From contig JBHLRP010000032.1 in the NCBI GenBank assembly GCA_048882485.1, forward strand, positions 1 to 34,705: a stretch of 34,705 nucleotides of DNA, written 5' to 3'. Under the pieces are notes generated by a model that saw nothing but the letters and a program-made list of their open reading frames with translations, made no database searches and had not been told where the DNA came from. This document shows, piece by piece, positions 1-34,705 of this stretch. Origin of the DNA: Candidatus Thorarchaeota archaeon (lineage in GTDB: Archaea; Asgardarchaeota; Thorarchaeia; Thorarchaeales; Thorarchaeaceae). Each line of letters opens with the position of its first letter. Position 1 is the stretch's first letter. A program made the translations under genes and the position numbers.

Positions 1-74
1 GCAAAGCCCGTACCTACTTCCTTTACTAGGCCGGAGCTTTCACGCACGAATAGGAGTTTTTGTTCCTCGCCCAT
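1..74 (-). CDS. APC-family amino acid permease, N-terminus only (runs off the window edge)
   Basis: Minus strand from ATG at 74 reads MGEEQKLLFVRESSGLVKEVGTGF. This matches the LFxRxxSGLxK start of archaeal APC permeases and of the paralog at 7200-8780 (VLFLRPTSGLTK). A GGAG RBS lies upstream. Confidence 0.7.
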   Translation of the reverse strand, partial: MGEEQKLLFVRESSGLVKEVGTGF

Positions 75-323
75 TGCGTTCTTCTCCAAATTTCTCTCTC
101 ACGGTGAATTGTGAATCTCTCTCCGTGATGAGCCAGAAGTAACGCATTTCCTCTATTAAAACCTTAAGGCGCGCATCTTATGCACTACTTTATGAAAAAG
201 TTAACATTTCGCGATTTAATACAATACTCATACAATGAATTGAATATTACTCCATCGACTAATGCAGAACTTGGATGTAAATGACGGTCTGAGTCGATTA
301 TATGTTGACTCATGAGTGGAACG

Positions 324-1109
324 CTACTCTTCCGTGGATAGACGTTCCCAAAACTCATCGTCCGGTATAAGGACCTCGACTTTTCTCTCTCTCACACCGG
401 TGCGGCTCTCCAAGAGAACGTTAAGGCATATTTCAATGTCCATCAGGTGGACTGGAGGCACTGAAACCTTTACATCTATACTAGCATAGCCAAGAGCTTC
501 GTCCTTTGCCTCAGGGGTAACGACACCATTCGATATTAGAACTCCTTGATTGGCCTTGAAGGTTGGTAGAGCACCACGGATCTCAAGTATTGTGTCACGA
601 TCTATCTTCTCGTCAAGACGACATTTCTTCGCATATACAACAACAGGAGACCTCCCTCCATCGTCTCGCCAAGACGTGGTCATGACAATAGTATTGTTGT
701 AGCGCCTGATAACCTCAGATTTCTCGACTCTGGCCCTGATGTTCAGTAGAATAATCTTCGCTAGCTCCTCAAATCCATGGATGTCAAGATTAGCAATCCT
801 CTGTCGCATTTCTCTGCGCGTGGCTAGGTTGAACTCTTCTGCACGATCACGAACCTCTCTAATTAGATCCTCATCAACAGCACCCTCACAGAGGTCATTA
901 TACTGATATAGGCCTGGTCGAATTCTAACGAAATAGGGTGGTCTATTGTCCTCCTCAGCCTGTTTTCTCTCAATAGATAATGATGCAGAAACTGAAGCGG
1001 CATCACGGCCAAGAGCCTCAGCAATTTTCCTATAATGTACAGGTTCAGTACGTGCGTGCGCAGCAAGCCACTCTTTCAATGTTAGTCGGTGTCCGTTCGT
1101 TTCAGTCAA
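324..1109 (-). CDS. HARE-HTH + Mrr-like restriction endonuclease-fold protein (catalytic motif degenerate)
   Basis: N-terminal wHTH (PVHYRKIAEAL...FVRIRPGLY). Mrr_cat-like region: GFEELAKIIL, VVVYAKK, IxEIRGAL, GVLISNG, PEAKDEA, VHLMD. Confidence 0.7.
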   Translation of the reverse strand: MTETNGHRLTLKEWLAAHARTEPVHYRKIAEALGRDAASVSASLSIERKQAEEDNRPPYFVRIRPGLYQYNDLCEGAVDEDLIREVRDRAEEFNLATRREMRQRIANLDIHGFEELAKIILLNIRARVEKSEVIRRYNNTIVMTTSWRDDGGRSPVVVYAKKCRLDEKIDRDTILEIRGALPTFKANQGVLISNGVVTPEAKDEALGYASIDVKVSVPPVHLMDIEICLNVLLESRTGVRERKVEVLIPDDEFWERLSTEE

Positions 1110-1320
1110 TTAGACCAGCCTTCTTTTCCCCGTGATGGCAAGTTCCCTGTTTGATGTTTCGTTCAGCCCTGGTTAGGGTATATCACTCTTGTGTAGGCAC
1201 GAGAGCTACCGCCTGAAAACACTTGTGGTGGCTTAATATGCCCTCATGCTTAGAAACTGTTCCGTCATACTTAACTTAAACTTTAGCTATTTTGACTTGA
1301 ATGTTAAGGAAGTGTATGCA

Positions 1321-1611
1321 ATGACAGAGGTCTTTGTCAAACTCATGAATAAGGGGCTCAAGTCACATGAACATGACAAATTCAGCTTTGAAACTCAAGA
1401 CGGAGCTACTGTCAGAGACCTGATTGACGACCTTCGAGAATCTTATGGGGAGAGATTCGAGCCATACCTTGAAGAGAAGGGCAGCGGTAAGCTGCGAAGA
1501 GATGCAATTGTCATTGTGAATGGCAAAAACATGGTAGCACATCAGGGAGAGAAAACAAAGCTCTCGCGAGGAGACCTCATTGTATTCATGATTGCTGCAG
1601 TTGGGGGATAG
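1321..1611 (+). CDS. MoaD/ThiS/SAMP ubiquitin-like (beta-grasp) protein
   Basis: TVRDLIDDL, IVIVNGKN, LSRGDLIVF and C-terminal VGG. Start moved to ATG 1321. Confidence 0.88.
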   Translation: MTEVFVKLMNKGLKSHEHDKFSFETQDGATVRDLIDDLRESYGERFEPYLEEKGSGKLRRDAIVIVNGKNMVAHQGEKTKLSRGDLIVFMIAAVGG

Positions 1612-1619
1612 ACCAATAG

Positions 1620-2813
1620 TTAGTCCTCAGGGAAATAGTCAGGCTCAAGTATCTCCCTATCTACAATGCCGGCTGCAACAGCTACAAGTTCTGCAACATC
1701 CAAGACTCTTGCTTCAATATCAGCCGCGTAAGTACCATGGGTGAGATTCATCTCGCATGCCGGACAGATTGTTGTGAGTATTTCAGCATTGGTTTCGATG
1801 AAGTCGCCAATACGTTCCTCTGCAACCTTATTTGAATGGTCTTCGTACATGATTTTGACCCCTCCACCGCCGCCGCAACAAAATGCTTCTTCGCGATTTC
1901 GCCTCATCTCAATTAGCTCTATGCCAGGTAGCGCTTCGAGGACTTTGCGTCCAGGGTTGTAAATCCCTCGGAGTCTGCCAATTTCACATGGATCATGGTA
2001 GGTCACTTTCTTTTCAATTGGAACTTTGAACTTGAGTTTCTTTTCTTTCACAATCTCCTGAAGGACCTCGCTGGTATGCCTCACTCGGAACGGAACCTCT
2101 TCTCCTAGCAACTTTGGATATTCCTCATCGAGCGCTCTAAAGCAGCTGGGGCAGGGAGTGATTATCTCGCGTATTCCCAGCTCGACAAGCATGTTGACGA
2201 AATCTTCTGCATTGCTTTTTGCCTCAGAGTCCTTGCCAGTTATCCAATAGGGCGTCCCGCAGCATCTCTGTTTCTCTCCTAGGAAGTTGAGTTCGTATCC
2301 CGCGGCCTGCAATGTTTGCACAAGTATTCTGGTCTTCTCCTTGAATCGATGACTGGCTAAACATCCCGGATAGAACAGGGTTTTGGCATCATCTGTGAAT
2401 TTCAAGCCCTCAGCCCACTTTGTGTGCTCAGCTGGTGGGTCAGCAAAGATATTCCCACTATCCACAACAGTATCAGCCATCTTTGCTCCGGCTTCGGGAA
2501 TCCTAATCCCCTTTTCCACGAAATCAGCTCTCATGGCCTTTGTAATATCAATTGTATTGATGTCCGCTGCCTTCTTGCACTCCTCTTGGCAACGACCACA
2601 CATGAAACACCCGAAAATCCGTTCAGCCATCTCCTCAGAGTAATCCAGCTTTCCCTCCAGAATGCCGCGAGCAATTGCAATCCGGCCTCTCAGAGTCGAC
2701 GATTCCCAGAATTGCGTGAAGAGTTCGGGACATCGCTCATCGAAGTCTGTCCCATGACATAGGTTGCATCTGCCGCATGCGTAAATCATGTCCTTGTAAT
2801 CTTCGATTCTCAT
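1620..2813 (-). CDS. GlcF/HdrD-like Fe-S oxidoreductase subunit with two CCG domains
   Basis: CxxCxxC...CP, CxxCxxCxxxC, YPGC, CCG, CPSC, YHDPC, CCGGGGG, CPAC. Confidence 0.9.
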   Translation of the reverse strand: MRIEDYKDMIYACGRCNLCHGTDFDERCPELFTQFWESSTLRGRIAIARGILEGKLDYSEEMAERIFGCFMCGRCQEECKKAADINTIDITKAMRADFVEKGIRIPEAGAKMADTVVDSGNIFADPPAEHTKWAEGLKFTDDAKTLFYPGCLASHRFKEKTRILVQTLQAAGYELNFLGEKQRCCGTPYWITGKDSEAKSNAEDFVNMLVELGIREIITPCPSCFRALDEEYPKLLGEEVPFRVRHTSEVLQEIVKEKKLKFKVPIEKKVTYHDPCEIGRLRGIYNPGRKVLEALPGIELIEMRRNREEAFCCGGGGGVKIMYEDHSNKVAEERIGDFIETNAEILTTICPACEMNLTHGTYAADIEARVLDVAELVAVAAGIVDREILEPDYFPED

Positions 2814-4199
2814 TCAGAACTCCTCCTCCGGTATGAATATGCCACGTTGCAGGATATTCTTGGGATCTAGGGTTCGCTTCAAAGTCTTCAGCAAGCGATA
2901 ATAGCCAGTGTCGCGTGCAGCTACAAATTGACGAAGCCCGTCTCGCCCGCCTATTCCATATGGAACCACTGGCCCAGCCAGCACCATTTCATCTATCTCA
3001 TCACACATCTTGACAAGCTCATCCCATTCTTCAGGCTCTTTGTAGTTAGTTACCATGAAGGCCAGCCATCGCCTCGGCAGGACCTGTCCACCAAATCCAG
3101 CCTTTGTGTAGCCTCTCTTCTCGATAACCTCCTCCCTCCAGACCTTGTAAAGGAATGAGATATCATCTATTCTCAAAGAGCCTGAGCCAAAGAAGTGCCA
3201 AACACCAGTTTTGAACAAATCAGTGAGCCCTGTAAGAATCCGACCATAGTAGTCATCTGCAGGGGCACGGTCTCCAATCTCACCGCCCAGATCCTTAATC
3301 TTATCCTCAATTCGTTTCTTGCGATGTGCGACAATCTCTCGCTCATAGCCAAAGATATCCATCATCAGAAAGAACACATCAGGAGCAGTAGGATCCACCC
3401 ACAGGTATATCCCCTGCAAAAGCTCATCCCCCACATGCTGATTGATGAAATGGCCGAACTCAATCACTTCATCAAGCGTTGGCATGACCGCTGTCAACCG
3501 CTCACTAATATCAACCGCAGGACGAATTCGCAGAGTTAGTTCGGTGCAGATTCCAAGAATGCCCTCTGCGCCTATGAACATCCCAGCCAGGTCTGGGCCC
3601 AGGCATTGCCGTTCAAACTTACCTGCACTAGGCCAAGCGGCACTGCCTGTTTCCACAACATCACCATTTGGCAGGACCATTTCGAGAGTTATCACATCTT
3701 GATTCCCATGGAATCCGAACTTTGCAGTGGAATGTGGACCTCCTCCGGCTTTCATCACTGAGCCGCCAATAGTCATGGCAGGACCGCCAGCTTCACTGCA
3801 AAGATAGGTTAGACCTTTGTCACGTAGTTCCTGATCCAACTTGGCCCAAGTACAGTTGGGTTGGACAGTCGCCACAAGATCCCTCTCATTTATGTCAAGA
3901 ATCTTGTTCATCCTTCCCAAGTCTAGCATAATACTTGGACCAGATACCTGAGGGAGAAAGGCATCCCAATGTGAGGTGCCGCCGCCCCTGACATATACTG
4001 GAACATCAATGTCATTGGCAATCTTCAGAATGCCCTGAATTTCTTCACGGGTTTCTGGCATCACTACGTGGCTTGGCTTCTTCTGCTTTGCAGGACTAAG
4101 GTCTCTGCTATAGGGGATAATATCGAAGTCCCTATCGGTAACTCGGTCTGAGCCAACCACATCGACGAGAAGCTCGGTTATCTTCTTCACATCAACCAT
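2814..4199 (-). CDS. FAD-binding oxidoreductase (VAO/PCMH, GlcD-like)
   Basis: VRGGGTS, TIGG, LEMVLPNG, GAEGILGI, LDPKNIL. Abuts the Fe-S gene. Confidence 0.88.
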   Translation of the reverse strand: MVDVKKITELLVDVVGSDRVTDRDFDIIPYSRDLSPAKQKKPSHVVMPETREEIQGILKIANDIDVPVYVRGGGTSHWDAFLPQVSGPSIMLDLGRMNKILDINERDLVATVQPNCTWAKLDQELRDKGLTYLCSEAGGPAMTIGGSVMKAGGGPHSTAKFGFHGNQDVITLEMVLPNGDVVETGSAAWPSAGKFERQCLGPDLAGMFIGAEGILGICTELTLRIRPAVDISERLTAVMPTLDEVIEFGHFINQHVGDELLQGIYLWVDPTAPDVFFLMMDIFGYEREIVAHRKKRIEDKIKDLGGEIGDRAPADDYYGRILTGLTDLFKTGVWHFFGSGSLRIDDISFLYKVWREEVIEKRGYTKAGFGGQVLPRRWLAFMVTNYKEPEEWDELVKMCDEIDEMVLAGPVVPYGIGGRDGLRQFVAARDTGYYRLLKTLKRTLDPKNILQRGIFIPEEEF

Positions 4200-4372
4200 A
4201 TTAGGACCTCCAGCCTGAGGACGGATCTCACTATCCGTGATTTAACGAATGAGTGTGGTCCGGGGTTAATTAAGCACTCCGATTTAAACCATGTTAAAGG
4301 TCCAAAAGGAGTGGGTATGGATTCACCTTTGCCTCTTAGGGGTTCCAGCATTCCTTTGAAAGGGGTGGCTGT

Positions 4373-4849
4373 CTACTTCTGCCATCTATAGATGCAATAG
4401 TCATCTCCACGCATCATGCAAAGAGGGATAGTCATTTTGAGGCCTGAGTCCACTGCCTGAGCAATGCCTTCATCAATCTTGCACACCCAGTGACAAATGT
4501 CTTCATTCGCACCCTTCGCTCGAAAGGTGTCAATCCATGGACATGCTGTGACTTTGATGTCAAGCAGACTATCTGAAATATCAGTTATCTCCAGTTCAAA
4601 TCCGAAGAATGGATGAGCAGCCGCAAAGAACTCATAAATGGATCTCAAGTCGCCTCTTCTGAGTCCTCCGTTCTTGACTCCATCCTCTCCTAATTCAAGG
4701 CCATGAAGACGATTTGCTTCGCCAAGTTCTTCAAGCCCTTTCCTACCAAATTGCATCCTTACTGTTTCAACGTACACGGTGTGCGCGGCAGCAACAGTAG
4801 ACATGCCAACTTTTCTGACATCATCTGCTGAGGGTCCTTCCATCTTCAT
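4373..4849 (-). CDS. V4R/ATC-hydrolase-like small-ligand-binding protein
   Basis: CPW...C...C..D.G...CMMRGDDYC pattern typical of the V4R/L-ATC hydrolase family. Confidence 0.7.
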   Translation of the reverse strand: MKMEGPSADDVRKVGMSTVAAAHTVYVETVRMQFGRKGLEELGEANRLHGLELGEDGVKNGGLRRGDLRSIYEFFAAAHPFFGFELEITDISDSLLDIKVTACPWIDTFRAKGANEDICHWVCKIDEGIAQAVDSGLKMTIPLCMMRGDDYCIYRWQK

Positions 4850-4865
4850 TTCTCCTTTGTTTCTT

Positions 4866-6305
4866 CTACTTTGCTTTAGCTCTTTTGTCTATAATCTTCC
4901 GCATTTCTGCTTCCACATCTTTGCCCAGTGGCTCAACCTCATGACTTGAGAGAATCTCCTTTACTTGTTCCTTCGCCCTCTGGAACATATCTTTCGAGCC
5001 TCTCTTTTCCCATTCCGGTCTGGAAGCCCTTTCAGTCAACACAGGCTGCCATTGCTCCTCTAGTAGATGCTTCTTAGTAAATCTCAACGCATCTGGGGTG
5101 TTGAGATAGTTTTTCTCATGCCCTACTTTTGCTATAAGATCAGCAGCAAGAGTTTCTTTTGTCACCCTCATTCCTTTTGCGATTCGCTTTATGGCTCCAC
5201 AGATTTCATTGCTTATTCCGAACAACTCGTAGCTAGCGGTCACTCCAGCCTCCACTATTCCATATACTGCGTCATGAACCACATCAGCACCAGCAAGGGT
5301 TGCAACTAGGACATTGATGGTGTTCTCGTATACAGCTTGATGATCAGGAATCTTTGAGTCAATGACGCCTGCTGCACCATAATATGGAATCCCATAGAAT
5401 CTAGCCATCTGCGAAAACGCCGCATGAATCAGCCCATTCTCAGGCGACCCATAGGCAGCTGTACCATACCGCTGGTCAAGAATAGTTGCACAGGAACCCC
5501 ACATAATGGGTGTACCAGGTCCTACAAGCTGTGTCAGAACAACTATCACATGGTTCTCGACTATCCCCTGCACTATTGTTCCTGCTAGCGTAACCGGAGC
5601 ACTAGCACTGGCAAGAGCACCAGTACTGATGTCAAACGGTATCTTGTATTTCGCGCATTCCAGAATCATATCAATGATTTCCGGCGTATACTTGAGAGGG
5701 GGAACATTGTTGAAGCCTGTATCAATTAATGATGGATTCTTGATGAACTCCTCTTCACCCCCAGCCACAATCATTGACATTTTGATCACATCTCTCCAAC
5801 CATCGGGAGTTAATGCAACCAGGCTGAGATGCTTCTCAGCGTTCTTGAACATAGCCAAAGCCATTTCTTGCTCCCAGATGGTCTTCGACACATCTTGTGG
5901 AAGGATGTTTGGCTTGATGTAGTCTACAGTTGCGAAGTAATCTGCAAGAAGTGTGAACTCCTCTAGATCCTTCAGTGTAGATAGTCTTCGTTCACCCGTT
6001 TCCAAGTCTATAGTATAATGAGCTCCAAATGCATTCGTATAATATGACGCTCCATCTCCGATCACGAAATCGTACTTCGGATTTCGCGATGCCATCAAAT
6101 GCCTTCCAGGCGATTTCTGCAGAGCATCCTGCAACAGGCTCTCAGGGATTTTCACCACTTTGGACTTTTTATCTACATCTGCTCCTGCATCCCCGAGTAG
6201 TTTCAGTGCCTTATCATGTTGAACCATTACTCCAACATTTTCAAGAACCTCCATGGCTGCTACATGGATGTCGGCTATTTCGTTTCTACCTAGTAAATTA
6301 AACAT
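4866..6305 (-). CDS. Trimethylamine methyltransferase (MttB) superfamily, non-pyrrolysine
   Basis: APVTLAGTIVQ, PGTPI, GSPE, DSKIPDHQA, GIVEAG. No in-frame TAG; Val occupies the Pyl-equivalent position (AGVIDSK). Confidence 0.92.
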   Translation of the reverse strand: MFNLLGRNEIADIHVAAMEVLENVGVMVQHDKALKLLGDAGADVDKKSKVVKIPESLLQDALQKSPGRHLMASRNPKYDFVIGDGASYYTNAFGAHYTIDLETGERRLSTLKDLEEFTLLADYFATVDYIKPNILPQDVSKTIWEQEMALAMFKNAEKHLSLVALTPDGWRDVIKMSMIVAGGEEEFIKNPSLIDTGFNNVPPLKYTPEIIDMILECAKYKIPFDISTGALASASAPVTLAGTIVQGIVENHVIVVLTQLVGPGTPIMWGSCATILDQRYGTAAYGSPENGLIHAAFSQMARFYGIPYYGAAGVIDSKIPDHQAVYENTINVLVATLAGADVVHDAVYGIVEAGVTASYELFGISNEICGAIKRIAKGMRVTKETLAADLIAKVGHEKNYLNTPDALRFTKKHLLEEQWQPVLTERASRPEWEKRGSKDMFQRAKEQVKEILSSHEVEPLGKDVEAEMRKIIDKRAKAK

Positions 6306-6322
6306 GCAATATCACCTCTAGT

Positions 6323-6973
6323 TCAATTCTCGCCTACCAGCTGCTTCACGAGTTCGACTGCACTAACTGCATCACCTGCCCAGCCATCAGCCCCTATTTC
6401 GAGTGCCCACTCATTGGTTGTGGGTGCCCCTCCAATAATGACCTTCAATTTATCCTTCAATCCAGCTTCGACTAGCTTTTCGATAACTTCCTTTTGCGCT
6501 GGCATTGTAGCTGTCAATAGAGAAGACAGTCCTAATATGTCGGGTGAGTGTTCCTTCACCTTTTCAACGAATACCTCAGAGGCAATATCCTCACCAACGT
6601 TAATCACTTCAAAACCCTCTGCTTCTAGAAGTGTAGCCACAATATCCTTGCCGATGCTATGGATATCACCTGCCACCGTACCCAGTATGACCTTTCCAAG
6701 CGTCTTCATCTCAGCCTTGGATGCTTTTATTTCTGGTAGCAAGACAGACATGCCAGCTTTCATGGCATCTCCAGCCATGATTAGCTCAACCAGAAAGACT
6801 TCCCCTTTGCTGAACTTATCCCCAACAGCTTTCACGCCTTTTGCAAGTCCATTGGTGATAGCGTTAAGGGGAGGTATGTTTTGCTCCAATGATTTCTTTG
6901 CGAGATCCTCGCATTGCTCAGAATCTCCTTCAATGACGGCTTTTTCCAAATCCTCGAATATATCGGGACTCAT
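6323..6973 (-). CDS. Methyltransferase cognate corrinoid protein (MttC/MtbC-like)
   Basis: B12 cap domain plus GDIHSIGK (DxHxxG), SSLLT, IIGGAP. ATG 6973 has a GGAG RBS. Confidence 0.93.
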   Translation of the reverse strand: MSPDIFEDLEKAVIEGDSEQCEDLAKKSLEQNIPPLNAITNGLAKGVKAVGDKFSKGEVFLVELIMAGDAMKAGMSVLLPEIKASKAEMKTLGKVILGTVAGDIHSIGKDIVATLLEAEGFEVINVGEDIASEVFVEKVKEHSPDILGLSSLLTATMPAQKEVIEKLVEAGLKDKLKVIIGGAPTTNEWALEIGADGWAGDAVSAVELVKQLVGEN

Positions 6974-7108
6974 GTCATTTCTCCTCCTGCATATGATACA
7001 AGCATGAATACACAGAATTGTGAGCTGCTTGAACGCTTCACGCAACTTCGCCTATTATCTGTGGGTCTTATATCTCTAGTCGTTCTTCTTAAACGACTGA
7101 TAGTCGCT

Positions 7109-7120
7109 GGGATTTAACTC
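7109..7120. promoter_or_regulatory. Recurring intergenic motif GGGATTTAACTC (copy 1)
   Basis: Exact reverse complement of 13221-13232. The 10-mer core also occurs at 18801-18810. Confidence 0.45.
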
Positions 7121-7147
7121 ATTTTATATTCATGAAGATTCAATTCC

Positions 7148-7155
7148 AAAAAAAA
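7148..7155 (-). terminator. Oligo-U (T8) archaeal terminator after the permease
   Basis: A8 run on + (T8 on -) about 45 nt downstream of the permease stop. Confidence 0.5.
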
Positions 7156-7199
7156 GAAGGGGATGCCCGAGGGTTGTTAGTCCTCAGGCTATGGTGGAT

Positions 7200-8780
7200 T
7201 TACTCAGGTGATAGTGACGTGTATATTGCATCGAGGTCTATGTTCTGCTTCTGTAACTGCCGTGCAAAATACACAAACCATAACGCCGAGAATCCATATT
7301 GGACGCACATCGAGACAATCGACAGGAATGCTGCTCCTTGGAAGAATCCAATCAGTAAGAATAACGAAACTGGCAATATGATTACGCCAAGTAACGACAC
7401 CAAAGCAAATCCTGCGATCTCAGGTTGCGCTCTTATGCTCCCTTCATATAACGGCCGCCGTATGAAGGGCAATTGTAACGCAGCCATTGACTGGAATAGC
7501 ATCTCGATGCCCCACAATCCCACTAGCGAAGTGACTACGGCCAGGAAACCACTTAGCCCTGGATTTGCGTAGGCAAATGCAAACGGAGCACCAAATAGGA
7601 AGTAGTACAAGATTGCATAGGTTGGTGTATGATACTTCGAGAGTCTGCCGAAGATGGACGGCATCATTCTGTCAAGTGAAGCTTGGAAGAATCCTCTCGT
7701 GACCCATGCCATGTTTATTGGAGTAGCCGTAAGTCCAATGACTACTGGTGAAAGTAATATCCATCCAGAGATCAACGGATTTGCAGCTAACACCGCAGTG
7801 AATGTCCCTAGGCCTCCTTGGAAAACACCCGTTTGTGTCAAGTTGCCTGATGCTGCTGCCACACCATATTCACTAGAAAAGGTCCCAAAGACCCCTTGGA
7901 ATAGGCCAGCACCTGCTGTTAAGAATCCCGCAAGAATGAGCCCACCCAGAAGCTGAGTCAGCACTAGGTTCTTTGCTGGATCCGATACCTCTCCACCATA
8001 AAGCAGGATAAGATATGGCCACGTTAAACCTATGGGCCACACCGTTGCCAACAGTGTCATTTCTATGCTAAACGCCGGCGCTGCATACCCTGCAGCAGCG
8101 GCCACTGTTTGCACCTCTGAATATGCTCCTGCACCCCAAACTGCATCCCAGCGGCCTTGGACAGCAGTTGAAGGAGTACCGAGGAGCACGAAGAGTGCCA
8201 TTATCCACCCTATTGTGGAGAAAACGCCTCCCGCCATCTGTATCCTGGGTTCCATCTTGAGTAAAGGCCCTAAGTATGCAATTACCGAGAATAACGCCAT
8301 TAATAGAATTGATATAGTAACAAGTACCATCGGGCTCTGTGTGGAGAAGGTGGTCCCGAGTCCTTGCATTGCGGCATTATTCGTAACGGCACCCCACTGA
8401 GCGAATGCAGCGCCCAGGAATACAAGAAAGAGGTAGAACTCGCTTGTCTTGATGATGGGATTAGCTATTATACCACGCCAAACCGCAATTGTCCCTGCAA
8501 CTGGATTAAATCCTCTTGCAGAGATTTGGTATAAGCCTGAAGAACGAGGCATGGCCATTGACAAGAGTGTCATCATGAGGGTATACAGGAGCATGAAGAA
8601 CATACCTATTCCCCATGTCATTCCGGCATTGATGCCCGGGTACATATCCTGTAGAATACCAACAAATAGCCATTGATACGTTCCTAGACTTGCACCAATA
8701 ATTGCAAACAGAGAGGTCCATGTACCGAAATACTTGGTCAGCCCTGAGGTTGGCCGTAGAAAGAGTACTTCTTGTGACAT
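7200..8780 (-). CDS. APC-family amino acid/amine permease
   Basis: About 12 hydrophobic segments; MPRSSGLY, GGEVSDP, R.F...SLDRMMPSIF, HTP. Confidence 0.9.
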   Translation of the reverse strand: MSQEVLFLRPTSGLTKYFGTWTSLFAIIGASLGTYQWLFVGILQDMYPGINAGMTWGIGMFFMLLYTLMMTLLSMAMPRSSGLYQISARGFNPVAGTIAVWRGIIANPIIKTSEFYLFLVFLGAAFAQWGAVTNNAAMQGLGTTFSTQSPMVLVTISILLMALFSVIAYLGPLLKMEPRIQMAGGVFSTIGWIMALFVLLGTPSTAVQGRWDAVWGAGAYSEVQTVAAAAGYAAPAFSIEMTLLATVWPIGLTWPYLILLYGGEVSDPAKNLVLTQLLGGLILAGFLTAGAGLFQGVFGTFSSEYGVAAASGNLTQTGVFQGGLGTFTAVLAANPLISGWILLSPVVIGLTATPINMAWVTRGFFQASLDRMMPSIFGRLSKYHTPTYAILYYFLFGAPFAFAYANPGLSGFLAVVTSLVGLWGIEMLFQSMAALQLPFIRRPLYEGSIRAQPEIAGFALVSLLGVIILPVSLFLLIGFFQGAAFLSIVSMCVQYGFSALWFVYFARQLQKQNIDLDAIYTSLSPE

Positions 8781-8955
8781 CTAATCTCTCCCTCTATTTC
8801 TACAAACCTTCTCCGAACTTAAATCAGAGAAGATGAATCGCTTATGAAGGTGTTCCGTGTAATAAGAGTTCCCGTTTTTGTTAAATCTCTTGAATCTAGA
8901 TATTAAACTGCAGAAACACACGTTGGGAATTATAAAGCACCAGAGCAATCATGTT

Positions 8956-9654
8956 TCAGAAAGTAATCTTGACCAAGTAGTATTTTCTCCAAGGCCTCGG
9001 CTCTTTGACAACCTCAATATGATTATAGTCTAGTAGGCCAATACCGACCAGATGGTCCTCAGGCTCTTCTTTCATTTGGTGGAGTGCCCGTCGCAGTTCA
9101 TTGATCAACGATTGAACCACGGATTGCAATTCTTCAACTCGGAGTTGCTGCGCTTCGGGATTATTCTCAAAGTATTCATCTATACTCTTCGCAATCCGGG
9201 CACCTATTAGGGACCGTCCGAGAAGCCCAATTATCATTGCAGAAAAGGCGATGACCATCACATATGGAGCAATCATACTGATAACTGGAATGTTTGGTGC
9301 GATGAGTCCAACAATTAACAGGACAAACACAATAGGTATCGCAATCTGCCAGAATGCTTCTGTGTACGACTGATAACGTGCAAGACGAAGAGTATGGGGA
9401 TTTGATGTTGGGCCGCGCGCCATCCTGATTAGTCTTCTACTCAGCTTCTTCCAGTTTTGCCCAAATGTGCGTCCAAGGGTTCCTTGTTCAACCATTTTCT
9501 CCACGAAGCTGAGATTGTAGAAGATGTGGGAACGATAGGCATCAATGTGATAGATTGCTTTCCGCAGGTCATCAGTGTCAACTTCACCTGGTTGGGGTTT
9601 CTTAGCTTTCCCTTTTGTGCGCCTTCTTTCTCCACTATCAATGGACATCTTCAT
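8956..9654 (-). CDS. Hypothetical membrane protein with two central TM helices
   Basis: Long ORF with GGTG RBS; hydrophobic hairpin (AFWQIAIPIVFVLLIVGL / IAPYVMVIAFSAMIIGLL) flanked by soluble helical regions. Confidence 0.7.
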   Translation of the reverse strand: MKMSIDSGERRRTKGKAKKPQPGEVDTDDLRKAIYHIDAYRSHIFYNLSFVEKMVEQGTLGRTFGQNWKKLSRRLIRMARGPTSNPHTLRLARYQSYTEAFWQIAIPIVFVLLIVGLIAPNIPVISMIAPYVMVIAFSAMIIGLLGRSLIGARIAKSIDEYFENNPEAQQLRVEELQSVVQSLINELRRALHQMKEEPEDHLVGIGLLDYNHIEVVKEPRPWRKYYLVKITF

Positions 9655-9672
9655 TCACCCACCAAAAATGTG

Positions 9673-10623
9673 CTACGCTGTCACACTAACTGCTACCACC
9701 TCATCTCCTGGCTTCTCAGGCAGATCAATTACAAATGCATTCAACATGCCCTGCGTGTATGCGGAGCCTGGATTGACGCAGAGTGTACGACCAATGTGTT
9801 CCATACCTACTGATTCATGGATATGTCCGTGAAGACCTAGGAGAGGCTGGTATTTCTCAAAGGTTTCGCGGACGCTTTTGCTTCCAACAGGCACCATTTC
9901 AGGAGCTCCATATCGGACCTTAACCTGTTGCTTGTCATCTAGTTTTGGTGCAAGATCTATCAGTGTCCCATACGGAGGGGCATGGAAGTTGCAAACTAGA
10001 TTTTCATGTGTGCTGATTCGACCAAATTCCTTCTCCAGCTTGACCATTAGCTCTTCCTCAGGACACTCACGCGGAGTATCCCAAGGTGTTGAATTTACCC
10101 ATTCACAGGAGATCATCTGATGTCTATCGTCAAGATCAACAACTGTTTCGATAGACTGCGTAATCCGACTGCTTTTCATAATGAGCTCATCAATATCCTT
10201 TGCATCATCGTTTCCAGGACTCACTATGACCATTATTTCATTAGGAACTTTCTCCTCAATGAGATTAATCCAAAACTCCATTCGCTCAAGCATCAGCTTC
10301 TGAAAAAGGGATTTGACTTTATCTGGCGAATCTTGAAGCTCTTCTAGTTCCGACTCATTTGAGAAGAACCAATAGAAGCCGCGTTTCTCATAGATGTCCT
10401 TAGCCCTTTGAAGGTCCTTATCGGACTTGTATTTCTCCTTTCGTCCCCACGGTGATGACCACCAGACGCCTGGCTTCTCTTCAACGATAGGCACAACTGC
10501 CTTTCCGGTAAGGTCACCGCACATCATGACAATATCGCAATTGTAGGCCTCGTGGACTTTCACCATCTTGCGAAGGACTGGAACGCTTCCGTGAGCATCA
10601 CAGGAAAATAAGATGCGGGTCAA
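9673..10623 (-). CDS. Calcineurin-like metallophosphoesterase (Icc-related)
   Basis: DAHG, CGD, PGNDD, FHAPP, HGHIHE, NPGS. Start placed at TTG 10623. Confidence 0.88.
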   Translation of the reverse strand: MTRILFSCDAHGSVPVLRKMVKVHEAYNCDIVMMCGDLTGKAVVPIVEEKPGVWWSSPWGRKEKYKSDKDLQRAKDIYEKRGFYWFFSNESELEELQDSPDKVKSLFQKLMLERMEFWINLIEEKVPNEIMVIVSPGNDDAKDIDELIMKSSRITQSIETVVDLDDRHQMISCEWVNSTPWDTPRECPEEELMVKLEKEFGRISTHENLVCNFHAPPYGTLIDLAPKLDDKQQVKVRYGAPEMVPVGSKSVRETFEKYQPLLGLHGHIHESVGMEHIGRTLCVNPGSAYTQGMLNAFVIDLPEKPGDEVVAVSVTA

Positions 10624-10713
10624 TATTAAACCTCGCAAAGCCAGCGGCCGAAATAGATATTTAAACGTTACAGAATTCAAGTCAGGAATTTGTTATTCCT
10701 CGAAGTGTTGTAC

Positions 10714-11484
10714 ATGGAAGGAGAGAAAGGAAATCACCAAGTGTTTGTTGACGAAGCTCTTAGAATCATTGAGGAGGCGGACAAACAAGGAATTATTCTT
10801 AGACTCATGGGGGCAATAGCAATTCGACTTCACAGCCCAGAATATGCGTATCTGCATGAGAAAATGGGTAGGTTCATCACTGACATAGATTATGTCGCCT
10901 ATGAGAAACAGTCATCCAAAATAGAGAAGTTCTTCGAAAGCCAAAACTACTCTCGAAGATTGCTCTCGTTTAGCTTTGCGTTGGGAGGCAGAATGATTTT
11001 CATAAACAACTCTGATGGGCGACATATAGATGTTTTTCTAGATCGACTAGAGATGTGTCATAAGATAGAGTACAAGAAGAGGCTAGAGATCGATAGTCCA
11101 ACCGTTCCTCTAGCTGAATTGCTACTTCAGAAGATGCAGATTGTGAAGATTAGTGAGAAGGACATTATCGACACCACCATGCTGATTTTAGCTCACGAAA
11201 TTGGCGATACTGATGAGAACACCATCAATGCTGGCTACATAGCTGAGATACTCTCCAAGGAATGGGGATTCTATTATACAGTTACTACCAACCTGAAAAA
11301 GGTCGCATCATTGATGCGTGATTTCACTGTTCTCGATAATCAAGAAAAGGATGTTGCAAGTTCTCGAATAGAAGAGATTCTTCAGAGCATTGAGGAAAAG
11401 CCAAAAGGCAGATCTTGGAAGATGAGAGCTAGAGTTGGGACATCAAAGAAGTGGTACAAGGATGTTGACACCCCTGGGGGATGA
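10714..11484 (+). CDS. Uncharacterised Pol-beta-fold nucleotidyltransferase-like protein
   Basis: LMGAIAI (hG), TDIDY (DxD), HIDVF (third Asp), LLLQK, KDIID. Confidence 0.65.
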   Translation: MEGEKGNHQVFVDEALRIIEEADKQGIILRLMGAIAIRLHSPEYAYLHEKMGRFITDIDYVAYEKQSSKIEKFFESQNYSRRLLSFSFALGGRMIFINNSDGRHIDVFLDRLEMCHKIEYKKRLEIDSPTVPLAELLLQKMQIVKISEKDIIDTTMLILAHEIGDTDENTINAGYIAEILSKEWGFYYTVTTNLKKVASLMRDFTVLDNQEKDVASSRIEEILQSIEEKPKGRSWKMRARVGTSKKWYKDVDTPGG

Positions 11485-11525
11485 AATTAGTAAATCCACT
11501 AACAGCCAGAATCTCTGACTTCAAT

Positions 11526-12044
11526 TCATCTTTTCTTGACAATCACAACTGTACAGAAATCGCCGCCCTTTTGCAGATGTGTTTCTCCAACCTCTGTAGG
11601 ATTCTGGGCCTCTAGCTCAGGATTCCAACCCTCAACGAATCCATTGTCAAATAGCTCGAGTATCGGACAGACAGTCGCTAGATAATCTTCAGTCAAGCCC
11701 ATCTCTTCGAATGTAGGAACGAGAGATGGGACGGGACATCTACGCCAATGAATGACTGCCCTATCCTCAGTAAGTTCAATTATTTCTGGATTGAAGACTT
11801 TCGTGCCCCCAAATAGCTCACCAAGAGTCTTGAGGTCATTCTTGCCAACTGCCTTGGCTGCATTCTTGCCTGCCACATATCCAGCATCATAGTTAGCCTG
11901 CTTGATGTCTTCCAGAATCTCTTCGCCATACTTCCCAGGCAATCCGTGAATGAAATAGGAAACAATCAGGCATCTAGTGGCTATCTCTCCTGCAACAAGT
12001 TCGTTGCATAGCTCCCAGCTTAATTCGTCAGACAACTCTTTCAC
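11526..12044 (-). CDS. V4R/ATC-hydrolase-like protein (second paralog)
   Basis: RCP...VC...FDNGF..G.NP...KGGDFC. Confidence 0.65.
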   Translation of the reverse strand: MKELSDELSWELCNELVAGEIATRCLIVSYFIHGLPGKYGEEILEDIKQANYDAGYVAGKNAAKAVGKNDLKTLGELFGGTKVFNPEIIELTEDRAVIHWRRCPVPSLVPTFEEMGLTEDYLATVCPILELFDNGFVEGWNPELEAQNPTEVGETHLQKGGDFCTVVIVKKR

Positions 12045-12064
12045 CTTAGTTCATGATTTTTCGA

Positions 12065-13138
12065 TTAAAAGGTAATCTGGACCTTGATAGACTGTGTCTT
12101 CTTCTTATCCAAAGCGACATCAAAAGCTTCTGATGCCTCTTCGAGTGGGAATTTATGAGTGATCAAGGACTTAGCATCGATTTTCCCTGATTCCAACAAC
12201 TCTAAGGACAGAGCGAATTCCTTTAGATGGGTCCAATATGCATATCCCCACGCGCCTGTTAGTGTGACTTCTTTGGTAATGAGGCTGAACATATTGATAG
12301 GCACTGGATTCAGGAAGATGCCAGTCGCAACAATAATGCCGCGCCTCCTAAGAATGGTGACTCCCTCATCCAAGACAGGTGCTTCTCCTCCAACTGCCTC
12401 AATGACCTTATCCACCCCCTTTCCAGAAGTTAATTCCATGATTTTCTCAACCACGTTTTCCTTCCTTGCGTTAATAGCAGCGGCTGCTCCAAGGCGTTTC
12501 GCTGCCTCAATCTGAAATTCGTGTGCGCCAGTGACAAAGACCTCTCGGGCTCCAGCTGCTAGAACACCCTGAGTTGCAAATAGACCGATGGTCCCAGAAC
12601 CCAGAATGGCCACTCTGTCTTCGTTAGATACCTTAGCGTGTTTGATGGCCCGTTCTGCAACTGCAACGCAGTCCATCATAGCCGCTTCTTCAAACGAAGT
12701 TTTCTCTGAAATCTTGAAGCACTTCTCTGCTGGGGCTACAACAAACTCAGCTAGTCCGCCAATGTAGTAAAACCCGATTAGTCCTGAATTCTCACATAGA
12801 TTATACAGGCCGGTTTTACACCAATCACACTTGCCACAGTTGACTGTGGGCTCAACAACCACTCTGTCACCAACCTCAAGGTCAGTGACACCCTCGCCTA
12901 GCTCCTGAATCTCACCTGCAAGCTCATGGCCTGGAACATAGATTCCTTCACCAATCACAGATGAGATTGGAATGAATGTCTTCTCTTTGTACAGATGCAA
13001 ATCGCTTCCACAAATTCCAGCTGCTCGCACCTTGATCAAGACCCAACCAGGTTTGAGGCCCGGAATATCAAGTTCCTCAACCCTGAGATCCCTAGGTCCG
13101 TAAAGAATCCCAGCCTTCATCTTTCCCAATTTGGCCAA
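12065..13138 (-). CDS. Zn-dependent MDR alcohol/polyol dehydrogenase
   Basis: GICGSD, GHE, CxxCxxCx7C, GSGTIG. Confidence 0.93.
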   Translation of the reverse strand: MAKLGKMKAGILYGPRDLRVEELDIPGLKPGWVLIKVRAAGICGSDLHLYKEKTFIPISSVIGEGIYVPGHELAGEIQELGEGVTDLEVGDRVVVEPTVNCGKCDWCKTGLYNLCENSGLIGFYYIGGLAEFVVAPAEKCFKISEKTSFEEAAMMDCVAVAERAIKHAKVSNEDRVAILGSGTIGLFATQGVLAAGAREVFVTGAHEFQIEAAKRLGAAAAINARKENVVEKIMELTSGKGVDKVIEAVGGEAPVLDEGVTILRRRGIIVATGIFLNPVPINMFSLITKEVTLTGAWGYAYWTHLKEFALSLELLESGKIDAKSLITHKFPLEEASEAFDVALDKKKTQSIKVQITF

Positions 13139-13220
13139 TCTCCCTAAGAAGACGCCCTGACGCTGCGAACTACATAAACATTTCCGCTGAAGGTTTAATT
13201 AGAGGATGCATCTTAAGGCG

Positions 13221-13232
13221 GAGTTAAATCCC
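13221..13232. promoter_or_regulatory. Recurring intergenic motif GAGTTAAATCCC (copy 2)
   Basis: Lies in the divergent promoter between the ADH and URO-D genes; identical to the reverse complement of 7109-7120. Confidence 0.45.
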
Positions 13233-13272
13233 GCAAGCGGAATTAGCACATTCTCAGGAGTGTCAATCAAGA

Positions 13273-14403
13273 ATGAATTCACGAGAGAGATTCCACAAAG
13301 CTGTTAACCATGAGGAACCAGATAGGGTGCCATTCGATTATTGGACAACGTCAGCTGCGTATCGCAACTTGCGAGATCACCTAGGCATAACTGCTAAGGA
13401 GGACCAAGAATGGGGTATAATGGAAGAATGGAAAATCTCGGAGGAAATGCTGCGTAGACTCCATGTAGACTTCCGACGTGTGTATATGAATCCATCTTCA
13501 AGTTTCAAGATGAGGACCTATCCTGATGGCTCCACCGACACAGAATATGGCTTTCGCGGAAAATACATCGGTCTCTACTGGGAAGTGACCTATTTCCCAT
13601 GGGCTGAGTTCACAGAAGTGGAACAAATCGAGGAGTACCCATGGCCGGATGCAGATGATCCTTCACGAATGGAAGGCGTTGTTGAATGGGCAAAGTACCT
13701 CCATGATAATACTGACTATGCAGTGGTTGGGATGGTGGGCGGGCCATGGGGAGTCTTTGAGATATGTGAGCACTACATGCGCGGATTTGACAAGTTTTTG
13801 ATTGATTTGGGCCAACGCACAAAGCTCGCAGAAGCAATGATGGACAAAGCAATGGAGTTGGCACTCGATATGAATAGAGTCCTTTTGGATGAAGCGGGAG
13901 AGTATCTGGACATTGTACAAGTAGGTGACGACCTCGGGCATCAGGATGGTCTGATTATGAGTCCTCGGATGTACAAGAAGCTCGTAAAACCTCGGCACAA
14001 GAAAATCTATGGTGACATACACAAGAGAGCTCCTCATGTCAAAATTCTCTATCACAGCTGCGGAGCAGTAGAGCCGATGATAAATGACCTATTGGAGGTT
14101 GACGTGGATATTCTCAATCCGATTCAGCCTCTTGCAAAGGGAATGGACTCTGCTATTCTAAAAGAGAAATACGGTGACAGACTAACCTTTCATGGCGGAG
14201 TTGACCTTCAACGGGCTATGTCTGAGAGAGGCACTTCTGATGACCTCAGGAGCGAGATAGACACGCGCTTGAAAGCACTCGCACCGGGTGGAGGCTATAT
14301 TCTAGCTCCAGCCCACAACATACAGCCGGATTCTACTCCAGAGAAGATTCTTGAGATGTATGACTATGCCGAGAAGAGGGGAAGGTATCCCCTCAATTTC
14401 TAG
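13273..14403 (+). CDS. Uroporphyrinogen decarboxylase / MtaA-CmuA methyltransferase family protein
   Basis: MNSRER..A..H.EPDRVP, GDDLG, YHSCG, LNPIQ, GGVD, GGGYILAPAHNIQ. Confidence 0.88.
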   Translation: MNSRERFHKAVNHEEPDRVPFDYWTTSAAYRNLRDHLGITAKEDQEWGIMEEWKISEEMLRRLHVDFRRVYMNPSSSFKMRTYPDGSTDTEYGFRGKYIGLYWEVTYFPWAEFTEVEQIEEYPWPDADDPSRMEGVVEWAKYLHDNTDYAVVGMVGGPWGVFEICEHYMRGFDKFLIDLGQRTKLAEAMMDKAMELALDMNRVLLDEAGEYLDIVQVGDDLGHQDGLIMSPRMYKKLVKPRHKKIYGDIHKRAPHVKILYHSCGAVEPMINDLLEVDVDILNPIQPLAKGMDSAILKEKYGDRLTFHGGVDLQRAMSERGTSDDLRSEIDTRLKALAPGGGYILAPAHNIQPDSTPEKILEMYDYAEKRGRYPLNF

Positions 14404-15068
14404 GGAATAGGCCTTTCCTTGTGAAGCTCATGAGGGTCCTCCCCATCATCAAGCTTCTCTGACCACCAGTTGTCAGTATCAACTACTCCCTCAGCGTGCT
14501 TTAGGACCTCCTCAATCATGTCCTGAGGAATCACTACAACTCCGTCTCCATCCGCAAAGATAAGATCGCCCGGATTCACAATGACTCCACCGCACACTAT
14601 CTGTTGGTTTACAGATTCCACATCAAGTCGACCTCTCATAGTGCCTGGATGACGTCCTCGGGCAAATACCGTGAACCCAACCTGGTCAATATCCACAATG
14701 TCTCGTGATGTGCCATCTACCACAGCACCTTGAATGCCCCGAGGGATGCCTATCTTTGTCAACACTTGACCCCATATTGAGCAATCCTTCGCTCCTCCAG
14801 AGTCGATGACCAAAAGGTCTCCAGGCTCGGCGTCTGTCGACAAGCTCATTAGACGATCGAGTTGCTTCTCGTCATAAGGCCGCTGAGATGGCGAACGGAC
14901 CATTCTACCGGTTCGCGCAAATCCAGCCATTCTCACATTCTTTGTCAAGGGAACTATACCACTATCCATGCATACTCGACCGATGCCAACCTCATCAGCC
15001 GCATCTGAGAATGCCGCCACATAGAGCTTCATACAACGATCGATTATTGCTTGTCGTCTGTCAGTCAT
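14400..15068 (-). CDS. RraA-family / HMG-CHA aldolase-like protein
   Basis: SDA, WGQ, VVDGTSRD, GGVIVNPGDLIFADGDGVVVIP. Confidence 0.88.
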   Translation of the reverse strand: MTDRRQAIIDRCMKLYVAAFSDAADEVGIGRVCMDSGIVPLTKNVRMAGFARTGRMVRSPSQRPYDEKQLDRLMSLSTDAEPGDLLVIDSGGAKDCSIWGQVLTKIGIPRGIQGAVVDGTSRDIVDIDQVGFTVFARGRHPGTMRGRLDVESVNQQIVCGGVIVNPGDLIFADGDGVVVIPQDMIEEVLKHAEGVVDTDNWWSEKLDDGEDPHELHKERPIP

Positions 15069-15217
15069 TTATTGCTCTCCTATAGTCATCCTTAGCTATG
15101 TTTCCTAATGGCGTCTTAAATCTCCTATGCATTGAGGACATTGACCTCAGGTAATCAGATGGTCCAATTGGCACATTATATAAAGCAGGTGGACTCCGCC
15201 ACCAGCAGGGACTAGTA

Positions 15218-16378
15218 ATGCTCGCGAAGAGAAATGAAATCATTGTGGCCAGCGAGATACGAAAGATGTTCAGAATGGCAATGGGTCGAGAGAATGCACT
15301 TGATATGACAGTCGGTATGCCTGATTTCGATACTCCACAGTACATCAAGGATGCCGCATATCAGGCAATTGCAGACGGGTATACCAAGTATACACACAAT
15401 GCTGGCTTGCCTGAAGTCCGCGAGGCATTCGCGGAGAAACTCAAGCGAGATAACGCTATTGACGCAGATCCTGTGACAGAGATCATATGCACTGCTGGAG
15501 GCATGGGCTCGCTTTTGCTCTCCAATCTTGTCATTGTCGATTCAGGAGATGAGGTAATCTATCCAGACCCTGGATTTGTAAGCCATGCTGCACATATCGC
15601 AATGTGCGGAGGAATAGGGGTTCCAATTCAGCTTAAGAGAGATCTTGGTTTCTCATTCAAAGCTGACGGCCTCTTGGAATTGATTACTGACAAGACCAAG
15701 CTGCTCGTTCTCAATTTCCCCAACAATCCCACTGGGGGAACCATTCCGAGAAATGAACTCAAGAGAGTAGCTGAAATCGCAATAGAGCATGATTTGTATG
15801 TCCTAGCGGATGGAGCGTATGAGAAGTTTAGATGGAACGATGAAAAGCCGCTCTTCATTGGATCGCTACCTGGAATGAAGGAGAGAACAGTCTCGCTCTT
15901 CTCGTTCTCAAAGACCTATGCAATGACAGGATGGAGAATTGGCTTCGCAACTGGTCCCGTAGAGATAATAGAGAATATGGTCAAACTTCAGGAACATGTG
16001 CTATCGATGCCTACCTCAATCTCACAAAAAGCTGCACAAGCAGCTGTTACCGGACCACAGGACTCCGTGAAGGTCATGACTGACACATTCAGAAAGCGAC
16101 GAGATATCATAACAAAGGGACTGAATGCAATTGAGGGAGTTGAATTGGCTCCGCCTGGCGGCGCGTTCTATGTCTTCCCTGATGTCAGCGCATTCGGAAT
16201 CAAGTCGTTAGACCTGGCAGTTAAGCTTGTAGAGGACACCGGTGTTGTCACAGTTCATGGTTCAGCTTTTGGTCATTATGGTGAAGGGTTCCTTCGTATC
16301 TGCTATGCCATGTCTAATGAAACGATTGAAGATGCCATCCAGAGACTTGATACATATTTGCCGAAGCTCCTTCGTTAG
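15218..16378 (+). CDS. PLP-dependent class I/II aminotransferase
   Basis: GMPDF, NNPTG, DGAY, SFSKTYAMTGWRIG, GAFY. Confidence 0.93.
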   Translation: MLAKRNEIIVASEIRKMFRMAMGRENALDMTVGMPDFDTPQYIKDAAYQAIADGYTKYTHNAGLPEVREAFAEKLKRDNAIDADPVTEIICTAGGMGSLLLSNLVIVDSGDEVIYPDPGFVSHAAHIAMCGGIGVPIQLKRDLGFSFKADGLLELITDKTKLLVLNFPNNPTGGTIPRNELKRVAEIAIEHDLYVLADGAYEKFRWNDEKPLFIGSLPGMKERTVSLFSFSKTYAMTGWRIGFATGPVEIIENMVKLQEHVLSMPTSISQKAAQAAVTGPQDSVKVMTDTFRKRRDIITKGLNAIEGVELAPPGGAFYVFPDVSAFGIKSLDLAVKLVEDTGVVTVHGSAFGHYGEGFLRICYAMSNETIEDAIQRLDTYLPKLLR

Positions 16379-16434
16379 CTCGAAATTTGGCGCTAGGGGA
16401 AGAGTAAATAGCTTTAATGCCAGTATATTTGACG

Positions 16435-18780
16435 ATGAACTCTCGGACCAGTCGCTTGCGCGACCGCATGCTAGATGCTCAGCCAACTATATCTTCAGAG
16501 AGAGCGAGGCTGTTCACAGATTATCTCAAATCGCATGAGGATGAGCCAACCAAGATTAGAATGGCAAAGGCATTTTCATTCGTCCTATATAATATGACTC
16601 TACGAATTGAGCCAGAAGAGGTCATTGTGGCAAACATGGGACCCACTCCTCGCTCCTGTCAGATCTTCCCAGAATATAGTTGGACCTGGATCTATGACGA
16701 GCTTGATCGATTCAACAAGCGACGAACTGAACGTTTTGAGATAGAAGAATCTGACAAAAAGGCACTCAGAGAGGTCTTTGAATATTGGAAAGGGAAAAGC
16801 ACAGCTGAAATCGCTCGGGAAGAAATGCCTGTGGAATCACAGCGTGCCTCTAAAGCTGGATTGTTCACTATTGGAGCGCCAGGTACTGGAATTGGTCACT
16901 TCATTCCAGACTACGAACGTGTTCTATCTGAAGGGCTTGAAGCGATGGCCAGTGAAGCTGCTAGCCTTCGGGCCAAGACAAAGGACAAGGACAAACAGGA
17001 ATTCTATGAGGCTGTTGAAATTTCAATAGCAGGAGTCATTGGGTTCGCCAATCGATATGCAGACCTAGCAGAGCAAATGGCTGCAGATACAAATGAACCA
17101 GAACGCAGGAAAGAACTTGAACAAATGGCAGAGATATGTAGAAGAGTGCCTGCCAAGCCAGCCACTTCATTTCGTGAAGCGCTACAGTCATTTTGGTTCA
17201 TTCAATTGCTAGTGCAGATGGAGTCGAATGGCCATTCTATATCAACTGGAAGATTCGACCAATACATGTATCCCTTCTACAGCAAGGATATTGCATCAGG
17301 TCTGATAAACAAGGAAACAGCTATCGAGCTCCTAGAGATGTTGTGGATAAAATTCGCCTCTGTAATCAAGCTCCGCGATGAATACTATAGCGTAGCTTTT
17401 GCAGGATTTCCTATGTTTCAGAATCTTACCATTGGCGGTCAAGATATCAATGGTAATGATACATGTAATGATTTAACAGAACTCATTCTTGAGGCCACTG
17501 GAAACACCAGGGTTACTCAGCCTACCATTTCATTCAGGTGGCATAAGGGGACACCAGAGAGATTCAAACTCAAGGTTGTTGATGTCATCTCCAAGGGACT
17601 AGGGATGCCTGGTATCTTCAATGATGGGATTATTATCCCACTGATGCAGGATAAGGGAACGGATCCCTCCGAAATCCATGATTATTCCATCCTTGGATGT
17701 GTAGAACCTATCATAGCCGGAAAGTCAGATCCAAGGCAGAATATCGGCTATGTCAATTTGCCAAAGATTCTAGAGATAACCCTTAGCAACGGAAGAGACC
17801 CCGGTGCTGGAGAAATGGTAGGTCTCTTGACTGGTGACCCGAGGGACTTCAAATCTTTTGATGAACTCTGGCAAGCTTATGAGAAACAGATTGAATACGC
17901 CATCGACCTGCTCACGAGAGCGGATAGAGTAGCGGCAGGCATTCTCTCAAGTGAAAAACCTACGCCCTTCATCTCATCACTCCTTCAGGGCTGTTTGAAA
18001 AGTGGAAAGACAATGCAGGAAGGAGGCGTGAAGTATAACTCGGGGGGTATAATGGGCACCGGCGTTGCGATTGTAGCCGACTCCCTTTCGATGTTGAGGA
18101 AATATGTCTTTGAGTCAACTGAAATCTCGATGGACGAGATGCTTCATATGCTGGAGAACGATTATGAAGGAAAAGAAGAATTCAGAATTCGTCTTGAGAA
18201 TGATCCTGACAAATACGGAAATGACATTGAACGAGTAGACTTCCTAGCTCGTGACACAGGGAAAGCCTTCTGCAATTCAATTCAGAAAAGGATGACAACG
18301 CGAAATGGTCCGTATCATGGTGCACTATTCTCAGTTTCTATGTATATACCTCAAGGCGAGGTTATTGGAGCAACTCCAGATGGCAGAAAAGCTGGAAAGA
18401 TGATTTCCGATGGCGTGTCCCCAACTCAGAATCGCGACGTTCATGGGCCAACTGCTGCTATGAACTCCGTGGCGCGACTGGATCACAGGCTTTGCTACAA
18501 TGGGACACTCTACAACATGAAGTTCACTCCGGACTACTTCGAATCCACTTCTAGCAGAAAGAAGTTCATCAGTCTAATTGACGGATACTTCGAACTTGGG
18601 GGACTGCATGTGCAGTTCAACGTCGTGGACAAAGAAATCCTAGAAGACGCGAAAGTGAATCCCCTACAACATAGGGATCTCATCGTACGTGTTGCCGGTT
18701 ACAGTGCTTACTTCATTGAACTTGACCCATTTGTTCAGGATGAGGTGATTGCACGAACGGAGTTCAGGCCTAGCGCTTAA
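16435..18780 (+). CDS. Glycyl radical enzyme, glycerol/diol-dehydratase-like (PFL2) group, substrate unknown
   Basis: Gly loop RVAGYS, Cys loop GCVEP, ESNGHSISTGRFDQY, ATPDGR, HVQFNV. Start placed at ATG 16435 (alternative 16417). Confidence 0.93.
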   Translation: MNSRTSRLRDRMLDAQPTISSERARLFTDYLKSHEDEPTKIRMAKAFSFVLYNMTLRIEPEEVIVANMGPTPRSCQIFPEYSWTWIYDELDRFNKRRTERFEIEESDKKALREVFEYWKGKSTAEIAREEMPVESQRASKAGLFTIGAPGTGIGHFIPDYERVLSEGLEAMASEAASLRAKTKDKDKQEFYEAVEISIAGVIGFANRYADLAEQMAADTNEPERRKELEQMAEICRRVPAKPATSFREALQSFWFIQLLVQMESNGHSISTGRFDQYMYPFYSKDIASGLINKETAIELLEMLWIKFASVIKLRDEYYSVAFAGFPMFQNLTIGGQDINGNDTCNDLTELILEATGNTRVTQPTISFRWHKGTPERFKLKVVDVISKGLGMPGIFNDGIIIPLMQDKGTDPSEIHDYSILGCVEPIIAGKSDPRQNIGYVNLPKILEITLSNGRDPGAGEMVGLLTGDPRDFKSFDELWQAYEKQIEYAIDLLTRADRVAAGILSSEKPTPFISSLLQGCLKSGKTMQEGGVKYNSGGIMGTGVAIVADSLSMLRKYVFESTEISMDEMLHMLENDYEGKEEFRIRLENDPDKYGNDIERVDFLARDTGKAFCNSIQKRMTTRNGPYHGALFSVSMYIPQGEVIGATPDGRKAGKMISDGVSPTQNRDVHGPTAAMNSVARLDHRLCYNGTLYNMKFTPDYFESTSSRKKFISLIDGYFELGGLHVQFNVVDKEILEDAKVNPLQHRDLIVRVAGYSAYFIELDPFVQDEVIARTEFRPSA

Positions 18781-18800
18781 GCATCATCGTACTTACGGCA

Positions 18801-18810
18801 GATTTAACTC
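18801..18810. promoter_or_regulatory. Recurring intergenic motif GATTTAACTC (copy 3)
   Basis: About 50 nt upstream of kdgK; the same 10-mer occurs at 7111 and 13221. Confidence 0.4.
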
Positions 18811-18859
18811 TCAGACCATTCCTTCTCATCTCGTTTAATCGACCAAAGAGTGTGATTCA

Positions 18860-19855
18860 ATGGGATATGATGTAGTCACCTTCGGAGAGGTCATGCTCAG
18901 ACTATCACCTCCTGACTTTATGAGATTTGAACAGACTCACAGCTTCAACGCCCATGCAGGGGGAGCTGAGATGAATGTGGCTGTGGCATGCGCCCGTCTT
19001 GAACTCAGTTCAGCCTATGTAACTAAGCTCTGTGACAACTCCATTGGCCATTTCATCCGGAATCAAGCAAGAGAGCATGGTGTGGATACATCCCATATTC
19101 TCTGGGACCCTGGCAGTCGCTGTGGTGTTTACTTTGTTGAGTTTGGAGCGGCACCTAGGACAAATCGAGTCATCTACGATAGGAAAGAGTCCGCAATAAG
19201 CAAGATCATGCCTGGAGAGGTTCCATGGAGCAAGATACTTGATGGCACAAAGCTATTCCACACCAGCGGCATCACTCCCGCATTGAGTTCCTCGTGCGCA
19301 GATGCCACTATGGAAGTTTTGAGGATAGCTAAAGAAAAGGGCTGCAAGGTTTCGTACGATGTAAACTATCGAGGCAAGCTATGGACACCAGAAGAGGCGA
19401 GAGAGTTTACTGAGCCGGCCTCAGAGTACATTGACATATTGATTACCACAGAAGAGGACACGAAGGTGGTCTATGGTATTGAGGGTAAGGAATACGAAGA
19501 CGTCGCCAAGAAACTGACTGAGAAATTCGGATTTGAAGTGGTTGTAATCACGCTTCGAGAAACTCCCACCGTTCTTACGAACAAATGGTCAGTATTCGCG
19601 TATTCGGATGGCAAAGTCTACAAAAGCCCCGTATATGATGTTGAAGTGATAGATCGACTTGGAGGAGGCGACTCATGCAGTGCAGGTTTCATCTACGGCT
19701 ATCTCATTCTGAACGATCTTCAGAAAGCTGTGGACTTTGGCTCTGCATTTTCAGCATTGAAACACTCAGTGCCGGGAGACCTGGCCTTTGTATACAAGGA
19801 AGAAGTTGAGAAGCTTATCAAAGGACGTGAACGCGGCCTCAGGATAGATAGGTAG
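18860..19855 (+). CDS. kdgK: 2-keto-3-deoxygluconate kinase (PfkB family)
   Basis: FGEVMLRLS, GGAEMNVA, YDRKESA, SGITPAL, DVNYR.KLW, DRLGGGD, ALKHSVPGD. Confidence 0.85.
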   Translation: MGYDVVTFGEVMLRLSPPDFMRFEQTHSFNAHAGGAEMNVAVACARLELSSAYVTKLCDNSIGHFIRNQAREHGVDTSHILWDPGSRCGVYFVEFGAAPRTNRVIYDRKESAISKIMPGEVPWSKILDGTKLFHTSGITPALSSSCADATMEVLRIAKEKGCKVSYDVNYRGKLWTPEEAREFTEPASEYIDILITTEEDTKVVYGIEGKEYEDVAKKLTEKFGFEVVVITLRETPTVLTNKWSVFAYSDGKVYKSPVYDVEVIDRLGGGDSCSAGFIYGYLILNDLQKAVDFGSAFSALKHSVPGDLAFVYKEEVEKLIKGRERGLRIDR

Positions 19856-19865
19856 GGTTGAAGTC

Positions 19866-20513
19866 ATGTGGGACAAAAAGAAAGCTCTGGAGTTGATACA
19901 GAAGACTGGGCTTATTCCAATAATCCGGGTCGATTCTTCCGAAACTGCAATGAAGGTCGCAGATGCATTCCTCAAGGGTGGAGTGAGAATTATTGAAGTC
20001 ACCTTTAGTGTTCCGGGGGCAACCGATGTAGTTCGACAGCTCACTGATGAACTAGGTGACAAGGTTCTGATTGGTACCGGAACGGTTCTCAACGCCAAGA
20101 TGGTTGACAATGCAGTGGCTGCAGGCAGTGAATTCATCGTAAGTCCGGGGTACTCAAGGGAGCTTATCGAAGCAACAAAAAAACACTCCAAGCCTTGCAT
20201 TCCTGGCGCAATGACACCAACAGAGATTCTTGATGCATATAATCTCGGTTCCGACGCAGTCAAGATTTTTCCATGCGGAAATCTTGGAGGAGCCAAATAC
20301 ATCAAGGCTGTAAGAGCACCGCTCCCACACATACCTCTTGTTCCTACAGGAGGTGTCAATCTAGAAACAGCTGGACCACTTTTGGAGGCAGGAGCCTTTG
20401 CATTGGGCGTAGGTAGCGCTATCACAGACAAGATGGCAATCAAGGAAGGTCGATTTGAGGTCATCACTGAGAATGTCAAGAAGTTTCTTGAAGTCGTCGG
20501 GAATTACAGATAG
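19866..20513 (+). CDS. eda: KDPG/KHG aldolase
   Basis: IEVT, GTGTV, FIVSP, PGAMTPTE, Schiff-base KIFP, PTGGV. Confidence 0.93.
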   Translation: MWDKKKALELIQKTGLIPIIRVDSSETAMKVADAFLKGGVRIIEVTFSVPGATDVVRQLTDELGDKVLIGTGTVLNAKMVDNAVAAGSEFIVSPGYSRELIEATKKHSKPCIPGAMTPTEILDAYNLGSDAVKIFPCGNLGGAKYIKAVRAPLPHIPLVPTGGVNLETAGPLLEAGAFALGVGSAITDKMAIKEGRFEVITENVKKFLEVVGNYR

Positions 20514-20587
20514 TTAATAGAGCCCAGTAGCTATAAAAGCCGTAATTATACGCTCTGCTTCAACACAGCCATTGGAGAGAGCTTGAG

Positions 20588-20914
20588 ATGGGTGACGATT
20601 TACTGGACCTCATGCGTGAACGAATCGCAATAGGTTTGACAAGGGAAAAGACAATAGAAGCTATTGACGGATGGGAGAGAACTGCACTCTTGATTCTGAA
20701 AGAGGGTGGCAAGTATAACTTCATCGTCAAGGATAACGACATCACAGTTCATGATGGCGAGATTCAAGACCCTGACATGACCATTCAAAGCGATGAGGAT
20801 ACAATCAGAAAGCTCTTCCTCGAGGAGATGAGTGCAGCAGGTGCTCTTCTCAAGAGGAAGCTCAAGGTTAAGGGGTCAACGGGCGACCTTATGAAGATAA
20901 GACACATTTTCTAA
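20588..20914 (+). CDS. SCP2 sterol/lipid-binding domain protein
   Basis: PDMTIQ...A..A....KLKVKG...LMKI pattern. Confidence 0.8.
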   Translation: MGDDLLDLMRERIAIGLTREKTIEAIDGWERTALLILKEGGKYNFIVKDNDITVHDGEIQDPDMTIQSDEDTIRKLFLEEMSAAGALLKRKLKVKGSTGDLMKIRHIF

Positions 20915-20941
20915 AATGCTACTGCTCACGGAGGCAACGAT

Positions 20942-22348
20942 TTGGACCAGCTAGTCTTCAAGAAACTGGAAGAGATCGTGGGAAAGGAATATGCCTCAAG
21001 AAGGGAAGATGTTCTCTTAGCATACTCTGTGTCAGCTTCGACAAGCTATGAACCAGTCTTGCCTGGTGCGGTGGTCCGGCCAGGAACTACGCAAGAAGTT
21101 TCACAGATTTTGAAGTTGGCCAATGAAAAGGAAATTCCAGTGATTCCAAGATCAGGCGGGTCCAGTCTCCAAGGAGAAGCCTTGCCAAAAGAGGGTAGCC
21201 TTGTAGTCGAACTGCTGAGATTAGACCAAGTAACCCTATTCGAGGACTTACGTTCAGTAACAGTTGGAGCTGGTGTGACATACGGCATGCTTGACAAGTT
21301 TCTCAAGAAGCATGACCTCTGGATACCTATCTATCCAGGCTCGTCACTCTCAGCAACTGTTGCAGGAAATGTTGCGGTCAACGGAGCGGGTTTTGGGTCA
21401 GCAAGATTCGGTTGTATTGCAGAACTTGTCTTTGGATTGGAAATAGTACTACCTGATGGAAGGATAATCCAAACCGGTTCCGAGGCCAATCCTAATGCCC
21501 CAGGTCCATTTCTTCGCTACGCCTTTGGCCCGGATCTCACTGGTCTATTCATTGGCTCGCTTGGGAGCTTTGGAATCATAACGAAGGTGTCTCTAAAGAC
21601 CCATAAGCGGATGCACCACTTTGACTATAACACATACGGCTTTTACGTCGCCGACGAGGCTGTAGATTTCTTGATTGCATTAAAGCAAAATGATGTGAGC
21701 TCTGTCTGGGCAGCAATCTATGAAGGTCAGATTCTTGACTTCTTCCTTGATATGGTAGGAGAAGAATATGGAGTCCCTAAGCATGATTGGCCCAAATTCA
21801 CGGTTTCACTTGTTCTAGGTGCGATCCGAGAAGACCAGCTGCTTAGCGATGTCAAGATGGCGAGGATGCTCTGCGAAAGCTGTGGAGGCTACATAATTGG
21901 AATCCGGGAGCTACCCAAGGGTGAATGGGATAATAGAATGTTAGAACTCGCTCGCTCATCATACATCCACAGTTGGCATTGGCGTATTCTTTATCACCAT
22001 CAAACCCCGTCGAATTGGCTTAGAACTCTGGAAGAACTCTGGTCAGTAACAGAAGAATACCGCATTCTAGCCCACACAGCAGGATTTCAATCGGGCCACT
22101 CCAGCTACAATTACTATCCGCAGTTATACTATGACCCTCAAGATGAAGAGCAGGAGCAGAAGGTACGAGATGCCCACAAAGATCTAGCTCGGCGCCTGTT
22201 CAAAACGGGAGCCGTTCCATTCAAGTTGGCCCCATATTGGATAGAAGGCGTAGAAGGAATGGCGGACTATCTAGAGCTCTTGAAAATGCTAAAGAAGTCA
22301 CTCGATCCCAAGGGAATAATGAATCCTGGTGTACTAGGAGGCATCTGA
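20942..22348 (+). CDS. FAD-binding oxidoreductase (VAO/PCMH, GlcD-like), paralog of 2814-4199
   Basis: PRSGGSS, ATVAGN, GLEIVLPDG, GPDLTGLFIGSLG, LDPKGIMNPG. Confidence 0.9.
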   Translation: MDQLVFKKLEEIVGKEYASRREDVLLAYSVSASTSYEPVLPGAVVRPGTTQEVSQILKLANEKEIPVIPRSGGSSLQGEALPKEGSLVVELLRLDQVTLFEDLRSVTVGAGVTYGMLDKFLKKHDLWIPIYPGSSLSATVAGNVAVNGAGFGSARFGCIAELVFGLEIVLPDGRIIQTGSEANPNAPGPFLRYAFGPDLTGLFIGSLGSFGIITKVSLKTHKRMHHFDYNTYGFYVADEAVDFLIALKQNDVSSVWAAIYEGQILDFFLDMVGEEYGVPKHDWPKFTVSLVLGAIREDQLLSDVKMARMLCESCGGYIIGIRELPKGEWDNRMLELARSSYIHSWHWRILYHHQTPSNWLRTLEELWSVTEEYRILAHTAGFQSGHSSYNYYPQLYYDPQDEEQEQKVRDAHKDLARRLFKTGAVPFKLAPYWIEGVEGMADYLELLKMLKKSLDPKGIMNPGVLGGI

Positions 22349-22365
22349 GTGTGACCGAGGTGGAC

Positions 22366-23511
22366 ATGGATGAACTCCTAGAGAATCTGGCTCAATGCCG
22401 CAGATGCGGAATCTGCCGGAATGCTGTATACGAGGAACTCGGATTTGATGGAGTTTGCCCAGTATGGAGAAACTCGAGCGGCTTTGAAACTAGCTTCATG
22501 AGAGGAAGGATTCAGGTTGCTCAGGCCCTTCTTGATGGAAGGTTGGAGAAGACAGCAGAGAATGTTGAGTCACTCTACACCTGCATGTTATGTGGAAATT
22601 GCACTGAGATATGCGCAGCTGAGTTTGACCCGAAGCAGACTCTGGAACAAGTCCGTCAAGTTTTGAATGATGTGCCGAATGAGTCGCGCGATGAAATTGC
22701 CGAACACATTCTCAAACATCTGAATCCCTACGAAGATGATAACAGCATCAGACGAAATTGGGTAGGAGAAGTAGGGTTTGACGTCCCAACGATGGCATCA
22801 ACAATCTACTATACTGGATGTACTGCAGGCATGCGACTTCCCAATATCGCCATCTCAACTGTCAGAATATTGAATGCAGCTGCCGAGGACTTTGGTGTAT
22901 TGGAGGAGGAACCGTGCTGCGGGTCTGTAATGATAAGGACGGGAAGAGTCGAGGATGCACGGGCTAATGCTGAGCGGATAGAGAAGGCCTTTGCTGAAGC
23001 CGGTGCAGAGCGCATAATTGTGTCATGTCCTGGATGCCTAAGAACACTGAAATTGGATTTTCCTGAACGCTTTGGTATCGAACTCCCTCAGGTAATTCAT
23101 ATCGTCGAATATGCTGCTGAACTCATAAGAAATGGTGATCTGAGCTTCAGAGGACGTGGAGAGAAAAGCAGGGTTACTTACCACGATCCTTGCCATCTTG
23201 GTAGAGGGCTTGGAATCTATGATGCACCACGTGAGATTCTTTCAGCAATTCCGGGCATAGAGCCTGTGGAGTTGGAAACAAAGAGAGAGGCAGCACTATG
23301 TTGCGGCGCCGGAGGAGGAGTGCGCAAATACGATCCAAATCTCTCCAAACGAATTGGGGCGGATAGGATTCGACAGGCAATAGAAGCAGGCGCAGACATC
23401 ATTGCAACTGCATGTCCTTTCTGTGTCAACAACCTAGATGCGGGAGCAAGTCAGGAAGGAAGCTCTATTGGAGTCGCCGATATTGTAGACCTATTGGCTG
23501 AGAGTCTCTGA
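22366..23511 (+). CDS. GlcF/HdrD-like Fe-S subunit with CCG domains, paralog of 1620-2813
   Basis: CRRCGIC...CP, CMLCGNC...C, CCG, CPGC, YHDPC, CCGAGGG, CPFC. ATG 22366 follows GAGGTG. Confidence 0.9.
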   Translation: MDELLENLAQCRRCGICRNAVYEELGFDGVCPVWRNSSGFETSFMRGRIQVAQALLDGRLEKTAENVESLYTCMLCGNCTEICAAEFDPKQTLEQVRQVLNDVPNESRDEIAEHILKHLNPYEDDNSIRRNWVGEVGFDVPTMASTIYYTGCTAGMRLPNIAISTVRILNAAAEDFGVLEEEPCCGSVMIRTGRVEDARANAERIEKAFAEAGAERIIVSCPGCLRTLKLDFPERFGIELPQVIHIVEYAAELIRNGDLSFRGRGEKSRVTYHDPCHLGRGLGIYDAPREILSAIPGIEPVELETKREAALCCGAGGGVRKYDPNLSKRIGADRIRQAIEAGADIIATACPFCVNNLDAGASQEGSSIGVADIVDLLAESL

Positions 23512-23526
23512 GCTGAGAAATAGATT

Positions 23527-23808
23527 CCTGAAGAAGAGGGGGACGCTGACCGGAGCCAAAGACTTGGTGCCCATCTGGGCATTTGAGGTCCACCCTCTCA
23601 ATTTGAACGTGAGTAAGTGGTGCTCCAAACCACGTGATACAACGCCGTTCTCTGAACACTGGGTGAGAGCCGAATCTCCCTACAGGAGGACATTCGGAAG
23701 GACGTTGAATCCGGTCACACACTCTTTTGTATGTGTGAGGAGCAACAGGCTTCAGCCAGACGTCCGACCAAAGAGTATGCGTCCTAGCAACATAAGCATT
23801 TCTTCTGG
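23527..23808 (+). ncRNA. Candidate structured non-coding RNA A (~280 nt, unassigned family; strand tentative)
   Basis: End-to-end pairing 23527-36/23799-808; GGACGC/GCGTCC; TGACCGGA/TCCGGTCA; several hairpins; a possible ACTCTTT/AAAGAGT pseudoknot. G-U pairs mostly favour +. The overlapping ORFs do not look like proteins. Confidence 0.55.
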
Positions 23809-23929
23809 ACGAAACCACCCCGAGGTCTCATACGTCTCACTAACGCACTATTATATGGTCATAAAACTTTAAAAGTACACTATGGGAATGCGGTCCCGAG
23901 CCTATACTGTTTAGTCAGAGGTGTATAGC

Positions 23930-24997
23930 ATGAATGGGATAAATGTAGCAATAGTGGGTGTAGGCAACTGCGCGAGCGCCCTAATCCAAGGGGTGGAATA
24001 CTATAAAGATGCAAAAGCTAGCGATGATCTGATAGGTCTTAGCCATCCAGATTTTGCTGGCTTTCATGTAAGAGACATCAAATTCGTGGCGGCTTTCGAT
24101 GTGGCTGAGGGAAAGGTTGGCGTAGACCTAGCAGATGCAATCTTTGCCAACCCCAACAATGTTATTCGATTCGCAGATGTTCCTAGGACCGGTGTGAAAG
24201 TAGAGAAAGGTCCTGTTCACGATGGTGTTGATGATATGCTTCGGGCATTGATCAAGGTTTCCAGTGAATCCGATTCAGATGTTGTCAAGATTCTTCGTGA
24301 TTCAGGTGCAGAAGTCGTCATTAACCTCTTGCCAGGATCTGCCGAGGAAGCAGCAAAGTTCTATGCTGGAGCCAGTCTTGAAGCTGAGTGTGCATTCATT
24401 AATGGCGCTCCAATACCGATAGCTTCTGACCAAGAATGGAGCAGCAAATTCGAAGAGAAAGGACTACCTCTGATTGGAGACGATCTTCAAGACCAGCTAG
24501 GCTCAACAGTGTTTCATAGGAACTTGCTACAGCTTCTTGTGGCTCGTGGTGTGCGTGTAGATAAAAGCTATCAGTTGGATGTAGGCGGAGGGGCTGAGTC
24601 ACTGGATTCACATTATCGGGGTCGCATGAGGAAGCGAGGAGTAAAGAGCAGTGCAATCAGTCAGGACCTACCTTATGACGCTCCTCTCGTGGCTGGCTCT
24701 TCAGATTTCGTTCCATTCATGGACAACAGCAGGGAGTCATATTTCTACATACATGGCCGCCAGTTTGGAGGCGCACCGATTAAGATTGATATCAGAATGG
24801 AAGTCACTGATGGTCCAAATGCAGGACCCATCCTGATGGATGCAATCCGCGGAGCGAAATTGGCCCTCAAGAGAGAGATTGGTGGAGCACTAGAATCAAT
24901 CTCTGCCTATGGATTCAAGATGCCTCCCAAACCTACAACTATGTATAGAGCTGAGAGATGGGTTGAGGAGTTTCTGCTTGGAAAGAGGAAACTTTAG
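23930..24997 (+). CDS. ino1: myo-inositol-1-phosphate synthase family, divergent
   Basis: GVGNCASALIQG, FVAAFDV..KVG.DL, CAFIN, IGDD, FKMPP. Several catalytic-region motifs are altered. Confidence 0.75.
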   Translation: MNGINVAIVGVGNCASALIQGVEYYKDAKASDDLIGLSHPDFAGFHVRDIKFVAAFDVAEGKVGVDLADAIFANPNNVIRFADVPRTGVKVEKGPVHDGVDDMLRALIKVSSESDSDVVKILRDSGAEVVINLLPGSAEEAAKFYAGASLEAECAFINGAPIPIASDQEWSSKFEEKGLPLIGDDLQDQLGSTVFHRNLLQLLVARGVRVDKSYQLDVGGGAESLDSHYRGRMRKRGVKSSAISQDLPYDAPLVAGSSDFVPFMDNSRESYFYIHGRQFGGAPIKIDIRMEVTDGPNAGPILMDAIRGAKLALKREIGGALESISAYGFKMPPKPTTMYRAERWVEEFLLGKRKL

Positions 24998-25005
24998 TCA
25001 TTATT

Positions 25006-25401
25006 TTATTCATGAGCTTTCATGTATTCAACCACGAGTCCCTTTAGCTCATCGAGTTTAGAGACGACCTTGAATTCGGTTTCTTCTCCAACCTCTTCTA
25101 GAATCTCGTTGAATCCAATCACGTTCTGGTATTCTTGCTCATGTTCCTCGCGAACGGCTTTCTTCTTGGCTGCCGGATCATAAACGACAATGAGATTCTC
25201 TGGCTCAAAATTGATGACTAGGCTCCGATCCAAATACTGAACCTTCTTGCATTTGGGGCATTGAACACGGTTTGCTTTACCAGCCTTCAGGTTCTTAACG
25301 AGGTCGCGGTCTTGGGAGAGGTCGATGTGATCAATAACGTCAAACTCGTACACATTCTTGCATTTCACACACCTGATTTCTGCAGTGCTTCTTCCTGCCA
25401 T
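25006..25401 (-). CDS. CpXC-domain (two CxxC) protein
   Basis: CVKC...CPKC with CpXC-like spacing; GGTGA RBS before ATG 25401. Confidence 0.7.
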   Translation of the reverse strand: MAGRSTAEIRCVKCKNVYEFDVIDHIDLSQDRDLVKNLKAGKANRVQCPKCKKVQYLDRSLVINFEPENLIVVYDPAAKKKAVREEHEQEYQNVIGFNEILEEVGEETEFKVVSKLDELKGLVVEYMKAHE

Positions 25402-25459
25402 CTTATCACCAGAGCGAAGCATTACATCGTTGTGAAGCTCTTAAGAGTTCCTACATCTG

Positions 25460-26086
25460 CTAATTCTGCTCTTCCTTCCATTCCTCAGGAGTGTCGGTTT
25501 CTTGATTAATGGGATCTTCATCAGACTTGCGTTTGAAAATGATTCCAAGAATGATGGCAGTCAATGCGATGGAGCCAAGAACACTTGGCATCGAACCGAA
25601 AAGCGAACTCACCGCTGATGCAATGAGTGCCCCTGGAATGGTGACTGCCACCTTCCCAATGTAATAGCTAGCAAAGAATTTTGGAACGCTATATTGAGTG
25701 AGCCCGCAGTAGATTACGATTGGATCGTCAGGCACTGGAGATCCGGCTGATAGGAGCAAAGCAATAGCCCCCCACTTTTCTACTCTCTCCCGCTCTAGGT
25801 CGATCTTCGCTAGCATACTCTCTGATAGAACAACACGCGATCCTCGCATTGCATAGTAAAGAATGACCTTTGATATTGCTGCAGCGAGGGCAACTACAAT
25901 CCCGATTTGAGCCGCAATTATGATGGCCTCAGAAAGGAGTCGCTCGCCAGGAAACATGAATAGATAAGCGACAGCCGCCAGCACCATATTGCTGGGGCTA
26001 ATAAACGGTATCAGATTGATTGCCAGGCAGACTATGAACAAACCTAGATAGCCCTGGAGTATCAGGTCTATGACTATGTCTTGCAT
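25460..26086 (-). CDS. VTT/DedA (SNARE-associated Golgi protein) family membrane protein
   Basis: NLIPFISP, SPVPDDP...G......KFF....GK. Confidence 0.8.
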   Translation of the reverse strand: MQDIVIDLILQGYLGLFIVCLAINLIPFISPSNMVLAAVAYLFMFPGERLLSEAIIIAAQIGIVVALAAAISKVILYYAMRGSRVVLSESMLAKIDLERERVEKWGAIALLLSAGSPVPDDPIVIYCGLTQYSVPKFFASYYIGKVAVTIPGALIASAVSSLFGSMPSVLGSIALTAIILGIIFKRKSDEDPINQETDTPEEWKEEQN

Positions 26087-26113
26087 GTCCCCTCAGCAAC
26101 TCACTGATTCCAA

Positions 26114-26545
26114 TCATGAATGCACATTCTCTATGTGGACATAGCTGACACCTTCTAGTGCAGCAAGTTCGTTCCTCAGATCATCCAAAGTATTTGTAAG
26201 CTGTCCAGGATTGAAGTAGCACTCATAGAAACATCTTGTGCCACGGAGGCAGACACCGGTTGAAAATAGCAAATCGACTAGGCCTGCTGACTTGAAGACC
26301 TGCGAGAGCTGTGTTAGGAAGTCATTTGTAAGTTTTTTAATCTCGACCGACAGAAAGCTTACCTCTTTGTCTTCGAGCGGGAAGATCTTGATGAGTCGGT
26401 CCTTGTGTACTAGCACCATCAACCCGTTATTGGTTCCCATGGCGTCCTTGAATTGTGCTGGAAACTTCACGGTCTCGTTGGCATCAAAAACGAGAACTCT
26501 GCCAGCCGTAGCTCCATCGTAGTCTTCAGACATCATATCACCCAT
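26114..26545 (-). CDS. Hypothetical protein, possible AbrB-like + ACT-like domains
   Basis: D.NETVKFPAQFKDAMG resembles the AbrB swapped hairpin. The C-terminal part has a beta-alpha-beta-beta-alpha-beta-like pattern ending LEGVSYVHI. Confidence 0.5.
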   Translation of the reverse strand: MGDMMSEDYDGATAGRVLVFDANETVKFPAQFKDAMGTNNGLMVLVHKDRLIKIFPLEDKEVSFLSVEIKKLTNDFLTQLSQVFKSAGLVDLLFSTGVCLRGTRCFYECYFNPGQLTNTLDDLRNELAALEGVSYVHIENVHS

Positions 26546-26737
26546 TCGAGTTTCCCCAGACTCCGCTGGTGAAGTCTAACATCCTAGGATTTACGTCACA
26601 CGAATATAAGTAAAGCTCCTATGATTGCGATGTAGAGGTAAAACACTTCTCAGACCTGTGCATATTCCCTCATCCGCTCAAATTTGAAAACGGTGCCCCT
26701 TTTGAGGACCCATGGGACACCAATCATCAGATGTAAG

Positions 26738-26992
26738 ATGAAGGATCCTAGGAGAGGCACATTGGAACGACATCGAGATGTGTCTGAACTCCGCATCCAG
26801 TATCTCTGTGAACATCGATTCTTATTACTACAAATGCGCCAAGAGAACTCCTCCGAAGCTAGCAGAGAAGGCGAACGACTTCATCGCGAAGTGGGGTTGA
26901 ATCCAAAACCTATCCGTTCGTTCAGTCGTTTGATTAGAGCATTGATTTTGATTGCCACATTGACAGCAGCTGTTCTATGGGCGGTGGGATGA
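26738..26992 (+). CDS. Cas4-like N-terminal segment with C-terminal TM helix
   Basis: VSELRIQYLCEHRFLL and GERLH match the Cas4/RecB-like N-terminal S-x-Y-x-C and G-x3-H motifs. It ends in a hydrophobic helix. Confidence 0.65.
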   Translation: MKDPRRGTLERHRDVSELRIQYLCEHRFLLLQMRQENSSEASREGERLHREVGLNPKPIRSFSRLIRALILIATLTAAVLWAVG

Positions 26993-27654
26993 CTCGAATG
27001 GACCAATTCACAAATGGAGTTCTACTTGCCATATTCATTGGAGGTGTCTTCGTCTTAATCTATATGAACTCCGGAGGAATCCTCCGTTCAAGTGGGAGGC
27101 GTATAAGAGGGGCGGTCTCAAGCAAATGGACACTTCAAGAATTCCTCAGATTAAGAAAGAAGCCAGAACCCGAAAGGTCCTTTCTATTCAGTGAGCAATC
27201 AGTCTATTCATTGGGACACAGGTTCAATGGTAGGTTTGACAACGCTGTTTTGCATTGGGAAGAGGTGCCAGTGCTTGATGCCATCATAGAACGGAAGTTC
27301 CCCACGAAACATATTCCACTTAAGCCCAGGAAAGAGGACTTCTTCCAAGCAGGGCTATACGCACTTGCCCTGATGGAAACTGGAGTTTCATGTGCCACCA
27401 CAAGGCTGGTTCTGGTTTATTGTTCGCAGAGAACTGCAAAGAATTGCATCGGGAAAAATCAGGCTGATTGCGTGTCTTGTGGAGATGGAATGTTGTATAG
27501 CAGAAGATTCAATCAGAAGCGAGTGTTGAAGGCCTTGGCAAAACTTGATGAGGTCTGGTATCAGGGGAGAAAACCGAAGGCCAGTCCTAGCGGAGAGAAG
27601 TGCAGAGTCTGTCCGTATGGAAGAAACGGCATCTGCAACCGCTCAGCTGCATAG
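26989..27654 (+). CDS. Cas4-like PD-(D/E)XK nuclease core with N-terminal TM helix
   Basis: SEQ, GRFD, IIERK, QAGLY and C-terminal KCRVCPY....IC. Its ATG overlaps the upstream TGA (ATGA). Confidence 0.78.
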   Translation: MTRMDQFTNGVLLAIFIGGVFVLIYMNSGGILRSSGRRIRGAVSSKWTLQEFLRLRKKPEPERSFLFSEQSVYSLGHRFNGRFDNAVLHWEEVPVLDAIIERKFPTKHIPLKPRKEDFFQAGLYALALMETGVSCATTRLVLVYCSQRTAKNCIGKNQADCVSCGDGMLYSRRFNQKRVLKALAKLDEVWYQGRKPKASPSGEKCRVCPYGRNGICNRSAA

Positions 27655-27692
27655 GCAAAAGAGTAATCTCTCTAGATGTGGAGACTAAAAGC

Positions 27693-28106
27693 ATGCAAGA
27701 GATGAGAGAACTGCTGAATTACGTGATCAAAGCCAAGCGACTTATCAAAGAAATATACTACACAACTCGAAATGAGAGTCTTAAGGCCGATGCAAAGGAA
27801 CTTGTCGCAGCCATAATTGCAGTTCAGAGGACTCTTGAACACATTCTGGTTTTGAAGCGGAGGTCGAGGACGGCTAAGAGGGTTCTTGGCGATCGAAAAG
27901 CCGAAATGGCTGTCAGGCGATGGAGCGCAGGACTTCCCAGAAGAGTAAGAGATTATGTTGAGAAGCAGAAGAAACTGGAGCAACATCATCTGCACAAATA
28001 TCAAGTCGTTCTCCTTCAGTACTTGGAGAACATGGGCAAAGAGATTGTAGCATGGGCTGAGGATATAGACATGCTTCGCGAAATGCCACGCATTCCGAAG
28101 GAATAA
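27693..28106 (+). CDS. Hypothetical basic alpha-helical protein
   Basis: Protein-like amphipathic helical ORF; start placed at ATG 27693. Confidence 0.6.
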   Translation: MQEMRELLNYVIKAKRLIKEIYYTTRNESLKADAKELVAAIIAVQRTLEHILVLKRRSRTAKRVLGDRKAEMAVRRWSAGLPRRVRDYVEKQKKLEQHHLHKYQVVLLQYLENMGKEIVAWAEDIDMLREMPRIPKE

Positions 28107-28109
28107 TGG

Positions 28110-29189
28110 TTACCAACGAAGCCGCGCAGCAACTCCTCCGAATGATTTCAGTTGCGCACCTGATTCTGTCTGAGCAGAGAATACCATCAATTCAGAGCCA
28201 TACTCACCAATCTCATTATATAGAGAATCTATGAGGTCAGTGTTATCTTCAGTGACCATTATTGTTTCAACGCGACCAGCCCTGAGAGCATCCAGCACTT
28301 CATTTTTGCCATATGCAACATTACTCTCCCCTTTCATGAGAGCTTCCATGAATCCATCCCATATCTGACGCTCAGCATAAATCTCGGTTTCTTTGAGAAG
28401 CCGGGATGCCTCTTTCATTGCTTGATAGAGTCCAGTTTCATCTATGACGCTTACTGGAATAATGGTTTCTGCAATCTTCTCTCGAATTCGATAGTCTAGG
28501 TCACCCTTCTCCAGAAATTCCTGACATCTTATTGTGTTACCGCCAAGCACAATCGCATCCACGTTGTCAATATTATCAAGTAGGAGGTCCTTCAGCATTC
28601 TACCTACATGTCGGAAGAATTCCAACATCTTTTCTTCTCTGATACGCAAATATCGCTTAGCACTCTGACCGCCTGCACGAGTCTTTCCTATGATGTAGAA
28701 GTCCTCATCGCGGACGAGTTCCATGTGCTTGCCGCGCAGATATCCAATGGTGACCTTTCCGCCCTCAATCAAAGTGATGACGACTAGGCTCTTGGGCAGG
28801 GTCATTTCTTCAAGCTCATCAGTTATAAACTCACGACCGCAGATGTAAGTGAACTGTGAGATTGGTGCAGGAGGAATGACTATATCCCTGATTTCTTCGG
28901 TTGTTCCACCTTCTTCGATAATGCCAAAGAAGAATGCCATGCCATTCTCAGGCATAGCTGTGATCATATTGAGCTCACTCAGAATTGCTGTGAGATTGTC
29001 TTGCACATTCTTTCTGTTCGCCTTGCTCTTGATGTTGTCAGCCCCAGCCAGCTCCGCTTTTACAAATCCAGTAACATCAACTAGGCTTTTTGCCGGCGGG
29101 ATGTAGAGCGTGGTGAAAGAGCTATGCCTACCTTGGAGTGCCTTGAGCTGTTGGACCTTCCTCTTGAGCTTTTGACGCTCGGCAGACAA
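28110..29189 (-). CDS. prf1: Peptide chain release factor aRF1 (eRF1 family)
   Basis: NIKS, YICGREF (YxCxxxF), GGQS, FGGVAARLRW. TTG start after GAGGTGA. Confidence 0.88.
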   Translation of the reverse strand: MSAERQKLKRKVQQLKALQGRHSSFTTLYIPPAKSLVDVTGFVKAELAGADNIKSKANRKNVQDNLTAILSELNMITAMPENGMAFFFGIIEEGGTTEEIRDIVIPPAPISQFTYICGREFITDELEEMTLPKSLVVITLIEGGKVTIGYLRGKHMELVRDEDFYIIGKTRAGGQSAKRYLRIREEKMLEFFRHVGRMLKDLLLDNIDNVDAIVLGGNTIRCQEFLEKGDLDYRIREKIAETIIPVSVIDETGLYQAMKEASRLLKETEIYAERQIWDGFMEALMKGESNVAYGKNEVLDALRAGRVETIMVTEDNTDLIDSLYNEIGEYGSELMVFSAQTESGAQLKSFGGVAARLRW

Positions 29190-29208
29190 TCTATTTCACC
29201 TCTTATTC

Positions 29209-29304
29209 TCTGCTGAATTGACGGATTTCTATAAGAACTAGTGGCCGTCAGGCAACCGCCACGGTCATCGCATGTAAGTCCGTATTTTAACATTACGTAG
29301 CAGA
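29209..29304 (-). promoter_or_regulatory. Structured 5' leader of aRF1 (nested inverted repeats)
   Basis: TCTGCT/AGCAGA, ACGGA/TCCGT, TGGCCGT/ACGGTCA and GGC/GCC are nested between a TTTTTAA box (29328-34) and the RBS. Confidence 0.4.
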
Positions 29305-29490
29305 CATTCCCAAGGAACGGCGACAAGTTAAAAAGGTAGACACAACTGAACCTTCAGTAGATAGGTGAAGAAGGGATGTACCGCCAATTTACATCATTAT
29401 AGCAATGGATTGTTTCTTCTATGACCTTAGTTTGTATAAGGCGGATCATTCCAAGCATCAAAATACAAGCTCAGGAGTTTTGATAGACAT

Positions 29491-31008
29491 ATGACCGAGC
29501 AGCTGACAAAAGGAGAAAGAACAGTTCTTGAGCAATTAGTCGATAGCAGTGAGAGAATAACATCGAAAATCATCGCCAAAAGACTTGGCGAAAATGAAGA
29601 GCGCGTTATATCAATTTTCAACTCCCTCTCACAAAAGGGGCTAATTGAACTCAATACGGAAGAGATTGCATCTTACTACCTCACGGAGGAGGGGCTAGAC
29701 TATGCAGAGAATGGGCTTCCTGAGGTCAGACTGTTTCGTGCAGTTGTGAAGCTTGGTGGACGAGCCAAGTTGGATGATGCTGTATCTACTAGCGGGATAC
29801 CGCAGGAGTCCAAAGGAATTGCTCTGAGCTGGACAAGAAAGAATGGATGGCTCGCAATATCGAAGGAAAGCGGTGCCACAGTTCTTTCCGCAAATGCTGA
29901 AAGTATTGAAACCCCAATTGAGAGCGTGCTTTCAAAGATTCTCAGGGGAGAGCATAGATTCCCAAGAAGGTATGAGGCATCGGTGAAGACTGCTTTGGAG
30001 AGATCGCTCATCACAGCCAAAACATCGAAGATGTTTCTGGCAAAGGTTGCTGAAGAAACGCGAGCAGCAGCAGAGACGCTGCTTAGCGAAGAAGTCAGCG
30101 GGATCATAGATTTGACACCGGAAATGCTGACCGCCCGAACATGGGAAGGGAAAGTATTCAGACCATTCAATGTCGAGTTGGAGCCTGCCTACGGATATTA
30201 TGGTAAGAAGCATCCTTATGTCGAGTTCAATGATTGGCTGAGAGAAATCATGATTGGACTTGGATTTACAGAATGGGATGGCCCTTTTGTGGAAACCGAG
30301 TTCTGGGCACACGATACATTGTTCGTACCTCAGGATCATGTTGCCCGTGAAGTCCAAGACCAGTTTAGGATTGAATCACCATATGATCACGGAGATATCG
30401 GCGACGCTAAATACTATCGTGCTGTGAAGGCAGTACATGAGAATGGAGGAGATACAGGATCGATGGGATGGGACTGGCCATTCAGCAAAGAGATTTCAAC
30501 ACGGCTCTGCCTTCGTCCTCATACCACACCAGTTTCGATGAGATATCTTTGGGAACATAGAGAGAGCCCTCAGAAGATGTTCATAATAGATCGCAACTTC
30601 AGGTCAGAAACTCTGAGTGCAACGCATGCACAGGAGTTCAATCAGTGCGAGGGAATAATCATGGATAAGGGTCTCACATTGAGGGATCTCCTAGGATATC
30701 TGAAATCTATCTGCAATGCTGTGGGAGTTGAAAAGCTGAAGTTCAAGCCAGGCCAGTTCCCATTCACAGAACCAAGCGTGGAAACCTTTGGCAAGCATGA
30801 GAAACTCGGCTGGATTGAGCTTGGTGGATCAGGAATCTTCAGACCCGAGGTGACTTATCCTCTTGGAATCAAGGACACAGTTCTAGCATGGGGTTTAGGC
30901 TCCGGACGTCTGTATATGGCCGCCATGGGAATCAATGACATTAGAGACCTATTCTCCAGGGATCTCGGTTGGCTGAGAAAGGCCAGCTTCATTCGGGAGG
31001 TGCTATAG
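29491..31008 (+). CDS. pheS: Phenylalanyl-tRNA synthetase alpha subunit (archaeal/eukaryotic type)
   Basis: N-terminal wHTH extension, LRPHTT, FRSET, FPFTEPS, GIFRPEV, AWGLG. Confidence 0.96.
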   Translation: MTEQLTKGERTVLEQLVDSSERITSKIIAKRLGENEERVISIFNSLSQKGLIELNTEEIASYYLTEEGLDYAENGLPEVRLFRAVVKLGGRAKLDDAVSTSGIPQESKGIALSWTRKNGWLAISKESGATVLSANAESIETPIESVLSKILRGEHRFPRRYEASVKTALERSLITAKTSKMFLAKVAEETRAAAETLLSEEVSGIIDLTPEMLTARTWEGKVFRPFNVELEPAYGYYGKKHPYVEFNDWLREIMIGLGFTEWDGPFVETEFWAHDTLFVPQDHVAREVQDQFRIESPYDHGDIGDAKYYRAVKAVHENGGDTGSMGWDWPFSKEISTRLCLRPHTTPVSMRYLWEHRESPQKMFIIDRNFRSETLSATHAQEFNQCEGIIMDKGLTLRDLLGYLKSICNAVGVEKLKFKPGQFPFTEPSVETFGKHEKLGWIELGGSGIFRPEVTYPLGIKDTVLAWGLGSGRLYMAAMGINDIRDLFSRDLGWLRKASFIREVL

Positions 31009-32673
31009 ATGATAGTGGAAAGCAGAATCGATGACCTCCTTGCACTAATCGGGAAGAAGATGTCAATGAAGAAGCTCGAAGACGCCTTGTTTCTTATCAA
31101 GGCAGAAATCGAAAGGATTGATGGCAACATCATTGAGATTGAGATAAATCCTGACAGGCAGGATATGCTTTCAACAGAAGGTGTAGCAAGGGCTGTTAGA
31201 TCATTCCTTCGAATTGATTCAGGACTTCGGGACTATAGGGTGAAGAAATCAGGACTTCAGGCACTTGTCAAACCTGGTCTCGCAAAGATACGACCATATC
31301 TAGTATGCTCAATTGTGAAAGGAGTCGAAACAAGCGATGAATTGATCAAGGAGTATATGCATCTTCAAGAGGCACTCACATCGACTCATGGAAGAAACAG
31401 AAAGAAGGCTAGCATAGGCCTCTATGTTTTCGATGAGATGGAATTCCCTCTAATCTATAGCCCTGAAAAGCCAGAAAAAATCAGGTTCGTTCCATTAGGC
31501 TATGAGATTGAGATGGATGGCCCAACTATCATCTCAGACCATGAGAAAGGGATTGATTATGGCCCAATCATTTCAGGTTTCAAGAAATGGCCTCTGCTCC
31601 ACGATTCCGGGGGAAAGGTATTGAGCCTCCCTCCAATTATTAACAGCAATCACCTAGGCCGAATAACTACCGAGACAAACAATCTCTTTGTAGAGGTGAC
31701 TGGCACACATCTACCCACAATTCATCAGGCACTGAACATTATGACCGCTTCACTGGCAGAGAGAGGTGGTAGAGTTGAATCGCTCACTGTTGTCTATCCT
31801 GACGGCACCGAGGATGAAACGCCCAATTTCTCACCGGAAATCATGATGGTGTCCATAGATGAGGTCAATCAATTGACTGGACTAGGTCTTGATAAAGACG
31901 AGATCATTGATACGCTGAGCAGGACCGGATACAATGCGAAACTCCGAAAGGGTGGACAATTTGAGGTTCAAATCCCAAGCTACCGAGTTGATGTCTTGCA
32001 CCCTGTCGATATCATTGAAGATATAGCAATTGGCTATGGTTTTGACAGAATAGTACCCGCCATGCCACAGACGATGACCACCGGCAAAGCGAAGCCAGTG
32101 ACTGGAATGAGGAATAAGGTACGTGACCTCATGGTTGGAGCAGGATATCAAGAGATTATGAGTTACATCATGAGTTCGCCAGACCTATTGAATAAGAAAG
32201 TGCTCAGAAACCGACCATTGGTCGTCACTGGAAATCCCAAAAGCAGGGACTATTCTGTTCTGAGGAACTCACTGCTCCCAATTGCTCTTGGCTTTGCTGC
32301 TCAAAATCAACATGCGGAGTATCCACAGAAAATCTTCGAAGTGGGAGATATTGCAATTCCTGATGAGATGATGGAGACCCGAATTCGGCAGATCTCATCT
32401 GTGTGTGGACTTGTTACAGATACAGCCGTCAACATCACGGACTTGGCAACTGAGATAGGATTCCTCCTTAGGAATCTGGGATTAGATGGACGTTTTGCCT
32501 ATAGAAGACGGGAGGATCCGACTTTTATCGAGGGAAGAAGTGCAGACATCCTGCTGGATGGGGAACCAATTGGTTTGTTTGGAGAGGTATCTCCAGAAGT
32601 TCTCGCCAATCTTGAGCTGGGTACTCCAACTTTGGCCTTTGAGATATTCCTTCCAAGGGATGGCAAATGGTAG
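31009..32673 (+). CDS. pheT: Phenylalanyl-tRNA synthetase beta subunit
   Basis: DMLSTEG, RKKASIG, LSLPPIINS, RVDVLHPVDIIEDIAIGYG, LRNSLLP. Confidence 0.96.
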   Translation: MIVESRIDDLLALIGKKMSMKKLEDALFLIKAEIERIDGNIIEIEINPDRQDMLSTEGVARAVRSFLRIDSGLRDYRVKKSGLQALVKPGLAKIRPYLVCSIVKGVETSDELIKEYMHLQEALTSTHGRNRKKASIGLYVFDEMEFPLIYSPEKPEKIRFVPLGYEIEMDGPTIISDHEKGIDYGPIISGFKKWPLLHDSGGKVLSLPPIINSNHLGRITTETNNLFVEVTGTHLPTIHQALNIMTASLAERGGRVESLTVVYPDGTEDETPNFSPEIMMVSIDEVNQLTGLGLDKDEIIDTLSRTGYNAKLRKGGQFEVQIPSYRVDVLHPVDIIEDIAIGYGFDRIVPAMPQTMTTGKAKPVTGMRNKVRDLMVGAGYQEIMSYIMSSPDLLNKKVLRNRPLVVTGNPKSRDYSVLRNSLLPIALGFAAQNQHAEYPQKIFEVGDIAIPDEMMETRIRQISSVCGLVTDTAVNITDLATEIGFLLRNLGLDGRFAYRRREDPTFIEGRSADILLDGEPIGLFGEVSPEVLANLELGTPTLAFEIFLPRDGKW

Positions 32674-32674
32674 C

Positions 32675-32691
32675 GGGGTCAATTAGACCCC
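32675..32691 (+). terminator. GC hairpin immediately after the pheT stop (possible terminator/processing signal)
   Basis: GGGGTC-AATTA-GACCCC. Confidence 0.3.
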
Positions 32692-32780
32692 TCAGCTACT
32701 GCCCGCAGAAAAGATATAAGAACTAGCAGACAGATTCTGGCATCAGGTGCAAAGCGCACCCTGAAAAGGGGCACCAATGA

Positions 32781-33380
32781 ATGACGGAAGGTCCAACACC
32801 CTCAGCAGCAGACTCCTCAGACGACTCGTCTGATGAGTTTAAGTTCCGAGTAGTTCTTCTGGGTGAGGCCGCCGTCGGCAAGACTTCACTAATTAGAAGG
32901 TTCACTGAGAACTCGTTTGACGAGGACTATAAGCAGACCATTGGAACCACCTTTGCCTCTAAGGATGTTAGCGTGACCGATGATGAGGGCCAGACCAGAC
33001 AAGTACGATTAATAGTCTGGGACATGGGGGGTCAGACCACTTATCGAGAGTTGCGTAGACAGTTTATGAAGGGTTCATCAGGAGCAATAATTGCATATGA
33101 TGTGACACGTCCTGAAACATTCATGGCTATGAACAACTGGTTCGAATCATTCCGTGAAACGTGTCCAAATGCGGCTGTTGTGATTGCAGCCAACAAGGTT
33201 GACCTATTGGATAGTAGAATAGTTCCCGTGGAACCCGGATTGATGTTACGTGACTGGTTTCAAGCTGATTACTATGAAACGAGCGCAAAAACTGGAGCTG
33301 CTGTCACTGACGTATTTGACAAGCTAGCTAAGCTCGTCTTGAGACAGACCCGAGCCGAGAAGAAGAGCTCTGAGATGTAA
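32781..33380 (+). CDS. Rab/Ras-like small GTPase (eukaryotic signature protein)
   Basis: G1 GEAAVGKT, G2 TIG, G3 WDMGGQ, G4 NKVD, G5 ETSAK. No C-terminal Cys. Confidence 0.93.
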   Translation: MTEGPTPSAADSSDDSSDEFKFRVVLLGEAAVGKTSLIRRFTENSFDEDYKQTIGTTFASKDVSVTDDEGQTRQVRLIVWDMGGQTTYRELRRQFMKGSSGAIIAYDVTRPETFMAMNNWFESFRETCPNAAVVIAANKVDLLDSRIVPVEPGLMLRDWFQADYYETSAKTGAAVTDVFDKLAKLVLRQTRAEKKSSEM

Positions 33381-33414
33381 CTCATTCAACACATACTGCA
33401 AAGGAGAAACAAAG

Positions 33415-33816
33415 GTGCGTGTCCGAGACTTCATGACGTCTCTGATTGTCACATCAGAGGCTGAAACACCGGTAAAAGAAGCGGCGAAGCTTATGGCAGC
33501 TGAGGACATAGGCAGTCTCATTGTGACGAAGGGCGATGTCCTAGCAGGCATGATAACTAGAAAGGAGATTATCGGTGCACGGCTGCTCTCGGACGATGCA
33601 TATGGTTCACTCACTGTCGAGGATGTTATGACAAGTCCTGTCATCACGATAAGTCCAGATGCTGATTTAGGTCAGACCATAGCTGTAATGAATCAGGCAG
33701 GTGTGAGGTGTCTTCCCGTTATAGAAGGGGATTCGATTATCGGCGTAGTGAGTACTAGTGACGTGATTCGAGTTCTAGCAACGATGAAGCATCTTGCTGA
33801 CAGCGCTCCCGGTTAG
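33415..33816 (+). CDS. CBS-pair (Bateman) domain protein
   Basis: VRDFMT, IGSLIV, GMIT, VEDVMT, LPVI, GVVS..D. Confidence 0.92.
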   Translation: MRVRDFMTSLIVTSEAETPVKEAAKLMAAEDIGSLIVTKGDVLAGMITRKEIIGARLLSDDAYGSLTVEDVMTSPVITISPDADLGQTIAVMNQAGVRCLPVIEGDSIIGVVSTSDVIRVLATMKHLADSAPG

Positions 33817-33874
33817 TGAGGGCTTTAAATTGCCAATGTAGGATTAACTAGTAGCTAGGTGAGGACATATAGCT

Positions 33875-33967
33875 CAAAGTGGTGAGAGCCAGCAAGGCTT
33901 CGTTGGGTGTGGTATCTTTGGTAACAAAATACCAGATCCCTGCTAGCAACCCACCGCATTGCTTTTT
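33875..33967 (+). ncRNA. Candidate structured non-coding RNA B (~95 nt three-way junction)
   Basis: TTTAAA box at 33824. CAAAGTGGTG/CACCGCATTG closing helix, GAGCC/GGCTT hairpin, and a GTTG..TGGTAT-TTTG-GTAA-CAAA-ATACCA..CAAC arm with a GNRA loop, followed by T5. Confidence 0.55.
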
Positions 33968-34055
33968 GACACAACTATACTAAAGCATTTTGACTGCCCT
34001 CTCCACCTGTTCTCAGATTGACAATAACTATTAGGTATGTTGATAATCCTATCGC

Positions 34056-34316
34056 ATGGGCAGAAAGACATACAAGGATAGCAATGGGTATCTTCGTTTC
34101 AAGGATTCTGGTAGGCTAGTACACAGGTGGGTTGCTGAGAAGAAGTTGGGCCGACGACTTCGTTCGAATGAAGTAGTTCATCATAAGAACAAGATTAGAG
34201 GGGATAACCGCTCAAACAACCTGCAAGTGTTTTCATCTCAGGCGCGTCACCGGGCTCATCATATGAAAAAGGCGTGGACTCGAACACGAAGAAGCAGAAC
34301 AAGAAAACGATGGTAA
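34056..34316 (+). CDS. Small HNH endonuclease (HNH_3-like)
   Basis: NGY, VHRWVAE..LGR.L...EVVHHKN..R.DNR..NL, with a highly basic tail. Confidence 0.85.
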   Translation: MGRKTYKDSNGYLRFKDSGRLVHRWVAEKKLGRRLRSNEVVHHKNKIRGDNRSNNLQVFSSQARHRAHHMKKAWTRTRRSRTRKRW

Positions 34317-34327
34317 TGCTATGCAGT

Positions 34328-34705
34328 TTACTCCGAAACCCCTTTAGCTCTTCGCGGTGTTTGCTTCAGCGATTCTGCATAAACTCGTTTTAGGTATTGC
34401 CTCATAACCTCGGAAGTGGTGACTGGATAGTCACTCACTTTCTCTCTCGTTGTCTTGAAGGAGAGGTCGATGTGGCTCAGTTCCTTCTGAACCTTCTCCA
34501 AATCCCAGGTGGAGATTTCAAGGGGCATCTTCAATTTCGTCAATATTACAAAGCCATATGCAGTGAGGAGAAGGGGCTCTAGGTCCACTATTCCATCCGA
34601 GATTTGCACCGCTGTTTCAAGAATCTCCTCTCTGCGACGCTTGGCAATGTCAGTGATTAATACAGCCGCCATCCCTTTGCGCATCCTTTCGACGTCAAGC
34701 AGGAC
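34328..34705 (-). CDS. C-terminal part of a hypothetical protein (ORF open to the window edge)
   Basis: The frame is open from 34705 (VLLDVERMRKG...). AVLITD...SDGIVDL weakly recalls the end of a RecA/KaiC-type domain. Confidence 0.55.
   Translation of the reverse strand, partial: VLLDVERMRKGMAAVLITDIAKRRREEILETAVQISDGIVDLEPLLLTAYGFVILTKLKMPLEISTWDLEKVQKELSHIDLSFKTTREKVSDYPVTTSEVMRQYLKRVYAESLKQTPRRAKGVSE

Follow-up and report, generated by a model that had tools for sequence, protein, structure and literature searches.

Glycyl radical enzymes (GREs) are oxygen-sensitive. Among those with solved structures, the B12-independent glycerol dehydratase (GD) DhaB1 from Clostridium butyricum (1r8w/1r9d) and the 1,2-propanediol dehydratase (PD) from Roseburia inulinivorans (5i2a) are closest to the protein described here. 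The GRE 1,2-eliminase class is defined by a CXE motif on the Cys loop, and the roles of His164 and Glu435 have been described for GD (PMC13450708). The trans-4-hydroxy-L-proline dehydratase HypD (PDB 6vxc) is also an eliminase GRE, and its substrate bears a carboxylate, to which Tyr450 is hydrogen-bonded (PMC7077986). In Escherichia coli, YbiW and PflD, the GRE isomerases of 1,5-anhydroglucitol-6-P and 1,5-anhydromannitol-6-P, provide a precedent for GREs in sugar catabolism: a keto-deoxy sugar is made by the GRE and split by a downstream aldolase to central metabolites, which was termed 'radical-mediated glycolysis' (PMC13450708).

The locus under study is located in a DNA stretch of 34,705 nucleotides (the window) from an uncultured Asgard archaeon of the Thorarchaeota/Hermodarchaeota type. 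Based on ORF calls, the genes for an aminotransferase (AT), a GRE, a PfkB kinase of the 2-keto-3-deoxygluconate (KDG) kinase type (KdgK) and an aldolase (Eda) follow one another on the plus strand (Table 1), and the co-orientation reported by the first-pass annotation is thereby confirmed. A TATA-like box, ATTATATAAAG, was found ~30–40 nt upstream of AT, with which the transcription unit probably begins, and only 10 nt separate the end of KdgK from the start of Eda. The gene for the RraA-like protein is transcribed divergently from these four. An alternative start of the GRE gene at 16435 corresponds to Met7; it may be the true start, since annotated orthologues begin at that Met. The ORF called for the GlcF-like subunit overlaps that of the GlcD-like protein, and the GlcF start is uncertain. 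The best PDB match of the GlcD-like protein, 8jdc, is a D-lactate dehydrogenase.

Table 1. Features of the GRE locus and its surroundings (positions counted from the first nucleotide of the window)
Feature	Position	Strand	Basis
Zn-dependent MDR dehydrogenase, threonine/polyol dehydrogenase-like	12065-13138	-	PDB Tdh, 180 bits
URO-D/MtaA-like methyltransferase	13273-14403	+	PF01208; adjoins RraA in most loci
RraA-like protein, HMG/CHA class II aldolase/oxaloacetate decarboxylase family	14400-15068	-	PF03737
Class I aminotransferase (AT), archaeal aromatic/aspartate AT type	15218-16378	+	Pfam Aminotran_1_2; PDB 1dju/1gd9, 313 bits
Glycyl radical enzyme (GRE), 787 aa, full length, eliminase-type	16417-18780	+	PF02901 + PF01228
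Cys loop GCVEP of GRE	17695-17709	+	Motif position; aligns to GD Cys433/Glu435
Glycine loop RVAGY of GRE	18688-18702	+	Motif position; aligns to GD RVAGYS
PfkB kinase, 2-keto-3-deoxygluconate kinase type (KdgK)	18860-19855	+	PfkB; best PDB match 2afb
Eda, class I KDPG/KHG aldolase	19866-20513	+	TIGR01182 above cut-off; PDB 1wa3/1vlw
Small SCP2-domain protein	20588-20914	+	PF02036; syntenic in most loci
GlcD-like FAD protein, D-lactate/D-2-hydroxyacid dehydrogenase family	20942-22348	+	PF01565; best PDB match 8jdc
GlcF-like Fe-S/CCG subunit	22237-23511	+	PF02754 + 4Fe-4S dicluster domain; syntenic

The GRE combines a PFL-like barrel domain (PF02901, 701 bits) with a C-terminal glycine-radical domain (PF01228, 111 bits) carrying RVAGYS at residue 758. 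All the motifs quoted in the first-pass annotation are present: GIGH (158), ESNGHS (269) and GCVEP (427), which represent the diol-dehydratase scaffold, and AGFPMF (329), DPRQNIG (438) and LFSVSMY (637). The Cys loop contains one Cys, so the Cys-Cys pair of pyruvate formate-lyase (PFL) is indeed missing, and the CXE motif within GCVEP places the enzyme among the 1,2-eliminases. By alignment, Cys428 is assigned as the thiyl radical site, Glu430 as the CXE base and Gly761 in RVAGY as the glycyl radical site. The GCVEP and RVAGY loops and the equivalents of GD His164, His281 and Ser282 are invariant in 23 orthologues. The score against TIGR01774 (747.9 bits) exceeds the cut-off of 678. None of the NCBIfam equivalog cut-offs was reached (score/cut-off: HypD 584/1100, CutC 544/1050, HpfG 632/1000 and HpsG 562/1000, indoleacetate decarboxylase 448/1100 and 4-HPA decarboxylase 349/1150).

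GD (677.6 bits for 1r8w) is the best solved relative and has the same length of 787 aa, followed by PD (638.8 bits). Both share with the archaeal protein the GCVEP segment with the CXE Glu and the RVAGYS loop, and GD His164, His281 and Ser282 have equivalents in it. The pocket is different. Asn156, Tyr339, the GWHD segment, Tyr640 and Ser642, which belong to the substrate pocket of GD, are replaced by Ala, Phe, PRQN, Phe and Val; in GD numbering, the changes are N156A, Y339F, W445R, H446Q, D447N, F450Y, Y640F, S642V, I644M and N645Y, and the beta1 loop is one residue shorter. A bacterial locus bearing the GD signature (L040) differs from the archaeal GRE at all GD pocket columns. The PD signature (N,H,H,S,Y,F,C,E,W,H,D,A,Y,V,A,N), common to the R. 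inulinivorans enzyme and ~45 bacterial loci, agrees in 7 of its 16 columns. The earlier description of the enzyme as an uncharacterised GRE of the eliminase type, with a conserved scaffold and a pocket unlike that of glycerol dehydratase, is supported, the pocket being changed at most mapped positions. The context is also different from that of the GD and PD systems: the host is an archaeon, the neighbours are KdgK and Eda, and an adjacent activase, microcompartment genes and 1,3-propanediol genes are absent from the cluster.

The mappable pocket is mostly hydrophobic (Ala154, Phe328, Phe331, Phe334, Phe638, Val640 and Met642), which would be unexpected for a polyhydroxy hexonate and counts against the formation of KDG. 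On the other hand, HypD Tyr450 aligns with Tyr445 of the archaeal GRE, whereas GD and PD have Phe in this column, and this would speak for an acid as the substrate. HypD Asp278 and Thr645 correspond to His and Val, respectively. According to the strand register taken from CutC Thr502/Tyr506 and HypD Tyr450, Arg440 and Asn442 may be directed to the side facing away from the substrate, which makes the binding of an acid by this Arg no more than a possibility.

KdgK and Eda look genuine, with Thermotoga maritima KDG kinase and KDPG aldolase as their nearest relatives. KdgK (PfkB, 139.6 bits) is better conserved than any other gene of the cluster. In the PDB it matches the T. maritima KDG kinase 2afb best (284 bits), and its score against the NCBIfam KDG/KDGal kinase model (310) is below the cut-off of 440. 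Eda scored 199.6 bits against TIGR01182 (cut-off 156.05); among natural proteins in the PDB, it is closest to 1wa3 and 1vlw, both entries for the KDPG aldolase of T. maritima. As for AT, the sequence is of the generic archaeal Aro/Asp-AT type, which indicates that it is not dedicated to the pathway, and the gene is retained alone in four genomes lacking GRE, KdgK and Eda (G317, G326, G329 and G330). The suggestion made from the window that the substrate could be an amino-sugar acid thus finds little support.

A kinase and an aldolase of this kind need a source of 2-keto-3-deoxy acid. Conventional sugar-acid dehydratases (UxaA/GarD, UxuA, IlvD/Edd and the enolase-superfamily gluconate, mannonate and galactonate dehydratases) perform the net reaction proposed below by non-radical metal- or Fe-S-assisted enolate chemistry, and their folds are unrelated to that of GREs. 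Among the ORFs scanned in the window, neither an IlvD/Edd nor an enolase-type dehydratase was found, as had been noted before. Searches of the host genome (90.5% complete) for IlvD/Edd, UxuA, UxaA, UxaC and KduI gave no hits, and its single MR_MLE protein, encoded on another contig, scored under every acid-sugar dehydratase cut-off. Such enzymes are almost absent from the GTDB family of the host (f1): a UxaA-type dehydratase is present in 1 of 85 genomes of the family versus 106 of 315 other Asgard genomes. Elsewhere these enzymes occupy the operon position of the GRE. In the Asgard family f26 (L105), the gene order is Zn-ADH, UxaA-type dehydratase, KdgK and DHDPS-type aldolase, and the UxaA-type enzyme, directly before KdgK, fills the same slot as the GRE in f1.

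Orthologues of the GRE (at least 65% identity) are confined to f1 and form one representative at 50% clustering; the closest protein outside the clade, among 1.8 billion cluster representatives, is 42–44% identical. Maximum-likelihood trees join the clade to two bacterial clades that are likewise uncharacterised (SH-like 98; SH-aLRT 95) and place it outside the GD/PD clade, although a sister position to GD/PD was not rejected (AU p 0.083). The clade is lineage-specific and isolated. Together with the missed equivalog cut-offs, this speaks against membership in any characterised GRE group, which would have undermined the original proposal.

Of 23 loci, 19 retain the order AT-GRE-KdgK-Eda, the remainder being contig ends or one pseudogene. 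Across 86 genomes of f1, GRE and KdgK are both present in 58 and both absent in 24, with four exceptions (contig ends or bins 66–73% complete); since adjacent genes can be lost in one deletion and the genomes are closely related, independent events are fewer than these counts. In two cases (G349 and L030), KdgK begins at the contig end right after GRE. The RraA-like gene is co-distributed with GRE and KdgK and is absent where AT alone remains. In G312, intact copies of GRE, KdgK and Eda are present, with GRE relocated to a different contig. In G315 (97% complete), GRE has three stops, KdgK two stops and Eda a C-terminal frameshift, while AT is intact; an activase was looked for in this genome and not found. 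Hence GRE, KdgK and Eda are kept, lost and decaying together, and the linkage to kdgK and eda, on which the first-pass annotation depended, is conserved.

Based on this common fate, the GRE would be a 1,2-eliminase belonging to one catabolic route with KdgK and Eda. It probably provides the 2-keto-3-deoxy acid on which they act, by a hitherto undescribed reaction, and most likely it is itself the missing dehydratase. We tentatively propose, with a probability of about 0.45, that it is a radical sugar-acid dehydratase making KDG or a close analogue. An aldonate substrate and a KDG product would follow from the pathway hole and the co-fate of the genes; the substrate, the product and the step order are inferred. 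The mechanism, modelled on glycerol and propanediol dehydratase, would share with them thiyl hydrogen abstraction, ketyl formation and loss of the vicinal hydroxyl. A radical-SAM activase whose gene lies in another part of the genome (G000:C3:158600-159463) would install the glycyl radical on Gly761, which in turn would generate the thiyl radical on Cys428. The latter would abstract hydrogen at C2, the carbinol carbon of the sugar acid, and deprotonation of the C2 hydroxyl by Glu430 would give a ketyl radical. The C3 hydroxyl would then depart as water with the assistance of His161, and the alpha-keto radical would regain hydrogen from Cys428 to yield the 2-keto-3-deoxy acid. Phosphorylation by KdgK and cleavage by Eda would give pyruvate and glyceraldehyde-3-phosphate. 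It is possible that the RraA-like class II aldolase, which we infer to be a non-phosphorylative 4-hydroxy-2-oxoacid aldolase, provides a non-phosphorylative branch. In comparison, YbiW and PflD are more distant from this GRE than GD and PD (489 and 506 bits, respectively), they act on substrates that already carry a phosphate, whereas in the Asgard cluster the gene for the kinase, which is of the KDG type, comes after that for the GRE, and their pathway employs an aldolase of another family than Eda.

Further considerations weigh against a KDG-forming radical enzyme, in addition to the hydrophobic pocket and the gluconate supply genes that were searched for and not found (see below). An aldonate has an acidic C2-H to start with and can thus be handled by ordinary dehydratases, and known GREs act on unactivated C-H bonds. 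Furthermore, no activase is encoded in the cluster. The host genome, as expected for a GRE, contains radical-SAM activases, with two matches above the TIGR02494 cut-off (C3:158600 and C72:11071), but both lie outside the cluster, and the orphan activase of the host is also present in relatives without the GRE.

The shared fate of the genes ties the GRE to a pathway rather than to one step, and another step or substrate in the same route is conceivable, though rather unlikely. The enzyme could dehydrate a uronate at C4-C5 to a 4-deoxy-5-keto-uronate, which a dehydrogenase would reduce to KDG; it could open the ring of an anhydro-sugar acid such as 3,6-anhydrogalactonate in a YbiW/PflD-like isomerisation; or it could act on a downstream C3 product, e.g., glycerate. 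GRE isomerases opening C-O rings beside a carbinol are known (PMC13450708). A Zn-dependent dehydrogenase adjoins the cluster in some genomes (L013, L018, L019 and L026), and no gluconate supply route is visible, because neither a gluconolactonase (SGL family) nor a GntP permease was found in the search. However, the host genome searches returned neither uronate isomerase nor KduI, and a downstream role would leave the source of KDG unexplained. It is likewise doubtful that the substrate is an unrelated small diol, an amino alcohol or an amino-acid-derived (R)-2-hydroxy acid, with KdgK and Eda merely sharing a neighbourhood or regulon. The hydrophobic pocket, PD-like at Phe334 and Val640, would suit such a compound, and one of the bacterial clades grouped with the GRE is represented in Ruminococcus by a cluster in which the GRE gene accompanies those for an amino-acid ABC transporter, an AT with 39% identity to the Asgard one, a D-2-hydroxyacid dehydrogenase and an activase; the Asgard cluster, too, has an AT and the D-2-hydroxyacid dehydrogenase-type GlcD/GlcF. 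Against this, the pocket signature fits neither PD nor GD, AT persists without the GRE in four genomes, KdgK and Eda decay along with the dead GRE system in G315, and all three are retained in G312 though unlinked.

The host has a KARI (IlvC) homologue and no IlvD, and the conversion of 2,3-dihydroxyisovalerate to 2-ketoisovalerate, followed by transamination to valine by the adjacent AT, would be the same chemistry as on an aldonate and would fit the hydrophobic pocket. Nevertheless, a replacement of IlvD by the GRE is very improbable. The phyletic mismatch weighs heavily against it: no more than 20 of the 86 genomes of the family contain KARI, and three of these are without the GRE; KARI is missing from ~43 genomes that carry the GRE; and the distributions of IlvD and the GRE are not complementary, since five of the six genomes with IlvD have both. 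The tie to KdgK and Eda would also be left unexplained. Least credible of all are the names under which these proteins appear in the literature and databases. Zhang et al. (2021) assigned Hermod/Thor GREs to alkyl-/benzylsuccinate synthases on the basis of 29–33% identity and a single Cys (PMC8163825); among the orthologues, P0039 carries the name 'benzylsuccinate synthase alpha subunit', and 'formate C-acetyltransferase' is used for many JGI entries. This GRE and the X-succinate synthases (BssA/AssA/MasD) are members of one superfamily and indeed both have just one Cys in their Cys loop. However, the scores against the solved X-succinate synthases (291–295 bits; TutD 294.8 and MasD 291.1) are far below that against GD, the CXE eliminase motif is present, and the gene context is that of sugar acids, not of hydrocarbons or fumarate, so that the published label does not suit the clade. 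A PFL identity was rejected on account of the single Cys and a TIGR01255 score of 156.7 against a cut-off of 994.

It should also be mentioned that the SCP2-domain gene downstream of Eda possibly has a promoter of its own, as suggested by CTATAAAAG in the upstream intergenic sequence.

The genome bin that contains the window (G000; 3.96 Mb, 90.5% complete) carries it as contig C32, and MAGs related to it bear the names Hermodarchaeota, Thorarchaeota or Promethearchaeota. The four-gene stretch flagged in the first-pass annotation is real and co-oriented, and the motifs that it quoted were all found in their places. It comprises genes for an aminotransferase (AT), a glycyl radical enzyme (GRE), a kinase (KdgK) and an aldolase (Eda). 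Eda is followed downstream by genes for an SCP2 protein, a flavoprotein resembling GlcD and an Fe-S/CCG protein resembling GlcF. Upstream of AT lie a divergently oriented gene for an RraA-like protein and genes for a URO-D/MtaA-like protein and a Zn-dehydrogenase. TATA-like boxes were seen before AT and before the SCP2 gene, and no T-run was found in the intergenic sequence between GRE and KdgK. Read from consensus sequences only, these signals point to AT-GRE-KdgK-Eda and SCP2-GlcD-GlcF as two transcription units.

Features of the window discussed in the text
Feature	Position	Strand or orientation
GlcD-like/GlcF-like pair	1620-4199	(-)
Zn-dehydrogenase	12065-13138	
Class I aminotransferase (AT)	15218-16378	co-oriented with GRE, KdgK, Eda
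Glycyl radical enzyme (GRE), 787 aa	16417-18780	co-oriented with AT, KdgK, Eda
PfkB kinase (KdgK)	18860-19855	co-oriented with AT, GRE, Eda
KDPG/KHG aldolase (Eda)	19866-20513	co-oriented with AT, GRE, KdgK
GlcD-like/GlcF-like pair	20942-23511	(+)
eRF1/Pelota-like protein	28110-29189	(-)
Ras-family small GTPase	32781-33380	(+)

The window carries two distinct GlcD-like/GlcF-like pairs. In many related loci a second pair, about 30% identical, is located upstream on the opposite strand, and in some of them GlcD is duplicated in a GlcDEF-like manner. The Ras-family GTPase and the eRF1/Pelota-like protein are consistent with an Asgard origin of the contig.

The GRE contains PFL-like and glycine-radical domains. 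The only NCBIfam model it passed was the broad subfamily model TIGR01774, and it missed all equivalog cut-offs (score/cut-off: HpfG 632/1000, HypD 584/1100, HpsG 562/1000, CutC 544/1050, PFL 157/994). Its top solved relative is the B12-independent glycerol dehydratase (GD) of C. butyricum (677.6 bits), followed by propanediol dehydratase (PD, 638.8 bits) and 9rco, an unnamed 'glycyl radical protein'. The residue alignment with GD showed that Cys428 and Glu430 (the CXE motif), Gly761, His161, His273 and Ser274 are kept; His161 corresponds to GD His164, the proposed proton donor. The CXE motif is the defining mark of GRE 1,2-eliminases (PMC13450708). The remaining pocket columns differ from those of GD (GD numbering): N156A, Y339F, W445R, H446Q, D447N, F450Y, Y640F, S642V, I644M and N645Y. 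An eliminase-type scaffold with an altered pocket, as proposed from the sequence at first reading, was thus borne out, and the GRE is almost certainly an uncharacterised eliminase-type enzyme. Since the changed pocket signature is invariant in 23 orthologues that are elsewhere only 68–96% identical, it is under selection. Selenocysteine encoded by an in-frame TGA in the orthologues was considered and discarded: the reported single stops are the natural terminal stop codon within the match.

The clade is isolated. Orthologues of at least 65% identity were found only in the window's own GTDB family (f1, 86 genomes), and the next best Asgard matches were 42% identical. Among 1.84 billion cluster representatives, the clade comprised one representative and a fragment; the next protein was 42–44% identical, and none of the ten nearest representatives reached an equivalog cut-off. 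In both the FastTree and IQ-TREE trees, the clade has a long stem (0.56–0.61 changes per site) and falls with two bacterial clades that are themselves uncharacterised; the well-supported GD/PD clade is separate. The AU test left a sister position to GD/PD unrejected (p 0.083); under either position the clade is outside GD/PD membership.

The linkage of the GRE to KdgK and Eda is conserved. The order AT-GRE-KdgK-Eda was found in 19 of 23 fetched loci, and in two of the four exceptions (L030 and L095, the latter from genome G349) the contig ends within KdgK. Within f1, 58 genomes have both a GRE orthologue and KdgK, 24 have neither, two have GRE only and two KdgK only. The GRE-only cases are G349, with its contig end, and G316, a 66%-complete bin whose contig stops 19 nt past GRE; both KdgK-only bins are 67–73% complete. 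Adjacent genes can be removed by one deletion and the compared genomes are closely related, so the cases that count are those of genus g2, in which the genes are unlinked. In G312, where GRE has moved to a different contig, all three of GRE, KdgK and Eda remain intact. In G315 (97% complete), the relocated GRE has three in-frame stops, KdgK has two and Eda has a C-terminal frameshift, while AT is intact; an activase of the family's common type was not found in this genome. This natural experiment says that once the GRE system is dead, KdgK and Eda have no purpose. The joint decay therefore places the GRE in the KdgK/Eda pathway, and we consider this membership probable.

Two arrangements are uninformative on the substrate: housekeeping genes surround the relocated GRE in g2, and in two genomes of genus g15 (loci L098, 7772-11215, and L099) GRE and KdgK are separated by an inserted multi-PAS histidine kinase of 1147 aa. 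In locus L097 (G334:C3:532000-550000), GRE is intact while KdgK, GlcF and URO-D are each in pieces; in this 20-contig assembly, indel errors are as likely as true decay.

Among the neighbouring proteins, KdgK is nearest to the KDG kinase of Thermotoga maritima (284 bits) and Eda to the KDPG aldolase of the same species. The RraA-like protein tracks the GRE/KdgK distribution and is missing where a genome keeps AT alone. Members of the RraA-like family are class II aldolases that act on 4-hydroxy-2-oxo acids, of which KDG is one. A non-phosphorylative branch through this protein is a reasonable idea suggested by its family. The Zn-dehydrogenase gave a weak match to the Pfam 'glucose dehydrogenase C-terminus'; it was dropped as a sign of glucose oxidation, since threonine and polyol dehydrogenases are the solved proteins that it resembles most.

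The lack of IlvD/Edd and enolase-type aldonate dehydratases, noticed at first within the window, extends to the whole bin: IlvD/Edd, UxuA, UxaA, UxaC and KduI were not found in the 90.5%-complete G000, and its sole MR_MLE protein, for which models of muconate cycloisomerase and Ala-Glu epimerase are the nearest, falls far under the acid-sugar dehydratase cut-offs. IlvD/Edd is present in just 6 of the 86 f1 genomes, and a UxaA-type dehydratase in 1 of 85, versus 106 of 315 other Asgard genomes. KdgK homologues also occur in other Asgard families. An operon-like locus of family f26 (L105; G292:C70, 111-4325) has, in this order, genes for a Zn-dehydrogenase, a UxaA/GarD-type dehydratase, a KdgK homologue and a DHDPS-family aldolase. 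This is the same dehydratase-kinase-aldolase triad, with a conventional UxaA-type enzyme in the slot held by the GRE in f1. The nearest KdgK-Eda pair outside f1, in family f32, adjoins an HpcH class II aldolase. At this f32 locus (L104; G397:C13:34000-53900, about 2600-10950), the pair comes after the HpcH/HpaI aldolase, and about 1.4 kb 5' of the latter is a 2-hydroxyacyl-CoA-dehydratase-like set, an HGD-D protein with two BcrAD/BadFG activator ATPases. This set is another oxygen-sensitive ketyl-radical system adjoining KDG genes. A 667-aa protein adjoining Eda-KdgK in family f21 is without a solved relative.

The pocket was mapped onto substrate contacts documented in solved GREs: His160, Asp278, Phe340, Tyr450 and Thr645 of HypD, Tyr208, Asp216, Thr502 and Tyr506 of CutC, and Arg189, Gln193, Arg678, Val680 and Phe682 of IslA (PMC7077986, PMC8473560). 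The mapped inward-facing set is Ala154, Thr157, His161, His273, Ser274, Phe328, Phe331, Phe334, Gln441, probably Ile443, Tyr445, Phe638, Val640 and Met642. Tyr445 corresponds to the carboxylate-binding Tyr of HypD, a column occupied by Phe in GD and PD. By the strand register of CutC Thr502/Tyr506 and HypD Tyr450, Gln441, Ile443 and Tyr445 may face inward (PMC8473560), while the side chains of Arg440 and Asn442 may point away from the substrate. The proposal that Arg440 binds a carboxylate was downgraded for this reason.

Several substrates and roles have to be weighed. Conversion of an aldonate to KDG is the simplest fit. Radical activation is, however, chemically unnecessary for the C2-H of an aldonate, the mapped pocket would be rather hydrophobic for a hexonate, and neither a gluconolactonase (SGL family) nor a GntP permease was found when searched for; the substrate may instead be a uronate, an anhydro-sugar acid or another hydroxy acid. 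An amino-sugar acid had been suggested by the presence of the aminotransferase. AT belongs to the Pyrococcus aromatic/aspartate type, with 313 bits to 1dju/1gd9, and stands alone, amid unrelated genes, in G317, G326, G329 and G330; it is thus not dedicated to the pathway, so this alternative has little support. It is also unlikely that the GRE replaces dihydroxy-acid dehydratase (IlvD), with AT then making valine. G000 does have a ketol-acid reductoisomerase (KARI, IlvC) homologue (C12:40590-41015, L114) and lacks IlvD, but KARI does not track the GRE: it occurs in just 20 of the 86 f1 genomes, three of them without GRE, and about 43 GRE-bearing genomes have no KARI, nor is the distribution of IlvD complementary to that of GRE. 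With IlvD/Edd missing from G000 and from 80 of the 86 f1 genomes, the branched-chain pathway of G000 is either incomplete or run with an unknown dehydratase.

A published assignment also bears on the clade. In Zhang et al. 2021 (PMC8163825), 29–33% identity together with a lone Cys was the basis for calling Hermodarchaeota/Thorarchaeota GREs alkyl/benzylsuccinate synthases. The GRE scored just 291–295 bits against solved X-succinate synthases. Its eliminase motif, its sugar-acid context and the far closer match to dehydratases speak against this label for the clade.

For the product, we regard a 2-keto-3-deoxy acid serving KdgK/Eda as having a chance a little short of even. The interpretation first proposed is partly supported, more in its pathway tie than in its KDG-type product. 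In the fuller reading, to which we give a probability of roughly 0.4, this would be the first functionally assignable archaeal PFL-like GRE. Its reaction would be new to GREs: a sugar acid would undergo radical 2,3-dehydration, or an equivalent elimination, to yield a 2-keto-3-deoxy acid. In one Asgard family it would stand in for the metal- and Fe-S-dependent dehydratases where a semi-phosphorylative Entner-Doudoroff-type branch begins. According to a 2026 review, all PFL-like GREs of known function are bacterial and the archaeal clades are without validation; its list includes neither a sugar-acid GRE nor a characterised archaeal PFL-like GRE (PMC13450708). Full-text literature searches found no sugar-acid GRE. 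If true, this reading would add a reaction class to GRE chemistry, fill a missing step of sugar-acid catabolism in Thorarchaeia and correct a published assignment of anaerobic hydrocarbon activation, which affects the account of the carbon-cycling role of Asgard archaea in sediments. The clade is a well-defined target, being one isolated family in which the pocket does not vary and which comes with pathway partners.

G000 encodes four GREs (on contigs C1, C14, C32 and C72) versus two activases (C3:158600-159463, L001; C72:11071-11952, L002). The C3 activase is an orphan found in 72 of 85 other f1 genomes, some without the GRE clade, and looks like one common to several GREs. The paralogous GRE on C14 (30312-32678; L009:1492-3858) scored 1244.7 bits with the HypD equivalog model, above the cut-off of 1100. 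Its Cys loop is GCVT instead of GCVE, and the CXE glutamate is missing. This glutamate is essential in HypD, in which E436Q is inactive. Either this archaeal C14 enzyme has been mis-called as HypD, or it uses a variant mechanism.

Of the two bacterial neighbour clades, that of Synergistales and Desulfobacterium has tandem GREs and activases with a TRAP DctM transporter and an EamA exporter. The Ruminococcus cluster includes an amino-acid ABC transporter, an aminotransferase, a D-2-hydroxyacid dehydrogenase, an activase and a GRE. The cargo of TRAP systems is usually organic acids, and the Ruminococcus context points to amino-acid-derived acids; both contexts therefore hint at organic-acid substrates. 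At two loci of Synergistales/Synergistaceae (L073, 7526-13388; L090, 8964-14804), both tandem GREs are uncharacterised, and in the first of them Asn replaces the His164 equivalent and Arg occupies the GD-445 column. The Ruminococcus sp. locus (L074, 3625-15714) also contains an SDR, an EamA transporter, a second aminotransferase and an Fe-ADH, and looks like an undescribed amino-acid-derived GRE pathway.

Follow-up and report, generated by a model that had tools for sequence, protein, structure and literature searches.

Two predicted minus-strand RNA genes in the window

The window, the whole analysed stretch of 34,705 nucleotides from a Candidatus Thorarchaeota genome, very probably contains two separate non-coding RNA genes, each standing alone, unrelated to each other and encoded on the minus strand. 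They are referred to as RNA A and RNA B, and their features are listed in Table 1. The initial annotation described both regions as intergenic structured RNAs, and they are confirmed as intergenic, conserved and structured. It also joined them into one family read on the plus strand, perhaps circularly permuted and perhaps a small mobile RNA element, and none of this is retained. The ends and the strand of both RNAs are predictions.

No known organisms are more closely related to eukaryotes than the Asgard archaea, and our literature searches turned up no survey of Asgard non-coding RNAs. Two RNA families that are absent from Rfam 15 are added here, with corrected strand, ends, promoters and folds, all of them predicted. 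RNA A, a 236-nt RNA with strong covariation, is present in nearly every genome of one family, and both RNAs offer defined targets for mapping transcripts and purifying RNPs. The claim of a permuted family, which would be more surprising if true, is removed.

Table 1. Predicted features of RNA A and RNA B, with positions in the window.
Feature	Position	Strand	Description
RNA A gene	23531..23766	minus	~236 nt; conserved fold and covariation
RNA A hairpin P7	23650-23669	minus	CUCU / loop CACC..GGUUC / AGAG
RNA A hairpin P6	23670-23697	minus	CCGAAU-G-UCC .. GGA-G-AUUCGG
RNA A promoter (predicted)	23789..23805	minus	TATA box CTTATGTT and BRE-like element
RNA B gene	33876..33957	minus	~82 nt; conserved fold and covariation
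RNA B promoter (predicted)	33978..33991	minus	BRE AAAA and TATA box CTTTAGTA (plus strand TACTAAAGCATTTT)
Rest of the supposed second block in B (CCCTCTC, GTTCTCAGA)	33992..34017		outside the RNA, unconserved

Conserved folds

RNA A runs from GGACG at its 5' end (23765-23761) to CGUCC (23545-23541), followed by the tail CCCUCUUCUU. The fold is a multi-helix junction, in which P1 and P2 pair the 5' and 3' ends and thereby close a junction of covarying helices. Among 45 orthologues, 92% of the cells are paired, both partners vary in 39 of the 49 pairs, and covariation scores 0.443, compared with at most 0.109 when slid. The best-conserved hairpins are P6 and P7 (23650..23697); P6 is 97% paired with covariation in 7 of its 9 pairs, while P7 is 100% paired and all four of its pairs covary. 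In the 3' third of the RNA, the candidate helices P9 and P10 are 64% paired in the model-fitted alignment. An all-against-all scan of column covariation had high noise and was set aside.

A 117-aa open reading frame lies over RNA A on the minus strand, and it was rejected as coding since it shows no codon periodicity (0.108 / 0.121 / 0.130). Nearly all indels of RNA A have lengths that are not multiples of three. On these sequence grounds, RNA A is non-coding.

RNA B has a simpler shape, one long stalk P1-P2-P3, in which P1 is GGUGGG/CYCACC, P2 is GCUAGCAGGG/CCUUGCUGGC and P3 (GGUAU/AUACC) is a variable hairpin that follows the other two. The 3' side contains an invariant, C-rich bulge, UACCACACCCAA (plus strand 33903-33914). 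An alignment of 31 rows has 95% of its cells paired, and both partners vary in 8 of the 15 pairs; with 16 diverse sequences there are 18 pairs, nine of them compensatory. The covariation in both RNAs implies selection on RNA pairing.

Strand, predicted promoters and terminators

Several measures place both RNAs on the minus strand and speak against the plus-strand reading of the initial annotation. The ratio of G.U to A.C pairs on the minus strand is 240:25 in RNA A and 75:5 in RNA B, and in the helices that are common to the folds of both strands it is 54:14, again favouring the minus strand. The consensus fold of RNA A has an energy of -42.4 kcal/mol on the minus strand and -27.7 on the plus strand, and for RNA B the corresponding values are -19.3 and -9.8; the covariation terms are also better on the minus strand.

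The TATA box of RNA A, which reads AACATAAG on the plus strand (23789-23796), is preceded by a purine-rich BRE-like element, GAAGAAATG. The motif (A)nnCTTATGT occupies positions -31 to -24 relative to GGACG in every one of the 43 RNA A orthologues that could be anchored, and aAAAnnCTTTAGTA occupies -36 to -23 relative to GGUGGG in 29 orthologues of RNA B. A motif of this type also precedes this genome's tRNA and RNase P genes. A BRE/TATA element at about -26 from the first structured base and a T-rich tract after the last structured base, conserved among orthologues, are what marks a stand-alone archaeal RNA gene. Each RNA is accordingly annotated with its own predicted promoter, which precedes the closing helix by about 26 nt, and with a T-rich tract at its end; in the orthologues both stand at a constant spacing. 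Only a minus-strand reading is compatible with the conserved TATA box and T-tract.

Transcription from the plus strand, with RNA A carrying an L7Ae-type K-loop (CUGA opposite GUGAGA) as a box C/D-like or K-turn RNA, is very unlikely given these data. In its favour are CUCUGAAC and GGUGAGAG in A, which do not vary and on the plus strand could form the tandem sheared G.A pairs of a K-loop-like motif, and the pairing GACUUGG/UUGAGGUC, which uses G.U on that strand; there is also a weak match to the C/D-like sR2 at 23494-23551 (E 0.86). The pair counts, the folds and the promoters all oppose it, and the transcribed strand contains no C box. An RNase MRP-like reading of the plus strand, with CR-I and CR-V elements, was likewise dropped, as the strand is settled as minus.

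Distribution and gene neighbourhood

RNA A is found in 69 of the 87 genomes of the class and in 15 of its 17 genera, including 22 of 24 high-quality genomes. RNA B is found in 43 of the 87 genomes with the first model and in 57 with a broader one. In a sample of the phylum, RNA A is present in 24 of 26 genomes of its Thorarchaeota family, and neither RNA is found in any of 124 genomes from 26 further families of this phylum. Within the Asgard archaea, both RNAs are restricted to this one family of Thorarchaeota. Each is single-copy per genome by both BLAST and covariance model, so they are not a mobile repeat; a MITE, an IS end or another repeat element would need several copies.

RNA A converges on a gene with a CCG domain and RNA B on a CBS gene, both of which lie on the plus strand. 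In this genome there is no same-strand gene downstream of RNA A or RNA B, so neither is a leader here. A riboswitch or 5' leader was rejected on this convergence and because the neighbours of RNA B vary between genera.

It could still be asked if the two elements act in cis, as the 3' UTR of the CCG or CBS gene, as the leader of ino1 (the inositol-phosphate synthase gene) or of an HNH gene, or as protein-binding DNA. In 28 of 30 loci, RNA A and ino1 are divergently oriented, the same holds for RNA B and the HNH gene across the whole of its own genus, and in one genus a gene of the YgbA_NO family lies 60-70 nt downstream of RNA B on the same strand. However, the covariation reflects pairing in RNA, a predicted promoter of its own stands at a constant distance from each element, and the link between RNA B and the HNH gene is limited to RNA B's own genus and was rejected. 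Further, one genus carries ino1 without RNA A; no RNA A was found beside ino1 in this genus or in the sister family, and the upstream gap is 125 nt. A cis-acting role has, on this evidence, very little chance of being correct.

Known RNA classes and possible functions

At the Rfam gathering thresholds the only match in the window is PYLIS_3, inside an MttB-like gene. At E<=10 both elements give only snoRNA matches at noise level, and ARAGORN finds no tRNA. The initial annotation could not match the elements to tRNA, 5S, SRP, RNase P, riboswitches or small ribozymes, and with Rfam 15 this stands. The canonical RNase P RNA (contig C110, 162.7 bits) and SRP RNA (contig C58, 90.3 bits) of this genome are on other contigs than A and B; with these in place, and without a covariance-model match at E<=10, an RNase P or SRP identity was rejected. 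Nevertheless, RNA A resembles the archaeal SRP (7S) RNA (RF01857) and RNase P RNA (RF00373) in size, in the helix closing its ends and in the multi-helix junction, and it shares with archaeal housekeeping RNAs the single copy and the promoter type seen at the tRNA and RNase P genes. Unlike the SRP and RNase P RNAs, it has no Rfam match at E<=10 and is confined to one Thorarchaeota family.

Archaeal C/D and H/ACA guide sRNAs, including the three-hairpin Pf7/Afu4 type, are also small stand-alone genes in intergenic gaps, and the plus-strand reading of A imitates a K-loop. However, the transcribed strands of A and B lack C and D boxes, and no hairpin in them is followed by ACA. A box C/D sRNA was rejected since neither RNA has a C box (RUGAUGA) and the single CUGA of A lies inside P1/P2. 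A box H/ACA sRNA was rejected since there is no ACA within the last 15 nt of either RNA; in RNA B the internal loop is also 0-4 nt instead of 7-13 nt and the upper stem has no K-turn, and in RNA A the helix closing a junction differs from tandem H/ACA hairpins. Against 23S rRNA, the conserved loops show no greater complementarity than shuffled queries do, and this assembly yielded no 16S gene.

The large bacterial non-coding RNAs OLE, GOLLD, ROOL and raiA are long, heavily structured, strongly covarying and lineage-restricted, and their function was not known at discovery. RNA A is likewise long, heavily structured, strongly covarying and lineage-restricted; it is archaeal, shows no sequence or structure similarity to them in the Rfam scan, and is much smaller than GOLLD or ROOL. 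The small trans-acting RNAs RsaE/RoxS of Firmicutes have exposed C-rich seeds. By analogy only, RNA B can be compared with these, as a short, stand-alone RNA whose stable stalk exposes an invariant single-stranded C-rich segment.

We tentatively suggest that RNA A could be a stable, protein-bound scaffold RNA and RNA B a small trans-acting RNA, a model that we propose with low confidence. In RNA A, the invariant internal loop of P6 and the hairpin loop of P7 would be putative binding or tertiary-contact sites. In RNA B, the exposed C-rich bulge would engage either a protein or a G-rich partner. A more specific version, in which RNA A would be the RNA subunit of a new family-specific RNP, perhaps tied to the inositol-phosphate synthase gene, and RNA B an independent regulatory RNA, is speculative and we regard it as unlikely.

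Similarity between RNA A and RNA B

All motifs that were listed as shared between A and B, including the second block, are present in the DNA: GGTGAGAGCC at 23662 in A and 33881 in B, AGGCTTC at 23747 and 33895, CTAGCAAC at 23784 and 33943, and GCATT at 23796 and 33956. The homology that was built on them is not supported, as the similarity is at chance level and the covariance models never detect the other RNA. The collinear chain scores 33, compared with 21 +/- 6.7 in dinucleotide shuffles, of which 12 of 300 reach 33. Of 3991 143-mers drawn at random from the genome, 4.4% give an equally good chain with A, and 3.5% have a run of ten or more bases in common with it. When the two RNAs are aligned locally, the best match does not extend beyond the 10-mer, and 3.8% of random 82-mers do as well. 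The sharing is thus at a level of about 4%, which is not above chance, and these figures are for a single pair, uncorrected for the many intergenic pairs open to comparison. With filters off, at E<=10 or E<=1, the model of A (R2) misses B in the window and those of B (R1, R3) miss A; the broader B model has no match in 13 A loci from other genera.

The structural context of the shared motifs also differs. In RNA A, GGTGAGAGCC (23662-23671) spans the P6/P7 boundary plus the loop, while in RNA B it forms the 3' strands of P2 and P1. In element A, CTAGCAAC is an unconserved spacer. The shared GCATT word, as GCATT(T) in A and as the second GCATT(TT) in B, is the predicted promoter, which is of the common archaeal kind, and the remaining shared motifs are chance matches.

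Neither of the proposed common stems withstands the alignments. GAGCC/GGCTT, described as a stem with a variable insert, is 48.6% paired among the 45 orthologues of A, where its covariation is not above controls and it is incompatible with two helices of good support; in B, where it is 82.5% paired, the covariation is the same as in shuffles. The closure of a long arm by GTTG/CAAC shows no covariation in the B alignments.

Two unrelated RNAs might also share a module, GGCUCUCACC or an exposed CACC, for one common partner. The 10-mer is nearly invariant in both families and C-rich segments of the CACC type are exposed in both RNAs. However, CACC is a loop in A and base-paired in P1 of B, GGTGAGAGCC occurs 8 times genome-wide with 5.4 expected, which is near random, and the comparison of the conserved loops with 23S rRNA gave no excess over controls. 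We consider such a module highly improbable.

The idea of a permuted or circular family has its model in archaeal RNAs such as the SRP RNA of Thermoproteus tenax, which is reportedly permuted, and circles processed at bulge-helix-bulge (BHB) motifs. The block that was thought to have moved in B begins with the second GCATT(TT), which is the predicted promoter of RNA B, and continues into unconserved upstream DNA that aligns among the closest relatives only and diverges within the genus. For circularity, the BHB-processed circles have a 3-4-3 bulge-helix-bulge, whereas inspection of the consensus folds shows 2x1 internal loops in the closing helices, UC/G in A and UU/U in B. That A and B are homologous members of one family, perhaps permuted or circular, is therefore extremely improbable, although the collinear motifs are real and the 10-mer is conserved in both families. 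The lesson is that homology can be imitated by a shared promoter and one chance 10-mer.

One point on the other side is that the shared 10-mer falls where each RNA is best conserved, a mild coincidence.

Two conserved RNA elements

Elements A and B are two independent, conserved, structured, non-coding and single-copy elements, and their evolution fits that of minus-strand RNAs. BLAST recovers each of them, in a single copy per genome, from the majority of genomes in the genus and from several further genera. The BLAST hits were used to build covariance models, R2 for RNA A and R1 and the broader R3 for RNA B. With R2, RNA A is detected in 69 of the 87 genomes of the class, representing 15 of 17 genera and 22 of the 24 high-quality genomes. 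RNA B is detected in 43 of the 87 genomes by R1 and in 57, from 11 of 17 genera, by R3. Within a phylum sample of 151 genomes both RNAs are restricted to one family: RNA A is present in 24 of its 26 genomes and in 0 of 124 elsewhere, and RNA B was found in 0 of the 124 genomes outside it. One genome has a second, partial RNA A match at a contig end (G076:C292:6-79, model positions 60-133), either a fragment copy or a duplicate produced by assembly.

Features of elements A and B in the window
Feature	Position	Strand	Description
Element A gap	23527-23808 (element)		Between CCG/4Fe-4S gene 22237-23511 and inositol-1-phosphate synthase gene ino1 23921-24997
RNA A, P1	23531-23766 (RNA)	minus	GGACG..UGGCU / GGUCA.CGUCC
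RNA A, P2			GCC/GGC; P1 and P2 jointly close junction
RNA A, P3			UGCUCC/GGAGCA; encloses variable hairpin and three-way junction
RNA A, three-way junction			P5, invariant P6 (CCGAAU-G-UCC/GGA-G-AUUCGG) and P7
RNA A, P7			CUCU/AGAG; loop CACC..GGUUC
RNA A, 3' side			P8, then highly conserved 3' third
Element B gap	33875-34017 (element)		Between CBS-domain gene 33415-33816 and 86-aa HNH_3 gene 34056-34316 (+)
RNA B, P1	33876-33957 (RNA)	minus	GGUGGG/CYCACC, then 2x1 loop
RNA B, P2			GCUAGCAGGG/CCUUGCUGGC
RNA B, extra helix			GUCAU/AUGAC; in most other genera
RNA B, P3			Apical hairpin GGUAY/RUACC
RNA B, bulge			3' side, invariant; UACCACACCCAA

In an alignment of 45 RNA A sequences, 92.2% of the cells pair and both sides have changed in 39 of the 49 pairs. 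The covariation score is 0.443, compared with at most 0.109 in slid controls, and it was reached by none of 500 shuffles. For RNA B, 95% of the cells pair, with both-side changes in 8 of 15 pairs, and in a diverse set (n=16) 9 of 18 pairs are compensatory. A 117-aa ORF across RNA A was rejected as coding, as codon periodicity is absent and almost all of its indels have lengths not divisible by three.

Strand, putative promoters and possible roles

Sequence analysis places both RNAs on the minus strand. The consensus fold of RNA A on this strand has -42.4 kcal/mol, with 21 compensatory pairs and a covariation term that is favourable, while the plus strand gives -27.7 and an unfavourable covariation term; the corresponding values for the RNA B fold are -19.3 and -9.8. 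Where RNA A helices are predicted for both strands, there are 54 A.C cells (G.U when read on the minus strand) against 14 G.U cells. The wide alignments give G.U:A.C ratios of 240:25 (A) and 75:5 (B).

All 43 anchorable A orthologues contain (A)nnCTTATGT at positions -31 to -24 relative to the first base of GGACG, which opens the closing helix, and aCCTyTTyTT, a putative terminator, follows the last base of this helix. In 29 B orthologues, aAAAnnCTTTAGTA is located at -36 to -23 from GGUGGG. The same type of motif, AAAnGCTT(T)A, precedes the genes of tRNA-Arg, tRNA-SeC, tRNA-Phe and RNase P RNA in this genome. Because of their motif, position and conservation, we infer that the upstream motifs are BRE/TATA promoters. 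Each RNA would then have a promoter of its own, from which it is transcribed, and defined ends. It can be speculated, with low confidence, that RNA A serves as a stable scaffold in a ribonucleoprotein; equally tentatively, RNA B might be a small trans-acting RNA presenting a C-rich bulge.

Relationship between A and B

The initial annotation described A and B as homologous, perhaps circularly permuted RNAs sharing collinear motifs. Every motif that it listed is present where it was placed; the sharing, however, is no more than chance. The best collinear chain (shared words of at least 6 nt) scores 33, compared with 21 +/- 6.7 in dinucleotide shuffles, where 33 is reached in 12 of 300 and a 10-mer is present in 15 of 300. 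For 143-nt pieces drawn at random from the same genome (n=3991), 4.4% equal the chain of B with A and 3.5% have a word of at least 10 nt in common with A. The best local alignment between RNA A and RNA B is the 10-mer alone, equalled by 3.8% of random 82-mers, and the genome contains 8 copies of GGTGAGAGCC, with 5.4 expected. When either element is searched against its own genome by BLAST, the other is not retrieved at E<=10.

Each covariance model leads to one locus in every genome. With filters off, the hits of R1 in the whole window are limited to B (108 bits) and the reverse strand of B, R2 finds only A (240 bits) in 20000-34705, with B absent from the 69 hits at E<=10, and R3, run on the window plus 13 A loci from other genera, finds only B. 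As the models do not cross-detect and the sharing is at chance level, homology is rejected.

Of the shared motifs, GCATT(T) is the BRE/TATA junction in the putative promoters of both RNAs, and CTAGCAAC in A is part of an unconserved spacer between the putative TATA box and the start and varies among close relatives. In RNA A, AGCAA..AGGCTTC forms the 5' strand of P2/P3, and GGTGAGAGCC (GGCUCUCACC on the RNA strand) covers the P6/P7 boundary and P7 loop; in RNA B, the former is the 3' strand of P2 and the latter the 3' strands of P2 and P1. Nothing is permuted: the second block in B is putative promoter followed by DNA conserved only in the nearest relatives. The proposed GAGCC/GGCTT stem fails in A, where it is 48.6% paired, lacks covariation and conflicts with P6 and P7; in B its covariation does not exceed that of shuffles.

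Comparison with known RNA families

Scans of both elements against Rfam 15 at E<=10 gave nothing beyond noise, and no description of such RNAs turned up in literature searches. RNase P RNA and SRP RNA were rejected, as the genome's own genes (162.7 and 90.3 bits, respectively) are each on another contig. The transcribed strands of RNA A and RNA B contain no C box, usable D box or ACA box, and neither RNA has a bulge-helix-bulge. Complementarity of the conserved loops to 23S rRNA is no higher than in shuffled controls. An sR2 box C/D-like match at 23494-23551 (+; 14.6 bits, E 0.86), overlapping the CCG gene end and the RNA A tail, is probably noise.

Elsewhere in the window, PYLIS_3 (Rfam) matches at 5267-5366 (-) with 46.7 bits (gathering score 38), inside an MttB-like ORF (4866-6305). 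The match starts with GUC where the model has UAG, and the gene appears to encode a non-pyrrolysine MttB that the model picks up by coding-sequence homology. This assembly has an incomplete or unusual RNA gene set: ARAGORN finds only 19 tRNA genes, and a 23S gene is present (C34:29135-32216) but no 16S gene is found by the archaeal 16S model.

Genomic neighbourhood

RNA A is divergent from ino1 in 28 of 30 loci, the remaining two being cut by contig ends, and is usually convergent with the CCG gene. In one genus of the family (L136:1376-1500, genome G058), ino1 is present but the gap upstream of it measures only 125 nt and RNA A is missing; RNA B was likewise not found in this genus. The ino1 promoter region (23846-23875, +; AAAACTTTAAAAG box) is ~97% identical across several genera, with far less conserved flanks, and may hold a regulator site.

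The neighbours of RNA B differ between genera. The HNH_3 endonuclease gene is divergent from RNA B, a pairing restricted to the genus of the window. In another genus, RNA B is followed after 60-70 nt by a YgbA_NO-family gene of 110 aa on the same strand (L120:1109-1441, -, and relatives), and there the two could be co-transcribed.
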